Virus record (IMG/VR): IMGVR_UViG_3300042901_002277
Source: a virus
Strand: one strand, 5' to 3'
DNA: 64,000 nucleotides
Of this stretch, positions 1-64,000 are shown one piece after another. Both the position numbers and the translations under genes were made by a program. Positions within the stretch are counted from its first letter, which is position 1. Every line of letters starts with the position of its first letter. The notes under the pieces are model-generated. The model was not told the DNA's origin. It was given only the letters and a program-made list of their open reading frames with translations, and made no database searches.

Positions 1-109
1 CGCAGTCAAACCAGCCACCGACTAGTTCCTGAATAACGGTGTGTGCGCCGTCACGAGGTAACTCAATAGCGGTTACTTCACCGCTTGTCTTTACAAGTAC
101 TGCTTTCAT
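1..109 (-). CDS. DUF3846-like small phage protein (partial, 3' end off window)
   Basis: Hand-translated MKAVLVKTSGEVTAIELPRDGAHTVIQELVGGWFDC; Q-x-x-VGG-W motif; RBS and conserved promoter upstream. Confidence 0.55.
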   Translation of the reverse strand, partial: MKAVLVKTSGEVTAIELPRDGAHTVIQELVGGWFDC

Positions 110-216
110 TTTTTCCCTCTTTCGTAGTAGTTGATTAGATATTACAGGAACGGATACTAAATTTCCAAAACCAAATGGTTGTGGTTATCGGTAAGGACAA
201 CCACAACCAAATTTGG

Positions 217-381
217 TTAGTGGACTAAATTACTTTCAGGAACAATCGCAAGTGGGTCGAATTTCCCCGAACCATTTACTCGAACCATGTAACGTAGGTG
301 ATTGTCGTAACCAACAACCACGCCACTGAATGCGTTGCCGTGACCGTCACGGAACGTAATCGGCGAACCCTCGTCTTTCAT
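217..381 (-). CDS. hypothetical protein (54 aa)
   Basis: Hand-translated MKDEGSPITFRDGHG...; GAAAGGGG RBS; downstream of promoter at 423. Confidence 0.6.
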   Translation of the reverse strand: MKDEGSPITFRDGHGNAFSGVVVGYDNHLRYMVRVNGSGKFDPLAIVPESNLVH

Positions 382-561
382 AAGCACCCCTTTCGTTGAG
401 TTGTTAGTACCCTATCAGACCCGATACCAAATTTCCAAAATAACGATAGCCCCGCAGTTGCTGCTACCAATTACCGCTGCGTACTGATTACTCCCGGGGC
501 TTATATGTAACAGAGATTCGACCCCCACTATTACGGAAGAGGTCGGTGGTAATTGGGTGGA

Positions 562-783
562 CTAGCTACTGTTCTTTAGTGCCCTGACCATTCGCTGTAT
601 TTTTTTAGCAGCAGGGCTATCAATTTGCGTCACGCAATAACCCAGCTCGTCTAGCTTGTCAAAAAAGCCCCACCAATCTATTTTCTCCTCATTGGCATAC
701 CAATCGTCATACAGCGACTCCACTAGCTCAATGCAGGTGTCGGTAATGTCGCTCGCTTCAACAATGTTCACTGACTCACTCAT
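562..783 (-). CDS. hypothetical protein
   Basis: Start reassigned to MSESVN, coupled to stop of upstream ORF. Confidence 0.6.
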   Translation of the reverse strand: MSESVNIVEASDITDTCIELVESLYDDWYANEEKIDWWGFFDKLDELGYCVTQIDSPAAKKIQRMVRALKNSS

Positions 784-974
784 TACGCCCCTACTTCCTG
801 TTGCGCGGTAAGAGATTTGCCATACCTGTTGTATGTACCGTTTCGTGTGTGCTGACCTACTTCGCATAGGAAGTACATAGTCTCGCCATTGGTCATTACT
901 TCCATATCTACAATATGAGCCAGTGTTTCTTTGCCGTTCAAGCTGAACGACACTAGTTGGTCTAGTTCAAACAT
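783..974 (-). CDS. hypothetical protein
   Basis: 63 aa, GAAAGGGG RBS, promoter at 1017. Confidence 0.6.
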   Translation of the reverse strand: MFELDQLVSFSLNGKETLAHIVDMEVMTNGETMYFLCEVGQHTRNGTYNRYGKSLTAQQEVGA

Positions 975-1134
975 TGCTATCCCCTTTCATTTGGATACCC
1001 CCACTCTATATCACTGGATACCAAATTTCCAAAATCATATTCAGCCCCGCTTCATCCGGTCGCCGCAATTCTTTTTGCCGCAATGCCCGGGGCTATTGAA
1101 ATGGAACGCGCCGCATATTTTGTTTTTATACGCG

Positions 1135-1169
1135 AAAAAGCCCACCGCACATTTCGCACGGTGGGCTTT
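1135..1169 (-). terminator. intrinsic terminator
   Basis: AAAAAGCCCACCG...CGGTGGGCTTT hairpin with U-tract on minus strand. Confidence 0.7.
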
Positions 1170-1186
1170 ACTCGAATTGCTGTTAC

Positions 1187-1315
1187 TTACTTAGACTGCT
1201 GATTTACTCGAAGCTTGTTCGCTAACCCTGTTGGGAAGCCAACCTCGCCTCGTTGCACAACGCCAGTGTTCGACGCTGGTTTGCGCTTTTTCTTTGGCTT
1301 GTTGCTCTCGTTCAT
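1187..1315 (-). CDS. small basic protein (42 aa)
   Basis: Hand-translated MNESNKPKKKRKP...; between promoter 1359 and terminator 1135. Confidence 0.45.
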   Translation of the reverse strand: MNESNKPKKKRKPASNTGVVQRGEVGFPTGLANKLRVNQQSK

Positions 1316-1404
1316 ATTCACCCCCAATCCCTTTCGTAAGAGCAACACTACAGCATGAGATACCAAATTTCCATTGCGCAGCGGGGCTTCGTTGCAGCAA
1401 GCAT

Positions 1405-1689
1405 TTATCGCTGCGTAATTATTTGTGAGACATGAACGACAAATGATTCACCCATGTACTCAACTCGAGCAAGTTGTTGCTGCATGTCGTGATAGCCAAC
1501 AAAAACAACCGCAGCATGCCCTGTTGTTTTTCTACTTGTTTTCTTTTCTTTGTGGTATCCGAATGACACTGGCACAAAAACTAATTCACCGCTTTGCATT
1601 TTTTTCCTTTCGATAGATTCCTTTTTCAAATAGTGGTTTCTGTTGCCAAGTACCACTGGACTCCGTTTGTTAGACGGTGATGGTTCCAC
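1405..1689 (-). CDS. hypothetical protein
   Basis: ORF track; overlaps end of upstream gene. Confidence 0.5.
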   Translation of the reverse strand: MEPSPSNKRSPVVLGNRNHYLKKESIERKKMQSGELVFVPVSFGYHKEKKTSRKTTGHAAVVFVGYHDMQQQLARVEYMGESFVVHVSQIITQR

Positions 1690-1912
1690 CTTCCCAAATG
1701 CCTCGGGTGCGGTGTCCTACCAGTGGATACTCATAGTTGAGGTATCCAAGTGGCAAGTCCGCAGCGAAGCGAGTGGTCGTGATGACGGTCGCCATGTCAA
1801 TGCCACAGCGCTCCAAGTCACGCACAAAGGACAGAATCAGGTGTGTGTAAACCACACGCTGACGAGTCATCTGTCCATCGTGGAACTGAAGAATGCTCTT
1901 TTTCATATTCAC
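1670..1912 (-). CDS. hypothetical protein
   Basis: ORF with RBS, promoter at 1973. Confidence 0.55.
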   Translation of the reverse strand: MNMKKSILQFHDGQMTRQRVVYTHLILSFVRDLERCGIDMATVITTTRFAADLPLGYLNYEYPLVGHRTRGIWEGGTITV

Positions 1913-2057
1913 CCCCTTTCAAAGAAGCGTGGTTCGAGTGGTTCTCGAACGCTGCACCACATTACTACGCTCGATACCAAATTTCCAAAATAGAAGCAGC
2001 TCGATTTAGCCCCGCAGCACACGTTGGTAGACAAAAAGAATAACGGGGCTTACGTAC

Positions 2058-2084
2058 AAGAAAAGCGACCCGAAGGTCGCTCTT
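2058..2084 (-). terminator. intrinsic terminator
   Basis: AGCGACC-CGAA-GGTCGCT (UUCG loop on minus strand) plus U-tract. Confidence 0.7.
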
Positions 2085-2107
2085 CCCGAACTTTCCGACT
2101 TGCTGAA

Positions 2108-2389
2108 CTACTTGCCACCTCGTGACTCGTAGTGCTTCACAGCGTCAACGATTGACGTGCAGTAGTTTCCGCTCTCACGCACCCAGCCGTAGTCCTCGGT
2201 CGCAATCACTGTCCACACTACGAACTTCGCGTGTGGGTCGTTTGTGACTTCGCAGATGGCAACCCATGATGCGTAGATGATACCGACCATGCGGTCTGAT
2301 TTTTTCGTGCATGCAATCACTCGCACACCCGCTGCGATTTCCTCGCCGAACTTCAACTCACTTGCTTCGGTCACCTTGATGGTATCCAT
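2108..2389 (-). CDS. hypothetical protein
   Basis: Start MDTIKV after GAAAGGGG; promoter 2443. Confidence 0.65.
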   Translation of the reverse strand: MDTIKVTEASELKFGEEIAAGVRVIACTKKSDRMVGIIYASWVAICEVTNDPHAKFVVWTVIATEDYGWVRESGNYCTSIVDAVKHYESRGGK

Positions 2390-2819
2390 GTCGTTCCCCT
2401 TTCGTGGGCTTGTTTTTATGACAACCACATCTTAGTACACGTGATACCAAATTTCCAAAATGGTCAGAGCGAAAATGAGCCCCGGCTTTACTCCTCGTCG
2501 CCTTCATGCTCGTAATCCGATGGGCAATAGTCATACCTATCAGGGTTTGCTCTGTACTCCTCACGGTACTCCTCTGTTGTCTTGCCAGTACGGCAGGCTT
2601 CTGCTTCCTGCTTCATCTCGTGCATGAGGTTGGTGTCTAGGTAATTGGTCATCGCATACTCCCTGCGTACATTCTGTCCTGCAGGTCTGCATGGTGATAA
2701 TCGCACAATGAGACAGTGATAATGCCACTTTCGTACTGACGTACAGTGCCACCGCATTTATCTGCGCTGTCTGCATTGGTGTTGAGTTCTCTACATTGAG
2801 TTGTTGGTGTATTCACTGG

Positions 2820-3197
2820 TTATTCCTTTCCGATTAGAACTTTATTGCAATTCTTGATTGCCGTAATGCACTGGTTGATAAGTGACGTAAACGCCCTGTA
2901 CGACATGACGCTATCTCGTTCGTCGTATCGTGCACACTCTAAATCCTGTTTACGCCACAGCAATTCTTTTTTCAGAGCTTTTATAGCGTCAATAGATACA
3001 TCTACGGCAACGGTGTTGTTTAGTCCACGCTTTACAACTATACGGCGTGGTGCAATAACAAACTCTGCGAACGCTTTTGTATCATCGTCCATTTCCTCAC
3101 CCGATGCTATTTGGCGTTCTACGTCCTCACAGCGAGGCGTCATATCACCATCTATGACACTAGAGAACCTAATCTCGAATACTTGTTTTGTTTCCAT
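2820..3197 (-). CDS. hypothetical protein
   Basis: Start METKQV after GAAAGGGG; promoter 3241. Confidence 0.65.
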   Translation of the reverse strand: METKQVFEIRFSSVIDGDMTPRCEDVERQIASGEEMDDDTKAFAEFVIAPRRIVVKRGLNNTVAVDVSIDAIKALKKELLWRKQDLECARYDERDSVMSYRAFTSLINQCITAIKNCNKVLIGKE

Positions 3198-3374
3198 TTC
3201 GTTATCCCCTTTCATTGGATATGTACATATTACTAAACGAGATACCAAATTTCCAAATCACACAATAAGCCCCGGTATCCGGACGCCGCTTACCGGGAAT
3301 GAAGCGGGGCTCTCGGCCAAATAAGTGGCGCAGGTTTCCCCACGCCACCTAATCTGTTGGACTAACTTCGCTAA

Positions 3375-3671
3375 CTAATCGGCGTCGTAATAGTCTTCAG
3401 GATTGTCGCACCATGCGTCTAGGTGGTGGGATTGAATGATTGCCCATGCAGGCGCACTTGTCTTACCCTTCCACGACACACCTTCAGGCAGTTCAATGAG
3501 TTCATCGCCACTGAACGTTGCGTTGTAACTGTCAATGGCGTTCAAGCACACTGGGACCATTGACAACGGCACTGGTGGATAGTGATTACTTTGCAGGTGG
3601 ATTGCTAGGGCGTTATCTAGTGATATGCCCATGTCGTTATCGGCTAATTCTTGCGCTAACTGATTACCCAT
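3375..3671 (-). CDS. hypothetical phage protein
   Basis: 98 aa, HLQSNHYPPVP...HHLDAW motif, RBS GAAGGGGG. Confidence 0.7.
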   Translation of the reverse strand: MGNQLAQELADNDMGISLDNALAIHLQSNHYPPVPLSMVPVCLNAIDSYNATFSGDELIELPEGVSWKGKTSAPAWAIIQSHHLDAWCDNPEDYYDAD

Positions 3672-3701
3672 GATTGCCCCCTTCAGGACTGTAGTAGTGA
3701 A

Positions 3702-3776
3702 GTTGGTGGGAGCCTGTCGGGAGACATTTCCATCCCCCGATTAGCGTTATTGGACACTCTTCAGTCCCACCAACAA
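3702..3776 (-). ncRNA. structured 5' leader / cis-regulatory RNA candidate (three-way junction)
   Basis: Starts at predicted TSS of promoter 3796; P1 GUUGGUGGGA/UCCCACCAAC, P2 GUGU/ACGC, P3 UCGGGGGA/UCUCCCGA with G-U pairs on the transcribed strand. Confidence 0.5.
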
Positions 3777-3903
3777 TGAATACTTTACAACACTGGATAC
3801 CAAATTTCCAAAGTGCGACTGGCCACCCCTGCGCCTTCAAGAGCGTGGTTTAAGCCCCGCGTATCAACTGGCTTGAGTATTGGAATGCCGGGGCTATCTG
3901 ACT

Positions 3904-3938
3904 AAAAAGTCGAGCAACCGATTGGCTGCCCGACTTTT
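3904..3938 (-). terminator. intrinsic terminator
   Basis: AAAAAGTCG...CGACTTTT hairpin. Confidence 0.65.
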
Positions 3939-3941
3939 GTT

Positions 3942-4118
3942 TCAGTCGATTTGGATTTTGTCAAACACTTCGGCTCGAGCATTGAGCATCGCCCAATGAA
4001 AAGCGTCCATGAAAATCTGCTGCTTCTCTGCCGACCGAAACTCTCGCTCGGCGTGGGCCCGAGCCTCGGCGGTCTTAACCGCCAAGAGCCCGACCCACCA
4101 GTTGGCCTTCTCGTTCAT
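3942..4118 (-). CDS. hypothetical protein
   Basis: Start MNEKAN overlaps upstream stop (ATGA). Confidence 0.55.
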   Translation of the reverse strand: MNEKANWWVGLLAVKTAEARAHAEREFRSAEKQQIFMDAFHWAMLNARAEVFDKIQID

Positions 4119-4339
4119 TGGATTTTGTACAACTCGTAAATCCAACCCGTGCCGCCGCCGTAGGTGTACCTCTCGCCGATGCTGCTCTTCATGGCGTCAA
4201 GCGCGCTGTCGAGCATGAACCAAGCATCCTCTTCGTACGTCTCGTCCTCGGCGTTCCTGATTGCCTCGGTGAACAACTCGAGTTGGACCTTCACCTCCTC
4301 GATTATTTCCTTGACTGTCTTCACCTTTTCTGCTTCCAT
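4115..4339 (-). CDS. hypothetical acidic protein
   Basis: 74 aa, RBS, promoter 4406. Confidence 0.65.
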   Translation of the reverse strand: MEAEKVKTVKEIIEEVKVQLELFTEAIRNAEDETYEEDAWFMLDSALDAMKSSIGERYTYGGGTGWIYELYKIQ

Positions 4340-4359
4340 GACTTTCCCCTTTTCTCGAA

Positions 4360-4375
4360 TGTTCCACGTGGAACA
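4360..4375. promoter_or_regulatory. parS-type palindrome TGTTCCACGTGGAACA
   Basis: Perfect 16-bp palindrome (20 bp with flanks) matching the chromosomal parS consensus. Confidence 0.7.
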
Positions 4376-4628
4376 TTTCCTTACGAGACCAATACTAGTA
4401 CACCCGATACCAAATTTCCAAATTCAAACACAGCCCCGCAAAAGTTTTTTTCATTTAACATACAGATGACATACAGGTAACATACAAATTTTCAGCAGCA
4501 GAAGGGTATGCGGGGCTATTTTGGGCAAAAAATAAACCACACCAAAACTCTACGCAATTTGAAAGGGGTAAAACGCGGAGTAATGGTGTGGTTATTTATT
4601 AGTAGGTATTTCTACCCACTAAAACTTG

Positions 4629-4919
4629 CTACACAATACGAGAGTGTAGTGGTGTCTCAATGTAGATGGTAGGTCGGTCTGAGAACTTGTCCTCAAATAC
4701 TCCGAGCAAGTATGGTGCTACTTCCTCGTTGTACCCATCTGCGATACCGCAAGCCTGTGACTTGGATAGACATGGTAGGTCACGGTAGAGAAAGTCTGAA
4801 CCATCTCCAGTTGGTGACTGAAAGTAAATGCGTACTGCCCATTCTGTAGTTACTCCAAACTCTTTCATGAGTTGTTTTACTACTTCGGCACTAACAATAG
4901 AACCTTTTCCCGATTTCAT
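4629..4919 (-). CDS. hypothetical protein
   Basis: Start MKSGKG coupled to upstream stop. Confidence 0.55.
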   Translation of the reverse strand: MKSGKGSIVSAEVVKQLMKEFGVTTEWAVRIYFQSPTGDGSDFLYRDLPCLSKSQACGIADGYNEEVAPYLLGVFEDKFSDRPTIYIETPLHSRIV

Positions 4920-5167
4920 TACTTGCCTACCTTTCCAGTAGTGAGTGTTTGTTCTAGCACTAGCCAAGAGTGACCAGTACTTGTGTTTGCGTGTATTTGG
5001 AAACTGTAAGTGTTGTAGTCGCCTACGCTCTCCCAGTACTCCAAAGCCTCGTCAGTTGCCAACCAAGCCTCACACTCTTTACGAGTGTCAGCCTCAAACG
5101 CTGGCGTGTCGCTATCTGGTAGACAGCCTGCGCTAGCCCACCAAACCTGATAAATCGTATGTTTCAT
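4919..5167 (-). CDS. hypothetical protein
   Basis: 82 aa, GCLPDS motif, RBS, promoter 5232. Confidence 0.6.
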   Translation of the reverse strand: MKHTIYQVWWASAGCLPDSDTPAFEADTRKECEAWLATDEALEYWESVGDYNTYSFQIHANTSTGHSWLVLEQTLTTGKVGK

Positions 5168-5249
5168 AATTTCCCCTTTCCGAGAAACTTACGGAGATAC
5201 TTTCCCCGTTGAGATAGATAGTACTACCCCTGATACCAAATTTCCAAAA

Positions 5250-5345
5250 TCACTTTTTACGCTTTATTACTGCGTAGATATAGGTAAAGATAACGCCACT
5301 AAGAAACCCAATGACCAATCCTTGTACATACATAACTACTTCCAC
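5250..5345 (-). CDS. 31-aa single-TM membrane peptide
   Basis: MEVVMYVQGLVIGFLSGVIFTYIYAVIKRKK; RBS GGAAAGGG; own promoter. Confidence 0.55.
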   Translation of the reverse strand: MEVVMYVQGLVIGFLSGVIFTYIYAVIKRKK

Positions 5346-5374
5346 GATTTTCCCTTTCCGTTGTAGGTGATACT

Positions 5375-5403
5375 AAATTACAGGCCTGTAGTGATTATGT
5401 CAA
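5375..5403 (-). promoter_or_regulatory. canonical sigma70/SigA promoter
   Basis: TTGACA-17 nt-TAATTT. Confidence 0.7.
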
Positions 5404-5505
5404 GGATTTCGATACAGCCCCGCGTTTCCGGCTGCGCCGCTCTAGCCCCCGGGGCTTTGCTCTAGAAAGAGAGTAGCAACCGTTGTGGTCACTACTCCCT
5501 TCCGA

Positions 5506-5814
5506 CTAGCAGGTGAAGTAATCGTATAGATACTGACGAGCCTCGTCAGAGAGTGCGTCCTCGTCAAGTACGAGATACTTCCCAGAGCCATTGCAATCAT
5601 CACAGCGCTCGTCATAGAGCCCTGAGATGTAGTTCTCACGGAACTCGTCATCTTGCTCATTCCACTCGTCAGCCGAATATGCGCCGAACCTGTTGGAGTG
5701 ACCACCAGAGCCACGACAAAGGTCGCAGATAGCCCATTCCTCATGAATAGAGCAACGTCCTATCTCCTCGTCAGCAATCGCCTGACGAATAATCTCAGCA
5801 TGAGTAGTTTTCAT
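5506..5814 (-). CDS. DnaJ-type zinc-finger protein
   Basis: Two CxxCxGxG motifs (CDLCRGSG, CDDCNGSG). Confidence 0.7.
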   Translation of the reverse strand: MKTTHAEIIRQAIADEEIGRCSIHEEWAICDLCRGSGGHSNRFGAYSADEWNEQDDEFRENYISGLYDERCDDCNGSGKYLVLDEDALSDEARQYLYDYFTC

Positions 5815-5999
5815 AAAATAACCCCTTTTCTAGTAGTTCCCAATAGTTTATTACACGAGATACTAAGTTTCCAAAATACTGGTGGCACACCCAGTCACAT
5901 AGAGCATGGGTCAAGCCCCGCATTTGAGTGTTGTTGTAGGTAGAGCCGGGGCTATCGAAAAGTTTTAGCCAGGTGAACAGGCTAAAACCATCTTGCAGC

Positions 6000-6170
6000 T
6001 CATTCGTAATCAAGCCCATCCATAAAGGCTTCGTTGTCCGAATACCACGCAAGGTCGTCTTCCTGTATGAGGTGACCATCTAGTGTGTACTCTCCGTCGT
6101 CCCACGGATTGAGCTTGGCCTCGCGGCGCTCTGCTTGCTTTGCTGTTTCGTATTGCTCGTTGTTGTCCAT
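6000..6170 (-). CDS. acidic hypothetical protein (56 aa), leaderless
   Basis: MDNNEQYETAK...; ATG 6 nt after -10 of promoter 6191. Confidence 0.55.
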   Translation of the reverse strand: MDNNEQYETAKQAERREAKLNPWDDGEYTLDGHLIQEDDLAWYSDNEAFMDGLDYE

Positions 6171-6312
6171 GCCTCAAATTTACAACATGAGATACCAAAT
6201 TTCTAAAATCAAGAGGGGTCGAATGGACAAGATGAGCTGGCCGCCTTTCGCAATCAGTAGCCCCGGCTATCCGGTAATCCAGTAGGAGCGGCGGGGCTGA
6301 TGAAAAATTTTA

Positions 6313-6348
6313 GGGGTGTAACAAGGTTTTATTCCCTGTTACACCCCC
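6313..6348 (-). terminator. intrinsic terminator
   Basis: GGGGTGTAACA...TGTTACACCCC hairpin. Confidence 0.6.
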
Positions 6349-6358
6349 AACGGGGGGA

Positions 6359-6676
6359 TTAGAACTCGTAGGAGTAGTAGTACCTGCGACCACTCAAGTG
6401 AAGGACAGCCCAACTATCCAAGGAGTCGCCAACCTGAACCCACCTTCCGTTTTTACGGAGTGTAAAGCAAGTGGTTGGGTTGTTTGGGTTTGGTGTAATT
6501 TCCCAGTCGTTACTGTAAGGCTTCGCACCTTCGGCTGGCTTGACATCATCTTGCTGAACAATAATTTTCTTGCCATTTTCGCTAACGAAAACAATCGTTA
6601 CTGAGTGGGTGTCCACTCCATTGCTAACGTGTGCGCCGTTTCCGACTACTGGCTTCGTTCTTTCTTTGGTTTCCAT
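6359..6676 (-). CDS. conserved phage hypothetical protein
   Basis: 105 aa, FTLRKNGRWV...GRRYYY motif; RBS; promoter 6726. Confidence 0.7.
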   Translation of the reverse strand: METKERTKPVVGNGAHVSNGVDTHSVTIVFVSENGKKIIVQQDDVKPAEGAKPYSNDWEITPNPNNPTTCFTLRKNGRWVQVGDSLDSWAVLHLSGRRYYYSYEF

Positions 6677-6756
6677 TGTGTCCCCTTTCGTGGAACTCGT
6701 TTACAAATGAAACATTACAGCATGAGATACCAAATTTCCAAAATAGAACGAACAGG

Positions 6757-6770
6757 CGAACAGGTGTTCG
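6757..6770. promoter_or_regulatory. LexA (SOS/Cheo) box-like site
   Basis: CGAACAGGTGTTCG, upstream of promoter 6726. Confidence 0.5.
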
Positions 6771-6881
6771 GTCTTTATGGGTTAGCCCCGGTATACCGGC
6801 AGACTACGACGGGGCTTTGCTCTAGAAAGAGAGTGTTACCGTTTCTGGTAACACCCTCTTTGATTATGGTGAGCCAGCTGG

Positions 6882-7139
6882 CTAGAGCGAGCTCGCCATG
6901 CGACAGGTCTTGCGATACTGGCCTTTGGCAGCCTCAATCATGAGAGCCCATGCAGCCTCGTCAGGGCAGACAGCGAGCACAAGCAGCTGGAAGTTCTCCA
7001 TGCCGAAATTCTTGTGAGTGCGGCGAGCCTTACGGAGTGCTGCGTCTTGGGGGTTCTTGGTAGCAGCGTCAAAAATATACAGCTGCTCATAGACAGACGG
7101 GTCAAACCCGTCAGACCAAAGGATACGGACAGTGAACAT
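6882..7139 (-). CDS. hypothetical protein
   Basis: Start MFTVRI after GAAAGGGG. Confidence 0.6.
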   Translation of the reverse strand: MFTVRILWSDGFDPSVYEQLYIFDAATKNPQDAALRKARRTHKNFGMENFQLLVLAVCPDEAAWALMIEAAKGQYRKTCRMASSL

Positions 7140-7204
7140 ATAAACCCCTTTCATGGGTGGTAGGTACCCCAAACATTACAGTACGAGATACCAAATTTCC
7201 AAAA

Positions 7205-7220
7205 GCGAACACTTGTTCGC
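7205..7220. promoter_or_regulatory. LexA (SOS/Cheo) box-like site
   Basis: GCGAACACTTGTTCGC abutting promoter 7187. Confidence 0.55.
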
Positions 7221-7230
7221 ATAGCCCCGG

Positions 7231-7380
7231 CTACTGACTTATGGAAGCACTTTCTGTTTCCATTAGGTGAAGCCGAATATCAAGAAGCAAGTCCTGCATT
7301 TCGCTTGACGCCACAAGTTCACGGCTAGAGATATTGACTAGCGCCTTATCAAGAAGTGTGATTATTTCTTTTTCGTTCAT
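7231..7380 (-). CDS. hypothetical protein (49 aa)
   Basis: MNEKEIITLLDKAL...; ATGA overlap with upstream gene. Confidence 0.5.
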   Translation of the reverse strand: MNEKEIITLLDKALVNISSRELVASSEMQDLLLDIRLHLMETESASISQ

Positions 7381-7559
7381 TGTGGGCAGTCCTCGTATGG
7401 GTTGGGGTTTCCTTCATTGTCCTCGCAAGAACAGAAGCCGAATAATTCTACTTGAGTTTCGTGAGTGAGTTCAGTCAAGTCCTCGTATGACGGGGAGCCC
7501 CGTAGTTCCTCTATCACTAAACTCCAAAAGTCTACGAAAAGTTTCTCTTGTGAGTTCAC
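7377..7559 (-). CDS. hypothetical protein
   Basis: 60 aa with RBS. Confidence 0.55.
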   Translation of the reverse strand: MNSQEKLFVDFWSLVIEELRGSPSYEDLTELTHETQVELFGFCSCEDNEGNPNPYEDCPQ

Positions 7560-7581
7560 TTCTTGCTCCCTTTCGTTGTGA

Positions 7582-8259
7582 TTATGGATTTGACCTTGTG
7601 TATGGGTTCACCCAAGTTCCGTTAGCCCTGAAGTATCCTGAAACATAACTGTTTCGTGGCAAGCCGTTCACTTTTGACGGAACTCCATAACAGATACCCA
7701 CACAACTACTAGCGCTCGGAACTGCTATGGAAGGCACTCTTGTCGCTGGATTGATAACTGGATAACCCGCTGGTTTAATTCTTGTAGTAGTTCCGTATGT
7801 ATTCCAAGAAATTGGTGGAAGGGTAATTGGAGATTGCTGTGGGTTGAAGTTGATTGGTGGAAGGGCAATTGGTTTCCAAGTACTTGGCGTCCAAGAAATT
7901 GGTGGGATAGTAATCGGCGTGTATGGACCGTATCCACCAAAAGAAACTGGCAGAGTTATGGTTGGGGCGATTACTGGTGATGCAACTGGGACAACTATCG
8001 GAACGGTTGTGGTTGGGATTGTTGTGGTTGTAGCGTTCGGCATAGGTGCAACAAAAGAAACATTTCCACTTACTGCTATGTACTTTACAAAATTACACTT
8101 TTCGTCAAATAGCGGAGCCATTCCTGTTGGGTATGGTTTATTGGTAGACCAAAAAGACAACATAATAGGGTGGCAGTCAGTAGTCGCTTTTGCTTGACTG
8201 GCAAAAGATAGCGCCACTCCAGTTACTAAAACTACGAGTGCTGTCTTTAGTGCTTTCAT
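7582..8259 (-). CDS. secreted Pro/Thr-rich protein
   Basis: Signal peptide (AKA), internal PITxPPISW repeats, C-terminal YVSGYFRANGTWVNPYTRS motif. Confidence 0.7.
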   Translation of the reverse strand: MKALKTALVVLVTGVALSFASQAKATTDCHPIMLSFWSTNKPYPTGMAPLFDEKCNFVKYIAVSGNVSFVAPMPNATTTTIPTTTVPIVVPVASPVIAPTITLPVSFGGYGPYTPITIPPISWTPSTWKPIALPPINFNPQQSPITLPPISWNTYGTTTRIKPAGYPVINPATRVPSIAVPSASSCVGICYGVPSKVNGLPRNSYVSGYFRANGTWVNPYTRSNP

Positions 8260-8349
8260 TACTTATCCCCTTTCTAAGGGCTTGTTGTTGTCTCTATCGT
8301 AGGGCAACGGATACCAAATTTCAAAATCCACAAATAGCCCCGGTGGGTG

Positions 8350-8682
8350 CTATGCGCACTCTTCCATTACTTCGCCACCATCAGTTATGCGCAACTCGCA
8401 AGCGTTGTGTGTCGGTAGGTAGATGGTGTCGCCAATAGTAAGTGTCGTTCCGTACAACTCAACGAGCCTATCCACTACTTCCATAGTGTTGCCCTCGCAC
8501 TTTGTACGGGCTATCCAATAGAGAGTGTCGCCACTTTCTATTTTGACAGGCGTTCCGTCACAAAAGAACTCGCTGTCTTTCGTGTTCTGTCTGTCTAAGT
8601 ATCCAAATGCGAATACTGACGCAAGTGTTATTGCGATAGTGATAAGCACTGTCTTTGCTGTTCGGTAGGTGTTCTCGTTCAT
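8350..8682 (-). CDS. membrane-anchored LysM-domain protein
   Basis: N-terminal TM; IESGDTLYWIA...LTIGDTIYLP LysM pattern. Confidence 0.7.
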   Translation of the reverse strand: MNENTYRTAKTVLITIAITLASVFAFGYLDRQNTKDSEFFCDGTPVKIESGDTLYWIARTKCEGNTMEVVDRLVELYGTTLTIGDTIYLPTHNACELRITDGGEVMEECA

Positions 8683-8687
8683 TGTGT

Positions 8688-9146
8688 TTATCGCCCTTCC
8701 CATAGCAGGTCTGTTTTTATATACACGACAATTCGTTTCACTCCGAACCCGAATAGAACTCCATAAAACAAGACAAAGAAAATTAGCGGATTTGTTGGGA
8801 CATTGTTTCGTAAAAAAGATGTATGTTCACCATAACCATAGATTGCTTCCATAGTTCTGTTGTACGAGATGTAGTAACCATAGGAATAGTCTCGTTCATT
8901 GTACAGAACCTCAGTGCATTGCTCCCCAGTTCCGTATGTTTCTCCACATACCTCTCCGAATACAGGCGTTGCGTTCGGATTGTAGTCCTCATTTACTACC
9001 CATTCGGTGTCAAACATTTTGTCCACAGTGAAAGTGGAAATACTGATTACGCCAAACAAACAAGCAACACAGACCACTGCTAAAGGTATGGATTTTCTTA
9101 CTAGTGGTATTTGTTTCTTTGCTGTTCGGTAGATGTTTTCGTTCAT
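8688..9146 (-). CDS. membrane protein (2 TM)
   Basis: 152 aa, two hydrophobic stretches; promoter 9187. Confidence 0.6.
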   Translation of the reverse strand: MNENIYRTAKKQIPLVRKSIPLAVVCVACLFGVISISTFTVDKMFDTEWVVNEDYNPNATPVFGEVCGETYGTGEQCTEVLYNERDYSYGYYISYNRTMEAIYGYGEHTSFLRNNVPTNPLIFFVLFYGVLFGFGVKRIVVYIKTDLLWEGR

Positions 9147-9298
9147 TGCTCTCCCTTTCAGTAGGTAACTAAATCATATCCGAGCCAATACCAAATTTCA
9201 ACGACCCCAAGGCGGGGCTATTTCGAGTTAGCGTGCAATTTGGAAATCTGGTATCACGGATAGTACGATTTACTTGTCCACGAGAAAAGGGGAAAGAA

Positions 9299-9421
9299 AT
9301 GAAAGTATCATCACACACGAAAACTAAGTGCGTAGAGTGCGGTCGGGTATTTGACCTGCTAGACGAGGAACAGGCAAATGAGTTTTTCTACGGTCACGAT
9401 TGCGAAGAGGGGGGTGAATAA
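9299..9421 (+). CDS. small Zn-finger protein
   Basis: MKVSSHTKTKCVECGR...GHDC; RBS; promoter 9239. Confidence 0.6.
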   Translation: MKVSSHTKTKCVECGRVFDLLDEEQANEFFYGHDCEEGGE

Positions 9422-9588
9422 TGAGCAAGAACATTATCTGCCCTACTTGTAGTGGCTTTATTCCGAACGGACATACGCCAGGTATGTACCCAGGTGCTAT
9501 TTCACGTAAAGACAACAAAACAGAGATTTGTTCGCAATGCGGTGAAGATGAGGCAATGGAAGATTTTTTCCGTATGATGAGCAAATGA
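9421..9588 (+). CDS. small Zn-finger protein
   Basis: Hand-translated CPTC...PGAISRKDNKTEICSQCG. Confidence 0.6.
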   Translation: MSKNIICPTCSGFIPNGHTPGMYPGAISRKDNKTEICSQCGEDEAMEDFFRMMSK

Positions 9589-9956
9589 GCGAAACACCTA
9601 ACAAGCCACAAGACATATTCGTAGGCAACACTTACGAGCAATGGAAAGAAATCGGCGAACAGCGAAACTGGGAAAGCGGGGCTAAAAGCGCAACTCGGCA
9701 GGAAATACAGGAAGCACTAGAGGAGTTAGGTGAAACTACCTTGCTTATGGACGGGTTTGACGAAGCCTTTATTGGTTGGTCACGCCGTATCAATGAGCCA
9801 CTACTCGCCGTCTATTCATATGACGCACTAATCAAGGTTTGTGTTGAGCGAGACGGTATGGATTTTGAGGAAGCCGTTGAGTATGTGGACTACAATGTCG
9901 TAGGTGCTTGGATTGGCGAACAGACACCAATAATCGTTATGCCCTTTATCCACTAA
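9585..9956 (+). CDS. conserved phage hypothetical protein
   Basis: DGFDEAFIG...EYVDYNVVGAWIGEQTP motif. Confidence 0.75.
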   Translation: MSETPNKPQDIFVGNTYEQWKEIGEQRNWESGAKSATRQEIQEALEELGETTLLMDGFDEAFIGWSRRINEPLLAVYSYDALIKVCVERDGMDFEEAVEYVDYNVVGAWIGEQTPIIVMPFIH

Positions 9957-9974
9957 TTTACTATCGGAGAAAAA

Positions 9975-10292
9975 GTGACATCAGTAGCAGTGAGAGTAAG
10001 CGCACCACCGAGAGGCGATTTGCCTTGTACTGGCAGGCAAGATTTGTTTTATGGCAAGTACGCCGAAAGACCTGAAGCACGATTGCGCCGTGAAGAAAAA
10101 GCCAAAAAAGTTTGCGCTACTTGTTCGCAGGCGACTACCTGCCGTGATTACGCCCGTAGTAATGGCGAAGTGTTTGGTATTTGGGGCGGAGAAACAGAAA
10201 TGGAGAGATATAGCGCAGGATTTATGTTGTCAGTACCACCCCACCTGTCACGGAGAGTTGTTACTATGAAAGAAAGATATGGGAACTTATAA
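9975..10292 (+). CDS. whiB: WhiB family transcription factor
   Basis: C...AKKVCATC-x4-C...GIWGG. Confidence 0.9.
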   Translation: MTSVAVRVSAPPRGDLPCTGRQDLFYGKYAERPEARLRREEKAKKVCATCSQATTCRDYARSNGEVFGIWGGETEMERYSAGFMLSVPPHLSRRVVTMKERYGNL

Positions 10293-10503
10293 CGATTTCC
10301 TCGCCACGATTTCTATTTACTACGAGACACAACTTGTAGCAGGTGGCGATTTGCGCTATGGACAAATGTATATGAGCCATCTTTGGGAAGTAAAGCCCCG
10401 CATAGCAGAGAAGCTAAGCAACTCTTTACTTGACCCATTTCATAGAGACAACTGCCCACCTAAAGTACACGAGTTTGTGGAAAGTCTTTGGTCTAGCGAA
10501 TAG
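10279..10503 (+). CDS. hypothetical protein
   Basis: RYGQ...DPFH motif common in phage proteins. Confidence 0.6.
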   Translation: MGTYNDFLATISIYYETQLVAGGDLRYGQMYMSHLWEVKPRIAEKLSNSLLDPFHRDNCPPKVHEFVESLWSSE

Positions 10504-10642
10504 GACAGCAAGACGAGCGACGAGGTTTCTGAATAACCCGTGAAGGCTTTGGTTCAGCCTCTTTTTTCTTCTTTTTTTCGTCATCAGCCATACAACAAGA
10601 ATACACCTTGTGTTTGGAGCTGAGCCCCGCTAACATTTCGGT

Positions 10643-10840
10643 ATGAGTATGCCCCCACTTTATACCTGCATCGTTTGCAACGGCGCAATTGACCCGAACT
10701 CGTCGCAGTCCTTGAGACTGGCAACGGTGTGGCTAAAGAGCAGTGGGAAGACAGTCCACGCAGTAGAGACAGAGATGTATCGCTATAGGCACGGCTTTTG
10801 TAGTCTCGGACCCAACTTTGAGCAGGACAGTTTGTTCTAG
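10643..10840 (+). CDS. small Zn-binding protein
   Basis: CxxC...HxxC. Confidence 0.5.
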   Translation: MSMPPLYTCIVCNGAIDPNSSQSLRLATVWLKSSGKTVHAVETEMYRYRHGFCSLGPNFEQDSLF

Positions 10841-11079
10841 CCAAGCCTCATTGCGCCAATTGTTTGGTTAGTTTCACCAAGTGTCTTGCCAGCCGTATTG
10901 TTTGTGACGGCAACCCGAGCGTCAAGGTTATTGAGTATGACCTGAACTTGGTCAAGTTTCCGATTTATTTCCTCAACCGAGTTCATTACCGACTTCATTG
11001 CTTGTTCTAAAGATGCTTCTATTTCCATATCGCCTAGCCTAGCAAGTATGATGAGCAAGTGCGACTTTACCTTGACCAC
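10837..11079 (-). CDS. coiled-coil hypothetical protein (start uncertain)
   Basis: Heptad pattern; probable start MEIEAS. Confidence 0.4.
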   Translation of the reverse strand: MVKVKSHLLIILARLGDMEIEASLEQAMKSVMNSVEEINRKLDQVQVILNNLDARVAVTNNTAGKTLGETNQTIGAMRLG

Positions 11080-12981
11080 GACTTATTAGCCCTTGACTTT
11101 CCGTATGACCCAGCACAAGTTGCTGAAGTCAAGTCAATAGCCGGGGCTACATGGGACAAGGTGGACAAACTTTGGAAAGCACCCGTAGCCTCAATTGACG
11201 AGGTGCGAGCATTTGCTATGAAGCATGAGTTTCAGATAACAGACGAAGTGCTTAGGTTTACAGCCCCAAAGAGAGCGTCACGAAAAGGCGTTTATCTCAA
11301 AGGCGACTGGACTTACATCCAATTCCCTTACGACAAGGTTGTGCTCAAAGCAGTAAAGCAAATAGCAGGGGTTACTTGGGATAACAAAGAGATGGCATGG
11401 AGAGCGCCACTCACCTCAACATCTGAAGCAATTGCGTGGGCTAACTCGTTTGGGGTGCTTGTATCGCCCGAAGTACACGGTGTATCTGCCTCGATAACCA
11501 AGAAACTAGATGAACTAAAGGAAGCCTCACGCTCAACTGACGCTGATATAGAAGTGCCTTCACTACAAGGAACGTTATTGCCTTACCAAAGAGCAGGCGT
11601 GGAGTATGCGTCTAAAGCCCGTAGAAGTTTTATCGCTGACGAGATGGGACTTGGAAAGACGATACAAGCGATAGCGACACTGGAATATTCGTCAAAAGAT
11701 AGCGAAGTGTACCCAGCAGTAATTGTCTGCCCCCCTTCACTTGTACTCAACTGGAAGTCAGAGTGGAACAGATGGTTGCCTAACAGGAGGGTTGCCGTTG
11801 TGACCAACCGTAGAGACATGCCAGAGCCCCGTTCGTATGATGTGCTCGTTGTCGGCTACTCAAACATCTCTCACTGGGAAAAGCAACTACTTGCGCATAA
11901 CTCTTATGTATTTGATGAGAGTCACTACGCAAAAAGCCCAACGGCACAACGTACTAAGTCGGCTATAAAGATGGCAAAGAGCGCACCTAAACACGGGATA
12001 GTCCTATGCCTCACTGGGACACCCGTAACGAATAGACCAGCAGAGTACGCCAGCCAACTAGACATAATCGGGAAACTGAAAGAGTTTGGTGGGTTGTGGG
12101 GATTTTATAGAAGGTATTGTTCAGCCTTCCAAGATAGGTTCGGTCAATGGAATATCAGCGGTCACTCGCACCTTGATGAACTAAACGACAGGCTTCGTGG
12201 TACTTGCTATATAAGACGAACTAAGTCGCAGGTACTTACAGAACTCCCACCGGTTATACACAGCACCCTTGTTGTTCAGGGAACTGATGCGGGGCTCAAG
12301 GAGTATCGTAAGGCAGAACAAGACATAATAAAGTACATAACCGACAGAGCAAAAGAGATAGCAATAGAACTCGGGGAGAGCCCGTACTCGGCAGCCGTTG
12401 TGGCGAGAATAAAAGCAGAAAGCAACGAACACCTCGTCAAACTGTCAGTACTTAGACGGCTTGCTGCGAAAGCCAAAATGCCAATGGTTGAGGAGTGGGT
12501 GCAGTCACGCATTGATGATGGCAAGAAAGTCGTAATCGCAGCGCACCATAGAGACGTTGTAGATGAACTCGCACGAAAGTTTGGCAACCTTCGCATTCAG
12601 GGCGGCATGTCGGTTGAGGAAGTGGAAGCACAAAAGGCACGCTTTCAGAACGAACCCGTAGAGACAGCGCCCGTCATTGTGTTGTCTATTCAGGCAGCCA
12701 AGACTGGTCACACACTCACAGCCTCACAAGACATACTTTTCGTAGAACTTCCGTACACGCCAGCAGACCTAGACCAAACTTATTCACGCCTTCATCGCAT
12801 TGGTCAGACTGGAAGCGTTACGACTACTTACATGCTGGTTGACGGGACTATTGACGAGGAAATCTATGCGCTCATAGAAAAGAAGCGCAAGGTAGTGAAC
12901 GCTTCGGTTGAGGGGGGAGAGTTCGCAGCAGGTGGTAACGCAACGCAGTTGGTACTTGACTTGCTCAACAGACATCGATAG
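11059..12981 (+). CDS. SNF2-family (HARP/SMARCAL1-like) helicase
   Basis: ADEMGLGKT, DESH, TGTP, SRLHRIGQ; two N-terminal HARP-like repeats; leaderless (TATGAT 6 nt before GTG). Confidence 0.92.
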   Translation: MRLYLDHDLLALDFPYDPAQVAEVKSIAGATWDKVDKLWKAPVASIDEVRAFAMKHEFQITDEVLRFTAPKRASRKGVYLKGDWTYIQFPYDKVVLKAVKQIAGVTWDNKEMAWRAPLTSTSEAIAWANSFGVLVSPEVHGVSASITKKLDELKEASRSTDADIEVPSLQGTLLPYQRAGVEYASKARRSFIADEMGLGKTIQAIATLEYSSKDSEVYPAVIVCPPSLVLNWKSEWNRWLPNRRVAVVTNRRDMPEPRSYDVLVVGYSNISHWEKQLLAHNSYVFDESHYAKSPTAQRTKSAIKMAKSAPKHGIVLCLTGTPVTNRPAEYASQLDIIGKLKEFGGLWGFYRRYCSAFQDRFGQWNISGHSHLDELNDRLRGTCYIRRTKSQVLTELPPVIHSTLVVQGTDAGLKEYRKAEQDIIKYITDRAKEIAIELGESPYSAAVVARIKAESNEHLVKLSVLRRLAAKAKMPMVEEWVQSRIDDGKKVVIAAHHRDVVDELARKFGNLRIQGGMSVEEVEAQKARFQNEPVETAPVIVLSIQAAKTGHTLTASQDILFVELPYTPADLDQTYSRLHRIGQTGSVTTTYMLVDGTIDEEIYALIEKKRKVVNASVEGGEFAAGGNATQLVLDLLNRHR

Positions 12982-13031
12982 CCCCGGCCTATCGTTTTAG
13001 AAATTTGGTATTTGGCTTGCTAAGCTTGCGT

Positions 13032-13248
13032 TGCCGCAAGGCACGAAGCGAAAGGGGCAAAAGAAACTAGGTATTCCTCCTGCAGGGGGCTTTATTAACG
13101 AAGTCGGCATGGCGACCGACAGGCCTAGGTTCTCCCTCTAGCCGAGAGAAGGCAAGGATACGCGAGGTGGCGTGTGTACACACGGCAGCCAAAAGGCAGT
13201 GCCCGAAAGGGACGCTTGAACCATCTCGCTAAGTCCTTGCTCTTTTTT
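13032..13248 (+). ncRNA. highly structured ~215-nt non-coding RNA candidate
   Basis: Own conserved promoter (12995, -10 TAAGCT at 13021), no credible ORF, nested helices, GNRA loops, terminal U6. Confidence 0.7.
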
Positions 13249-13265
13249 CGGTTTTGTGGCGGGGC

Positions 13266-13688
13266 TTACTCGGCTTCTTTGGTTGGGACTCTGCCCATCA
13301 GTTCGTCAGCAATTAGTTTTGCGTACTTTCTGCGCAGTTTCCAGACTTTTTGGTTCATTTCAGCCATTGCGTCAGTCGTTCGTGCCTTCTTTATGCTGTC
13401 GCTGTCAAACACGCCGTACTTCTTGAACAAGATGTCGTCAATGTCATTGTTTTCTATCATTATGTCCGTAATCCAATGGCCCCGCTTGTCAATGCTAAGC
13501 AGAAGTTCGCAAAGACCTTCAAATCCGAACTCGTTATAGACACGATTGGTAACTAAGTCACAGAAATGCGCACGATACATCGTTTCTGCTTCAGCGGTGT
13601 GGCTCATAAACTCACTCAGCCATACGGCAAGCTCTTCTTTTGACGGAATATCGCCGTCTTCACTGTCAAACTCAAAGTCGTCTTCCAT
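13266..13688 (-). CDS. hypothetical protein
   Basis: 140 aa ORF with RBS. Confidence 0.65.
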   Translation of the reverse strand: MEDDFEFDSEDGDIPSKEELAVWLSEFMSHTAEAETMYRAHFCDLVTNRVYNEFGFEGLCELLLSIDKRGHWITDIMIENNDIDDILFKKYGVFDSDSIKKARTTDAMAEMNQKVWKLRRKYAKLIADELMGRVPTKEAE

Positions 13689-13744
13689 TAGCCTGCCTTC
13701 CGTTACGCCGGGGCTCTAGTAATCAATGATACTTGTGCTAACTG

Positions 13745-14770
13745 TCAAGCCAGCGACAGAATAACTTCCTGCGCTAATACTTTCTTTTGCGTAACCCACG
13801 AGTTGTTGTTCATTGAGGCAAGCGCCCGTTCATCAGCCTTAGCGTCACGATAATGGTCTAGGTACTCGGCGATTGCGTTGTAAGCACTCCACCCGTTGTA
13901 CCCGTAGCCACCTGCATTTCGTTCGTTGTCGTACACTCCACGAACCAATGCCACTACTCCGTCACGATTTTTCTTTTGTCTCTCCGTACCGTTCATTTCG
14001 TTCGGGAATACCTTGTCAAGTATCGTGGCGAGTTGCGCACTTCGCGGTGGAACGTTGATAGCAAGCAACCGGTTGGCTGTAAGTTGGAACGACTTAGCCC
14101 ACTCTGTTGATATTTCTAGGACTTTTTGCGCTTCCTCAATGGCGTTATCAGCGTTACGAGTGTGTCGTGCCGTGAATACCCTACGGGCAGACGATTGACC
14201 TGCGATTACCGTGTTTTTGCATACTGCTCGTATCGAGGTATTAGCAAAGGTGATAGCCGTCTTACCGTCGTGACCATTGCGAACCAGTAGGTAACGGTCT
14301 ATCTTGTCATTGATACCGGTTGGGTCTATGACGAGTTGCCCCAAGTCAAGGGAACTAAAGAACTCTCTGCCTTCGTCAAGTACGCCACAAGTGTCTACAA
14401 CTGCGTCACCCTTAGAAGCGCCGACTATTGCAAGTGCGTAGTCCAAGCACTCACGGTTTTGCTGTACGACATAGCGTGTGCCTACCGTAGCCAGCCCGTC
14501 AAAGGTGCCATCAGGGTTCACTCTCACGGTTGCTCGGCTGTCCTCAATAACGATTGGCGTGCCATCAGGGTTTCTGATTAGGTTGCCATCAGTATCAACG
14601 ACTGCGACTTTAGTAGTGACGACATCAAAGTCTGCTTGCGCCGCCTGAAGCATTGCCTCTGCTGTCTGTAGTCCCTTCATAGGAACTCCTAGACGATGCC
14701 ACGGCACTTCACGGTCTGCGTAAGCCATTTTCGCTACGCCCTTAGTGTCTACCTCTAACCCGTGTGCCAT
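13745..14770 (-). CDS. DUF932 / TIGR03299 phage-plasmid protein
   Basis: MAHGL...PWHRLG, YxVxQN, NGHDG, RAVCKNT, WSAYNAIAEYLDH. Confidence 0.88.
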   Translation of the reverse strand: MAHGLEVDTKGVAKMAYADREVPWHRLGVPMKGLQTAEAMLQAAQADFDVVTTKVAVVDTDGNLIRNPDGTPIVIEDSRATVRVNPDGTFDGLATVGTRYVVQQNRECLDYALAIVGASKGDAVVDTCGVLDEGREFFSSLDLGQLVIDPTGINDKIDRYLLVRNGHDGKTAITFANTSIRAVCKNTVIAGQSSARRVFTARHTRNADNAIEEAQKVLEISTEWAKSFQLTANRLLAINVPPRSAQLATILDKVFPNEMNGTERQKKNRDGVVALVRGVYDNERNAGGYGYNGWSAYNAIAEYLDHYRDAKADERALASMNNNSWVTQKKVLAQEVILSLA

Positions 14771-14870
14771 TTTCGTCTTGCCTTCCTATGCCTCTAGTTA
14801 GATTTATCTAAAGGCAAGCATACACTCTGCCCTCTTACCGCTAGAGCAAGTGGCTATAAGCCCCGGCTTT

Positions 14871-15149
14871 TCACTTCGCTTTGTCGTCTACGAATTCGGT
14901 ATAAGCCTTCACCGCTTCATCGGGTGCGCCGTCTACTAGGTACTGATACATAACGCCTGCGAGGTCACGCCACTTACCGTCACTAAGTATCTTTTCAGTA
15001 ATTGTGTAGCCTTCGTGTTCGGTTGCCCAACTAATTGAGTGGGGCTGTAACTTGTGTAGGTGCGCTACTGCTTCGTAGTAAGTGCTGAAACTCTCAAGCA
15101 CTGCGCCGTCTCTCGCTACTTCGTAACTAATCTGCGCTTCTGTGTTCAC
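14871..15149 (-). CDS. hypothetical protein
   Basis: Coupled to upstream ORF. Confidence 0.55.
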   Translation of the reverse strand: MNTEAQISYEVARDGAVLESFSTYYEAVAHLHKLQPHSISWATEHEGYTITEKILSDGKWRDLAGVMYQYLVDGAPDEAVKAYTEFVDDKAK

Positions 15150-15418
15150 TTGTCAAACCTCACTTCTTGGGATACTTGGATAACTTGTCCGTACTTGGCT
15201 ACTAGGTCATCAGTCGCTTTCAGTGTGTTGCCGTGACACCACTTGACTGCTAAGCCACTTAGGGTATCGCCTTCCTGAACGATTACTCGGTCAATATCAC
15301 AACGATAATTTTCATCACCTCGCATTGAGATAATCATTGCGATAATCGTCACGAGGAATACGAGTGGGAGTGTAATCAGGTCACGCTTGCTTGGTCGGTT
15401 TGTGTAGTGGTTGTTCAT
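15146..15418 (-). CDS. membrane-anchored LysM-domain protein
   Basis: TM + VQEGDTLSGLA; paralog of 8350..8682. Confidence 0.7.
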   Translation of the reverse strand: MNNHYTNRPSKRDLITLPLVFLVTIIAMIISMRGDENYRCDIDRVIVQEGDTLSGLAVKWCHGNTLKATDDLVAKYGQVIQVSQEVRFDK

Positions 15419-15446
15419 TGTCTGCCCCTTTCAGTAGGTACTAATT

Positions 15447-15475
15447 ACATTAGGGTAGTTTGTGACAAAGGTCAA
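15447..15475 (-). promoter_or_regulatory. canonical sigma70/SigA promoter
   Basis: TTGACC-17 nt-TAATGT. Confidence 0.6.
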
Positions 15476-15629
15476 GGATTTCCGAGCCTTATGGGCATTG
15501 GGTTATACCCGTAGGGCTACCCGTAGGCACTGCGCCAACCTCATAAGCATTTGTAGGTGGCAAGGTGAGTGTGCTACCACCACCTATGCCGGGGCTTCGA
15601 GCTGTGTTGTTCTCGGCTTTGGGGTTAGG

Positions 15630-16418
15630 TTACTTCTTGACGGTGCGCTTCTTTGGTGGCGACTTCTTTTTGACTGACTTCTTTGGCGCTACCTTCACTG
15701 GCGCTAGCGATATGGATACGCCTGCGCTCGCTACTACTGGGATAGTGGTTGTGGTAGTGGTCGCTGGCTCGGTTGCTACTGGCTCACTCTCTACTACTGG
15801 CTCGCTCGCTGTCACTGGCTCGGCTGTCTCGGATATGGGTGCTGTCGTAGTGGTGGTAGTAGGGCTAGTCGTAGTCGTAGTGGTTGTCGTAGTCACTGGG
15901 ATAGTCGTAGTCGTAGTAGTTGTGGTCGTTGTAGGCGTAGTTGTAGTTGTGGTCGTAGGTATCACTCTGTTTACTGTTCCGTCACAGGCGATAGCACAGT
16001 CTCCATTAGTGACTACTGGGTTACTACTTGCGCCAATCAACTGATACACAGCACTACGGGCGAGGGCGATATCTATTCCGTCACGCCATAGGGCAAGCAT
16101 AAAGTTGGGGCGATAGCCGTTGCCACCTGAACCACTGCCAATTCCAACGCCGACATACTCACACACTGCGAACCATTGGTGCGCTTTCGCTATGGCGATA
16201 CCTAGCGAACGGTGACCACCATTGGAATAGGTGACTAGACGCTCAAACGCTTCAGTGCCTACTTCGGTGTCAATAATTGTTAGTAGTGTCGGTTGTTGTG
16301 ACGAGGGTGCTTCTATCGGTTCAGTACACTCGCTTGCCTTCGCTTCGGTGATAGTGACAAGGGGTAGCGATAGCGATAGGGCTAGGGCTAATGCTGTAAG
16401 TGTTCGTGTTCGCTTCAT
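15630..16418 (-). CDS. secreted Thr-rich protein
   Basis: Signal peptide, poly-Thr linker, Lys-rich tail. Confidence 0.7.
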   Translation of the reverse strand: MKRTRTLTALALALSLSLPLVTITEAKASECTEPIEAPSSQQPTLLTIIDTEVGTEAFERLVTYSNGGHRSLGIAIAKAHQWFAVCEYVGVGIGSGSGGNGYRPNFMLALWRDGIDIALARSAVYQLIGASSNPVVTNGDCAIACDGTVNRVIPTTTTTTTPTTTTTTTTTTIPVTTTTTTTTTSPTTTTTTAPISETAEPVTASEPVVESEPVATEPATTTTTTIPVVASAGVSISLAPVKVAPKKSVKKKSPPKKRTVKK

Positions 16419-16475
16419 AGTAACTCTCTCTCGGTACGGGCTACCCGTAAGGCTACCCGTGGCATTGGAATTTTT

Positions 16476-16832
16476 TCACTTTTTTTCGCTTATCCACTCA
16501 CCACCACTAGCGAACACTGTCTCTCCCTCATTGGTGAAACTCCAAGCGTAATCGCAACAAGGCTTCTGCTGATAGGGGCTAGGGTGTGCGCCTTTCTCTA
16601 ATGACTTCGCTAGTAGTGGAAATGTCTCTAGTAACTTGACGATACAAGCGTGGCACATATTCCACGATTTAGGTTCACTATCAGACATTAGAAACTCAAG
16701 GTTGTCGGTGAAACCACCATAGAAACCAAACGCTTCATAGGGCAAGCACCAACCACTGTCTAGTGTTGTTGCTGTCGGGTGACTTGTCTTGCTCACTTCG
16801 CCACAAGCGTCACACTTCACTGCGTTGCTCAT
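16476..16832 (-). CDS. Cys-rich hypothetical protein
   Basis: CxxC pairs. Confidence 0.6.
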   Translation of the reverse strand: MSNAVKCDACGEVSKTSHPTATTLDSGWCLPYEAFGFYGGFTDNLEFLMSDSEPKSWNMCHACIVKLLETFPLLAKSLEKGAHPSPYQQKPCCDYAWSFTNEGETVFASGGEWISEKK

Positions 16833-17122
16833 AGTGCGTACTCTCCACGCTTACGGCGATAGTGCGATACGAATTCGTCACTGTCATAGTCACAAGGTGA
16901 CCACACTATGTCGGCTTCACTAAAGGTATGGTCAAGGTGCAGACGGACTATCACATAGTCAAAGGCGTCGTATGCGTTGTCAGCGATGAACCTGATGCAA
17001 CCTACGAGGGTAGAGCGATACTCAAAGTGTTCAGGTAAGTCATAGCGACACATACTCCAAGCGTCACCATACGAGGGACACTCAACCACTGCGTACCTGC
17101 GTCGGTCTTTCTCGATAGTCAT
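16829..17122 (-). CDS. hypothetical protein, leaderless
   Basis: ATG of MTIEKD 6 nt after -10 of promoter 17143. Confidence 0.6.
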   Translation of the reverse strand: MTIEKDRRRYAVVECPSYGDAWSMCRYDLPEHFEYRSTLVGCIRFIADNAYDAFDYVIVRLHLDHTFSEADIVWSPCDYDSDEFVSHYRRKRGEYAL

Positions 17123-17270
17123 AGGGCAAGTGTACCTAGTGTGATACCAAATTTCCAAAGACGGACTACCCGTATGTCACCCGTGCGCCTTGCGTCAGTC
17201 ATACTCTCTCAACTTCAGTGCGACATAGATGAGGGCGACACCTGCTAGGCACATCAACTCAAGCGCTGCC

Positions 17271-17459
17271 TCACCGCTCATCGTCACTTCCTAGCGTGAA
17301 CTTAGGCATAACGAATAGCGTGTTGCCCATGCGGTAGGCGTTACGGCTTGCGTTGTACTGTGCGTCAGGGAATAGACGAACTAAGTCGATGGCTGTCAGT
17401 GGCGTGTCGCTTAGGTGAACGACATGACGTAGGTGCTTCACTGCGACTACCTCAACCAA
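17271..17459 (-). CDS. hypothetical protein
   Basis: ORF track. Confidence 0.45.
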   Translation of the reverse strand: MVEVVAVKHLRHVVHLSDTPLTAIDLVRLFPDAQYNASRNAYRMGNTLFVMPKFTLGSDDER

Positions 17460-17641
17460 GTTGGGTCGAGCTTTTTTGTGACCTCTAACGAATACATTGC
17501 TTCACGCTCTGACACGACTACTTCGTGAGAGTGCTTTGCTTTGTCACGAATGTTCTGTGCGACTTCATTCGCTTTCTGCTCTGTCTCGTAGAACCCTGCG
17601 ACGTCGTTTCTGTTAGGTCGAAGAATGGTTACTTGATACAT
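17447..17641 (-). CDS. hypothetical protein
   Basis: RBS GAAAGGGG, promoter 17683. Confidence 0.6.
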   Translation of the reverse strand: MYQVTILRPNRNDVAGFYETEQKANEVAQNIRDKAKHSHEVVVSEREAMYSLEVTKKLDPTWLR

Positions 17642-17829
17642 CGTTATCCCCTTTCATGAGATACGGTAAGCCTACTACATCGGATACCAGATTTCCAAAG
17701 CGCGTAACGCGTTGCGAATATGGTACGAAGTCGACTTCCAGAGTGTCATGCGGGGCTCTTTCCGGCACTACACCACACCGGTGGGCAGTCGTATTCCAAA
17801 TTTTTAAGCTCGCCGTATTTCAACTAGAT

Positions 17830-18462
17830 TTATCTAAAGCGGCTCTTAGAGACCTTCTTCTTGCCTTTTGCTGCCTCATAGGCCGCCATGTCGTCTATTG
17901 GCGTTACAAGCTCTCCTATGCTCGTCCAGTCCGCCTGTGCTCCTAAGTGCATGACCGCTGTCTTGACTTCCCAGCGCATCTCAGCATCGAATGCAATGTC
18001 TAATAGTTTGATATGCAACTTGTTGAGGTCGTATATGGTCATCGGTGATGAGTCGCCATACCTGAAGTGTTCTCTGAGTGCTGCAGATAGCTCTGCGTAG
18101 TTTCCGTCAACATGAATGATGTCTTCAGGCTTTGTGATGTTTGTAGCTATGTAGCCATATGGCTCTTCCATCAAATTGAGAAACGTCCGCATGAGTTCTC
18201 TCATTTTTTGGGTCCCAAAACCGGCTTCTTCTAACTGTCCAAGGAGCAATACAATGAAGCATCCTTCATAGGTGAAGCTTCTGTCATAGCCTGAGACACC
18301 TGTCTGTATGTAGGCAGGGGGGATAAACCCTTCTTTAATCCAGTTATCGAAAGTCTTGTACTGAGTTTCGGTGTAAAAGGAGAGCTCTTGCAGTGTGAGT
18401 GTAAGAGTTTGTTTCTTTTGTAGATGGAGAGCTTTTATTCTCTCTGTGTCCATAAGTGCCAT
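17830..18462 (-). CDS. MerR-like HTH DNA-binding protein
   Basis: TLQELS...TFDNWIKEGFIPP...GYDRSFT pattern. Confidence 0.6.
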   Translation of the reverse strand: MALMDTERIKALHLQKKQTLTLTLQELSFYTETQYKTFDNWIKEGFIPPAYIQTGVSGYDRSFTYEGCFIVLLLGQLEEAGFGTQKMRELMRTFLNLMEEPYGYIATNITKPEDIIHVDGNYAELSAALREHFRYGDSSPMTIYDLNKLHIKLLDIAFDAEMRWEVKTAVMHLGAQADWTSIGELVTPIDDMAAYEAAKGKKKVSKSRFR

Positions 18463-18657
18463 TGTGTTGTTCCTCTAGGTGTAAATATAACAGAAGACGT
18501 GGCAAACCAGGATAAATTTAACTGAAAGTTGGCGCCGTTTTTGTGCCAGTTTGAATTGCTGACTGGCTATAAACACATAGCAGGCTGTTAATGCTGTTTA
18601 AATTTATCCAATAGAGGGGCCAAAATAAAAAAATCGCGGGGAAAGCCTTCGCCTAGA

Positions 18658-19044
18658 TTACAAGTCCCCGCCGTTTCGTTTTAATTTATCCAGAACTCTG
18701 AACTCAGCAAGGGATTTTGACTTGTATCCATTCGCTGTCATTCTGGCATTCATAGCATCGTGTTCTTGTTTCTTTCTTGCTTGCCCTGTCAGCTGTAGAA
18801 CATGCTCTCCATAGAGCGTGAGCCTGTATCGCTCTTTTCCTTTTGCTCCAGCAACCTCTAGGCAACCACTTTTTTCTAGATGCTTGAACGACTCCTCAAC
18901 ATGGTTGGTGTAGTCCCTTCTGTTGAGCTGGAAATTGCGGTAGTCCGCACGAGTAAACCAGCCCTTTTTCATCTTTGCATAACACATGACAACATAGGCT
19001 TGACTGCCTTGTTTGATTGGTTTTCTGTTTGGCAATTGGTTCAT
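18658..19044 (-). CDS. putative winged-helix protein
   Basis: LEKSGCLE...YRLTLYG wing motif. Confidence 0.5.
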   Translation of the reverse strand: MNQLPNRKPIKQGSQAYVVMCYAKMKKGWFTRADYRNFQLNRRDYTNHVEESFKHLEKSGCLEVAGAKGKERYRLTLYGEHVLQLTGQARKKQEHDAMNARMTANGYKSKSLAEFRVLDKLKRNGGDL

Positions 19045-19075
19045 GAGCGTGAACTGTATCTACCGTTTTAGAAAA

Positions 19076-19492
19076 TCACAAGCTTTCTTCAGTGTCTTTT
19101 GTCTCTTTATTTACTTCTGAATACTTGGCGTAGTGAAGCGTTGATGCTGCATACTCCGGATTTAGCGTCTTGTACCATCCGCCAATAGACTTCATGAGAA
19201 CCCCGGGATTACCGGTTGCTTCGCATGTCTTTGCGGCAATTTCCTCATACTTTGAAATAATGTCATGAAGGCGTCTTGGCTCATAGCATGTTTCTGAAGG
19301 TTTTACGTAGTACCGCAACTCTCCAAATTTTTCCTTTACTTGGAGGATTTTGTAGTGTGGGTCAAATAGTGATAGTTCTCTGTCGCAGTCGATTACTAGC
19401 TGATACCAGCCCTCGTCAACTTGGATTACCTGCGTCCACCCTGAAGCAATCTTCTGCTTTATCTTCTCTATCTGTGACTGCGTCTCATTCAT
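19076..19492 (-). CDS. conserved phage hypothetical protein
   Basis: QVKEKFGELRYY...TCEATGNPG. Confidence 0.75.
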   Translation of the reverse strand: MNETQSQIEKIKQKIASGWTQVIQVDEGWYQLVIDCDRELSLFDPHYKILQVKEKFGELRYYVKPSETCYEPRRLHDIISKYEEIAAKTCEATGNPGVLMKSIGGWYKTLNPEYAASTLHYAKYSEVNKETKDTEESL

Positions 19493-19642
19493 CTCGTGTT
19501 GTCTTCTCGTCCAGTATCTTGGCGCATATGTTACAGAATACTACTCCGGCCTTTTGGTTTCCGAGGAAAGTCTGCCAGTTCTCGCACTTGTGAGGGGTTT
19601 TTGATTTAAACCAATACCAAATGTGCAGAATGTAGTCCATGC

Positions 19643-20116
19643 TCAACCCTGCTTTGTGAAGATGTCAGCACAGCAGTATGCGCCTAGATTCATTGTCAAT
19701 GTACCAAAACCAATCGGAATCGATATTTCAACATACATGGCATTTTTATCACCGACCCCACACAGGTCGCATCCACTTGAGTCGGCCATTAGGAGTGGCA
19801 AGAAACCACTCAAGCATTCATAACAACATCCCACGCCTATTGATGGGGCGAATATGTGCCTGAATGTCGGAGTTGTGGTTGCGAAATGGGGACAAAATTT
19901 ATCAATCTTGTTTAGCAGCTTTCCCAGACTTTCTGTTCTTTTAGCAGAAAAATCAGTATGGCTTATTCCCTTGAAGCCGTGTGGTTCTAAGGTCTCTGTT
20001 GTCTCATCGAACGTTTTTAGTTGCGCTTCAAATAGTTTACGCACGAAATCATGCTGCTCCTGTTCGTTTGCAAATTTTTTGATTTCTGGTTTTGATTTTC
20101 TGTATCTTGGTTGCAT
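19643..20116 (-). CDS. Cys-rich hypothetical protein
   Basis: 157 aa, RBS AAGGAG. Confidence 0.6.
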   Translation of the reverse strand: MQPRYRKSKPEIKKFANEQEQHDFVRKLFEAQLKTFDETTETLEPHGFKGISHTDFSAKRTESLGKLLNKIDKFCPHFATTTPTFRHIFAPSIGVGCCYECLSGFLPLLMADSSGCDLCGVGDKNAMYVEISIPIGFGTLTMNLGAYCCADIFTKQG

Positions 20117-20156
20117 ATTTCTCCTTAGTAGGTTTGTTCAGTATTTAGGCTACGAC

Positions 20157-20384
20157 CTAGCAGTGTTTTTCATATGCACGGTGAGCGATTCTGTTTACCT
20201 GGTCACTCAACTCGTCAGCAACGCTTCCGGGATTGTCCCAGCCAAGCTCATCCATGAGCATGTCAAAAAGCTCGGCAACAGCTCGTTCTAGTAAGATAAC
20301 CTGCTTTTCTGGTGACTTCGGAATAGGACCCAACTTGTATATTCCGGACTCCCATGCTCTGGGTGATGTACGTGTAAATTTCAT
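20157..20384 (-). CDS. hypothetical protein
   Basis: 75 aa, RBS AAGGAG. Confidence 0.55.
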   Translation of the reverse strand: MKFTRTSPRAWESGIYKLGPIPKSPEKQVILLERAVAELFDMLMDELGWDNPGSVADELSDQVNRIAHRAYEKHC

Positions 20385-20411
20385 TTCTTCTCCTTTTTTG
20401 ATTTATCCTAG

Positions 20412-20474
<63 letters not shown>

Positions 20475-20484
<10 letters not shown>

Positions 20485-21239
20485 TCTTTTGCAAATTCCA
20501 TAGATGTTTTGATTAGCCTGGAAAACTGTTCTATGCTCATCCAGCTTAAACTTATCTTTTGATTGCAAAAATCATTCAATACTCGGTAGCCGAGTTCTTT
20601 ATCCGACTCCCACCAGGGTGTATCAATTGCTTCTTTTGAAAAAACACACTCCTTGGGCCCCCATGATGAAAAATCGTTATAGAAAACTCTTACATTCAAC
20701 AATATTGTTGGGGGGAATTTACGATAAATCTGCCAGCGAAATTCATCGTTGCTCGACTCGTTTAAATTACAGGAGTGGCACAACAACCCTCGTATAAGTC
20801 CGCTTTCGTGGCAGTGGTCCATTACGATTTTAGAGTCTTCGAATCCGCACATCGCACAGCGGTTTTCTTGCCAGCCCCATAGCTCGTCCAAACCTTCCGA
20901 GCCCTCTAATAGCGAAGCTTTTTGGTCCCATCTTTCAGTATTGTGCTGCCATTGCAAATAAGCTGGTTGCGGTCGGTCGGTCGGTCGAAGATGTCCAGCA
21001 TGTTTAAACTTTTTTTCTGTTTCATACAACCCTGCCATTGCACTATAATTCGAGTAATCACCCAATGAGGAAATACGGTTTTTATTTTTTTCCCTATGCT
21101 GCAAAGCCTCAAATAAGCTTGCTTCTTTTTTAGTTCTAAAAGTTTTAGCGATTTGCTTTCCGCTCGTATCGCGATACTTAACTTGATAGGAGGTTCCCCG
21201 TTTACCTACGCGCTTGTGGATACTCATTTCAGTTTTCAC
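20475..21239 (-). CDS. endonuclease VII-type HNH nuclease with N-terminal Arm-like DNA-binding domain
   Basis: CAMC...DHCHESGLIRGLLCHSCN; N-term YQVKYRDTSGKQIAKTFRTKKEA. Confidence 0.8.
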
Positions 21240-21268
21240 CTTTTCTCACTGAGTTGCAGGCCCTTCAC

Positions 21269-21559
21269 TTATAAGTCTCTTGGCGGTATCGGCATCCCAC
21301 CACCAGCCATTTTTAGAAATGTCTTTTCGTCAATAACCTCAAACGACCATGCATCCTGGGTGAAGCCATTATTTATTTCGTGCGGCCTTCTATCGATTAG
21401 CGACACTAGCCTGCATCTGACTAATTTCCCACCGATTTTTGAATTGACGTACCACGTCTTAACCGGGTCTCTGGTTTGCCAAATTACATAGATGCAGGTA
21501 TCTGTTTTACCGGCTTTAGTTATTTCCCCAATTGTGCCTTTTTGCGACATGCCCTTCAC
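21269..21559 (-). CDS. hypothetical protein
   Basis: ORF track, coupled start. Confidence 0.5.
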   Translation of the reverse strand: MKGMSQKGTIGEITKAGKTDTCIYVIWQTRDPVKTWYVNSKIGGKLVRCRLVSLIDRRPHEINNGFTQDAWSFEVIDEKTFLKMAGGGMPIPPRDL

Positions 21560-22140
21560 CCTCCCTTGTTATTTTTTTGCTGCTTTGCACAGGTCGGCCC
21601 AATTCCAGCAGCAATACTCTGTGGGTCATCCAGAACTTTTCCACATACGCAGCAAATACCGGTATTTTTACCAATCTTGATGATTCCTTCTTCTGTGAGC
21701 TTTATAAAATTTCCATTGGCTACATTGGTGAAGAAGTCATCTCGCGCACTCCGCGAGTAGCCATTCTTGACTTCGAACCAGGTGGGCGAATCAATACGGC
21801 GCTTTCTCAAAGAGCGAGACTTAAAGTCACCCTCTACCACCCATGACAACTTATAAATTTCTTTATTTATACCGTCCATGTAGATACCGTTTTCCACAGA
21901 TACACCACTTGGGTCATAAAACTTATCAACTTTTTTCCGCATCTTAATGGCGGACTGAAGTTGCTTTTCTGTAAAACCACTGTAAGTCACGTAATACTCG
22001 GAGAGGCTCTGAGCGAAATCAGACCACTTCTGTTCTTTCAGCCATTCATACATGTTTTCATTTTTTTTTAAACCGTTACTTACCGGTCTCTGTACGTGTC
22101 TATTGCTTAAACGGCTTCCACCGCTTTTACCGTAACTCAT
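21556..22140 (-). CDS. DUF6011-like protein
   Basis: C-terminal CCVCGKVLDDPQSIAAGIGPTC. Confidence 0.8.
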   Translation of the reverse strand: MSYGKSGGSRLSNRHVQRPVSNGLKKNENMYEWLKEQKWSDFAQSLSEYYVTYSGFTEKQLQSAIKMRKKVDKFYDPSGVSVENGIYMDGINKEIYKLSWVVEGDFKSRSLRKRRIDSPTWFEVKNGYSRSARDDFFTNVANGNFIKLTEEGIIKIGKNTGICCVCGKVLDDPQSIAAGIGPTCAKQQKNNKGG

Positions 22141-22241
22141 ATGGCCCCAATGCTTTAATTAGATAGTTTATTTTTATTGAAATAGTTTTAGACAGTGCAC
22201 TGTACCAAGAATTTTTGTACAAATCAACTTTTCCAGCATTG

Positions 22242-22316
22242 TGCCCCTGGTTGGAATTGAACCAACGTGGACCGCTACGGTTTCTACACCTTATAAGAGT
22301 GAGCCGATACAGGGGC
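22242..22316 (-). tRNA. atypical D-arm-less tRNA-like RNA, anticodon TAT (Ile)
   Basis: 7-bp acceptor GCCCCTG/CAGGGGC, T-arm GTTGG-TTCAATT-CCAAC, anticodon loop CTTATAA, long variable arm, no D stem. Confidence 0.7.
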
Positions 22317-22501
22317 GAGCATCATCGTGCTAACCCCCGTATTCGACCCGTAAAAAACATTAGTTTGGTTGGTTCCCGTCTTCTATCTGAATGGGTGTTT
22401 CTTCTTCTTCTAAATCTTCATACCACTCTACAAATGAATCTGCTCCATTTGTCATCCCTGGTCTTTCAATGTTCACAGATTTTCTTACCCACTTTCGCTT
22501 T

Positions 22502-22774
22502 TCATCCACGTCGTCGCGTCCTGTGGTTTGTTACGGCAGAAGCATATTTTTCTGCGTAATTTGGTTCAGAGTGCTCCATCATTACTACATCGTAAAGCTC
22601 GTCAGCTAAGTCGCGCTCTTTTTGATAATCATTTCGCCAGTTATCCCTGTCTAGGCGAAGTAATACGTTGTTATCACGCAATGCTTTTATTTCGTTTATC
22701 ACCGTTTGAGCAAATGGGCTTGGACTCTTTTTGAGTTCTTCGATGATGTCTAATTGGTCTTCTTCTGCAGACAC
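22502..22774 (-). CDS. coiled-coil hypothetical protein
   Basis: 90 aa. Confidence 0.55.
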   Translation of the reverse strand: MSAEEDQLDIIEELKKSPSPFAQTVINEIKALRDNNVLLRLDRDNWRNDYQKERDLADELYDVVMMEHSEPNYAEKYASAVTNHRTRRRG

Positions 22775-22778
22775 TTTT

Positions 22779-23237
22779 CTATCCTTGTTCGTCGTATCTC
22801 TGGTTAATCATCATGTCTTGGACATCTTCTGGCATAAGTAGAAAACCTTTTGCTGGATTGTCCGCACCACCAAGGTTTATCTTATTAGAGCTATTGAATC
22901 TTTCCGGGAATGCTCGCAGGTATCTTTTTAGGCGAGGTACAGAAATGACAATGAAAGCTCCCTCGGGAGAGAAAATGTAAACCCACCATTTAGCAGTGGT
23001 TATGTTTATCCCGCTTTTATTCCAGACCTGCACGCCGTTCACGTCTCTGTATCCGCGTGGGTTTTGGTCTGTTTCAACAACCATTCTCCCGTTGCGGTAT
23101 CTATCACTCTTCACTTCAAACGAACCATCTGACAGGTCGTCAAGAAATGTTGATACAAGAGACTCACCCTGTTGCCCGTAGGCTAGGTCTTTTTTAAAAT
23201 CAAATTTTCGTGCTGGAATATCAAACTCTGCGGCCAT
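22779..23237 (-). CDS. PD-(D/E)xK-like nuclease
   Basis: FDFKKDLAYGQQGE...FEVKSD...GRMVVE. Confidence 0.6.
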   Translation of the reverse strand: MAAEFDIPARKFDFKKDLAYGQQGESLVSTFLDDLSDGSFEVKSDRYRNGRMVVETDQNPRGYRDVNGVQVWNKSGINITTAKWWVYIFSPEGAFIVISVPRLKRYLRAFPERFNSSNKINLGGADNPAKGFLLMPEDVQDMMINQRYDEQG

Positions 23238-23274
23238 GAATCAATCATGCCAGCGTTAAAACTCGTTTGCAACC

Positions 23275-23988
23275 TTAGTTTTTATATACTCGCCAGTTTC
23301 CGAGCTTGCCCTGAGAGTTGTCCATAATCCATTTTGCAAAAATAACGTTGCATCGGACATCTTTGAGACCACTCATGCGATTTTCTACGGCGTCTTTTCC
23401 GCAAACATCAGCAACTCGCGACTTCCATGATGAGTTGATTTGGAGAAGTCCAGTATCGTACGATTTATCCTTATTCAGGGCATAAGTCATGTTCCCGTTG
23501 GCATCCCACCTAGCGTTTTGAGCAGCTGGATTACAGCCGCTTTCGCGCCATGCAATATATGAAAAAACCTCAACCGGCAGGAGCCCTACTTCCTCGAAAA
23601 GAGGTTCCCACATTGGGCATCGCTTCGCTTGGTCTCCAGGAATGTTGTAAACAGCACTCATTGGGGGTTCTGGAACATTGCTCACAGGGAGATTTAGTGA
23701 TTGGAGCTTTTCAATGTGCCTGCGACGGGTTATGGAACCGTAATCGCCGTCAACCCTGACGCTTCCAATCGTTCTTTGCAGATTTTTGACTCGCTCACTC
23801 TTCTCTCCGAAGGAGTAATTGTCCAATAAAACCTGCTTGTTTTTGGCCTCTTCCATTCTGTCTGGAGAAACAACAGAGACAGCCGGTAGAGGTGCCAGCA
23901 TGGCTACCTCCGCCTTTGTCCCACCTGGGATTGAAATCCCCAAGGCTCCAAAAAGTATAGAAATAGACCATCCTGTGATTTGCTTCAA
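23275..23988 (-). CDS. lytic transglycosylase (SLT) with peptidoglycan-binding domain
   Basis: IAWRESGCNP, DTGLLQIN; VKNLQ...VDGDYGSIT PG-binding motif; signal peptide. Confidence 0.85.
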   Translation of the reverse strand: MKQITGWSISILFGALGISIPGGTKAEVAMLAPLPAVSVVSPDRMEEAKNKQVLLDNYSFGEKSERVKNLQRTIGSVRVDGDYGSITRRRHIEKLQSLNLPVSNVPEPPMSAVYNIPGDQAKRCPMWEPLFEEVGLLPVEVFSYIAWRESGCNPAAQNARWDANGNMTYALNKDKSYDTGLLQINSSWKSRVADVCGKDAVENRMSGLKDVRCNVIFAKWIMDNSQGKLGNWRVYKN

Positions 23989-24126
23989 TGTTTTTCTCCT
24001 GAACTCGGCGGATAGGGCAACAGGCTTTAGTAAATAGCCTGCCTATGTCAGTATCGGGTACTTCAATATTACCAAATTATTAGGCAATAGCAACTTCAGC
24101 GATAGTTTAACTCTTGACGAGTGGCT

Positions 24127-24495
24127 CTAATCCCCAATAACCGTACGGTCTTGAAGGCCTGTCATAAATTTCTCAAAATCTTTTAGATTTACTGAGGTTT
24201 TGAATGAATTTTCGGACTCAATATCATAAATATCAAGATTCATTGATTGAACAAGAACGCTTGCAATATCTCCACAGTCATTTGATGCGTCATCAATTTC
24301 CTCTTCGCTCATGTCGTCGTCTATATAGAAGTACAGAAGCACTCCAGCAATGTGTTCGACGAGGTTCAGGCGTGCTTCATCTTTTGTTGTTGTCATGGGT
24401 TGCATCCTATCAGCGGTGGTGATAAAGTTGCAATCGCTGAAGTCACCCGACCTCGGCATACGTAAACCAAGGAGAAGAAATGAACCCGGCACCAA
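24127..24495 (-). CDS. acidic hypothetical protein (true start likely ~24395-24405)
   Basis: ORF track; N-terminal part overlaps ssb promoter region. Confidence 0.5.
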   Translation of the reverse strand: MVPGSFLLLGLRMPRSGDFSDCNFITTADRMQPMTTTKDEARLNLVEHIAGVLLYFYIDDDMSEEEIDDASNDCGDIASVLVQSMNLDIYDIESENSFKTSVNLKDFEKFMTGLQDRTVIGD

Positions 24496-24956
24496 CGGTG
24501 ATTATCGGTAACGTTACGGCGGAACCAGAACTCACCTTCACATCAAACGGACAGGCACGCCTGTCATTTTCAGTAGCTGCAAACTATGTTTGGTACGACC
24601 AGGCAGGCGAAAAGCAGGAAAAGGTTTCCTTTTTCAACATCGTCGCATGGCGCTACACAGCCGAGAATGCTGCAAAGACACTGGAAAAGGGAATTGGTGT
24701 AATCGTAACAGGACGCCTTGAACAGCGTTCATGGGACGACAAAGAGACAGGCCAAAAGCGTTCAACAGTCGAAGTTATTGCAGATGAAATTGCAATTAAC
24801 ACTCGCAGTGTTGAAACTGTTGTCCGTCGCACCAAGCAGGACGGTGGTCAAGCGCAGGGCGGTTCATCCGCTCCGGCACAGCGCCGCTCAAAGCCAGCAG
24901 CATCAAATCGTCAGCCAGTAGGCGTTGGCGTAGATGGTGAATCAGAACCATTCTGA
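24480..24956 (+). CDS. ssb: single-stranded DNA-binding protein
   Basis: IIGNVTAEPEL, GRLEQRSW, acidic C-terminal PF. Confidence 0.95.
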   Translation: MNPAPTVIIGNVTAEPELTFTSNGQARLSFSVAANYVWYDQAGEKQEKVSFFNIVAWRYTAENAAKTLEKGIGVIVTGRLEQRSWDDKETGQKRSTVEVIADEIAINTRSVETVVRRTKQDGGQAQGGSSAPAQRRSKPAASNRQPVGVGVDGESEPF

Positions 24957-24975
24957 TTCTTGCCCTTTAAATAAA

Positions 24976-25023
24976 TAAAACCCTCGTTAATTTCGTGCAG
25001 AGACGCGAAGACGAGGGTTTTTT
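24976..25023. terminator. bidirectional intrinsic terminator
   Basis: AAAACCCTCG...CGAGGGTTTTTT between convergent genes. Confidence 0.7.
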
Positions 25024-25208
25024 TATATCCTTTTTAAACCATGCAGTATTTTTGTAAGTTCATCGCCATCAAACGGAATTGCATAAGCGTCGACATAGTT
25101 TTTGGCATCCAACAGCATGTCTATGACTTCTGCCACTGGGACCGAAGACTTAGGGTCTTTAACTAATTGACCTGAAAGCCTTTGTAGGTGGGTTTCTATA
25201 GAGTCCAT
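25023..25208 (-). CDS. hypothetical protein
   Basis: 61 aa. Confidence 0.5.
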   Translation of the reverse strand: MDSIETHLQRLSGQLVKDPKSSVPVAEVIDMLLDAKNYVDAYAIPFDGDELTKILHGLKRI

Positions 25209-25318
25209 GAGTTAAGTATAAACACAAAAAATATCCTTACAGAGGTTGTCAATGCATTTTTTAGTTATTAATATCTAAGTCAACCTACAAATAGACGGAC
25301 ATAAAGGAGTTATTACTA

Positions 25319-25528
25319 ATGTCTGAATACAATAAACTCAAGAACAGCGGCCTTGGTCGTGGTCGTCCAAAACTCAATGAAGAAGAGCGCATTTTGCGGA
25401 AGCAGATGAACTCAGTGCGCCAAGAAGCTCGCAGACGAGCGCATCTTGTGCTTCAGCATCGTCATCAGGATGAGTACAATAAGATTTTTGAAGAAGAATT
25501 CAAATCTCTTAGCAAAAAGAGCCGTTAG
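25319..25528 (+). CDS. small DNA-binding protein with AT-hook
   Basis: GRGRPK; strong RBS. Confidence 0.65.
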   Translation: MSEYNKLKNSGLGRGRPKLNEEERILRKQMNSVRQEARRRAHLVLQHRHQDEYNKIFEEEFKSLSKKSR

Positions 25529-25627
25529 TTTTATTTCTGCTCCTGGAAGTCTTTATCGACTTCCGGGGGCGGAACATCATGAACTAGTTCGCCAGTTTTA
25601 AATCTTAGAATAAGGGGCGGAGGTTCT

Positions 25628-25828
25628 TCAGGGGTACTCAATGTTGCCACTTTTCATTGAGCCTCTACCCTTTTTTGAGGGCTTCATAACTTTTGACTTT
25701 GATTTTCCATATTGAGATTCTAACCATTCGTCAAAGTCGTCTACTTCTCCCTGGCTTGAAATCACATATTTTTCGTATTGTTTTATAAGCCCAACGAGCT
25801 CGTCGTCTTCTTCGTCAAATCTTGGCAT
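25628..25828 (-). CDS. hypothetical protein
   Basis: 66 aa. Confidence 0.55.
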   Translation of the reverse strand: MPRFDEEDDELVGLIKQYEKYVISSQGEVDDFDEWLESQYGKSKSKVMKPSKKGRGSMKSGNIEYP

Positions 25829-25830
25829 TT

Positions 25831-26340
25831 CTATCTGGACCTTCTTGCTCTTCTTCCAGCTTTTGCCGCTCTCATGGTGTTTGGAACGAATTGTTTTCCT
25901 TTTTTACTTCCAGCAATCTTTTTTCTATTTGTCGCTGCTTTTTGTGCTGGAGTTAATTTCTCCCAAGCTGCTGCAGGGAGATACCTGCGCATTCCGTCTG
26001 GTCGGTTTGCTGGTTTACCATCGCTAGTTGTCCATTTTTCTTTTGTCCATTTTTTCAAGGACCGTTGAGTCTTGCTTAATCCACCGCGATATCCGCCGCC
26101 AGCTTTCCTGTATCGAACGGCAAGAAGTTGAGCCTTCCGAGCAGACCATTGACCTGGCTTCCCGCCTTCAGAACCGGCAAGGATGCGGGATTTAATTCTT
26201 TCCCTTAGTTCGGGTTTGGTGTATGAATTCTTGGCTGACTTTTCCATGAATTCTGAATCAACACCAGCTAAAAATTCCCCAACAGCAAGCTCAACCCAAT
26301 CAGGGCCGTAGTTCGTTGATTTGTCTTGTCTGCTCGCCAT
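25831..26340 (-). CDS. DUF5872-like basic phage protein
   Basis: YTKPELR...GGKPGQWSARKAQ...GGGY. Confidence 0.75.
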   Translation of the reverse strand: MASRQDKSTNYGPDWVELAVGEFLAGVDSEFMEKSAKNSYTKPELRERIKSRILAGSEGGKPGQWSARKAQLLAVRYRKAGGGYRGGLSKTQRSLKKWTKEKWTTSDGKPANRPDGMRRYLPAAAWEKLTPAQKAATNRKKIAGSKKGKQFVPNTMRAAKAGRRARRSR

Positions 26341-26394
26341 TGATGTCTCCGCTTAAAATAATACGCGATAAAAAAGCGGATTAGTGTTAAGTGT

Positions 26395-26694
26395 TTATTG
26401 CAGTCTTTGACCGCATTTTAGACAAGTGACAGACCACGGATAACGCCTAACTGATGGGTGCTCGCACTCAAGAAGGGTCTTTGCCTTTGCATTCAACACA
26501 TCGCGTATCCAGGCCGACATTGTTTTTCCATCAACCGCAGCAGCTTTTCTCCAGCGCTCTCTTACCTCATCTGTTGTTCTGATTAGGACGGATGTATTTG
26601 TCGGTCCCTCGTCTTCTTTTTCTAGTGGTCTTACTGACAGGTCTGTCGAGTCAGCGACGGCCTTCATTGCTGCTTCAAGGTTGCTGTCACTCAT
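26395..26694 (-). CDS. ribbon-helix-helix DNA-binding protein
   Basis: VLIRTT...WRKAA...TMSAWIRDVL. Confidence 0.65.
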   Translation of the reverse strand: MSDSNLEAAMKAVADSTDLSVRPLEKEDEGPTNTSVLIRTTDEVRERWRKAAAVDGKTMSAWIRDVLNAKAKTLLECEHPSVRRYPWSVTCLKCGQRLQ

Positions 26695-27331
26695 TTGTTT
26701 CCTCTTCGATTGTTTCTTCCTCTGTAGATACTATCTCAGCATCAACGATGTCGGCCTCGCCAAGCATTTGTCTCACGGCACTTTCCGGCAGGACACCCGA
26801 CATTCCCATTAGTTGAAGAAGCTGTCTTGCTTCAGACTCTGGGTCGAAAGTGTTGCCTATCTGCTTCAACTGCTCCGAGCCAGCAAGTGTGGCCTTTATT
26901 GTCTCGCTGGTTTTATTCCCAACATCCATCTGAACGCTGATATTGGTTTGGTCCATGCCTAGAAGTTTTGTGCGCCTATCCATGATGGATAGAACCTGTT
27001 GTATTGCCTTTAAGTCTGGTTCAACGGCAACTTCTGTTCCGTCATCCATCACCTGTCTTCTATGCTGGGTTAATGGCCAAATTGCCTGCTGAAGACTATC
27101 TAGTCTTTCAAGCTCAAGCCGAAGAACTTCTGGATAAGCCATCAGTGTCTCACGGTTCATTTTCTCTAACTGACGAGATATTGCCTTAGACACGGCGCTC
27201 GTTGTCATTCCAAAACGCCTTGCTATCTCGGACGTTGAGGTCCCAGCTTGACGAAGTTTAAATATCCGCATGTCTCTTTCACCAAGAAACTCACGCGTAG
27301 CAATTTTATTGCTTTTGTCTTCGCTCATCAC
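26687..27331 (-). CDS. HTH protein, possible terminase small subunit
   Basis: IFKLRQAGTSTSEIARRFG; ELERLD...VLSIMDRRTKLLG pattern. Confidence 0.6.
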   Translation of the reverse strand: MMSEDKSNKIATREFLGERDMRIFKLRQAGTSTSEIARRFGMTTSAVSKAISRQLEKMNRETLMAYPEVLRLELERLDSLQQAIWPLTQHRRQVMDDGTEVAVEPDLKAIQQVLSIMDRRTKLLGMDQTNISVQMDVGNKTSETIKATLAGSEQLKQIGNTFDPESEARQLLQLMGMSGVLPESAVRQMLGEADIVDAEIVSTEEETIEEETNE

Positions 27332-27345
27332 CCTATCTTAGTGAC

Positions 27346-29175
27346 TTATTTGTCAACTTTCATGAACTCAATCACTTCGAACGGGAATACCTTGCCTCGC
27401 TTGATTTTCAATGGCCACTGACGCTGGTCACGCGCCCCTCTAAAGTGTCGAACGTCGTAAACATATGGTTCGTTAGCTGTTGGGTCTGGTTGAAGAGAAA
27501 TACCAAACTCCGGCCAGCGTGACCATACGGCAGAACCAAAAGGGCGCAACTCTCTTGTGTTCAGGGTCGTCCCAAGTGGTGCGTGGTGTTCAAGCCAAAG
27601 GGCGCATCCATAAACGGTTCTAATAGTGTCTAGATATTTGGCGACCTCAACAGCAATCGCTTCCGAGGTCCTGCCGCCTGGGTCAACGAATGCTTTATAC
27701 AAAGGACCCATGACCAAAATGTCGGGCTTGACTCTCTCAATCGCTTCCTCAAGAATCAATCTGTCTTCTGGCTTCAAAAGGTCCATTCCAGACGGCTTTG
27801 TTAAAACCTCTCCATAAACTCTTGCGACATGTCCACGACGCATTGCTTGCGTAAGAATTGCAGAAGAGGCTCTTCTGATAATCCGTTCAGGGTTTTCAAG
27901 GTCAACTGTCAACGTGACTACAGGCTTCATCTGCCCATACGTAAAAGGATGAATGCCAGCAGCAGCACAAAGCGCAACTTGGCGCGCGAGCATCGTTTTG
28001 CCAACACCTTCGGCAGCAACAACGATTACTCTTTCTCCACGTTCAAGAAGACCAGGAATAACCCAATCGTATGATTCATCAACTTGCTCTTCAATGAAAT
28101 CATTCCATTGAACTAGTCTGCCTGGGTCCGTGATTTGTTTTGATGTAGTTGCCGAAAGAATCATCGACATTTTTGAAACCATCTGGCCAGGACTTAAATC
28201 ATCTCTTCCAAATAGGTCTTGAATTTTAATCAGGGCGGAATCAAATATTGACTCCTTTTTCTCTTCAACTGGTTCATTCTCTTCTTGAATGTCATGCTCA
28301 ATGTTTTCTACTTGTTCAATTTCATTTTCTTCTGGTGGTGAAAAGGCAGAAAGACTATCGAATGTTCCGCCAGATGAAAGGTGGTCAGTGATGTCTTTCG
28401 TATCTGGACAAATCCACACCTGCGCATCACAGCCAGCAGCAGTAAGAACTTTTAAAATCCTAGAAGCATGTTCTCTACCAGGAACGTCATTGTCTGCAAC
28501 AATGTCTATAACCGCACCAGCCAAGGCTTCGGTGTGAATATCGAGCCAGTGTCCTGCACCGCCAGGCATGGTGGTGGCTACATATCCAAGAGAGGTAAGT
28601 GTGTCGGCGTCTTTTTCCCCCTCAACAACCCAAATTGGAGTACCCTCCGCTTTCGCGGCAATAACAGCAGGGAGATTGTAGAGAATTTTAGGAACATCAG
28701 AAAGAGAGTATGACCACTCACCATTCTCGAGAGGTTTGCGTTGTCTGAATGTTTTTACACCATCTTGATTTACATATCTAACCTTTTGAAATAAAAGTTC
28801 ACCAGATTCATTTAGGTAATCATAAGAACAGACAAATTTTAACTGCTCTTTGGTAATCGGTTTTGGCGATTGTTGCTGAACTGAAGCTTGTTTATCTTTT
28901 TTGATAATCGGTTTTTCGTAAATCGTGCTAGTTCCATTTTGAGGCATTATGTCAGCAATCGTTAGTCCGACTGCAGCACAAATTTCTCCAGCATCACAAC
29001 CATTACCACGATGGCAGTGGACTAGAACTCTTCCATCATTTCCCTCGCTGACTGAAAGAGATGGATTGTTATCGTCGTTTCTACACGGGCAACGAGCCAT
29101 GAAGTTTCCACCGCTTTGCCTGACACCATCTAGTCTGTCAAGAAAGCTCTGAACGATTGGGCCTGGGGAAGTCAT
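27346..29175 (-). CDS. primase-helicase (Zn finger + TOPRIM + RepA/AAA_25)
   Basis: ARCPC...PSLSV...HCH; VVEGEKDAD; ADND; AAEGVGKT; RPFGS. Confidence 0.88.
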   Translation of the reverse strand: MTSPGPIVQSFLDRLDGVRQSGGNFMARCPCRNDDNNPSLSVSEGNDGRVLVHCHRGNGCDAGEICAAVGLTIADIMPQNGTSTIYEKPIIKKDKQASVQQQSPKPITKEQLKFVCSYDYLNESGELLFQKVRYVNQDGVKTFRQRKPLENGEWSYSLSDVPKILYNLPAVIAAKAEGTPIWVVEGEKDADTLTSLGYVATTMPGGAGHWLDIHTEALAGAVIDIVADNDVPGREHASRILKVLTAAGCDAQVWICPDTKDITDHLSSGGTFDSLSAFSPPEENEIEQVENIEHDIQEENEPVEEKKESIFDSALIKIQDLFGRDDLSPGQMVSKMSMILSATTSKQITDPGRLVQWNDFIEEQVDESYDWVIPGLLERGERVIVVAAEGVGKTMLARQVALCAAAGIHPFTYGQMKPVVTLTVDLENPERIIRRASSAILTQAMRRGHVARVYGEVLTKPSGMDLLKPEDRLILEEAIERVKPDILVMGPLYKAFVDPGGRTSEAIAVEVAKYLDTIRTVYGCALWLEHHAPLGTTLNTRELRPFGSAVWSRWPEFGISLQPDPTANEPYVYDVRHFRGARDQRQWPLKIKRGKVFPFEVIEFMKVDK

Positions 29176-29564
29176 TGCGCTTCTCGCAGAGCCTTCTTTA
29201 TTGCTGCATCCTTAAGACGATAGTTGCCCTTATACGCAAATCCATTGGCGTTTCTTCTTCCAATCCCTGGAAGGAAAATTCTTGCTTCGCGTGATAAAAG
29301 AATTCCCCTATCGCTTCTCATCATTGCGCGTTCGGCTTCTGTTTTTCCTCCCCAAATACCGATTGGTTCATGGCGAAGTGAGTACTCAAGACAGTGCTCT
29401 CTAGATGCACATGAATCGCAAAGCTCAATCGCTTCCTTTATATCCGCTCTGAATTTGAGCCACTGTTCTCTTGGTAAACCCTTTTCAATTACTGGGAACC
29501 ATTTATCGACGTCGTGTCCTTTGCAATTTCCCTCTGCTGGTGGCGCATCGTGGTTTGGCAACAA
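29172..29564 (-). CDS. whiB: WhiB family transcription factor
   Basis: C...AIELCDSC-x5-C...GIWGG. Confidence 0.88.
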   Translation of the reverse strand: MLPNHDAPPAEGNCKGHDVDKWFPVIEKGLPREQWLKFRADIKEAIELCDSCASREHCLEYSLRHEPIGIWGGKTEAERAMMRSDRGILLSREARIFLPGIGRRNANGFAYKGNYRLKDAAIKKALREAQ

Positions 29565-29573
29565 TTCAACTCC

Positions 29574-29996
29574 TTACGTCGGATTAGGTTTGGTTATCCT
29601 AGCGACGTCGGATGAAGAAAGAAATACCAGAGCGTGTTTTACTACAAGATTTCCTGAGATGTCCGTAGCGACAATATCGATTGCTTCTAATGGTATTTTA
29701 AACCTTGAAGCAATTGCTGCTTTCATTTTGCTTATATCAATTTCTTCTTCAACAAATTTAACATTGTCATCAATGTCTGTTGGAATGGCTCCGGCGGTAA
29801 GAGCCTTCATTTCGCCATCTTTTTCTACAGCGCGAAGACACCATGCACAGGCTAATTTTGGGGTTGATGCAGCACGCGCACGTGTTTCAGTGTGTCCACA
29901 GGAAAGCAAGTGTCGGTATTCGACTTTTCCCCAAGCACCCTCGCGAGTGATTTGAACCACGTCTTGGCGTGGTGCTTTGCGATGTTCAGTTGTCAC
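29574..29996 (-). CDS. hypothetical protein
   Basis: LSCGH...CAWC. Confidence 0.6.
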   Translation of the reverse strand: MTTEHRKAPRQDVVQITREGAWGKVEYRHLLSCGHTETRARAASTPKLACAWCLRAVEKDGEMKALTAGAIPTDIDDNVKFVEEEIDISKMKAAIASRFKIPLEAIDIVATDISGNLVVKHALVFLSSSDVARITKPNPT

Positions 29997-30023
29997 AACC
30001 CACCATTATGGTGGAAGAAGAAG

Positions 30024-30287
30024 TTACTTCGAGAGACGTCTGAAAAGCTTTCGCAGCCACTTCTTTGCGCCACGAGCATCAACTGATACTTGCGCTGGAA
30101 TGCTGTCGATTAACTTCTCAATTTTGTCTGCATGCTCTGCTACTTGCTTCGCTGCAATTTCTTCAATGAAGTCTTCTGCTTTTGCAAAAGTGCTTTTTGG
30201 AGCAGCCTTCTTCGCAGGAGCCTTTTTAGCTGGCGCCTTTTTAGCAGGAGCTTTCTTTGCTGTTGTCTTTTTCTTTGCTGTTGCCAT
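30024..30287 (-). CDS. histone H1-like PAKK-repeat protein
   Basis: (AKKAP)n N-terminus. Confidence 0.7.
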   Translation of the reverse strand: MATAKKKTTAKKAPAKKAPAKKAPAKKAAPKSTFAKAEDFIEEIAAKQVAEHADKIEKLIDSIPAQVSVDARGAKKWLRKLFRRLSK

Positions 30288-30369
30288 GTCCTTGACTTTA
30301 TCAAACCATTTGCCCCCGTAGTGGAACCACCTCCCCCGTTGGTGGCAGGGTTGGACCTAGGCTGTTCGT

Positions 30370-31017
30370 GTGGAAGGCTCTTATGACAACGATTATAGTA
30401 AAATTGCTCTTGCTATAACTGCCGCCCAATTAGCAAAATCTACGAGCGTAAAAGAATTTGGAATTGGTGAGGATTTATCAATTAATTTCTTTGGCTGGGA
30501 AGAGGACAGATTGGCCATCGTCTGCCAGATGAGGCAGGACATGATGAAGATTGACCCAGAAGAGCGTTTGGCGCGCTGTACGGAGCTCTGTGCTGTTCTG
30601 AGGCGATACTGGGGCGTCTCGTCCATAACAATGGTTGCTGAGGGCTACTGCTCTGCAAACATGACTGAGACAGAGGGGTTATCCCTATCCGATGCGTTTC
30701 TTGATGCCTCAAAACCGGTAAAAGAGTGCATCACTGTAACCAACGTAACCTTGGATGAAAAGGCTGTTTCTGACGGTGGTTTTGTGACGACGATTATTGC
30801 CGTTCCTTATGCCTACGAGCTAGGAAGGACGCTGAAGTGGTTTGACACCCTCATTTACACGAATGGAGGGGGAAAGAACTTCAGGAACTCCAAATACCCT
30901 CAGTCCATGAGGCGAGCTTTAAAGAATAAGGTTGTAGATGACCTGCCAGACGAAGCGTACGAGGAGCTAATAGGTCTTATTAATTCAAATGGATTTCATA
31001 TACAGGAATTTTATTAA
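30370..31017 (+). CDS. hypothetical protein
   Basis: 215 aa ORF. Confidence 0.65.
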   Translation: MEGSYDNDYSKIALAITAAQLAKSTSVKEFGIGEDLSINFFGWEEDRLAIVCQMRQDMMKIDPEERLARCTELCAVLRRYWGVSSITMVAEGYCSANMTETEGLSLSDAFLDASKPVKECITVTNVTLDEKAVSDGGFVTTIIAVPYAYELGRTLKWFDTLIYTNGGGKNFRNSKYPQSMRRALKNKVVDDLPDEAYEELIGLINSNGFHIQEFY

Positions 31018-31033
31018 AGTATAATTATTACAA

Positions 31034-31372
31034 ATGCCATTTTACGATAACTCATATGACGACATGTACGGTCGTTCGCGCAATCTGTTCGACAACGTCA
31101 CAATTCTGCCAGCTGATAGGACTCCGTGCCTTGTTTGCGGCCACCCAACCGGGGACTGTGCTGGGGATAACTCCTCTCACACGAGAATAGCTGGATTCGG
31201 AATGATTGATTCGCTCAAGGCTATTCAAACTTTTTTGGTTGAAGAAGACATACACGAAGAGAGACAGATAACACCTTCAATAAAAACAAAAGTTCTGTTG
31301 CATAAGAAGGGTAAACAGATACCATATGCCGAAGCCGAGAGGCTTGGGTTAATTAAAAGCTGGACAAACTAA
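31034..31372 (+). CDS. hypothetical protein
   Basis: CLVCGHPTGDC. Confidence 0.65.
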   Translation: MPFYDNSYDDMYGRSRNLFDNVTILPADRTPCLVCGHPTGDCAGDNSSHTRIAGFGMIDSLKAIQTFLVEEDIHEERQITPSIKTKVLLHKKGKQIPYAEAERLGLIKSWTN

Positions 31373-31464
31373 GAGCAAAGTTACTACGACTTTAGACCCT
31401 TTCAGTATTCTCGGTTAAGTTAAAATCGATACCTACTCAAATCACTATCACAACAGGAAAAATC

Positions 31465-33390
31465 ATGACTTCGCTTGACCAATCATTCGTGGATTCGTAT
31501 TCTCTAAAACAAGCTCCTTGGGGCTTCAACGGTATGGGGGAAATTGTATTTCTTCGTACATACAGTCGCAAGAAAGAAGATGGGAATAACGAGAGTTGGC
31601 CAGAAACATTGCAGCGTGTTATCAATGGCGCAATGGAAGTCGGAGTCGAGTACACGAAAGAAGAAGCAGAGGCATTGTTTGACCACTGCTTTAATCTTCG
31701 CTGTTCGTTTTCGGGTCGCTCCCTTTGGCAACTTGGAACTCCGCTTGTTCAGAAGTTCAATGCAACATCGTTGAATAACTGCTACTTCACCAATATCGAA
31801 AAGATTGAAGACTTTGAACTCTTGTTTGAATATTTGATGCTTGGCGGTGGCGTTGGCTTTTCTGTTGAGCGTTCAAAGATTCACGACCTGCCAAAAGTTA
31901 AGTCTGGTGTAACAATTACTCACGAACGTTCCAACGATGCAGACATCATTGTTCCTGACTCACGTCAAGGATGGAAGCGTCTTCTTCATGCGGTGTTGAA
32001 GTCATATTTCGACACGGGTAAGTCTTTCTCGTACTCAACAGTTCTTATTCGCGAATATGGTGCACCGTTGAAGACATTTGGCGGTACCGCATCTGGTCCT
32101 GGAGCACTAATTGATGGAATCGCGGATATTGCGAAAGTAATGCAGAACCGTGAGGGAAAGAAACTCCGTTCGATTGATGTGCTCGATATCTGTAACATCA
32201 TTGGTCGTATTGTCGTCTCTGGTTCATCACGTCGTTCAGCACAGATTGCAATGGGCGACCCGGATGACGTTCTTTTCCTTCGTGCAAAAAATTGGGCATC
32301 TGGGAATATTCCAGCATGGAGAGCAAACTCAAACAACTCCATCTATGCCGACCACTACGACGAAATCATGACCGAACTCTGGAAGGGTTACGACGGAACA
32401 GGTGAGCCTTACGGCTTGTTGAATCGTCGTCTTGCTCGCAAGTTCGGAAGACTCGGTGAGGCTAAGGCTGACAACTCAATTGAGGGTTTCAATCCATGCG
32501 CCGAAATTGCACTAGCAGACGGAGAGTCGTGCAACTTGGCGACAATCTTTTTGCCAAACGTGGAGTCCCTGGAGCAATTCAAGGAAATCTCGCGCTTGCT
32601 CTACAAGACGCAAAAGCAAATCACTCGCATGGCTTATCCGTACGAAAAAACAACAAACATTGTGAGCAAGAACGCGCGACTCGGACAGTCAGTAACTGGA
32701 ATCCTCCAGTGTTCAGAAGAGCAGGTTTCTTGGTTGTCACCAGCATACGAGTACTTGCAGGAATTTGATAAGCAGTATTCTGCAGAGCGTGGATGGCCAG
32801 CGTCGGTTCGTTTAACAACGGTTCAGCCATCAGGAACGCTTTCGTTGCTTCCTGGAGTAACTCCTGGAATTCACCCTGCATTTGCTCCGTTCTATGTGAG
32901 ACGTGTTCGCTTCGGTTCGTCTGACCCACTCGTTGAGGCATGTCGCAAGCGTGGATACAAGATTCAGTGGGACATTGGAATCGACGGCAGAGAAGACCAC
33001 ACTCGTTACGTTGTGGATTTCCCATGCATGTCGCCAGAGGGTTCAACGCTTGCTTCAGCAATGACTGCTGTGCAACAACTTGAATGGGTTAAGAAGATGC
33101 AAACTGAATGGGCCGATAATGCCGTTTCGGTTACCGTCTACTACCGAAAAGAAGAGCTCGGAGAAATTCAAGAATGGCTCTCGAAGAACTACGACAAGAG
33201 CGTGAAGTCGGTTTCGTTCTTGCTTCACGTAGACCACAACTTCTCGTTGCCCCCATACGAAGAAATCACCAAGGAGGAGTACAACAAGATGCTCGCCAAA
33301 GTTGATTTCTCCACTCCATTGCAAGATGTAACTTTTATGGGTGATTTGGACCTCGACAATTGCGCAACAGGTGCTTGTCCGATAAAGTAA
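31465..33390 (+). CDS. nrdJ: adenosylcobalamin-dependent (class II) ribonucleotide reductase
   Basis: RTYSR, NNC, RRSAQI, NPCAEI, CNL, PSGT, C-terminal CATGACPIK. Confidence 0.93.
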   Translation: MTSLDQSFVDSYSLKQAPWGFNGMGEIVFLRTYSRKKEDGNNESWPETLQRVINGAMEVGVEYTKEEAEALFDHCFNLRCSFSGRSLWQLGTPLVQKFNATSLNNCYFTNIEKIEDFELLFEYLMLGGGVGFSVERSKIHDLPKVKSGVTITHERSNDADIIVPDSRQGWKRLLHAVLKSYFDTGKSFSYSTVLIREYGAPLKTFGGTASGPGALIDGIADIAKVMQNREGKKLRSIDVLDICNIIGRIVVSGSSRRSAQIAMGDPDDVLFLRAKNWASGNIPAWRANSNNSIYADHYDEIMTELWKGYDGTGEPYGLLNRRLARKFGRLGEAKADNSIEGFNPCAEIALADGESCNLATIFLPNVESLEQFKEISRLLYKTQKQITRMAYPYEKTTNIVSKNARLGQSVTGILQCSEEQVSWLSPAYEYLQEFDKQYSAERGWPASVRLTTVQPSGTLSLLPGVTPGIHPAFAPFYVRRVRFGSSDPLVEACRKRGYKIQWDIGIDGREDHTRYVVDFPCMSPEGSTLASAMTAVQQLEWVKKMQTEWADNAVSVTVYYRKEELGEIQEWLSKNYDKSVKSVSFLLHVDHNFSLPPYEEITKEEYNKMLAKVDFSTPLQDVTFMGDLDLDNCATGACPIK

Positions 33391-33397
33391 TTGGCAT

Positions 33398-33471
33398 GCG
33401 TCGGTAGCTCAATCGGATAGAGCAACAGACTTCTAATCTGTAGGCTGTAGGTTCGATTCCTACCCGACGCG
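33398..33471 (+). tRNA. tRNA-Arg(TCT)
   Basis: Cloverleaf; ACAGA-CTTCTAA-TCTGT. Confidence 0.95.
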
Positions 33472-33495
33472 CACAGTTAGTATTAGTTAGACCAC

Positions 33496-33585
33496 GGAAT
33501 GGTGGCAGAGAGGCTTATTGCACCTGTCTTGAAAACAGGAGTCCGTTTGCGCGGACCGGGGGTTCAAATCCCTCCCATTCCTCCA
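33496..33585 (+). tRNA. tRNA-Ser(TGA)
   Basis: Cloverleaf with long variable arm; CCTGT-CTTGAAA-ACAGG; CCA end. Confidence 0.95.
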
Positions 33586-33586
33586 C

Positions 33587-33662
33587 GCCCTTGAAGCATA
33601 ATCGGCCATGCACCTCACTTGTAATGAGGAGATAGTGGGTTCAAATCCCACCAAGGGCTCCA
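33587..33662 (+). tRNA. tRNA-Thr(TGT)
   Basis: CCTCA-CTTGTAA-TGAGG; CCA end. Confidence 0.92.
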
Positions 33663-33683
33663 ATGAGGTAGAATTTAGCCCCT

Positions 33684-34484
33684 ATGGGCATAACGATTTA
33701 CAGGAACCAGCGAATCGGTGAAATACCGTCAACTCCAGCCACGTCCATTATTGACGACTCTGTTACCCCGGACAGCGTGAAAGTCCTAGAGGAATACGGC
33801 TCCATTCTTGGTCATCCTGTTTCGTACGCCCAGGAGCAAAATGGAAGATTAATCCAAAATCTTGTTCCAGTTCATAAGACTGAATATCAGCAGATATCAA
33901 CGTCATCGAAAGTTGAGCTGGAGATGCACACGGAGTCATCATTCCATCCGTACAGACCTTCATACGTCCTTCTTCTTTGCTTGCGCGGCGATGATGCAGT
34001 GGCAACCACCTACGCTGATGATTTCGACATCGTTCCAAGATTAAGTCAAGAGGCAATTTCTATACTTCAAAAAGAATGGTTTACAACTCAGATTGACCAG
34101 AGTTTTAGGTCAGATGGGCAGCCAGATATCGATGTTCGGACAGCGATACTTGAAGAAACGAATAGGGACGCTAATCCAGGATGGAAAATAACTTATGACT
34201 CATGGTTTATGAAAGCCATTGGAGACGGAAGTGATGAATCTCGCTCCCAGGCGGAGAGGGCGCTCCAGGAGATGCGCGATGCGGTAAATTCCTCCACAAA
34301 AGAAATTATTCTAAAGACTGGTGATTTACTAGTGATAAATAATGACTGCACTGTGCATGGCAGAAAGCCGTTTCAACCACGATATGACGGAACAGATAGG
34401 TGGGTTCAAAGGATGCTTGTTGTGCGCGAAATGCCACCACCGGAGCACGTCAATGGGCACATGATTATCACGGAGTTTAACTAA
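33684..34484 (+). CDS. TauD/clavaminate-synthase-like Fe(II)/2OG dioxygenase
   Basis: HTE facial-triad start, LLLCLR, NDCTVHGR, DRWVQR. Confidence 0.88.
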   Translation: MGITIYRNQRIGEIPSTPATSIIDDSVTPDSVKVLEEYGSILGHPVSYAQEQNGRLIQNLVPVHKTEYQQISTSSKVELEMHTESSFHPYRPSYVLLLCLRGDDAVATTYADDFDIVPRLSQEAISILQKEWFTTQIDQSFRSDGQPDIDVRTAILEETNRDANPGWKITYDSWFMKAIGDGSDESRSQAERALQEMRDAVNSSTKEIILKTGDLLVINNDCTVHGRKPFQPRYDGTDRWVQRMLVVREMPPPEHVNGHMIITEFN

Positions 34485-34486
34485 TA

Positions 34487-34783
34487 ATGGATTTTGACGT
34501 GATGTTCGAACCAAGATATGACCTTTATCAGGTCGCAATTTTTCAGTCCAGATACAGCGGAATATACGAAGGTGGAGATTGGTTCGCGATTGCCAATTTT
34601 AAGAGTTTCGAAGAAACAGGAATTTCAGAATACGTATTCGGCGATGACTGCGATGCTGTGGATTTTTGGATGTCTGAAAAATCAGAAATGATTGGAGTTG
34701 GTAGTACTCCAGACGCTGCAGTCAAAAACCTCTACGAAAGATATACGACTAAGGGTGGACCTACTCAAACATCTTCGGATTAA
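34487..34783 (+). CDS. hypothetical protein
   Basis: RYSGIYEGG motif. Confidence 0.6.
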   Translation: MDFDVMFEPRYDLYQVAIFQSRYSGIYEGGDWFAIANFKSFEETGISEYVFGDDCDAVDFWMSEKSEMIGVGSTPDAAVKNLYERYTTKGGPTQTSSD

Positions 34784-35130
34784 TAAAGGTCATTTTGTCC
34801 CACATCCTCTTCAACATAGGAATCGAAGCTGCGGAGACAAATAGTGCAATAGCAATAGCGGTTATCAATGGGTTGTTTTTCCCAATTTTTAGCTTATTTA
34901 CATTCATGATTGGTCCCATCTATTTTAGAGATACTATCCACAGGTTCATCTTATAATAAGATTGCACGCCATAATGTACGTTATGTTCTTCATAGTTTTA
35001 ATCTTAGCAACAGCAGCAGTTTTATCAGCGCACAGATTCGTCATGAGCTCAGTGGAGTCCTACGATGGTTATGGGACGGGCACTTTTCGTGAGTGGCAGC
35101 AATTCGAGAGGGAAAAGCTCAACTTCTAAG

Positions 35131-35739
35131 CTATTTAACGTATATCCCGATACGTTCTAATTCTGTTCCTTCGTCACTGATAAATCTGTAGCCTTCTGGC
35201 TTCGGGTCTGGCTCATCTTTCCATGCCGGTATCATCGACGTGTTTCCGTGAGAAAAATCTGGATTTTCTCTCAGGTGGATTTCAATGAGTTTCCCGCCTA
35301 TGAATTCGCAGTTGATTGTTCTGTACTGAAGTGGGATTAATCCTATGAACTGGGGAAGAGGATGCCACTTATCTGTTTTTTCCCATTTGGTGAATCTTTG
35401 ATAGGGGCGCTCTGGGTGCTTTGTCCCGACTGTTTTGAGGATTGGCTGATACCCCTTGTAGTCGATGCTTAGGTGTTCGCCTTCGAAGACCTCACACCAG
35501 AACTCGCCTGGATGAAGAAGTTCTGTAGTTTTTTCTTCTATGTATATTTTTCTTGCCTTTTCGCCCATCCCCTCGATGTTCATTACGGGCTTAACAAAGT
35601 ACTCACCTGGTTCCGGAACTGGAGTTCCTCGTGGACCACACTTGTGTCCAGAAAGCCTAGAAACAATTAGCTTGTCGAATATCCATAGGTGTTTTGGGTC
35701 GCAGTTAAGCCAGGCTTTGGCTTCTAGTGATTGTTCCAC
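35131..35739 (-). CDS. ATP-grasp-like protein
   Basis: YFVKPVMN..G.G, EGEHLSID, INCEFIGGKLIEIHLR. Confidence 0.7.
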   Translation of the reverse strand: MEQSLEAKAWLNCDPKHLWIFDKLIVSRLSGHKCGPRGTPVPEPGEYFVKPVMNIEGMGEKARKIYIEEKTTELLHPGEFWCEVFEGEHLSIDYKGYQPILKTVGTKHPERPYQRFTKWEKTDKWHPLPQFIGLIPLQYRTINCEFIGGKLIEIHLRENPDFSHGNTSMIPAWKDEPDPKPEGYRFISDEGTELERIGIYVK

Positions 35740-35741
35740 AT

Positions 35742-35987
35742 TTACGGCTCAATGAAGATGCACTCACCAGGGCATTCTTCGGCGGCTTCAATGACGTCAG
35801 GAAGTCTTTCGTCTGCGAAAGATGCCATTCCCTCTGCTCCCTCTGGGTTCCCCACAGCGGCCGCATAAATCTTGTCCCCTTCTTTTACATACGCAAGACC
35901 GTCTGGCATCATGTGAAAAACATCTGGGGCTATCTCTGCGCATAGTCCATCTCCAGTACATAAGTCTTGGTCAATCCATACTCTCAT
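35742..35987 (-). CDS. ferredoxin
   Basis: IDQDLCTGDGLCAEIAPDVF...CPGECI. Confidence 0.92.
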   Translation of the reverse strand: MRVWIDQDLCTGDGLCAEIAPDVFHMMPDGLAYVKEGDKIYAAAVGNPEGAEGMASFADERLPDVIEAAEECPGECIFIEP

Positions 35988-36382
35988 TACTTAAATTCAG
36001 TCCAAGTTTTATCGCCAACGCCAAAATACTCTCTAGCGTAACCAGATTGAATAATATCCCTGTTAAGGCAGGCTGTTGTTGGGTCGTCTATTTTGTCTGA
36101 GCTATAAATTCTTGCAAGAACACGTCCGTACTTGTCATTCTTGTCTGGAATCGTGTTAACAAAAACCCACTTATGATTTGTTAGCCAATCTTTGGTAAAT
36201 GACTTAGCCTTTAACCCCAATGCTTTTTCTGCAAGGTCTTTCGTTCTTGATTCAGGAGTATTGACTCCATACAAGCGAACACGAATCTTGTGATGCACAC
36301 TAAACCCCAAGTCGACCATCAGGTCCACGGTGTCGCCGTCTACAACATTAAGGACCGTAGCACCATACCAAAATCGCTCCAT
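35987..36382 (-). CDS. staphylococcal nuclease (thermonuclease) family protein
   Basis: VVDGDT, RLYGVNTPE, DKYGRVLA. Confidence 0.9.
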   Translation of the reverse strand: MERFWYGATVLNVVDGDTVDLMVDLGFSVHHKIRVRLYGVNTPESRTKDLAEKALGLKAKSFTKDWLTNHKWVFVNTIPDKNDKYGRVLARIYSSDKIDDPTTACLNRDIIQSGYAREYFGVGDKTWTEFK

Positions 36383-37956
36383 CAGAAGTCTCTTATATTG
36401 CGATTTTTGCCTGAAGTCCGTTTTGGTGCTGGTGGTCCAGCTTGCGGCAACGGCTTAAATATAGCGTCTGCTGCTTGACCTTTACGCGGTAGTTCGATTG
36501 GTTTCACTCTTGGTCCGCCACCAGGGCTTTGTGGTCCCTTGTCAATACTGTCTGGGCGTCTACGGTCTTCTGCGCTCGTGGGGCGACGTGAATCAGTTTG
36601 ACCTCTTCTTGTCGCTGCATCTGTTGCGCCAACGCCACGATTTGCTCTTGACCTATCGGCTGAATCAGGTCTCCTGTTGGGTGCTGAACGGTCTGTTCTG
36701 TCAGCGCCTCGTCTATCGTCAGCACTTGTTGGTCTACGTGAATCAGTTTGTCCACGACGAGTTGCGGCATCTGATGCCTGTGGGGTTCCACGATTTGCTT
36801 GAACACGCTCTGCCGAGTCGATACGACGAGCTGGTGGAGAATTATCAACTCTGTCTGCTGGCTTTCTGTCTGCAGCAGATGAGCGCTGTGCCTGACCGGT
36901 AAGTCTGTCGCTTTGCGCTTGGTTTCTTCTATCTCTCGCTGCATCAGTATTTGCTCTGCCGATTTGAGCTTGTGCCTCAGCTCCGGAACGAACAGTTTGC
37001 TTATCGAAAGCAGCGCGTGCTCGAGCTCTAGCATCTCTTTCTTTCTTTGAACGGTTTGCTACATCCCTGTTTGGCTTGATGCCCTGAGAGGCCAGTTGTC
37101 CACGTACGAACTTTCTACGACGCTTCTCGTAATCAGAATTGCTTTGTCGCTTGTACGGAACTCGCTGTTCATCTGGCGTACCATCAAAAATCATTCCGTC
37201 GCCGTCACTGTCAACTGCGTCTAGCGAACCTTGTGCTGTTGCGCCAATTGTCCCACCGCGCTGCTGACCGATGGTCTGTCCTTGAAGTTGCTTTTCTTCT
37301 ACTGATTCAGAACCATCTTTTTTCTTTGTATTCTGGTATCTCTCAAGAAGTCTCTTGCCCTTAGCGGCAAGCTTCGCTGCATCTTCTGCATTCTTTGGAA
37401 CTCTTTCGCCCCACGCCGCAGCAGAAAGCGCTAAACGTGTTGCTCTACCTTTTTCATCAACCATTGGGCCTGATGGATTCGTAAAAAATCTTGTAAGAAA
37501 TGAACCTTTGCGACGCATCTTTTCCGGGGTGTCAGCAGCGCCCTTTACTCCTGGCTTTAGGTTTGAGCCTTCTGTTCTGTTGAAGTGCGCTCTTCCAGCT
37601 GCTGTCAAACCACCCTTTGGGTCTTTTAGTTTTTGCTTTGCTGATTTCTCATCTACCGGAACGCAGTTTGGAACCATCTTTCCGGCCTTGCTTCTCTTCA
37701 TCCCGATTTGCTTATAACCGTCCCAGCACGGACTGTCTGATGCTTTTGTTTCGTTGTCCTCGAAAGAGTCAAAATCATCCGAGTAATTATCAAACACTTT
37801 TGACGAGAAGTACTCGTCATATATAGGCATTAATTCTTCGTCATCTACTTCTGATACCACTTCAACCTTGAGATTGAGCAATTCTTCGAAAAGTTGGTCG
37901 TCATCTATTTCGTTCATTTCACAATTCTCCCATATTTTTATTGGTTTGAAGGACAA
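36382..37956 (-). CDS. head-associated mosaic protein (DUF6321-like, Arg-rich repeats)
   Basis: PCWDGY...VPNCVP; KDPKGGLTAAGR...RRKGSF; DSDGDGMIFDGTP; duplicated DAATRRGQTDSRRPTSA. Confidence 0.65.
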   Translation of the reverse strand: MSFKPIKIWENCEMNEIDDDQLFEELLNLKVEVVSEVDDEELMPIYDEYFSSKVFDNYSDDFDSFEDNETKASDSPCWDGYKQIGMKRSKAGKMVPNCVPVDEKSAKQKLKDPKGGLTAAGRAHFNRTEGSNLKPGVKGAADTPEKMRRKGSFLTRFFTNPSGPMVDEKGRATRLALSAAAWGERVPKNAEDAAKLAAKGKRLLERYQNTKKKDGSESVEEKQLQGQTIGQQRGGTIGATAQGSLDAVDSDGDGMIFDGTPDEQRVPYKRQSNSDYEKRRRKFVRGQLASQGIKPNRDVANRSKKERDARARARAAFDKQTVRSGAEAQAQIGRANTDAARDRRNQAQSDRLTGQAQRSSAADRKPADRVDNSPPARRIDSAERVQANRGTPQASDAATRRGQTDSRRPTSADDRRGADRTDRSAPNRRPDSADRSRANRGVGATDAATRRGQTDSRRPTSAEDRRRPDSIDKGPQSPGGGPRVKPIELPRKGQAADAIFKPLPQAGPPAPKRTSGKNRNIRDF

Positions 37957-37968
37957 TAAATGATAACA

Positions 37969-38502
37969 CTAGCCAGCGTCAACAATCATGTGAATCCTAT
38001 GAGTGGAGCCGCCATTGTCAACCTTGTGGACTCTGTTTGTGTTATCTATCACCCAAATCTCCCCTGGTTTTAAATTCTTGGAAATGCCACCAACCGTAAA
38101 AGAACATAGACCGTTTGTAACAATTGGTATGTGTATTCTGTGGGTGTTTCGGTGCACCACCCCCTGGTCTTTGTGTGGTTTGATAATCCCACCAGGGTTC
38201 ATCCTTGTCAACATTGAGGACTTTTCCGACACTTGACCGATGTGTTCTCTGGCGATTTCGCAGACTTTCATTATATCCGAACTGAATTGTTCGTAATGTT
38301 TGTGTTTTTCTGGACTTGAGTCATTTGACTTCGGAGAATACTTCAACGGGATTGTCTCGGTGTGGTAGCTGGCTTGCCCCATTGTGTTTTTTCTACCCTC
38401 ATATTCACTCCAATCTAGGTCATTGAAGGATAAAACCTTATTCAATAGGTTTTGAAAGTCGGGGAAAACTCCAATATACCTAAATGCTTCATTTTCTTTC
38501 AT
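37969..38502 (-). CDS. aspartyl/asparaginyl beta-hydroxylase-like 2OG-Fe(II) oxygenase
   Basis: IKPHKD, RIHIPIVTN, HKVDN...RIHMIVD. Confidence 0.85.
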   Translation of the reverse strand: MKENEAFRYIGVFPDFQNLLNKVLSFNDLDWSEYEGRKNTMGQASYHTETIPLKYSPKSNDSSPEKHKHYEQFSSDIMKVCEIAREHIGQVSEKSSMLTRMNPGGIIKPHKDQGVVHRNTHRIHIPIVTNGLCSFTVGGISKNLKPGEIWVIDNTNRVHKVDNGGSTHRIHMIVDAG

Positions 38503-38518
38503 GAAATCATCCTGTATA

Positions 38519-38557
38519 AAAAAAGAAACCCCCGGTTTTTAGGCCGGGGGTTTCTTG
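38519..38557 (-). terminator. intrinsic terminator after capsid gene
   Basis: AAGAAACCCCCGG...CCGGGGGTTTCTT + U-tract. Confidence 0.85.
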
Positions 38558-38576
38558 ACTTACTTTTTGACTTTGA

Positions 38577-39953
38577 TTATGCGCCTGGTGCAGCGTCAAA
38601 ATCAATCGAAACGAACGCTTCTGGACGCTTAACAGCGAGAGCAAGTCTCTGTTCTGCAAGAATCACGATTGCGTTGCGCACGAAGAAGTCTGAGTGCTGT
38701 TCCGAAATTCGGATTGAAGCCTGCTCGCGGTCGTACAGCTGTGCAGCAGTACCGAAGGCACCGACGAGGCCGGTTCCTTCTGTCATTGCTGGAGTGTCGA
38801 TAACTGGCATTCTCCAAACGCGTGGCTCGCCACCCATTGCAACCGAAACTGCGATGAGGTATTGACCCTGCTCGTCCTTCGTCAACTCGATGTCTTCCCA
38901 GTCGTTCGGGTGCAATACAACGCCCGATGGCTCGTAGTAAGCCAAGAACGAGAGTGTTGCAGCGCGACGAATTGCATCAGCCTTGGTGTCTGCTACTGGA
39001 GCAGTTGCACCGTCTGACCATGCGTATGTCTGGATGTTTGGTGTGTTCAAAACGCCCAAGAGGTTCTCGCCAGCGCCATCGCCGTTAAGAATTTGGTTGT
39101 CTTCCAACAAACGAAGGCCGTACATCAATTCGTTGTCGATGATTGAACGCAGCTGTGGCTCATCGGCAAGGACGTTGCGGTGTGCAGCTTCCCAGTGTGC
39201 CAATGTGCGAACAGGAGCCTGCTCACCAACGAATGAGAATGATGACTGTGGCTTCAACGCAAATGCGCTGTTTCCACCGTTACGCTCTGCAATTGTTGAT
39301 GCTGAGTTAACACCAGCAGCGTAGCCGTAACCCTCCTGGATAGGAGTGGTGAAGCCGAGCTGACGGAAGTACTCAATAACAGCAGCAGTTGTTGTGCGAA
39401 CTGGGAACAAGTCACGAACACGCTTGGTGCGCATTGGCTGTGTAATCATCGCATCGCGCTGTACTGAACCAAACGAGCCAAGACGGCTGTTTGCTACGTC
39501 AGTTCCAGGGATTGCTGAGTAAACATCCTTTACGTTGTATGAACCAGATGTGAATGAAGCCTTTACCTGCCATGGTGCAACCATGTTTGCGCCGTTGCGG
39601 CCGTTTGCGAGGGTCTTGAATTCTGCTGAGTCCAAGAACATTTCGCCGATTGACTTGATTTCACGGCTTGAAAGCTGTGCAACTTCTGCACTTGCTGCAG
39701 CGAATGAACCTGCAACACTCTCAGCTGGCTGTGAAGCCCAAGAATCAACGCTGTTCATCGTCTGCATACCGTCGATGAGGCTCTTGATTTCCTTGATGTC
39801 TGACATGTTCTTGTCGAACGCTGTCTTCTGCTCAGGGGTGACGACAACTGTGCCGTCTTCTACACGGAATGAATCCGCAATGGCCTTATTATCGGCCATC
39901 TTTCCACGAAGTGCACCTTGCAGTTCGTTTAATCTTGAATTGTCTTGCGACAT
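38577..39953 (-). CDS. HK97-fold major capsid protein
   Basis: QILNGDG, VLHPNDW, GQYL, FVRNAIVILAEQRLALAVKRPEAF; N-terminal delta/scaffold region. Confidence 0.95.
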   Translation of the reverse strand: MSQDNSRLNELQGALRGKMADNKAIADSFRVEDGTVVVTPEQKTAFDKNMSDIKEIKSLIDGMQTMNSVDSWASQPAESVAGSFAAASAEVAQLSSREIKSIGEMFLDSAEFKTLANGRNGANMVAPWQVKASFTSGSYNVKDVYSAIPGTDVANSRLGSFGSVQRDAMITQPMRTKRVRDLFPVRTTTAAVIEYFRQLGFTTPIQEGYGYAAGVNSASTIAERNGGNSAFALKPQSSFSFVGEQAPVRTLAHWEAAHRNVLADEPQLRSIIDNELMYGLRLLEDNQILNGDGAGENLLGVLNTPNIQTYAWSDGATAPVADTKADAIRRAATLSFLAYYEPSGVVLHPNDWEDIELTKDEQGQYLIAVSVAMGGEPRVWRMPVIDTPAMTEGTGLVGAFGTAAQLYDREQASIRISEQHSDFFVRNAIVILAEQRLALAVKRPEAFVSIDFDAAPGA

Positions 39954-40101
39954 GTTTTGCTCCTATTGGAATTGTTTGAGGGTTGGATTATTTACTTCGT
40001 GGCTTAGGTAAGCACCCAGCCCTAGTTATATAAAGTAACAGAGATTTACACCTTTTAGTGGAACTACTTTATTTGCAAATAAAAGTGTGTAAATGATTAA
40101 T

Positions 40102-40821
40102 TTAATCTTCTGTCAGTTCTTCTTGGATTGATTTTTTTCTTTTTAGTTTTCCTAGCTCTTCTCGTAAAACTGTTCTGATTACATTTCTTTCTTGCGCAGC
40201 TCTTCCTCTTCGTCCAAGCGAAGTTGTGCCAGCTAAACGGGCGTAATCACTCATGTTTGTGCACGGCATCCAAACTGCCCTGCCAGTTTTGGATATTCTT
40301 CTGCTTATCCCAATACACCCCATTTGACGCGAACGAGCACGAGCTGATTCCGGGTCAGTAAAAACATCTGGGTCATTGTCTCTAACGTATTGAGGACCAG
40401 TCATTGCCGCTTTTGCCATGCTCGCGCCAAACATGTTCATTGTTGGGCCGCCAGAAACGGTAGAACCACTTGATACGGATGAGCCAATAGCTTGAGGTGG
40501 CGCGAACTGGTTTGGACCAGAAGTTATGCCAGGACCAGAGCCGTTTATCCCCTGTATTGGTCTTTCTTGAAGTTTTTCCCAGCCGTTTCTTTTTTTCTTA
40601 CGCTTCTTGCGACCGACTTCTTCTCTTTCAAGACGCCCTTCGACCGATGACTTCTCTTTCCATTTAGAAGTTTCTGCTCTGTTGGAAATTCGCTCTAAAG
40701 AATCCATTGAAGCACAAGGCATCCAATTCCCGTCTTCGTCTTTATGTGCCCCTCTGCATCCAATCATTTCTGCAACACGAAGCGCTTCCATCTTTTTGAC
40801 TAATTCTTTTTGCTTAGCCAT
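40102..40821 (-). CDS. head-associated protein with two DUF3721-like WMPC motifs
   Basis: GCRGAH...WMPC and GCIGI...WMPC. Confidence 0.65.
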   Translation of the reverse strand: MAKQKELVKKMEALRVAEMIGCRGAHKDEDGNWMPCASMDSLERISNRAETSKWKEKSSVEGRLEREEVGRKKRKKKRNGWEKLQERPIQGINGSGPGITSGPNQFAPPQAIGSSVSSGSTVSGGPTMNMFGASMAKAAMTGPQYVRDNDPDVFTDPESARARSRQMGCIGISRRISKTGRAVWMPCTNMSDYARLAGTTSLGRRGRAAQERNVIRTVLREELGKLKRKKSIQEELTED

Positions 40822-40822
40822 T

Positions 40823-41557
40823 CTAGAATCGCTTCAGTCTTTGCTCTATGGCCTTGCTTATTCTTGTGCCATGGCTTAATTCTTGATTTTCAGATAGTGA
40901 TTTAACTCTTCTTAACGAGCGGTTGCTTGTACAGCCAATTTCTGACTTCTCGTCAATAAACCGAGATATCTTTCTCGACATGCCAAATCCTGCTGATTCT
41001 TGAATTTTCATAGATTCAAAAGATTGCTTGTATTCTGAGCGTTGGTCGATAAATTTTCCAGATTTAGTATCGATTGAGACTTTTTTGCTTTTCGCCTCTT
41101 TTATTAAAGAAATCTTTTTAATCTTATTTTTGAAAGATTTTGCTCTGTAATCGAACTTTGAGAACTCTGATGAAGTTTTATCCACTTTTTCTAATTTAGT
41201 CTCAATTTCTGAATTCTTGTTAATTATGGTTCTGCCAACAAAAACGGTTTTTGAAGCAAAAGTCTTCTTAATCACCTTTTCGGCGAATTCATTCAATTCT
41301 ATTTTCTTTGACAATGTTTTATCAATAATCGATTTTGCCGCATTATCGCTAATAGACCTGAATGCAGTTGATTCAGTCCATTCTGGAGCTTTTATGTCAG
41401 CTTCTGAAGCAAATGTCTTTTGTGCGTGCTCGGCCCAATCTGAACCCATTTCATGGAATCCGTAGAAAGACAAAGAATCATCACTTTTCACAACTAGCGC
41501 AAATGGAGTATCTCTGACCACATCTTTAATTACGAGTATTTCAGGCATCTGTTCCAC
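40823..41557 (-). CDS. hypothetical Lys-rich protein
   Basis: 244 aa in head operon. Confidence 0.65.
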   Translation of the reverse strand: MEQMPEILVIKDVVRDTPFALVVKSDDSLSFYGFHEMGSDWAEHAQKTFASEADIKAPEWTESTAFRSISDNAAKSIIDKTLSKKIELNEFAEKVIKKTFASKTVFVGRTIINKNSEIETKLEKVDKTSSEFSKFDYRAKSFKNKIKKISLIKEAKSKKVSIDTKSGKFIDQRSEYKQSFESMKIQESAGFGMSRKISRFIDEKSEIGCTSNRSLRRVKSLSENQELSHGTRISKAIEQRLKRF

Positions 41558-43571
41558 CTTTTAGCATTTCAACAATATTCCTCTTGCTGTTAGAGAGGGT
41601 TTCTAGTCTGTTTTTGTACAAAGTTTCAACTATCGACAAGTGGGTCTTTTCTCCAGCAGAGAGCCCATCTTTTTCAAATCGACTACGTAGCTCGTTCATC
41701 TTAAAAGAGCGCGCTCTCTTAAGCAGCGCTTCAATATGCTTCCTATATGCAACCTGTTGGTCTTGCTTTAAGTTGTTGTAATATTCGGAGTACCTAGCAC
41801 CGTTTGAGCCTTGGTAAAACCCAGCGATAGTCATTTTTGCTCTCTTGGATATCTGAATCTTGTCAAGGTCAACCAACCCAGACGTCACGTTCTGTGCGAG
41901 CATCGGCACTGCGCCTTCGGGTGTTGTTAATGGATAGATTGAAGAACTAGGTCTATCTCTTTGGTCTGTCAAGAAATCAGAGACCATTATCGCTGCAACG
42001 TCTTCTGGTTTTAGGTCGGAGAACTTTACGTCAGGGCTAAACGTTGCACCCTTTAGCGCTGTTTCAACATCTTCTCGGATGTATCTTCTCTTATCTGACG
42101 GCTTGTCAGCAAAGATTACGTCTGGAGACTGCAAACCTAGATGTTGTTGTAAATCAGATGCAAATCTTTCAGCCAGGTGTTGATACTTCTTTGGTGATGA
42201 ATACAGGAAATACTTATCTGCGCCAATTGTGAGAAGAGACTGGTTGTTCGCAAGTTTTCTCTCTTGTATAAGCTTACTGTTCGCCAACAGCTTTGGCATT
42301 ATTTCTGCTGAGACCATAGATATTGAGCCACCTGCAGAAACATGTTCAATTGCAGCTTCAAGAGAGGTTATCTTCTTCCCGGTTTGAGCAGTTGATGAAG
42401 ACTGTCTTGCAACAGTCCCACTTTCTCCTGCAGTGGCTTTTGGTCTTCTTTTGCCAGAGAAAGCCTCAGTCGCCCAACGGAATTTTCCTTTTACTATTTC
42501 ATTTGGATTTTTGATTCCTATAAAGTTTTCCGAGTATCTAATTCCATCGCCCGTTTCGTCTGCAACCATCTTTAGCTTGGATGCAGGGTCAGATGTTGAC
42601 TGCGACTCAATTGCTGTATTGACAGTGCGACCAAGTTTTCTTCTCTCACCAACTGAAAGCTTTCTTGCCTTCTCTAGCGTGATTGTGGAGCTACCGGGGA
42701 GAACATAGATAAGCGACTTAACGCCAGTATTGGATAGAAGGCCAAGTTCGTCATTGCCGATGTCGTCTGGGGAGAGAGCGGAAAGGATGTATGTTGCGCC
42801 TTCCATGTCTCTGTTATCGGGGATTGCTCTTAGCACCTTTGCGGGAACTACTGGCTCTAGAACAAAACCATCTCTTCTGACCATTCTTGTGGCCTTGCCG
42901 TTGTACCCACCAATTTCTGAAACCATACCCTTTACTTGCTCTGCAGCGGAACGTGGGTTGTCAAGTGAAACTTTTGGAATCTGTGGCTTGCGTGATTCGA
43001 TTAAACCCCCGGGTAAATCACCAGGGGTCAGAGGCTTCCCTGTTACGGGTTCTGGTTTTGCAGGGCCACGTCCTGCGCGTCGCAAAGCAGCAACAAGCAT
43101 TCTTAGCGGAGATGGAATATCAAAAAGTTTTGCTCCACACGTGGATAAACGCGAGTCAGTAAATCTTCCACCGTATTGGTATCCTTCTGGACACCTGTAG
43201 CCACGATTCTGCCCTGGCTTTGAGCCACCGACACCACCAGGTTTCCCGGGTGTAAGAGTTCTGTAGATTGCAGAGCGGACAGGGGAGCGGATTGGGTCAG
43301 AGTCTCCAGGGATTGCAATGCTCCTCAGAGTAGAACCAATCCGTGAAGCTTTTGTTTGTATCTCTACGGAGTCGAATGCGCTCTTTCTGAGAATCCTGTC
43401 TGTCCCATTACGCTTGGACAAAGCCTTGAATGACACTACATTTTCAGAAAGCTTTATTCTTGAGCGCGCAATATTATGCAGATTCTTTGCATCAATATCT
43501 GCAATTACGATACGCGCGACAACTACGGCACGCCCAGGACAGCATGGCAATGAGCCATCAATTTCACTCAT
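41541..43571 (-). CDS. head-associated protein with degenerate PI3/4-kinase/HipA-like C-terminal domain
   Basis: AERFASDL...LGL..P and SDFLTDQRDR; RCPEG...GGRFTD motif; start reassigned to MSEIDG. Confidence 0.55.
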   Translation of the reverse strand: MSEIDGSLPCCPGRAVVVARIVIADIDAKNLHNIARSRIKLSENVVSFKALSKRNGTDRILRKSAFDSVEIQTKASRIGSTLRSIAIPGDSDPIRSPVRSAIYRTLTPGKPGGVGGSKPGQNRGYRCPEGYQYGGRFTDSRLSTCGAKLFDIPSPLRMLVAALRRAGRGPAKPEPVTGKPLTPGDLPGGLIESRKPQIPKVSLDNPRSAAEQVKGMVSEIGGYNGKATRMVRRDGFVLEPVVPAKVLRAIPDNRDMEGATYILSALSPDDIGNDELGLLSNTGVKSLIYVLPGSSTITLEKARKLSVGERRKLGRTVNTAIESQSTSDPASKLKMVADETGDGIRYSENFIGIKNPNEIVKGKFRWATEAFSGKRRPKATAGESGTVARQSSSTAQTGKKITSLEAAIEHVSAGGSISMVSAEIMPKLLANSKLIQERKLANNQSLLTIGADKYFLYSSPKKYQHLAERFASDLQQHLGLQSPDVIFADKPSDKRRYIREDVETALKGATFSPDVKFSDLKPEDVAAIMVSDFLTDQRDRPSSSIYPLTTPEGAVPMLAQNVTSGLVDLDKIQISKRAKMTIAGFYQGSNGARYSEYYNNLKQDQQVAYRKHIEALLKRARSFKMNELRSRFEKDGLSAGEKTHLSIVETLYKNRLETLSNSKRNIVEMLKGGTDA

Positions 43572-44229
43572 AGTCCCCACCACAGCACTCTGCAGACTTG
43601 CGACCTTCTGGAATCTCAAACTTCATGGTCTCGCCATTTTCGTCTTCGCCTTCCATTTCCCAGTTTTTGTCGTCTCTTAGGAATTCAGAGAACTTTGGCT
43701 CCATCTCGATGAAGTCGCGCAAGACGCTAAAAGCATGGAGAATGTCTGATTCGGTTACAACGTCCTTTGGGTTATTCCCATCGGCGCTCTTAAACTCATG
43801 AAAGAATACATCGTCTTCGTAATGTGAATCATTGAGAGACTTTTTCACAGTGCGCTTTGCTGCTCTACGCAGATGACTTGAAAATTCAGAATTTGACCAG
43901 TTTCTTTTCTTCAATTTTCCGCGGCAGTTCTTCATGCCTGGATGATGGCATCCCTCATTTGGCCAAAGACCAGTTGTTTCATGATGCAACCATGCACAAA
44001 TATTGTTCAATGGGTATAGCTCTGGGTGGTTTGCAAGAATCACTCTACAACGACGGAATCCGCCTGGCTTACGCATGATTGGTCGCCAGTAACGCAAAAG
44101 TCGTTCTAGGTTTCCACGACGAGGGCCGTATCCACGGAGCAGGTCGCCAGTGACTAGCTCTTGAGGGATTATTCCGCCAAGAGGGTCGAGTTTCACTTCG
44201 TTATTTTCGAATTCAGAACTCATTGCCAT
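43564..44229 (-). CDS. head-module protein
   Basis: LLRYW...PGGFRRC...CAWLH..TTGLWP motif of the type seen in actinophage head genes. Confidence 0.6.
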   Translation of the reverse strand: MAMSSEFENNEVKLDPLGGIIPQELVTGDLLRGYGPRRGNLERLLRYWRPIMRKPGGFRRCRVILANHPELYPLNNICAWLHHETTGLWPNEGCHHPGMKNCRGKLKKRNWSNSEFSSHLRRAAKRTVKKSLNDSHYEDDVFFHEFKSADGNNPKDVVTESDILHAFSVLRDFIEMEPKFSEFLRDDKNWEMEGEDENGETMKFEIPEGRKSAECCGGDYE

Positions 44230-44647
44230 CCTCGTGTTTATTTGCGGAATTGTCTACCTTATAATCTACCATTTTAATGAGACTCTTATTATTTATAAAG
44301 TCAATTGCTCGTGCATTCTTCTTTTCGAGTTTCACTTTTGTTTCACCAACTGTTGACAGTGTTGTTATACCCTCAAGAACTTCTTTTTCTATTTCGACAT
44401 CTTTCTTGATGAATGTCTCATACCATTTCCCCTTTGTTGGATTCTTGGGAGCATCCCATAGAGAACGATGAAACTTGGTGTTTCTAATCTTGTTTAATCC
44501 TTGTGCCTTTGACGCCCACGAAAAGAAGTAAATCTTTACAGAGGAGCCATCTGGTCTTACGATTGCTCCATCCTTTTCTCCAGCCTTTGCGTCTACGTCG
44601 TAATAGACCTTGTTCCCGTCGTATGTTCCAACAAGTACAGCTTTCAT
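44213..44647 (-). CDS. hypothetical protein
   Basis: 144 aa in operon. Confidence 0.65.
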   Translation of the reverse strand: MKAVLVGTYDGNKVYYDVDAKAGEKDGAIVRPDGSSVKIYFFSWASKAQGLNKIRNTKFHRSLWDAPKNPTKGKWYETFIKKDVEIEKEVLEGITTLSTVGETKVKLEKKNARAIDFINNKSLIKMVDYKVDNSANKHEDGNEF

Positions 44648-44649
44648 AA

Positions 44650-47600
44650 TTAGTCGACCATCAAATCTAATTGCCCGCTTTTTCTGATGCTGTCAAGTGT
44701 TTTCTTTAGTTCTGCTTCAACTTCTGCATCGATGTTTCTCTTAAGTATCTCATCAACCCTGGTTGTTGGGCTGGCTGTTTTATCATACGAACGAGGATTC
44801 TCGATATTCATGCCTTGTGGGTGAGCGAACTTGACGTAGCCGATTCCCATTCCTTCATACTTCTCTTTAATCTTCTTAGCAGCACGATACTCCTTGAGCT
44901 TTACCATGCTTACCGTATTTAATGGTTTGCCCCCAGATATTGAATAGAAGTAGGCAACCTCTTCTGGCGTGAATCCAAGTTTCTCAAGCTTTGATGCAAG
45001 CGACCTATCGTTCACAACATCCGAGATGTCTTCAGACTCTGCAACCTTTGCAACCTTTGTGTACGGGTAGTGAATTCCCTCTACTTCGCTCTTCTTGAAT
45101 CCACCAAGAATCTGGGCCTCAAATGGCTCGTGACCTCTAGTCGACGAGTCAACAGCGCCAACTGGCGCCATTCTGCCATTTTCATCCATTGATGCATTGA
45201 CAGAGGAGAAGTTCTTGTCCATCTTTGCTCCTAGAAGATGAAGCATCGCTTCGGTGTTCTGTTTCTTTGAAGAAATCCCATCAGCATTCATGATTGCGTC
45301 GGCGATGTCATCAGGGTCGTTGGAGTTCATCGCTACTGGTCTGTGCGCCGACTGTAGGGCCTCTCCGCGTCCGTATGCAGTGCGATTAGACACTTCTGGC
45401 TTGAGGATTACCTCTATCTCCCCTAGCGCCGTAAGACCGTCTCCCACAATGTCATTGTCGCCAACCTCAAAGATTGCATCGCTTCCGATATTGCCCTTGC
45501 CCGACGCGGCTACTCTTCTCTTCTTTTCTTCATTGTGTGAACGATGCACAACGTATCCGCTGACAGGCTTGGCTGAGTTTGGAGTTGATTTGCTAATGCC
45601 AATCCTGCTGTTGTACTCATCTCTAAATACATCTGATGAGCGTCCAGCCCTTCTGCCTGAACTAAATACACCATCAAAGTCATCGAACTCGGTCTTTACT
45701 GGTTTGTAGTCATTCTCATCAAACCCAGCAAACGGGTCATCGTATTCATTCGATATTGAAGTTGACGGAGTTGTTGGTGTTGCGTCAAAATCGCCAAACG
45801 GGTCAGTCTCTGAGGGCTTGCTCTTTCCTCTGCCAAACCTTTTCCCTATTTTTTCACGAGCAGAACCAATCACCTGTCCCGCATTTTCAAACAACTCGCC
45901 TCTTTCGGCTCGTATGATATTGCCGAACTCATCAAGTCTCTGCCTGTTCTCATCTGTAACGACTCGCTCATCAATGAAATCTGAAGCAATAGTCCAAGCG
46001 TCTGCAAGCTTGTCCACCACTGGGTCCGGAAGGCCGTTTGGTGCGACTCGGTCAACAGCCGACATTGCAACATCCATTTGATTCTGGGTTATCCTGCCCC
46101 TTTCAACTGCTTCCTCTAGACCGCGTTCAGCAATTTCTCGTCCAGCCCTTCTGGCAACATCAACCGCAAGCGCGGTTGCGAAACCAGCAGGTCCACCAGC
46201 AGCAAGAGCACCAGCCATGTTTACGCCGTACTTAACGCGTTCACGAGTATCTTCATCTGCTCCTGAACGCTTCAGAACTGCATCCAATACTCGCCCTGTT
46301 GCACGACTGCCAGCGATTCCAGCAACTCTCTGCTTCCTACTTGAACCACTTCTTGCCCCAGAAGAGAGCTTTGGAGACTCCCTTCTAGTTATTGGATTCA
46401 GTCTTCTCTCAAGTCTTCTTCCAATTGCACCACTTTCAAGGATGATGTCGTCGGTTTCCGTCGGAAGGAATTCACCATCATCCGCAAACTTAGTAAGTTG
46501 ACTTTCTGTCATTCTTATGCGTGGCCGCTTATCTATTCCTGCGTGGAACTCAACTGCAGCATCTTCAACATCCTTGAGTATTGCTTCTATTGACTTTCTA
46601 GCAACAACATCAGCTACTGCTGGGTCTAGTGATTCCCTCGACATGTCGTTCATTACATCTCTTGGACTCTCACCAGCCATGACGCGCTTGGTATCTTCAA
46701 ATGTCATATTTGCCCTGGTGGCTCTTAAAACTTTTCTTTCTTCGCGCGTCTGTGGGACGCCAAGAACTTCACGCCCTGCAGTTGGGTCCGACGCAGAACC
46801 TACTGACGTCATGCCACTTTCTGACACATAGTCTTCAGACGGTGGTTCACCAAAAGAACCGCCAGCGCTTATTACTTCACGCTTGACTTCTACGTTCTTG
46901 TCTTCGATTTCTACGTCACGCTTTGGTCGTGATGGAGTAGAAGAAAGACCGTTCTCCCTTCTTTGCGCAACATACTTATTGGCAACTCTGTCAATCTTCT
47001 TCTTGGTCCCCTTTGCGTGCCTCGATACGCCAGAACCTTCTTCGCCTATAGATGCAGAAAGCCTGTCTAGAACATCAACGACATTATCCTGCTCTTGAAC
47101 GCGGACGACTACTGTTCCGTCAGGCTTTACATCAACAACTTTCATTTTTCCTGGAGGAAGAATTAAAGCCCCTTCTTGACCGAGTTCTGTTTCATTAGTC
47201 CTGAATAGACCTTTATCACCCTTAGATACTTGCACTATTACGCGAGTCTTTTCCTTACCGGCACGAGTAACCACATCGCCATCAGGGTCACGCACTTCTC
47301 CTGGCTTATGTGGTGATTCATCAGTGATGATTCGTCCACTTACAAAACCTTGATTATCGAAGTTCTCGCTTATGTCTTTAAATCCGCTCTCTGTTACACC
47401 AAAATAAATCTCTGCTTCGATTTCCAGGTCATCAGGGATGGATGACTCATCTATCGCTTCCATTGCTGGAATAAGGACTTTCTGGATTTGGTCTTCGAGT
47501 GATGCCGTATCGCTTTCTGGAGACAGGTTTCCAGCACTTCTTTGCGCCCTTCGATAACTGCGGTTAATACTCTTTACTGCCGCTACGTTGCTGTCTGGGT

Positions 47601-50600
47601 CAAGAAGATTCCCCACGTCTGTTGTAGCTGGGTCCCCAAGTCTTTCAACTGCTCTTGCTTGCTCTTCGGACATTGCGTAGTATTCATCTTGCTGAATTTT
47701 TTTTGCGTAGCTCGCCCCAGCCTTGTCAGTCTTTACTTTCTTTGACTTTTTCATGGCTTGCTGTCTTGGAGGATTTACTATCTCATCAATTCTGGTGTCA
47801 AGTTCACGTCTCTGCTTCGACCAAACTTTTGCATCTTCGGAACCTTCGAGCTTGGACTTATATATGTCTCGGATTATTTTCTTGTCTTCTAGTAGAACCG
47901 ATTTTGCCTCTGACGATAGACCTGGCTCCTTGAGGGACACCTCAATATCGGCAAGCTTTTGCACCACCTCTTCAGGGTTCATGTCGTTGGTTTGCTGCCT
48001 CAGATTTTTGATTTCTTCTTGGCGCGCTTTGGCAGCCATTTCCTTTGGACGCAATGTACCTTCTGAAAACATCTTTTCACGAACAGACTTACGCAGGGCT
48101 CTCATGTCTCTACTGCGTCTATCCCTATCTTCGCTGCTAAACCTTTCAGCCCACCTTTTTTCTATCAAGGATATTTTTTCATTGTTTTCTTTGATTTTTC
48201 TATTCAAATCTTTAAAATCTGGCGAGTCCTTACTTACTCCATTTTTCTCCATATCGTCGAAGGCGTCGTTATACGCTTCTTTTTGATACTGAAGTCCAGA
48301 AAGAGATTCTATAAATTTTTCGTTAGTTATTGAATTGCTTGTAGTCCATCCCTCTATGTTGGACATTTCTTTTTCATGAGCTATATCAAGTCGTCGTTTT
48401 GCTAGGACCTGAGGGGTGGGTGGGTTTAATATTTCATCAACACCCTTATCAAGTTCCTTTTTCTTTTTTGACCAATCCTTGGGGTCACCAGCATCGCTAA
48501 ATCTTGACTTATATATTGCTCGAATCATTTTCTTATCTTCAAGCAGCTCCGACTTCATTCCTTCTGAAATGCCGGGTTCTTTGAGGGACGTCTCGATATC
48601 GGCAAGTTTTTGCACAAACTCATCGACTGTCATTCTATTCGCTCTGGCTTCGAGGTCGTTTATGTCCTGCTGACGTGTTCTCGCCGCCATCTCATCTGGG
48701 CGAAGCTTGCCTTCAGCAAACATCTTTTGTCGAACCGATTCCTTCATAGACTTCATATCTTTTTTACGCTTTTCACTATCAGGGCTGCTAAACCTCTCTG
48801 CCCAATTCTTTTCTATAAGCGATATGTAGTCATTTGTTTCTTTTATCTTGCGATTAATCTCCTTGAATTGTGGAGAGTCCTTGCTTTCCCCGCTTGCCTC
48901 AAGATTGTCGTAAGAATCATTTAATGATTCTTTTCTGTATTGAAGCTCTGCGAGGCTATCGACAAAATCATCACTTGTCGTGGACGTGTCATTTGACCAG
49001 TTTTGAATTTGCGAAAGACGACTCTTGTGCTCTATTTCAAGCCGTTTCCTCACTTCTGCAACGCTGTTTCCAGACAACTCTGGGTCCGGACCAAGGTTCT
49101 CGTAGTAGCGAGCCTCGATTTCTCTTAAGCCTTCTGCGTCAGACCTTCTTCTAATGTCAATGTATCTACCGTCAGATACGTCATCCATCCACTCAAGTGC
49201 AGCATCGATATCGTCCCCGTATATGAGACCAAGGTCTCTAAGAGCCCAAAGCTCTGCGGCAGCTTCCAGCGCCCAGTGCTCTGCTCCGTATTTATCGTTG
49301 AAATACATCTTTGGATATTCTCCAGCAAGAAATCCAACTACATCCGTTCTGGATAAGGCGTTTTTAAGTGACTCAAGGTCAATCCCGTCTCCAGCCTTTG
49401 ACATAAGGTCCATCACCATCCCGCTAGTGAGGTCTCTAATATTCTCCACCTTTACAGGCTCACCCTTGTCGTTGAGGACTGTAATGAAACCATTAGTCCT
49501 AATCTGTCGCTCTGCTTCTCTGTTGAAAGCTTGCATTTGAATAGTATGGGCAATCTCGTGCTTCATAATATGTCGCGCAAATGCTCGTTCTTCCACCATC
49601 GCTGCAAGTTGTTTTGAATGCCCATCGACAGTAACCAAAAAATCAGTCAGGGCAGTTGCTCTTTCCGAATCAGTCTTTCCACCAACAAAGTCGATTCGCA
49701 TTCTTTCGCCTGGAGCAAGGCTTGGTATTAATGCTTCCTGATTATTCATTATCTCAGGAATATCAACATATATGATACTCATCACACGTTTGCTGTCAGG
49801 CGATGTATACCCACCTGTAGAGGCCTCATCCATGCGTGGGTCGTCAGGACTTTTAACTTGAAAATTAATCTTTGCGATTGTCCTCATGTGCTCTGGGTCT
49901 GCAATGAATGAATCAAGAGCCGATTCGAGCAGAGCTCTTTCAGTTGTGTACCAGCGCTCTGTGTCTGCTGCGATAAGGCTCTTTTGACGTTCTGGAGTCA
50001 GGTCTGAGAATCCAGGAACATGCGCAAGTCTTGCTTTTACTATCTTGTCAATATCCTCTGCTGAAAGCCTGCTGCTTGTATCTATCGTCCATGCACCACT
50101 GTCTCTCAGCTTTTGGAAAACCTCGAATACGTCGTCATTCGTTTTCCTTTTTTCATCTGTTCTGATTACGCCAAGCGAGTCCATCAGGCTTGCGACGTTT
50201 ATGTCCTGTTGAGCAAGCTTGTCCTGCGCACGAATCATGCCATCAACGAATACCCTACTATTTCTATCGTTCAGGCTTGCTTCACGCCACTTTTTAATGT
50301 TCTTAATTCTTTTGCCGTTTTCATCACGCCATACGGTTCTGCCAATTCCCGGTATTGCTCCGTTATCTAGCCATGAGATAAACTCAAAAAGTTTTTTTGT
50401 TGTGTTTTTTACGCCGGTTTCTTTGCTGACATCAATCCCGCTTGCCATCCTTTTGGCAAAATCAAATATCTCAGATGCAGAAATTCCAAAACAATTTGTT
50501 CCTGCGCTGTCTGTGAATTGGTTTGCTGCAGGCGTTCCAGGAGGGCACCTAAATTTTCCATTTTCATCAACAATTATCCCGAACGCGCTGGCGGCTCTCG

Positions 50601-51204
50601 CTATAAGGGAACGACCTCTTTGCCCAATAGTTTGCCCTGGAAGTCTTTTTTCACCATAGCCAGAAGAGTTGGCGGTTTTTTCTCCGTTAAGGCTAAATGG
50701 GTCAAGGGTCTGTTCCGACTCCTCGATAATCTCGTCAGTCTTTTTATTGACTTTATATTTTCTTATTCGCAGTTTTGGTTTTGCTGCAAGAACTCTTGCG
50801 TATTCGTCAGCCGAAACAGAACGTGGTTCATCAACCCATCCAAAGTTTGGTTTCTTTACGGCTGTCTTTCGCAATTTAACTGATGGGAACAGGTTGAGGA
50901 TTTTACCTTCTTCCCACTTTTGGCCCGGAAGATAGTTGTACCCGTTTAGACGCTCAACCATTCCGGGCGTACCACCCTTGTTGGTTCTCTTTTTCCCATC
51001 AGTGTCTTGATATGTTTCTTTACCAGTCGCGCTGTCGAGCGCCTTGACAGAAAGACCAGCGTTCAGTGTTGGTCTTGTTATTGACTCAAGTACGGCCTTC
51101 TTGAACGCAATTGCTGCGTCGTTTAAGTCTCGCCTTCCAGCGAGCGGCGATACAAGCCTCTCGGATGTGATTGTACGTGTTTTATAGAACGGCTTACCCG
51201 TCAT
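44650..51204 (-). CDS. large multidomain virion protein (zincin HExxH, ~215-aa tandem duplication, ART-like domains)
   Basis: HEIAH...EAAAE; duplicated helical block; VIP2-like and DUF3626-like patterns; start reassigned to MTGKPF after GAAAGGGG. Confidence 0.75.
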   Translation of the reverse strand: MTGKPFYKTRTITSERLVSPLAGRRDLNDAAIAFKKAVLESITRPTLNAGLSVKALDSATGKETYQDTDGKKRTNKGGTPGMVERLNGYNYLPGQKWEEGKILNLFPSVKLRKTAVKKPNFGWVDEPRSVSADEYARVLAAKPKLRIRKYKVNKKTDEIIEESEQTLDPFSLNGEKTANSSGYGEKRLPGQTIGQRGRSLIARAASAFGIIVDENGKFRCPPGTPAANQFTDSAGTNCFGISASEIFDFAKRMASGIDVSKETGVKNTTKKLFEFISWLDNGAIPGIGRTVWRDENGKRIKNIKKWREASLNDRNSRVFVDGMIRAQDKLAQQDINVASLMDSLGVIRTDEKRKTNDDVFEVFQKLRDSGAWTIDTSSRLSAEDIDKIVKARLAHVPGFSDLTPERQKSLIAADTERWYTTERALLESALDSFIADPEHMRTIAKINFQVKSPDDPRMDEASTGGYTSPDSKRVMSIIYVDIPEIMNNQEALIPSLAPGERMRIDFVGGKTDSERATALTDFLVTVDGHSKQLAAMVEERAFARHIMKHEIAHTIQMQAFNREAERQIRTNGFITVLNDKGEPVKVENIRDLTSGMVMDLMSKAGDGIDLESLKNALSRTDVVGFLAGEYPKMYFNDKYGAEHWALEAAAELWALRDLGLIYGDDIDAALEWMDDVSDGRYIDIRRRSDAEGLREIEARYYENLGPDPELSGNSVAEVRKRLEIEHKSRLSQIQNWSNDTSTTSDDFVDSLAELQYRKESLNDSYDNLEASGESKDSPQFKEINRKIKETNDYISLIEKNWAERFSSPDSEKRKKDMKSMKESVRQKMFAEGKLRPDEMAARTRQQDINDLEARANRMTVDEFVQKLADIETSLKEPGISEGMKSELLEDKKMIRAIYKSRFSDAGDPKDWSKKKKELDKGVDEILNPPTPQVLAKRRLDIAHEKEMSNIEGWTTSNSITNEKFIESLSGLQYQKEAYNDAFDDMEKNGVSKDSPDFKDLNRKIKENNEKISLIEKRWAERFSSEDRDRRSRDMRALRKSVREKMFSEGTLRPKEMAAKARQEEIKNLRQQTNDMNPEEVVQKLADIEVSLKEPGLSSEAKSVLLEDKKIIRDIYKSKLEGSEDAKVWSKQRRELDTRIDEIVNPPRQQAMKKSKKVKTDKAGASYAKKIQQDEYYAMSEEQARAVERLGDPATTDVGNLLDPDSNVAAVKSINRSYRRAQRSAGNLSPESDTASLEDQIQKVLIPAMEAIDESSIPDDLEIEAEIYFGVTESGFKDISENFDNQGFVSGRIITDESPHKPGEVRDPDGDVVTRAGKEKTRVIVQVSKGDKGLFRTNETELGQEGALILPPGKMKVVDVKPDGTVVVRVQEQDNVVDVLDRLSASIGEEGSGVSRHAKGTKKKIDRVANKYVAQRRENGLSSTPSRPKRDVEIEDKNVEVKREVISAGGSFGEPPSEDYVSESGMTSVGSASDPTAGREVLGVPQTREERKVLRATRANMTFEDTKRVMAGESPRDVMNDMSRESLDPAVADVVARKSIEAILKDVEDAAVEFHAGIDKRPRIRMTESQLTKFADDGEFLPTETDDIILESGAIGRRLERRLNPITRRESPKLSSGARSGSSRKQRVAGIAGSRATGRVLDAVLKRSGADEDTRERVKYGVNMAGALAAGGPAGFATALAVDVARRAGREIAERGLEEAVERGRITQNQMDVAMSAVDRVAPNGLPDPVVDKLADAWTIASDFIDERVVTDENRQRLDEFGNIIRAERGELFENAGQVIGSAREKIGKRFGRGKSKPSETDPFGDFDATPTTPSTSISNEYDDPFAGFDENDYKPVKTEFDDFDGVFSSGRRAGRSSDVFRDEYNSRIGISKSTPNSAKPVSGYVVHRSHNEEKKRRVAASGKGNIGSDAIFEVGDNDIVGDGLTALGEIEVILKPEVSNRTAYGRGEALQSAHRPVAMNSNDPDDIADAIMNADGISSKKQNTEAMLHLLGAKMDKNFSSVNASMDENGRMAPVGAVDSSTRGHEPFEAQILGGFKKSEVEGIHYPYTKVAKVAESEDISDVVNDRSLASKLEKLGFTPEEVAYFYSISGGKPLNTVSMVKLKEYRAAKKIKEKYEGMGIGYVKFAHPQGMNIENPRSYDKTASPTTRVDEILKRNIDAEVEAELKKTLDSIRKSGQLDLMVD

Positions 51205-51220
51205 GGCGGGCCGCCCTTTC

Positions 51221-52678
51221 TTAGATTGTGTCAGTTTCTGCTTCGAGCAGCTGGAATTCAACAAGCGACTTCATGAAATCTCCATCAAGGGTTTCATCTT
51301 CTTTCTTGCTCATTCCTTCGCCACCTGCAACCCAGCCTGCTGGGATTAGATTTTCTTTGCCGAGTTCACGAGCGCGCTTAAGGATGTGTCGCTTTGCGGC
51401 TTCCTTGTCTTTTGCTCGACCGAATGCTTGAATCGCATTTCTCAGGTCGGACTCGCTTGCAATTGGGTATGAGCCATCTGGAAGCGCGTTTCCTTCCTTG
51501 GCCATTGAATTACGCTGCTCTTCGGTGAATGCGCGCTTCAGAGCAATTTCTGCTGCTTCGGCTTCAATCTCTTCTGCTTCTTCTGGTTCGTACTTGTCGT
51601 AACCAAGAACTTCGCCATCAAGAGCAACGAATACATCGTATGACTTTCCGTCAAATCCTTCGATTTCAACAGCGTATGAGTCGATGCCTTCGAAGTTGTC
51701 TGGCTCAACAGCAACCACATGACCGTCAATTGACTTGACTGCGATTTCAGCTGCGTCAGTGAAGCTAATCAAATTGAGTTCATCAATTGCTGCCTTCTGC
51801 TCAAACACGCTTTCATCAAGCTTGTGCCAGCCCATGACTTCTGCCGAAGTTCCATCAATGAACACTTCGACTGCCTTGCCATCCTTGCCCTGAACATCAA
51901 TGACGAACATGTCGGCATCTGGTGAGTAACCTGAATCGATTACTTTTCCATCGAACATTTCTTCAGCCATTCCCTCAACACTCAAGAGGCCTGGCATTCC
52001 TTTTTCTGCGATACATCCACCTGGGCAGTTGTCGCAGACAGAAGTTACGGCTGAGTAGGACTTACGCTCAATTGCGCAGATGTAATCATGGTCGCCAAGC
52101 TCATCTGACTTCATTCCCATTGTCGCCATGCGGCGCTTGCGGAATTTTTCCATCATGATATTTTGCTTCTCAGCTTCCGCCATGTCCTCTTCATCTTCGG
52201 AGTCCATGTCGTCTTCCATCGAGCCTTTTTCTTCTTCAGTGAAGTCTTCTTCGTCTGGGTATTCAGCTTCAAATTCGTCTTCTTCACCGGCACCTTTTTT
52301 CTTGAACTTGTGCATAGCGGTGTTGACTTTTTCTTCATCATCCATCATGTCTTCGTCATCTTCCATGTCTTCCTCTTCGGACTCCATGTCTTCTTCCGCG
52401 CCTTCTTCCATGTCCTCTTCCATGCCCATGGCCTTCATTGGCTTCTTCTTTGGCATCATGCCGTACATCTTTTGCATGTCCTCTTCGGTCATGTCTTCAT
52501 CAGCAACATCAAGGTCTGTTGCTGGTACCATCTTCATCTCTACTGGCATTGCACCGCATTTGCCACACACCTTTGCGCCTGGTGTAAAACCGCATGCAGA
52601 AGCCTCAAGCCCCTTGGCGCACTTGAGCACAGCTCCTTCGCTGTCAATACTCACTGTTGCCTTGTCGTCGTAAGCCAT
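51221..52678 (-). CDS. acidic scaffold-like head protein with PepSY-like repeats
   Basis: D/E/M-rich region; ISFTDAAEIAVKSIDGHVVAVE...YAVEI...DGEVL; C-terminal ALPDGSYPI...DLRNAI motif. Confidence 0.7.
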   Translation of the reverse strand: MAYDDKATVSIDSEGAVLKCAKGLEASACGFTPGAKVCGKCGAMPVEMKMVPATDLDVADEDMTEEDMQKMYGMMPKKKPMKAMGMEEDMEEGAEEDMESEEEDMEDDEDMMDDEEKVNTAMHKFKKKGAGEEDEFEAEYPDEEDFTEEEKGSMEDDMDSEDEEDMAEAEKQNIMMEKFRKRRMATMGMKSDELGDHDYICAIERKSYSAVTSVCDNCPGGCIAEKGMPGLLSVEGMAEEMFDGKVIDSGYSPDADMFVIDVQGKDGKAVEVFIDGTSAEVMGWHKLDESVFEQKAAIDELNLISFTDAAEIAVKSIDGHVVAVEPDNFEGIDSYAVEIEGFDGKSYDVFVALDGEVLGYDKYEPEEAEEIEAEAAEIALKRAFTEEQRNSMAKEGNALPDGSYPIASESDLRNAIQAFGRAKDKEAAKRHILKRARELGKENLIPAGWVAGGEGMSKKEDETLDGDFMKSLVEFQLLEAETDTI

Positions 52679-52815
52679 AAAATAGAGCTCCTTGCGCCTA
52701 ATGGTATGCAGAAGGCTAAACAGCCAACTGTTTATTAAATTATTTGTTTGTAAAAGTATAACCTACCACAGCGCCGCTATGGGAAGTATTGATAAAACGC
52801 TTTTCTAATTATCTG

Positions 52816-55800
52816 TTAACGTCTACTTTTCGAGTTGTCGTGAAGTCGGAGAAGACTTGTCCATTGAGTTGGAGACAGGAACCCTTGTGCCTTGAATTGC
52901 GAAACAAGGCTTTGAGCGAAATTGCTCCACGTGGCATTTTCTGCCCAGCCCATTATTTCATTTTGCATTCTTGGGGTTATGTTCTCTGGGGCTCCGTTGT
53001 TCTTGCGTCCAGATGCAAGCTTTTCAACTGCTTCCTGTCCGGTGTTGGATATTCTGCGAGCAGCTCTTCTTCCGCTACTCAACGAACCACCACTCTTAAT
53101 TGACTCAACCGTCTCGTCGGTGTCGAACATTGTGTTAAGTCTGTCAACTATTACCTGAACTTCGTCATCGGAATAACGAAGTGCTTTTCCAGTGTTTTTA
53201 CTGAATTTTCCTTCTTTTCCTTCTTCGAAAGCCTTGAGTCTTGTTTGGACCTTGGTTGCTCCAATCACTTCGTCAAGTTCTCTACCTTTTACTCTTTTGC
53301 CTCTTCTGGCAAGAGTGTCGGTGATGTTTTTCCAAAGGTCGAATTGTCTAATTGAGTTGTCAAACTTAACTCCCTCTTCACCGAATACGTCTCCAGCGCT
53401 TGGGATTATGCCCTTGTCGACAAGTTGCTCAATAATGGATGTCGGAACTCCTTCTTTTTTCCATTTTTTAAGCTGTATTGCAGTTGGCTTAATCTCTTCA
53501 CCGTCAACCTCAAACGTAATGGCTTCTGCTAGGTCGTCATCAGACTCAACTCCGAATGATTCTGCAAGGGCAGAAACGGGGAAGGCGCTCTTTGAAACTT
53601 CTCTAGCAACAAACTCCTCAGGAAGCTCGAAATCTATTGGTGCGTAGAGGGGGTACATCGCTATACCCTCTTCTTTGTAGTCCTCGTATTCTGCTCTGCT
53701 TAGCTGATTACCTCTACGACGGTCATACCAGTAAGGAGCTGCATCGAAGCCCCAAACTGCCTCAAGCGTCTCGTATGACCTGCCTGGGTCTCTGCCGTTA
53801 AAGAATGCCCTGTCGATAAATTCGTAAGCGTCTATTTCAGAAATACCCGCCCCATCTTGGAACATCTTTTCAAGTTCTATCTCGCTTACGCCAAGGAATT
53901 TTGCACTCTGCTCCCTGTCTAGTGGGTTCCCGTCTTCGTCCCTAAGAATTTGCTCGAGTTTTTTAGCGTCAAGCATCCACTTACCATCTGGTGACCTGTC
54001 GTTATTCCCTGACATTTTGCCAAATTTTATTTTGACTTTGTCCTGAAGGTAATTGCCGACACTGTTTCTGGTCTCGCTGTTAGGGAATCTGAGTCTTCCA
54101 GAGCTGAGTCGGTCGGTACCAAATTCATCTTTGCTTGGTCCTGGTCGCCTCTTGCTTGGGATAGTTGCTGCTCTTTGTCTTACTCCGTCAGCGAATGCCT
54201 GTCTATCGGCATCCGCCATTGGGCGACGCTTTGAGCCTTGAGTTCTATTTCTTCTACCAGAAGAAAACTCTGCTGCATCGCCTTCAACCATATCGAAGTT
54301 AGAGAGGTTCCTAGGAGAAAAAACATCATCAGGAGTTCCCGTAATATCTTCTCTGTCTATGGCCACTCCATTGTCTTCAAAGAACGTCTGAGTGCTAAAA
54401 AGGTCGCTCAGCTCGTCTTCAAGACCATTTACGTTCTTGACGTACAAATCTCCAAGCTTTGATGCAAACTCTTGTGGAGTCAAATCTCCACGGTCTGCAG
54501 AATCGATGAGTTCTTTTATTTCGGCAATTTGCTCTTCGTGGGTAACCGTGGAGAATCTGTCTTCTACGTCGTCAATTTCCTCGAGTGCATAGATAATGGA
54601 GTCTGCGTCAGATTTGATTAGGTCAATAGCTCTTTCGTTGTCCCCATCGGCAAGGTCTATATTTCTCTCCATCGCTGATTCGAAATCAACTGGGCCTGGA
54701 ATGTCCCTTGCCCCCATGCGAGTTGTGGTTCTGAAGGCATCTTCTAGTTCAGAAATGCTGCCCTTCATGTCCTCAATCTCGTCATTTAGTCCAGAGAGGG
54801 TCTCTTCTGTACGTCTCAATTCATCGTGAATTCTGTCTATCGCATCGTCGATGTCCACCAGCAAATCCATCTCATCTTCTGCAACTGGCGCATATTTGTC
54901 AATTTCGAAAATAGACGAACCGGCAGGCATTCTCTTGCCATCAAGCAAGGAACGGAGCAAATCATTTCTTAGAGCGACAAGTCGGTCGAGAGATTGAACT
55001 GCTTCGGCGTGGTCTTCAAGAGGGATTGTTACGCGGAACTCACCTTTTTTCTCTGTTCCAAGCCTTCCGCCAAAAGCATTTTGTACAACCATGCTCTCGT
55101 ATCGAGCGTCGTCCTCAATCTCCGCACGCACTTCATCAAGTGGTCTGATTCTCCCAGAACTCAATCTGCCTGAAGTGACATTTCTTGTTCTTTGCGCCCT
55201 GGCACCAGGGGTGCCACGTGGAACACCTGGTTGTGTCGGGTTGTATGGAGCATCCGCGCCGTCAACTAGTCCCTCAATCTTGTGGAGACTGTAACTTCTG
55301 TACTGACCTTGGTCATCGTCAAGACCTACGACATATATGCCGCCGCCTTTTTTGGCCATCATTCCAGTTGGGTAGATGGTTCTTGGCTTTCCGCCGTACG
55401 TGAATGAAACGCTTTCACCGTTCCTGCGTATCGAGTCAAAATCGTACTTATCAGCAGGCACAGGGGCTAATCGAGAAGCGATGTATCTTGAGTTTGAACC
55501 AGCTTCATCCGTTCTCTTAAGAGCATTCGATACTGTGCCAATTGTTTCTACTGGAGTTTCGTCGTATCTTGAGCGAACGCCAGATGAAAGCCTGCCATTT
55601 TCTCTTGCAAGCTCCATCCGAATATCGCTGGCCTCATCTGCCCAGTCTTCTGCGCTCCATTCAAGACGTGATTCATCAATCTCCGCAATCATCCGCGTGT
55701 ATTGCTGCCTGTCGTAACGTTCGTTCACAATCCTTATGGAATCTTGATACTCTGCGTCTCTGCGGGCTGTTTCTTCGTCAAGCATGCTTGATATTTTTTC

Positions 55801-58800
55801 AAAATCTGTTTCTTCTTTGAATTTTTTAGCCCATGCTTTACGGGTGTCTTCGTAATCGCTAATCCACCTAGCCACATCTTCAGGACTGTCGTATTCATCG
55901 CTGACGACTCCAGCCCAATCACGGTCGGAGTCCTCATTGAATTCAAGTCGCAGCAGTGCTGCACTCCAAAGGCCGTTTTCGCCCTCGGTGATGTCCCATT
56001 CATTGTCTGAAGCCCTTGATTCTTCAAAATCTGCACGGCCAACAAAGTAGTGCCTGTCGTTAATGCGACCACCTCTTGCCATATCAAATCTGGTTAAGAG
56101 TTCATCTCCGAATGCGCCCATTTCGTCAGCAAGGGTTCTTATTGTTCCTTCTGGATTCCTTACGTATTTTTCACGTTTGCCAGAAGAAAGTGAAGGACCG
56201 ATGTCGCCATATCCTCCGTCGTTGTTGCCTGGGAGTACTCCTGACTCTGCAACTTTTTTGCCGAGCTTTGCGCTCATTGATGGAGACTTTGATATTGCGT
56301 AATCATGTGCTTTTTGAGCTTCGCCAAAAGCCTTCTTCATTGCATCAGGGTCAGACTTAAGTTTCTTCAACCAGCCAGCAAGATACTGCGCATGGTCCTC
56401 TCTTGGCTCTGGGGTTAGACCATGTGCAGCCATAAAGAATGCAGAAGCTATTTCTGCAACAAGTTCTTCTTGTGCATACTCAGGGCTTCCAAACTCTCCA
56501 AGATGGTCTCTGTTCAGACGTGATGGATGTCCTGTCCAGTGCATTAACTCGTGAGCGAATACCGCGTAATAACCTTCTCTGCTCTTGAATGCAGAGAATG
56601 GAGGAAGATGTATTTCGTCTGTTGATGGTCTATAGAATGCTCTATCTCCACCAGTATTAACAACCGCACCAACTTCTGACAAGGCTTGTTCAAGTTCGGC
56701 TACGCGCTCTTCTTCTGGGAGTTCTGGGACTCTGAACTTCTCCTTATCGATTCCGTCAATTTGGTCGATGTTGAAAACATGTCCAGTCTTAAAGAACACT
56801 CCTCCGGACCCGCGAATTTCATTTCCGTCTGCATCCTTCTTTTTAGGAATAATTGTAGGAATCAATATCAAGGTGCCTTTTTCGCCCTTGCGTACTGTTC
56901 CGCCCTCTTTTTTCCACTGATTAAACCCAGCCCATAGAGGCATGTCGTAACCCATTGCGTCCTGCTTGAACATCAGCATTACGCTGTTGATTCCGCTGTA
57001 AGGACGGTTGTTGTTCGTTACGTTCTTCGGCAGAGATGTCTTGTGCCAAGGGAACTCCCACTTGCCATCACCTGATTCTTGAATCTTTTCTATTTGCTCT
57101 ATCAGGTTTGATTGAACGCTTCTGTAAACCTCGTCCAACTTTCCTGATGAAAGCCTTTGACCAACTTCAAGGTCATCAAGAGGACTTACGTAATCTTTTC
57201 TTCCAGAAGAGAATGCTCCATCGCGGTCAAGCCAGCGTTTTGCTTCTTTATCCATGCTGCGCATGAGTTGCATATGCTTTTGCTCGCGAGTTCTAATATC
57301 TTCTCTGCTCATTCCAAGGGCTTCTGCCGTTGCGGCAAGAGACTCCCCGCCCATGCGGCGAAGATAAATTGATTCATTCAGAGCAAGCTCTGCTGCTTCT
57401 TCTGCAGCCATGCGTGCCTGGTCTTCACGATAAGCCTCAATGTCATCAAAGTCTGGAGTTTGCAATGTTCCGCGCTCGCGGGCCATATGGCGCATTTCTG
57501 CTTGTCTAACTTCCTCGCGCTTCATACCAAGAGCTTTTGCTGTTTCTGCAAGAGACTCTCCAGCCATGCGGCGTTCAAATACTTCTCTGTCAGAGATTCG
57601 CGATTCCTGTTCTTCGCTTATTCTTCCTGAAGAAAGGTTTCTGTCTTGACGGTTGTCGTAGAGCCTTTCCAGATAATCCTGGTACATCGCCTTTGCGGCT
57701 CTGTTGAAGTTGTCGCTGTAGTTATCGCCTTGTTCTCTGTACTCGTCTAGATATTCTTCCTGCTTCGGTGAATCACTGCTGTAAAGCCAGTGGTCAAGAA
57801 TTCTTTCTACTTCATCTTCGCTTGAGCCATCTGAGGAGAGGTCTCTCCGCATCTCCGACATCATGTCAGCCCATTCTCTGTCGTCCTTGTCGAGCTCGAG
57901 CATCATTTCACGGTCCGGGTGAGCTTCTGGCGTGTACTCCAATAGGCTCGACAAATCCACATCATGGTCTTCAAGGGTCTGCCAATCTCCATCCCTTGCT
58001 GCGTCTACGAGGAAGCTGGCATAATTGTCTCTAATTGCATCAACATTGTCACCACGTTCGTAGTCACCTGAATCATCAATGAATTTTCTAAAACCATAAT
58101 CAAAATCTGGGTCTGAATCTGCACCACCAATTACGCGGCCTATTTCATCTGCAAGATTTTTGGCTGCCTGTTGCTTGTCGATTTCGTCAAGTTCGTCAAA
58201 TTTGCGCATCCCTGAAGAGAAGCGTGAAGTCAGCCCACTGTCGCTGAGTTTTTGTTTAAATGCTTCTTGGTGCTCTGCGCTTCCGTATTCAGCTCCGGCT
58301 GGTTTGTAGTTCTCCGCTACGTATTGCAGCTTGTCAATTGGGGCTGCTTCTTCGTAGATACTCTCGAAGTACTCTTGGTCGGATGCATCACTGCGTCGTT
58401 CTGGTTTGGCGTAGTCAATTAGCTCTTGTTCGGTTGTTGGACCATAAACTGATTCATATTTTTCTTCGTCGGTTCCATCTGCGTCTACGAATTCATTAAA
58501 CACCCAATCGTCCCAGGACTCACCTTCTGGAAGCATGTCATCAAGAATGTCGATAAATGCCGCATTTCTGTTGAACATCTCTCTTTCGCGGTCATCCATC
58601 GGCACTGGTCGGTCGCTGTCTGTTCGTCCAGAAGAAAGACCTGACAATGAGACTTCAGCATCACTGTCGTATTTTTCAATCCAGCCAAGTGAGCCAAGGT
58701 CTAGTTCCTCTTCGGCTCGAGTTACAGCGACATAAGACAGCCTGAGTTCTTGCTCATCAGGGAATACAACGTTGCCCAAATCGTCTTTTTTCGGTCCTCT

Positions 58801-61800
58801 AAAGTCAGACCAAATCAACACCCTTGGCGACTCTAGGCCCTTAGATGTATGTGCAGTCTGTATGTGCACGTACTCATCTCTGTTTTTAGGCAATTTAGCC
58901 TTATCCGTGATAACTCTGTCCAAGGCGTCGCGAAGTTCTTCAAACGAATACTTGTCAAGTATCTTTCCAAGCATGTTCAGTCGATTGTTATCTTTTTTCT
59001 CAATCGCTTTATTGAATTCATCTAGGGTTGTTATACCGTCTAGGTCTTGGCTCTCCTTCGGCTTGCCAAAATTTTGCTTGCCATCAACATCCGTGAAGTA
59101 ACCCGTTCCAGTTGCTGAAGTTGTCATGTACTCAATGTTGTCAATGAACGCACTAAGGTCGTCTTTGAAGTTTTTGCTGCCATAGACAGTTCTACCTTTT
59201 TCAAAGCTATCCAGCGTTGCTGCTATTCCTCCGCCGTTAGACCTTGTCAAAATCATTGTTGGATTACTGATTGAGCCAACTCTTCCATCTACAGGTCGTC
59301 CGGACTTGTCTGTTTTTCTACCGTTCATTCGCTCGGTTCTTCCGAGCAAATTCAAGAACCTATTTCCCCTATCGGCTATTTCTTTTCCAAATCTGAAGGA
59401 GTCGGTAATTGGCATGTCGTATTTTGCATATGCATCAGCAAGGGTTTTCCCGTCAGCCCCACGCCACGCGTTAATAGCCTGGTTCGTATCTCCGATGTAA
59501 ATTCGCTGAATACCATTTGAGTTACGCAATATTCCGGCAAAAACAGGATTCATATCCTGGGCCTCGTCGACCATTGCCACGTTTACTCCCTCGGAGTCAC
59601 CAATGTCAGGATTCGTTAAAGCCCACATCTTTGTTACATGCATGTTCGTCATCGGAAGCATGCCCTTACCCGAGTCGCTGCCTTTTGGAGCAACTCGCGG
59701 AGTATTCATGTCTTCCCACATCTTTTTAGCAAATGGGAGAAGTTCTGCGATAATTTCAGGATTTTCTACGGCCATTTTGCCGTTGTACTTTCCCGCGAAG
59801 TGCTGTGAGCCAATTTCTGTATCACCACTAATTGCAAAGGCATCTACAGCTTTTGCGACTCTCTTGTACACATCTACTGCTGTTAATTCTTTACCTTCGT
59901 CAACAGTCCCTCTTGTGCCCAGGTAGGTTGCTCTGTCTACGAATCTCATTATTGGTTTTATATATGCGCTGTCTTTGGAGAAACTCTTTGCCGTCATTTC
60001 CGGATTGATTGTACGCATTGCGTTGTATGAAACGCCGTCCATCGTCATTACCTTGACATTGTCCGGCATCCCTCTCTTGCCAGCATCGTCTTTTGCATTT
60101 GCGTTGAAGACCAAATACAGAGCTCTAGCTGAAGGTTCTGTATCTTTGAGTCGTTCTGCAAAATTTATTACCGTAGTAGTTTTTCCGGTTGCTGCAAGAG
60201 CTGAAATCTTTACATCATCTCCAGTCATCATTGCGTCTATTGCATTCGACTGCTCCGGAGTTGGCTTTCTGCCACCAGGTGCATTTGGGTAGTCGTATTC
60301 AGGTACGTCTGCCAGGTCAATAATTTCTCTTCTCTTTCCAGAGAATGGAGCGCTTGGTGATTTTGATGTAGAAGTTTTTGGAGTACTATCTGGTTTTGCC
60401 CCACCGAACATTCTGTCCAATGTCGACCATTGTTTTTCAGAAAGCTTTCCGTTTCTGCGGTACTGACGAGCAACGCTTGCGGCGAAAGTCTCTGTTCCGT
60501 CAGGCTTGCGAGCCGAGGCTGATTCAGCAGCTTCTATCAATCTTTTTTGTTTAGCTGAATCAGGAATCGCACCAGAAGAAAGTTTTCCGTCATCAACAGG
60601 CTTGGAACGTTTTTCGTTGACAGAGGCAATTTCTCCCTCCATGTGGAACCGAGCCTGCGCCCAATCTCCCGCATTAACAAGCCTCTCAAATCTTGCTCGC
60701 GACTTATCTGTTGGACCCTCTAAGTCAAGGTTTCTCTCTTCTAGTGCGTTGGCGATAATTTCGTCAAGTTCACCCATGAGGCCCAGGTATGCGCGTGCCC
60801 GACCATTAATCGGGCCATCATTGATTTCGTCTCCGTTGACTCGGGATTTTAACGCGCGAAGGTCCGCTAGTACCGGCTTCCAAGCGGCAAGTCTCTCTGT
60901 CTCACTACCAAATTGATTACCAGAAGAAAGTTTGCCTTCTGAATTAAGCTTGCGAAGTTCCTGAAGGTCTGGTCCTTTTGCTGCACCAGCACCAGCTTTT
61001 TTCTTTTTCTTTTTCTTTTTCTTTAGTGTGTCTGCATCCAAAAGACCAATGTCGTTCAGGTATTCGTTGAGGGTGGCGATGTCTTCTTTTGCCCAGTCCT
61101 GCGTGTCTGGGTACTTAGACTTGACGTCTGCTCTAAGGGCCGATTCAATTCCGTCCCAGTTGTCTGAGTCATCCCTGCTGTGCGCATCAAGATAGGCGCT
61201 AACCGATTTTGCATAGCTTGAATACCAGTTGCTGTATTCTTGCGAAGCTTTTTGCTTCTCGTTGAACTTTTCAGGACGCTTTCTTACGGAATCGCCATTC
61301 CACATAACACGTGCTTGGTTGACTCCGATTTCGCGACCACGGAGATAGTCAGAACTTAAATTGTTATCTGCGTTGTAGCGTGGAACTTCTTCCCAGCCAA
61401 GACCCTGCTCATCCCATGCTTTAGCGATTGCTTCGTGGTCTACGCGCTTCTGATTTTCTTCAGCATTTGGGAATTGCTTTTCCATGTCGGCAGAACGGTC
61501 TGCATGGCGACGCTCATTACGCTTGCCAGAAGAGAGTTTTTCTGTATCAGCAAGTTCGGCTCGCTGACTCATCTGCCTCTTTGATGGCTTCGGTGAATTG
61601 ATGGAGCCAGGACCAGAAGGCGTTGGGTCGGGTTGTTCCCATGGCGTGCCGTCGCCGACCATGCTATTTAGGTTTGCGTCTTCGACTGTTCTTGGGTCCC
61701 AGCCTGGAGGCGGATTTATACCGGAACCACGAGAGCGACGACCCCTTTTACCGCCAAGATTTGGTCGGTCAATTCCTCGGCTTGCAATCGCACGACCGAT

Positions 61801-63507
61801 ACGGCGGCCAAGTGCTTTTTCTTCTATTTGCTCAGAAGCTATTTTTTTTTTTAGAAATTCATAAGCAGAAGATGCAGCTCTAGTTATAGCGTCCTTCGAC
61901 TCTTCGCTGAGCGGTGAGTTAATCACGATTCCGTACTCGTTGACGGTTGTGTCAATTCTGTGGTAATCAAGAACTGGGTCAATTACCGACTTGAATTCAA
62001 AGGCGTCTTCAAGATTTACTGGAATGACGTATGACGAGTCTTGAGCCAAGAATGGGTCGAGACCCTTTTCCTCAAGCTCTTGCTCCTCTACGCCCCACTC
62101 CTCAAGAGTCTTATAAGAGCGACGCTTTCTACGGCGCTTCTTCACCGTGTTACGCAAAACCCCAAGAATGAATTCTCCAGGGTACTTCGCTTCGATGTCC
62201 TCAACCATCTTGATTTCTTCGTCATCAAGAATGTCGTTGTATTCCTTCTTGCCAAATCCGACAACAACTCCATCTGGGATGATTGCAAATCGGCACTTGC
62301 CCTCGTCTTCGACTTTAAGGCCAAGAATCTTGCACTTGCCTTCGCCTTGGTAGAGGACGCAATTTGAGCACTTTACGCCGATGTCTTTTACTTTGTTCTC
62401 GGCAGGCGGGTAATATCCAGCCCAAATTCCATCACCATCTTCGTCAAACTTTCCGTACTTGCGAGCGATACGAACAAGCGATTCGGCAAGCTCGCTCTCT
62501 TCTGCACCAAGCTCTGGCTTTTTGTTCTTGTCAGAACCTTCGTACTCAACAGGCGCCAATGGAACCATGACCATTCCGCCATTAACTGGCTTCATTGCTA
62601 CAGGCATTGCCATTGCAGGGTTATTTGTCGACGGCTTATTCGGTTTGCCCATAATCCCAGGCATTGGCGAAGGGCCAGACTGGACTGGCGGTTTTGCCTG
62701 TTCTGCGTGAATTAATTCTGGCTTGCCAAACATGTACTCGCTTCCAGTGAAGTGGTAACCAATTCTGAATTTTCCTTTTCCTGGCTTCACAAAAACCACA
62801 GAGTTCTCAGTCGCTTCAACAACCATGACTGGTCCTGCGGCGCGGCGTGAAAGTTCGGCAACCACTCCTGCAAGCTGTGGTCCACTTATTCTTTGTGAAA
62901 CACCTTCGTCAAACAGTCCGTCTCGTCGTGGCTCTGATGATGGAGCGCTTATTGACATAGGCATCATCCCATGCATCTTCTCTTCATCGCTCTTTACGGA
63001 AATTGTTCCAGTTAGTTGGTTCGCGCCGTGAAGAACAGGGGAAACCTCGTAGAGTTCTACTTCGTAGAGAACGTTTGCTTGCAGGTTGTCGTCGTACTGC
63101 GCTCTAAGAGTCTTGTAGCCGATTGACCACTCTTGCTCTTCGCCAAAGAAAGCCACGTTCGCAAATGCTTCTTTGCCCTTTTCTGACTGCAGGTTGAATT
63201 GAACCTTTGCGTACAATCCGCCAATTCCAGCCATTTTCATCTTCATAGGAAGGCGTGGGTCGGAAGCAGGGACTTCGTATATTTCAAGGACCTTACCAAT
63301 TGGGTCGTTCCAGTTGTGGCCCCATACAACACGTGGCTTACGACGCTGAAGGCTCTTAGCAAATGCACCAGTAGCGCAAATGTCACCAACAGAGTCTTTG
63401 TTGCCTATTCCGGAAACAAAACATTCAACAATTCCTTCAAGCTCATCTAGCTTGATGAGACCATTCGAGGCCTTGTATTGAATGTTTCCGAAGTTAGAGT
63501 TTGGCAT
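52816..63507 (-). CDS. giant prohead protease fusion / polyvalent protein (HK97 protease, SF1 helicase, HTH x2, ArdC-zincin, WYL)
   Basis: DSVGD..GAF, WGH, WSIGY, LYEVSPV..GAN; AATGKTT/DEAQD/KGLE/YVAVTRA; PW..N..YSGIN/HELMH/EELVAE; WYL pattern. Confidence 0.9.
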   Translation of the reverse strand: MPNSNFGNIQYKASNGLIKLDELEGIVECFVSGIGNKDSVGDICATGAFAKSLQRRKPRVVWGHNWNDPIGKVLEIYEVPASDPRLPMKMKMAGIGGLYAKVQFNLQSEKGKEAFANVAFFGEEQEWSIGYKTLRAQYDDNLQANVLYEVELYEVSPVLHGANQLTGTISVKSDEEKMHGMMPMSISAPSSEPRRDGLFDEGVSQRISGPQLAGVVAELSRRAAGPVMVVEATENSVVFVKPGKGKFRIGYHFTGSEYMFGKPELIHAEQAKPPVQSGPSPMPGIMGKPNKPSTNNPAMAMPVAMKPVNGGMVMVPLAPVEYEGSDKNKKPELGAEESELAESLVRIARKYGKFDEDGDGIWAGYYPPAENKVKDIGVKCSNCVLYQGEGKCKILGLKVEDEGKCRFAIIPDGVVVGFGKKEYNDILDDEEIKMVEDIEAKYPGEFILGVLRNTVKKRRRKRRSYKTLEEWGVEEQELEEKGLDPFLAQDSSYVIPVNLEDAFEFKSVIDPVLDYHRIDTTVNEYGIVINSPLSEESKDAITRAASSAYEFLKKKIASEQIEEKALGRRIGRAIASRGIDRPNLGGKRGRRSRGSGINPPPGWDPRTVEDANLNSMVGDGTPWEQPDPTPSGPGSINSPKPSKRQMSQRAELADTEKLSSGKRNERRHADRSADMEKQFPNAEENQKRVDHEAIAKAWDEQGLGWEEVPRYNADNNLSSDYLRGREIGVNQARVMWNGDSVRKRPEKFNEKQKASQEYSNWYSSYAKSVSAYLDAHSRDDSDNWDGIESALRADVKSKYPDTQDWAKEDIATLNEYLNDIGLLDADTLKKKKKKKKKAGAGAAKGPDLQELRKLNSEGKLSSGNQFGSETERLAAWKPVLADLRALKSRVNGDEINDGPINGRARAYLGLMGELDEIIANALEERNLDLEGPTDKSRARFERLVNAGDWAQARFHMEGEIASVNEKRSKPVDDGKLSSGAIPDSAKQKRLIEAAESASARKPDGTETFAASVARQYRRNGKLSEKQWSTLDRMFGGAKPDSTPKTSTSKSPSAPFSGKRREIIDLADVPEYDYPNAPGGRKPTPEQSNAIDAMMTGDDVKISALAATGKTTTVINFAERLKDTEPSARALYLVFNANAKDDAGKRGMPDNVKVMTMDGVSYNAMRTINPEMTAKSFSKDSAYIKPIMRFVDRATYLGTRGTVDEGKELTAVDVYKRVAKAVDAFAISGDTEIGSQHFAGKYNGKMAVENPEIIAELLPFAKKMWEDMNTPRVAPKGSDSGKGMLPMTNMHVTKMWALTNPDIGDSEGVNVAMVDEAQDMNPVFAGILRNSNGIQRIYIGDTNQAINAWRGADGKTLADAYAKYDMPITDSFRFGKEIADRGNRFLNLLGRTERMNGRKTDKSGRPVDGRVGSISNPTMILTRSNGGGIAATLDSFEKGRTVYGSKNFKDDLSAFIDNIEYMTTSATGTGYFTDVDGKQNFGKPKESQDLDGITTLDEFNKAIEKKDNNRLNMLGKILDKYSFEELRDALDRVITDKAKLPKNRDEYVHIQTAHTSKGLESPRVLIWSDFRGPKKDDLGNVVFPDEQELRLSYVAVTRAEEELDLGSLGWIEKYDSDAEVSLSGLSSGRTDSDRPVPMDDREREMFNRNAAFIDILDDMLPEGESWDDWVFNEFVDADGTDEEKYESVYGPTTEQELIDYAKPERRSDASDQEYFESIYEEAAPIDKLQYVAENYKPAGAEYGSAEHQEAFKQKLSDSGLTSRFSSGMRKFDELDEIDKQQAAKNLADEIGRVIGGADSDPDFDYGFRKFIDDSGDYERGDNVDAIRDNYASFLVDAARDGDWQTLEDHDVDLSSLLEYTPEAHPDREMMLELDKDDREWADMMSEMRRDLSSDGSSEDEVERILDHWLYSSDSPKQEEYLDEYREQGDNYSDNFNRAAKAMYQDYLERLYDNRQDRNLSSGRISEEQESRISDREVFERRMAGESLAETAKALGMKREEVRQAEMRHMARERGTLQTPDFDDIEAYREDQARMAAEEAAELALNESIYLRRMGGESLAATAEALGMSREDIRTREQKHMQLMRSMDKEAKRWLDRDGAFSSGRKDYVSPLDDLEVGQRLSSGKLDEVYRSVQSNLIEQIEKIQESGDGKWEFPWHKTSLPKNVTNNNRPYSGINSVMLMFKQDAMGYDMPLWAGFNQWKKEGGTVRKGEKGTLILIPTIIPKKKDADGNEIRGSGGVFFKTGHVFNIDQIDGIDKEKFRVPELPEEERVAELEQALSEVGAVVNTGGDRAFYRPSTDEIHLPPFSAFKSREGYYAVFAHELMHWTGHPSRLNRDHLGEFGSPEYAQEELVAEIASAFFMAAHGLTPEPREDHAQYLAGWLKKLKSDPDAMKKAFGEAQKAHDYAISKSPSMSAKLGKKVAESGVLPGNNDGGYGDIGPSLSSGKREKYVRNPEGTIRTLADEMGAFGDELLTRFDMARGGRINDRHYFVGRADFEESRASDNEWDITEGENGLWSAALLRLEFNEDSDRDWAGVVSDEYDSPEDVARWISDYEDTRKAWAKKFKEETDFEKISSMLDEETARRDAEYQDSIRIVNERYDRQQYTRMIAEIDESRLEWSAEDWADEASDIRMELARENGRLSSGVRSRYDETPVETIGTVSNALKRTDEAGSNSRYIASRLAPVPADKYDFDSIRRNGESVSFTYGGKPRTIYPTGMMAKKGGGIYVVGLDDDQGQYRSYSLHKIEGLVDGADAPYNPTQPGVPRGTPGARAQRTRNVTSGRLSSGRIRPLDEVRAEIEDDARYESMVVQNAFGGRLGTEKKGEFRVTIPLEDHAEAVQSLDRLVALRNDLLRSLLDGKRMPAGSSIFEIDKYAPVAEDEMDLLVDIDDAIDRIHDELRRTEETLSGLNDEIEDMKGSISELEDAFRTTTRMGARDIPGPVDFESAMERNIDLADGDNERAIDLIKSDADSIIYALEEIDDVEDRFSTVTHEEQIAEIKELIDSADRGDLTPQEFASKLGDLYVKNVNGLEDELSDLFSTQTFFEDNGVAIDREDITGTPDDVFSPRNLSNFDMVEGDAAEFSSGRRNRTQGSKRRPMADADRQAFADGVRQRAATIPSKRRPGPSKDEFGTDRLSSGRLRFPNSETRNSVGNYLQDKVKIKFGKMSGNNDRSPDGKWMLDAKKLEQILRDEDGNPLDREQSAKFLGVSEIELEKMFQDGAGISEIDAYEFIDRAFFNGRDPGRSYETLEAVWGFDAAPYWYDRRRGNQLSRAEYEDYKEEGIAMYPLYAPIDFELPEEFVAREVSKSAFPVSALAESFGVESDDDLAEAITFEVDGEEIKPTAIQLKKWKKEGVPTSIIEQLVDKGIIPSAGDVFGEEGVKFDNSIRQFDLWKNITDTLARRGKRVKGRELDEVIGATKVQTRLKAFEEGKEGKFSKNTGKALRYSDDEVQVIVDRLNTMFDTDETVESIKSGGSLSSGRRAARRISNTGQEAVEKLASGRKNNGAPENITPRMQNEIMGWAENATWSNFAQSLVSQFKAQGFLSPTQWTSLLRLHDNSKSRR

Positions 63508-63626
63508 AGCGCTCCTTGGTTACAAACGATATTAGAGTAACAACGAGCGCGCTCACAGCAAGTATTGGTACAAAATCAAATAGTTTCAGTAAACGATTTG
63601 GAAATCTGTTGTTTTACTGAAAGTCC

Positions 63627-64000
63627 CTAAATGAACTGGCCAAACTTCCACGCTCTTCGCGATTCGTCTTCTGCAATTTCAAATCTTTGCTTAGCCATGA
63701 GGTTCGCATACATGCTTACAAGCGCACCACGGAAAGATGCTGCTCTCTCCTCTTCGCCCATGACAGCCAATGAGTTAAACATCATTGAGGAAACCTGGTT
63801 AAAGTTTTCAAGATTCATACTCTTTATGCGCGACATTTGCGAATCAATCTGAGCGTTGAGGTCCGACTGATTTATACTCTTTTCCGACTTCTGACCGTAC
63901 CCATCGTTATACATATTGAACGAGTCCTGGATAATTGCAGAAATGACAGGCCTTATATCCTCGTCCATCTGCTTGTCCCATACCTCGGGGGAGAGTATGG
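63627..64000 (-). CDS. C-terminal part of upstream head gene (possibly portal), partial
   Basis: Frame open to window edge; position immediately upstream of protease. Confidence 0.45.
   Translation of the reverse strand, partial: ILSPEVWDKQMDEDIRPVISAIIQDSFNMYNDGYGQKSEKSINQSDLNAQIDSQMSRIKSMNLENFNQVSSMMFNSLAVMGEEERAASFRGALVSMYANLMAKQRFEIAEDESRRAWKFGQFI

What the first reader, a model, noticed from the sequence alone, without database searches (positions are those of the whole stretch)
12980..13266. Stand-alone, highly structured ~215-nt RNA gene
Seen: a conserved promoter (12995; -10 at 13021) points into an interval with no credible ORF, ending in U6 at ~13248 and bracketed by AGCCCCG (12980) and CGGGGCT (13260). 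The 5' part has the hairpins UGCC-GCAA-GGCA, then CUAGG/CCUAG enclosing CCUCC-UGCA-GGGGG and GUCGG/CCGAC, then UUCUC/GAGAA. The 3' domain is GCAAGGA/UCCUUGC stacked on GCGAGGUGG/CCAUCUCGC, closing a multi-way junction with CGUGUGUACACACG, GCC-AAAA-GGC and CCC-GAAA-GGG. I do not recognise a known family. Inference: a novel phage sRNA (decoy, scaffold or ribozyme).
Basis: partly seen in the sequence, partly recalled or inferred. Interest (0 to 1): 0.75.

Follow-up and report, generated by a model that had tools for sequence, protein, structure and literature searches.

The report
New structured RNA gene in phages
A promoter-driven, protein-free stretch of about 190-215 nucleotides in a 160-kb phage is a real, conserved RNA whose helices are kept by compensating mutations in at least two phage groups. 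It matches no Rfam family, and what it does is still unknown.

Summary
The unit lies between a SNF2 helicase gene and a convergent 140-aa gene. A repeated phage promoter (12997-13026) points into an ORF-free interval that ends in a U6 tract (13243-13248).

In about 100 related contigs the same slot holds one of two small ORFan genes, both of them, or nothing. DNA searches found no homologue at first. A translated search then found mis-called ORFs that lie over further alleles.

- **Allele 2** sits in the same slot of a phage whose flanks have diverged (third codon positions 56-59% identical).
- **Allele 3** occurs on six contigs of a second phage group, behind an unrelated promoter and without a U-tract.

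On a structure-blind alignment of the three alleles, 98.5% of pair cells form standard pairs. Eight pairs changed on both sides: 2 in P1, 3 in P3, 3 in P4. Differences show no codon periodicity, and no reading frame is conserved. Rfam gives nothing at threshold.

Three details were wrong. The first hairpin belongs to a 5'-UTR shared with the protein-coding cassettes. UUCUC/GAGAA is not conserved. The AGCCCCG/CGGGGCT bracket belongs to the slot, not the RNA.

Expression and function are untested.

The parts
12976..12994 (+). Stem-loop CGATAG-CCCCGGC-CTATCG at the end of the helicase gene. It overlaps the TAG stop and the AGCCCCG heptamer. It belongs to the slot and cassette boundary, not to the conserved RNA.
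   Evidence: heptamer absent from fully empty slots
12997..13026 (+). Promoter of the phage's repeated type: TTAGAAATTTGGTAT, 9 nt, then the -10 TAAGCT. The predicted start of transcription is near 13033.
   Evidence: the 7-nt distance from the -10 to the start is taken from the leaderless gene at 17144
13029..13046 (+). 5'-UTR hairpin with a GCAA loop. It is shared with the protein-coding cassettes of the same slot in relatives.
   Evidence: one pair occurs as G-C, C-G and A-U; 93% of cells paired
13050..13057 (+). Relic Shine-Dalgarno GAAAGGGG with no start codon behind it. It is weakened to GAAAGGGA in allele 2.
13063..13132 (+). 5' domain, a three-way junction. P1 is 13063-13072 with 13123-13132. 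P2 is 13076-13080 with 13085-13089 (loop UGCA). P3 is 13103-13107 with 13116-13120 (loop CAUGGCGA).
   Evidence: P1 has 2 and P3 has 3 pairs changed on both sides; P2 and both loops are invariant; the same fold is predicted independently for allele 3
13133..13150 (+). Pyrimidine-rich linker, variable between alleles.
13151..13241 (+). 3' domain. P4 is 13151-13159 with 13233-13241. P5 is 13162-13170 with 13221-13229. Together they close a junction of hp1 (13171-13184), hp2 (13188-13197) and hp3 (13199-13215, core CCC-GAAA-GGG).
   Evidence: z -5.5 to -6.0; P4: 3 pairs changed on both sides and 3 on one side; P5, hp1 stem and hp3 core invariant; hp2 swap inferred from P0029
13243..13248 (+). U6 tract directly after P4: an intrinsic terminator in alleles 1 and 2. 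It is absent in allele 3.
13260..13266 (+). CGGGGCT heptamer overlapping the stop codon of the convergent 140-aa gene. This is the slot boundary.

Best explanation
This is one allele of a previously undescribed family of phage-encoded structured RNAs of about 180-190 nt.

Anatomy in this phage: the repeated early-type promoter at 12997-13026 should start an RNA near 13033. The RNA runs through a 5'-UTR hairpin inherited from the slot's cassettes and then a three-way-junction 5' domain (P1-P3). A variable linker follows. Last comes a 3' domain in which two stacked 9-bp helices (P4, P5) close a junction of three small hairpins. P4 plus the U6 tract ends the transcript at about 13248, giving about 215 nt.

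What is shown: the RNA is an independent module. In this phage family it occupies a hyperplastic slot that otherwise carries small ORFan protein genes or nothing. In a second phage group it sits behind an unrelated promoter, between other small-gene units.

What is inferred (about 0.4 of the total confidence): it acts in trans as a folded RNA, most likely by binding a host or phage protein as a scaffold or decoy early in infection. Three things point that way:
- whole helices and loops (P2, P5, hp1 stem, P3 loop, hp3 core) are invariant in sequence;
- other helices are kept only by compensation;
- no neighbouring gene is conserved.
For: Covariation and conservation:
- Three alleles on a MAFFT alignment made without structure: 45 pairs, 98.5% of cells paired, 8 pairs changed on both sides. 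0 of 500 shuffles reach this, and slid controls give 0-2.
- Each allele folds on its own into the same topology.
- Allele 2 differs at 6 of 185 transcribed positions outside one patch. Flanking third codon positions are only 56-59% identical and the -35 half of the promoter 57%.
- High identity stops at the U-tract. It does not run on to the next homology anchor.

Not coding:
- Allele 2 versus allele 3 differences by codon position are 12/12/14 of 59.
- The TAG stop becomes CAG in allele 2, and there is a 1-nt indel.

Strand and promoters:
- G-U pairs conserved in all alleles, and weaker folding of the - strand, fix the strand.
- Two unrelated repeated promoters precede the RNA in the two phage groups.

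Distribution:
- One copy per genome.
- Three of at least 13 contigs that carry the window's exact neighbour protein were fetched (JGI and ENA), and their slot sequence is identical to the window's.
- Two further alleles are seen through mis-called ORFs (P0029, P0030). P0029 carries a GCC/GGC to GGC/GCC swap in hp2.
Against:
- Only three DNA alleles, so the covariation rests on few independent events, mostly allele 3 against the other two. No R-scape-type statistic was possible.
- Cassette shuffling could explain part of the allele 1 / allele 2 identity by recent transfer rather than selection.
- The 5' domain has no thermodynamic signal (z about 0).
- The phage's ordinary terminators fold as strongly as the 3' domain.
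- Close relatives do without the RNA, so it is dispensable.
- The trans-acting, protein-binding mechanism is inference only.
Confidence: 0.7

Rival explanations
1. Base-pairing regulator. The same stand-alone RNA acts as an antisense-type sRNA. Its conserved single-stranded stretches would pair with host or phage mRNAs: the junction CUUUAYUAAC between P2 and P3, the CAUGGCGA loop, or the CCUC-rich linker. The 3' domain would serve as a stabiliser and terminator.
For: It has the classical sRNA layout of own promoter, no ORF and an intrinsic terminator. The unpaired segments are conserved in all three alleles. C/U-rich stretches are complementary in part to the phage's GAAAGGGG ribosome-binding sites.
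Against: No complementarity longer than 12 nt to the phage's own genome. Invariant helices and compensated stems suggest shape matters more than a seed. The linker is the least conserved part. The host is unknown, so host targets are untested.
Confidence: 0.15
2. Cis-acting element only. The conserved fold is an elaborate, partly bidirectional terminator, insulator or transcript-stability module between cassettes. It would have no trans function.
For: P4 plus U6 is a good intrinsic terminator and lies between convergent genes. The - strand also folds, at z = -3.2. The phage's other inter-cassette terminators are equally strong folders.
Against: Allele 3 keeps the whole fold by compensation but has no U-tract, and the next promoter follows directly. 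The 5' domain is far from the terminator, yet it is conserved and covaries. The other terminators are simple hairpins. Some convergent slots have no terminator at all.
Confidence: 0.1
3. Passenger of cassette shuffling. A mobile promoter-flanked module spreads by recombination and is neutral or selfish. Its conservation would reflect recent transfer, not function.
For: The distribution is patchy. The nearest relatives of both carrier lineages have other cargo or empty slots. Promoter halves assort independently of cargo.
Against: Compensatory changes and invariant loops across two phage groups with different promoters need selection on the fold. The identity boundary coincides with the end of the transcript.
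Confidence: 0.04
4. A small protein gene: 36 aa from TTG 13031, or the 63-aa frame that is open in allele 3.
For: Frame 0 is open from 13028 to the TAG at 13139, just before the terminator stem. The same frame is open across alleles 2 and 3, and gene callers called it.
Against: No start codon lies behind the SD. The stop is lost in allele 2, and there is a 1-nt indel between alleles. Differences are spread evenly over codon positions, whereas flanking genes differ at 6%, 2% and 41% of positions 1, 2 and 3. Multi-nucleotide, radical codon changes coincide with paired positions. There is no protein homologue beyond the mis-called ORFs.
Confidence: 0.01

Closest known systems
Orphan structured RNA motifs followed by intrinsic terminators (DUF3800-I, drum, FuFi-1, skipping-rope; Weinberg et al. 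2017, PMC5737381)
   Same: A multi-helix, highly conserved fold with a Rho-independent terminator at its 3' end. It is not placed as a riboswitch in front of one gene, and its function is unknown.
   Different: No sequence or structure match to any of them in Rfam. There is no associated protein domain. It sits in phage early-gene cassette arrays. One allele lacks the terminator.
DUF3800-VII RNA (Rfam RF02967)
   Same: A long closing helix, an internal hairpin followed by CAG, and a U-run. It was the only Rfam model with any alignment to the 3' domain.
   Different: The score is 16.8 bits against a gathering score of 36.2, with E = 1.8 and several non-canonical pairs. There is no hit genome-wide and none in allele 2. 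The phage has no DUF3800 gene. It is not a member.
PeSL cassettes (promoter-early stem-loop) of T4-type phages (Arbiol et al. 2010, PMC2839356; Comeau et al. 2014, PMC4122927)
   Same: Repeated early promoters combined with G/C-tract stem-loops sit at gene ends in hyperplastic regions. Close relatives differ by insertion, deletion and replacement of the cargo between these motifs.
   Different: PeSL cargo is ORFan protein genes, and here the cargo is an RNA. The phage is not T4-like by what was seen, and the promoter consensus differs. Mini-circles were not tested.
Candidate structured RNAs of viruses and phages (Fremin, Bhatt, Kyrpides 2023, PMC10690425)
   Same: That work was a large comparative screen of viral contigs and gave 10,006 unnamed candidates with covariation.
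   Different: Whether this motif is among them could not be checked, because no supplementary files are held. None of them carries a function that would explain it.

Membership tests
Any Rfam 15 family | Covariance-model score at or above the family's gathering score | tested here: not met
   Window at gathering scores: only four tRNAs elsewhere. The region at E<=10 gave one chance-level hit. Allele 2 at E<=10 gave nothing.
DUF3800-VII RNA (RF02967) | Score of at least 36.2 bits, and a hit reproducible in homologues | tested here: not met
   16.8 bits, E = 1.8. No hit in the whole genome and none in allele 2.
DUF3800-VII RNA (RF02967) | A DUF3800 (PF12686) gene nearby | tested here: not met
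   No PF12686 match in the 160-kb genome, while the control genomes did match.
tRNA / tmRNA / tRNA-like | Cloverleaf recognised by ARAGORN or the Rfam tRNA model | tested here: not met
Conserved structured RNA (operational definition) | Base pairs kept by compensatory changes across homologues, above controls | tested here: met
   8 of 45 pairs changed on both sides, 98.5% of cells paired, 0 of 500 shuffles, slid controls 0-2. Only three alleles were available.
Stand-alone sRNA gene (operational definition) | Own promoter, no ORF, intrinsic terminator | tested here: met
   Promoter motif. No ORF. Stem plus U6 in alleles 1 and 2. Allele 3 has no U-tract.
Stand-alone sRNA gene (operational definition) | A discrete transcript is detected | not testable with these tools
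PeSL-like mobile regulatory cassette | Repeated early promoter plus stem-loop at gene boundaries, with cargo that differs between close relatives | tested here: met
   About 20 promoter copies. Slot states are ORF-A, ORF-B, both, empty or RNA.
PeSL-like mobile regulatory cassette | Excised mini-circles, and promoter and terminator activity shown experimentally | not testable with these tools
   This needs wet-lab work as in PMC2839356.
Small protein-coding gene | Conserved frame and stop, excess of third-position changes, start codon behind an SD | tested here: not met

The most novel reading that the evidence does not exclude
RNA genes and ORFan protein genes compete for the same promoter-flanked slots in phage early regions. 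Under this reading the RNA is a new kind of host-takeover or counter-defence factor: a folded decoy or scaffold for a host protein. It may work as a dimer through the self-complementary hp1 loop, which reads GUAC in some alleles and GGCC in others, so the 14-nt palindrome is always kept.
Probability: 0.2. Interest if true: 0.8.

Novelty: new variant of a known kind. Interest (0 to 1): 0.6.

Why it matters
Few phage-encoded structured RNAs have a known role, and early-region cassettes are usually thought of as stores of small proteins. Here a covariation-supported RNA of about 190 nt takes the place of such proteins in a hyperplastic slot. It also recurs behind an unrelated promoter in a second phage group.

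That gives a defined, compact RNA with clear helices and invariant loops. It can be synthesised, probed and used as bait. It would also suit a new Rfam family.

The way it was found may be useful too. The homologues were invisible to DNA word searches. They were found through mis-called ORFs that lie over them in protein databases.

Tried and rejected
Searches that found nothing:
- blastn and tblastn of the region against phage and plasmid collections.
- Exact and degenerate DNA patterns in viral, metagenome and genome collections. The only result was two A-rich chance hits.
- The single-sequence model R1 over the phage's own genome and 28 related records.
- The earlier-findings index, for look-alikes.

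Readings considered and dropped:
- DUF3800-VII membership.
- tRNA-like.
- hp1 as a repeated operator palindrome. It is unique in the genome.
- Small ORF.
- My intermediate reading of an orphan remnant plus a branched terminator. Alleles 2 and 3 overturned it.
- My argument that the patch 13184-13216 drifts neutrally. It is weakened because alleles 2 and 3 share that patch almost exactly. Allele 2 may be a mosaic.

Not completed:
- No expression test was possible.
Full report
**Where it lies.** The window is part of a complete 160,449-bp IMG/VR phage record with direct terminal repeats. The finding fills the 284-nt gap between a SNF2-type helicase gene (11059-12981, +) and a convergent 140-aa gene with no Pfam or PHROG match (13266-13688, -).

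**The observation.** The promoter is genuine. TTGGAAATTTGGTAT followed by TANNNT occurs about 20 times in the first 17.8 kb, with 24 matches against 2.4 expected. In 17 of 20 cases it is followed within 40-140 nt by an SD, a start codon and an ORF. One copy drives a leaderless ATG 7 nt after the -10, which puts the start of transcription here near 13033.

This copy is the exception. An SD relic (GAAAGGGG) is followed by no start codon, and no frame is credible. A U6 tract follows the last helix.

**Thermodynamics alone is ambiguous.**
- The unit folds better than shuffles on the + strand (z = -4.1) but not on the - strand (z = -1.6).
- The signal comes from the 3' domain. Its z is -5.5 to -6.0, the MFE takes 52% of the ensemble, and ensemble diversity is 1.8 against 18.3 in shuffles.
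- The 5' domain is at z about 0.
- Genome-wide, the 3' domain ranks 13th of 26,726 windows. The other top loci are the phage's ordinary cassette terminators, which are long simple hairpins.

At this stage I read the unit as an orphan ORF-less cassette with a branched terminator.

**The slot is hyperplastic.** I examined relatives with 57-98% identical helicases (56 viral loci). I added further loci found through the 140-aa gene in viral contigs, in metagenomes and by exact-protein look-ups. The same slot then shows these states:
- a promoter, a 5'-UTR hairpin, an SD and a 58-62-aa ORFan ('ORF-A');
- the same leader with a 73-75-aa ORFan ('ORF-B');
- both ORFans in tandem;
- nothing. Empty slots come in two kinds: a solo AGCCCCGG, or TAGgTTA with no heptamer.

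Neither ORFan has a family. It shows its own covariation, with one pair occurring as G-C, C-G and A-U.

This architecture has stop codon, G/C stem-loop, repeated early promoter, SD and cargo, with cargo swapped between close relatives. It parallels the PeSL cassettes of T4-type phages.

**Finding homologues.** DNA searches and a single-sequence covariance model found nothing. The exact neighbour protein is recorded on at least 13 contigs. The three fetched (JGI and ENA) carry the 284 nt unchanged, so the sequence is not an assembly artefact.

The break came from translating the open frame 13028-13138 and running phmmer against 1.8 billion representatives. The hit was a 141-aa 'protein', P0016, which is a mis-called ORF lying over a second allele.

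**Allele 2.** Its DNA (L130-L132) is in the same slot of a phage whose helicase carries an intein and whose neighbour protein is 83.6% identical. The nearest relatives of that phage have empty slots.
- Flanks are 79-86% identical, with third codon positions at 56-59%. The -35 half of the promoter is 57% identical.
- The transcribed unit differs at only 6 of 185 positions outside one patch (13184-13216, 13 differences in 34 columns).
- The three stem substitutions all keep pairing.
- The frame-0 stop is lost and the SD is weakened.
- High identity ends at the U-tract, not at the next homology anchor.

**Allele 3 and further alleles.** A protein search with the part of P0016 that lies over the RNA gave two more mis-called ORFs, P0029 and P0030. 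Through P0029 I reached six IMG/VR contigs of another phage group (L155-L160). Model R1 matches these over its full length at 111 bits, E = 1.5e-27.

There the RNA lies between two copies of a different repeated promoter (CSGGAAYKTAWAATGRT; 7 copies in 5.4 kb against 0 expected). This is again an array of small-gene units. There is no U-tract, and the next promoter starts at the end of the RNA.

P0029 and P0030 show the RNA in front of two further, different downstream genes. So the RNA is not tied to any neighbouring gene.

**Covariation.** I used a MAFFT alignment of the three alleles (A5, made without structure) and a structure of 45 pairs in 7 helices.
- 98.5% of cells form standard pairs.
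- 8 pairs changed on both sides: 2 in P1, 3 in P3 and 3 in P4.
- 0 of 500 shuffles reach the observed counts, and slid controls give 0-2.
- GUCGG/CCGAC becomes AGUGG/CCACU around an unchanged CAUGGCGA loop.
- GGCAAGGAU/GUCCUUGCU becomes AACGGAGAU/GUCUCUGUU.
- P2, P5, the hp1 stem and the CCC-GAAA-GGG core are invariant.
- P0029 reads LAKP where allele 3 reads LPKA. By the Pro and Ala codons this is a GCC/GGC to GGC/GCC swap in hp2 (inference from the genetic code).
- Each allele folds alone into the same topology.
- G-U pairs conserved in all alleles fix the + strand.

Allele 2 versus allele 3 differences fall 12/12/14 over the three codon positions of the only open frame. In the flanking genes, positions 1, 2 and 3 differ at 6%, 2% and 41%. 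So the unit is not coding.

A three-allele model (R2) finds exactly one copy in this genome and in each of the six allele-3 records. It finds none in 17 other related records.

**What it is and how it may work.**
- Shown: a conserved, covarying RNA fold of about 180-190 nt. It is ORF-free, single-copy, preceded by a promoter in two unrelated promoter systems, movable between slots, and absent from Rfam 15.
- Inferred: it is transcribed early as a stand-alone RNA of about 215 nt in this phage. Termination would be by P4 plus U6.
- Inferred: it acts in trans as a folded molecule. I favour a protein-binding scaffold or decoy. Several helices and loops are invariant in sequence, others are kept only by compensation, and no neighbouring gene is conserved.
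- Less likely: a base-pairing sRNA, a purely cis-acting terminator or insulator, a selfish passenger, or a small protein.

One odd detail: the hp1 loop reads GUAC in alleles 1 and 2 and GGCC in allele 3. P0030 translates like alleles 1 and 2 there, and P0029 like allele 3. So the 14-nt hairpin stays a perfect palindrome. That hints at loop-loop dimerisation or a DNA-level site, but it rests on one event.

**Limits.**
- Only three DNA alleles were available, and most of the compensating changes separate allele 3 from the other two.
- There are no expression data.
- The patch shared by alleles 2 and 3 suggests mosaicism, which weakens my neutral-rate argument.
- The motif may already be among the 10,006 unnamed candidates of a 2023 screen of viral contigs. 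I could not check this.

The scan had noted this same stretch once before, in an overlapping window of the same genome (e1-5645133). No look-alike on other DNA was on record.

Noticed in passing
window 12982-13265 and the same slot in L002-L153: The helicase / 140-aa-gene slot has at least five states among close relatives: ORF-A, ORF-B, both in tandem, the RNA, or empty. Empty slots come in two kinds: a solo AGCCCCGG (L006, L007, L029), or TAGgTTA with no heptamer (L133, L150-L153). The AGCCCCG...CGGGGCT pair therefore arrives with the cassette, flanked by TA on both sides.
   Followed up: partly
window 17107-17158 (- strand): One copy of the repeated promoter drives a leaderless gene, with the ATG 7 nt after the -10 TACACT. 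This suggests a host that translates leaderless mRNAs. Leaderless mRNAs are common in Actinobacteria (from my own knowledge), and the nearest isolate helicases are from Arthrobacter phages at about 34% identity.
   Followed up: partly
L130:1-2550: The helicase of the allele-2 phage is 934 aa rather than 640 aa and carries a weak Intein_splicing hit, so it appears to be an intein-bearing variant of the same gene.
   Followed up: no
window 13171-13184; L155:2608-2621: The hp1 loop is GUAC in alleles 1 and 2 and GGCC in allele 3, so the hairpin stays a perfect 14-nt palindrome. P0030 translates like alleles 1 and 2 there, and P0029 like allele 3. A hairpin cannot pair its own tetraloop. This points to loop-loop dimerisation or a DNA-level site and remains unexplained.
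   Followed up: partly
L155:2105-5297: The second phage group has its own repeated promoter, CSGGAAYKTAWAATGRT, with 7 copies in 5.4 kb, all on one strand. It heads an array of small genes and parallels the array in this window.
   Followed up: partly
window 24937-25029 and 25476-25665 (+); 38473-38613 (both strands); 54176-54365 (-): These are other loci with folding as extreme as the finding. Most are long, perfect terminator-like hairpins. 24957-25630 is a gene-poor stretch of about 670 nt with two of them.
   Followed up: partly
window 3853-3945, 4537-4629, 6253-6345, 6790-6900 (- strand): The inter-cassette regions combine a 12-15-bp simple terminator hairpin with an AGCCCCG-spacer-CGGGGCT stem. 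One loop (4537-4629) shows UUUUACCCCUUUCAAA, which is complementary to the GAAAGGGG ribosome-binding site.
   Followed up: no
P0017, P0018: The translated query weakly hit two repeat proteins with GFINE-type repeats. These are chance matches inflated by the repeats, not relatives.
   Followed up: yes

Follow-up and report, generated by a model that had tools for sequence, protein, structure and literature searches.

A peptide tag between the cargo modules of a giant phage head polyprotein recurs in the tape measure protein: a probable cutting site with a candidate reader

Polyvalent proteins of phages are large multidomain polypeptides encoded among virion genes, in which ArdC-N, MPTase, helicase and assemblin-like peptidase domains occur, and for which injection and proteolytic release were predicted, with autoproteolysis but without sites (Iyer et al. 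2017, PMC5512222). Head-loaded and ejected proteins are also known as the T4 internal proteins and Alt, processed by gp21, and as the SPN3US gp245 substrates, whose leaders are removed by the prohead protease (PMC10052503). In HK97, maturation involves the S78 protease gp4 and the capsid protein gp5, with the site at K103/S104 (PMC10275583). Zincins of the lethal-factor and Pro-Pro endopeptidase (PPEP) type are sequence-specific endopeptidases (PMC12828418), and in the tape measure proteins of T5 and lambda a cut separates a hydrophobic part from a muralytic domain, which happens during tail assembly and not after ejection (10.1101/2022.09.20.507954); the latter source also cites a paper whose title claims host involvement in T5 tail protein cutting.

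The locus compared here with these systems lies in a window of 64,000 nucleotides (IMG/VR record IMGVR_UViG_3300042901_002277; positions refer to this window unless given as genome positions), which is part of a complete phage genome of 160,449 bp. Three WhiB-family genes (genome 67028-67240, 86354-86521 and 115329-115520) point to an actinobacterial host, a tail sheath gene is present according to weak Pfam matches, and the phage appears to be an uncultured actinobacterial myophage. The gene order is portal, polyprotein, PepSY-repeat protein, a giant protein of 2184 aa (the second giant), five genes and the HK97-type capsid gene, so that the polyprotein sits between portal and major capsid genes, in the head-gene context that had been proposed for it. 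The PepSY-repeat protein between the two giants (485 aa, 51221-52678, minus strand) carries no motif of the kind described below and shows an unusual degree of conservation, 62-73% even in distant relatives; by inspection, its C-terminus resembles that of the gp27 protease of Gordonia phage DalanDe.

The polyprotein, an ORF of 3563 aa (52816-63507, minus strand) composed of protease, scaffold-like region and cargo as judged from ORF, Pfam and PHROGs, contains 14 exact [L/F]SSG motifs, at aa 658, 860, 976, 1624, 1763, 1958, 2099, 2119, 2440, 2640, 2782, 3081, 3134 and 3476, where 0.17 would be expected from its composition, and one LASG at aa 3497. L or F precedes SSG in 14 of 14 cases. On the DNA the 15 [L/F]-[S/A]-S-G joints range over 53008-61536 (minus strand) and start, as low coordinates, at 61525, 60919, 60571, 58627, 58210, 57625, 57202, 57142, 56179, 55579, 55153, 54256, 54097, 53071 and 53008; all residues and nucleotide positions agreed with those of a previous sequence-only reading of this DNA. 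Its claim that conservation is at the protein level was likewise upheld, since 127 distinct 12-mers were counted among 192 instances of the motif and both Ser codon boxes are used, and this free choice of codons indicates that selection acts on the peptide. A DNA repeat or assembly artefact was considered as the origin of the motif and is ruled out by the 127 codon strings and the many independent contigs. TCT is over-used within the motif (50-58% vs 23%), which is compatible with a second role as a recombination point. K or R stands at -1 or +4 in 15 of 15 sites of this protein, and across homologues R/K is found at -1 in 58% of sites and at +4 in 54%; the description of the motif as usually followed by R/K holds for 11 of the 15 sites here and fails for four. 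The estimate of about 15 effectors was similarly too high for modules of substantial length, 11 segments having at least 100 aa and four only 20-67 aa. No description of the motif was found in the literature searched, which mostly did not extend to subscription journals.

Pfam placed the recognisable domains of the polyprotein at aa 26-176 (S78), 1083-1602 (UvrD), 1973-2083 (sigma70-r4 HTHs), 2127-2245 (ArdC-N), 2271-2393 (MPTase) and 2696-2747 (WYL). Each domain recognised by Pfam or PHROGs lies wholly within one inter-motif segment and none is crossed by a motif, for which we estimate a chance of ~0.003 with 15 random sites; the motifs thus do bracket the domains without ever falling inside them, as had been claimed. 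The modules so delimited, all on the minus strand, include M2 (202 aa, 60931-61536), which belongs to no family and is the first cargo in most long homologues; an SF1/UvrD-like helicase module (aa 976-1623, 58639-60582; Pfam/PHROGs), which is present or absent and repositioned across relatives; a tandem sigma70-r4-like HTH module (57214-57636; Pfam); an ArdC-N plus MPTase zincin module (56191-57153; Pfam), a cargo missing in some motif-bearing relatives; a WYL module (55165-55590; Pfam); and the helical M4 (342 aa, 53083-54108), whose predicted fold is confident. The fold search VIA returned weak Xre/Cro-HTH-like matches for M4, with Z up to 4.7, which are not significant; Foldseek gave no significant match in PDB, Atlas gave nothing, and all VIA Z values stayed below 5. 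A short helical motif was seen at the C-terminal module (52819-53019) and again where the helicase module begins (60300-60500), both on the minus strand, and by eye also in the ORF at 21556-22140.

From IMG/VR, 80 homologues of the polyprotein were collected, and all those of 2.5-3.5 kaa bear 4-18 copies of the motif. Segments split at the motif form recurring clusters that appear in varied order and combination among the homologues. When unsplit proteins of at least 50% identity were aligned, 70% of alignment ends lay within 20 aa of a motif compared with 19% at random, with the same result after masking of the motif. Between close relatives, several blocks of DNA homology start at base 0 or stop at +10 to +16 of the motif, and there the DNA of the tag doubles as a module exchange point. 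The motif is therefore conserved and located at module boundaries in homologues, where modules are gained, lost and reordered, and the sequence-only reading was right to regard the cargo as exchangeable. The recognisable modules are nucleic-acid-acting or regulatory (helicase, HTHs, ArdC and WYL here, KTSC and a DEDDh exonuclease in relatives), while for most of the 66 cargo modules taken from relatives neither Pfam nor PHROGs gave a family. One relative (L047:9917-20499) presents the polyprotein as two overlapping ORFs of ~2480 and ~1100 aa, the second containing ArdC-MPTase, by a split or a frameshift.

The tag is shared with two further large proteins of the phage. The second giant (44650-51204, minus strand) consists of a Lys site, a leader, a zincin, a region that looks ART-like by inspection and cargo bounded by motifs, and carries MASG (50437-50448), LSSG (46357-46368) and FSSG (45655-45666). 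The tape measure protein, encoded outside the window (genome 12730-16947, L081:731-4948, minus strand), has FSSG at residue 36; a strict motif near its N-terminus was present in 17 of 27 representatives (<85% identity), and an internal one (residues 540-900) in 20 of 22 long representatives, this internal site being degenerate in the phage under study. The motif is absent, as SSG, from the major capsid protein and the portal, and over the rest of the genome (38,260 aa outside polyprotein, giant and tape measure gene) it was seen 8 times vs 5 expected. The ART-like region of the second giant (47020-47442, minus strand) resembles ART/VIP2 by inspection, with ART/VIP2 motifs that look degenerate, and it received no Pfam support. 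Hydrophobic stretches of the tape measure protein lie at about 82-143 and at about 728-799, and its C-terminus matches Peptidase M15 weakly (E 0.04).

Shorter polyprotein homologues have GLASS, GLRS, LRSS or GARS in place of LSSG, and each genome uses one such dialect across polyprotein, second giant, extra giants and tape measure, as exemplified by GLASS in G001, LRSS/LRSG in G002 and GLSSG in G006. In ~88 representatives of the second giant the general pattern, which was chosen after inspection, was seen 298 times vs 85 expected, and GMRS and GFNS were found as further dialects. One relative (L049) carries a DEDDh exonuclease module in its polyprotein, and six second giants carry it too; both flanks of this module are LSSG-type, GLASS or GMRS, matching the carrier, and no other observation speaks as strongly for a lineage-specific factor that reads the tag in trans. 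As the tag is common to polyprotein, second giant and tape measure, it is probably a cutting site, and we consider its cleavage by some protease to be likely. In two relatives a separate gene (L174:8410-9399 and L176:14636-15823) encodes the module that follows the last FSSG of the second giant. Two others (L171:7896-17557 and L175:10048-17808) combine short protease fusions with extra giants of 2200-2600 aa and with a DUF3721 fusion, which have a leader and cargo bounded by motifs; cargo thus moves among several head genes.

A different kind of site marks the N-terminal part of the polyprotein (all features on the minus strand). It begins with an HK97-type (S78) prohead protease (aa 13-172, His64/Ser128, 62992-63471) bracketed by Lys12 and Lys172 and matching PF04586 with 36.6 bits (cut-off 21) and phrog_80 with E 5e-25, continues with a constant region (aa 173-564, 61816-62991) with Lys sites K481 and K564, for which a role as scaffold is presumed, and leads after K564 into a conserved leader (ALGRxIG ... 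DGT-W-x-x-PDP, 61618-61815) of a type, Lys followed by L/I-G-x-x-IG, that is common to the second giant and other head proteins. The HK97-type major capsid protein (38577-39953, minus strand) has a predicted maturation site at Lys100/Ser101 (39651-39656), and K/R followed by S/T at about residue 100 was found in the sequences of six capsid proteins. Lys-type sites number 48 vs 11 expected in the first 600 aa of the polyprotein and 30 vs 43 expected in the cargo, and K12, K172, K481 and K564 are unchanged whatever the dialect. On the simplest reading of these patterns the head protease would free itself and the scaffold and expose the leader, and the SSG tag would belong to a separate step. Searches of PDB sequences with the protease and with the zincin gave nothing meaningful. 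A 692-aa protein of the head region (41541-43619, minus strand) has a Lys site and an RCP-type leader as in the second giant, its C-terminal part being HipA/kinase-like by eye and without Pfam match, and a DUF6321 protein (36382-37956, minus strand) has a Lys site, a leader and a repetitive Arg/Ala/Asp-rich tail without SSG motif.

The zincin is an invariant part of the second giant (49135-50007, minus strand; HExxH at 49546-49560, Tyr630, Glu647/651), its position being fixed behind the leader in the relatives found, and it was present in five of five larger genomes. His-Glu-His is kept in 89 of 89 aligned relatives, Tyr in 93% and Glu in 88-89%. Its predicted model (pLDDT 91.5) was matched best by VIA to the lethal-factor catalytic domain, with a moderate Z of 9.8 (rmsd 4.2, 170 aligned), followed by PPEP-2 (Z 6.7) and PPEP-3 (Z 6.3); no Foldseek PDB match at E 0.001 and no Pfam match were obtained. 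Against the GLASS/LRS/GARS lineages its identity falls to 12-18%, with the head protease holding at 82-86%. In a tree calculated with a quick method the LSSG dialect forms one supported branch and dialects cluster; however, relatives share dialect labels, so this clustering does not amount to co-evolution and ancestry alone would produce it. The second-giant zincin is a candidate for the reader of the tag, to which we would give slightly less than even odds. The motif precedes the zincin in some relatives only, and the domain could alternatively be an effector against host proteins. A hydrophobic residue right after the cut is usual for zincins, and on this preference our guess is a cut before L/F/M. 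A role of the PepSY protein as inhibitor of the zincin is not favoured: its conservation remains at 62-73% where that of the zincin sinks to 12-18%, and by inspection its C-terminus recalls the tail of the DalanDe protease. The genome encodes three HExxH proteins: ArdC-MPTase, the second-giant zincin and a protein of 512 aa, the latter adjoined by an AAA_5 ATPase in a non-structural region (genome 107292-109552, plus strand; L194), a pair resembling MoxR and peptidase-vWA (PMC7824862).

The herpes enzyme with the cleavage pattern V/L-x-A has the same fold as the HK97-type protease, and the likeness of L-x-S to this pattern is one argument for the proposal of the sequence-only reading that the fused prohead protease itself cuts the joints in the capsid, be it after a flanking Lys/Arg or in a herpes-assemblin-like hydrophobic-x-small register. 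The enzyme is moreover encoded in cis with the joints, all 15 of which have K/R at -1 or +4 here (R/K in 58% and 54% of sites at these positions across homologues), FASG/LASG motifs lie inside the scaffold region in one clade, T4 gp21 acting on internal proteins offers a precedent, and the phi12 capsid protein is cleaved at R128/L129 (PMC8569155). Yet the protease has invariant Lys sites of its own, which are segregated from the SSG sites and come near only 4 of 174 joints; the basic flank is lacking at 9 of 10 and 7 of 8 sites of L035 and L036, respectively, and at GLASS sites; the motif is missing from capsid protein and portal but kept in the tape measure, a tail component outside the procapsid; and the dialects shift while the protease remains 82-86% identical and its Lys sites constant. 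The proposal was accordingly not sustained in this form, and we regard it as unlikely. The ArdC-associated MPTase inside the polyprotein, as cutter of the joints, would correspond to the autoproteolysis proposed generally for polyvalent proteins (PMC5512222), and its HExxH is intact at aa 2319-2323. Complete polyproteins of L035 and L036 nevertheless have 8-10 motifs without MPTase, PF18818 found no match in G001, which is 91% complete and has the motif in four proteins, and none in the head region of either G002 or G006, and the MPTase is itself a shuffled module. As a general reader it is largely excluded by its lack in these motif-bearing relatives, and the reading is highly improbable.

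Another protease might read the tag, either an enzyme of the host that the phage encounters on infection or the phage HExxH protein with its AAA ATPase. Host proteases mature proteins of phage 80alpha (PMC8569155), a paper cited in 10.1101/2022.09.20.507954 claims in its title host involvement in T5 tail protein cleavage, the 512-aa HExxH protein is found in four of five relatives with 42-59% identity, and for a comparable pair the processing of structural proteins has been proposed (PMC7824862). The gene of the HExxH/AAA pair is, however, far from the late genes and its product has no leader, and activity in the producing cell would sever cargo from its address before packaging; against a host protease stands that dialects track the phage lineage, although hosts may vary by lineage too. 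We therefore judge this reading improbable, as we do the one in which the tag remains uncut and acts as a binding or translocation signal for tail-threaded proteins or as a short flexible linker kept by DNA recombination. With an uncut tag agree the over-use of TCT and the exchange points on the motif, the fact that every carrier is a candidate ejected protein, and the examples of N4 virion RNA polymerase and ArdC, which travel uncut (PMC5512222). It is at odds with the strict residues despite free codons, with the fixed position in the tape measure, conserved without module exchange there, and with the re-tuning of both module flanks to the local dialect and the placement only between domains.

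The reading preferred here, with a probability of roughly 0.45, is a two-code model in which Lys cuts in the procapsid are followed by zincin cuts at the tag. By its domains and gene context, the polyprotein would be built into the procapsid via its protease-scaffold end. As in HK97, the protease would cut Lys/Arg sites in the capsid protein, at its own borders and at K564, and the cut at K564, a site marked by conservation, would expose the leader on a cargo chain of 3000 aa. [L/F/M]-x-S-(G/S), which cargo chain, second giant and tape measure protein share, would be a second cutting code of proteins passing through the tail. The phage itself would encode the reader, which would differ by lineage; the most likely candidate is the second giant's lethal-factor/PPEP-like zincin, probably cutting just before the hydrophobic residue. 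For one reader to meet all three substrates, at or after ejection would be the simplest timing, because a cut made ahead of packaging would strip cargo of its address and the middle of the tape measure, inside the tail tube, is hard to reach for an enzyme of the head; alternatively, cargo may be cut in the capsid and the tape measure while the tail assembles, on the T5 pattern. Under the two-code model the released modules would serve early takeover or counter-defence. More tentatively, and with odds we would set clearly below even, a widespread family of actinobacterial phages may share this arrangement, with a leader uncovered in the capsid by the head protease and a short lineage tag, carried by ejected head cargo and tape measure alike, that is read by a co-delivered zincin so that modules are freed at or after host entry.

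Since 2017 the processing of polyvalent proteins has been predicted but its sites left undefined, and here sites, dialects and a candidate enzyme become explicit, so that it can be tested with peptides and one domain of 290 aa in cognate and non-cognate pairs. Dozens of discrete modules, most of them unannotated, are delimited in the cargo by the tag and become candidates for effectors of the first minute against Actinobacteria; the tag also ties the processing of head cargo to that of the tape measure, normally treated apart. If delivery by two proteases is true, sequence would suffice to read the injected cargo, and the tag would offer modules a natural plug-in site.

Compared with the T4 and SPN3US systems (PMC10052503), a conserved leader beside a head-protease site is present here too, with a sequence unrelated to the T4 leader; sites in those phages represent the head protease's own motif, whereas the joints here differ from the Lys sites, rarely found near them (4/174), and reach a tail protein. 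With HK97 gp4/gp5 (PMC10275583) the locus shares the S78 protease and, at the matching place of the capsid protein, Lys100/Ser101, but unlike gp4 the protease is fused to a scaffold-like region, a leader and 3000 aa of cargo. The second-giant zincin has the HExxH, the catalytic Tyr and the third-ligand Glu of lethal factor and PPEPs, the residue set of PPEP-3 being the same (PMC12828418); identity is 10-14%, the zincin here is embedded in a phage head protein, and its endopeptidase activity is putative. As in T5 and lambda, cleavage of the tape measure would fall between its hydrophobic part and the muralytic domain, while a motif common to head cargo is not reported for those phages (10.1101/2022.09.20.507954). 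Cultured actinophages with the nearest proteases are Gordonia phages DalanDe, GMA6 and Chidiebere, Brevibacterium phage Cantare and Streptomyces phage Gilgamesh; their proteases are ~40% identical, sometimes in a long fusion, with Lys-type sites, and EIKS occurs four times in the DalanDe capsid protein. The L-x-S motif was not enriched in giant head proteins of DalanDe, Chidiebere, Cantare and Gilgamesh, and with the motif missing in these cultured relatives no cultured model was found.

The locus also corresponds to polyvalent proteins. The number of disparate domains in one polypeptide falls within the 2-15 described for them, the hallmark families PF18818 (E 9e-43), PF08401 (E 2e-24) and PF00580 were matched, and the gene lies among virion genes between those of portal and major capsid protein. 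These features place the ORF among polyvalent proteins as PMC5512222 describes them, and its cargo would be packaged and injected. A peptide motif joining head cargo and tape measure would, relative to polyvalent proteins in the literature searched, be new. The peptidase is N-terminal here and reported as always C-terminal in PMC5512222, which is a trend and not a strict criterion; the repeated joint motif is explicit here, the word 'linker' being absent from that work; and the present motif is common to the tape measure, with the MPTase as dispensable cargo.
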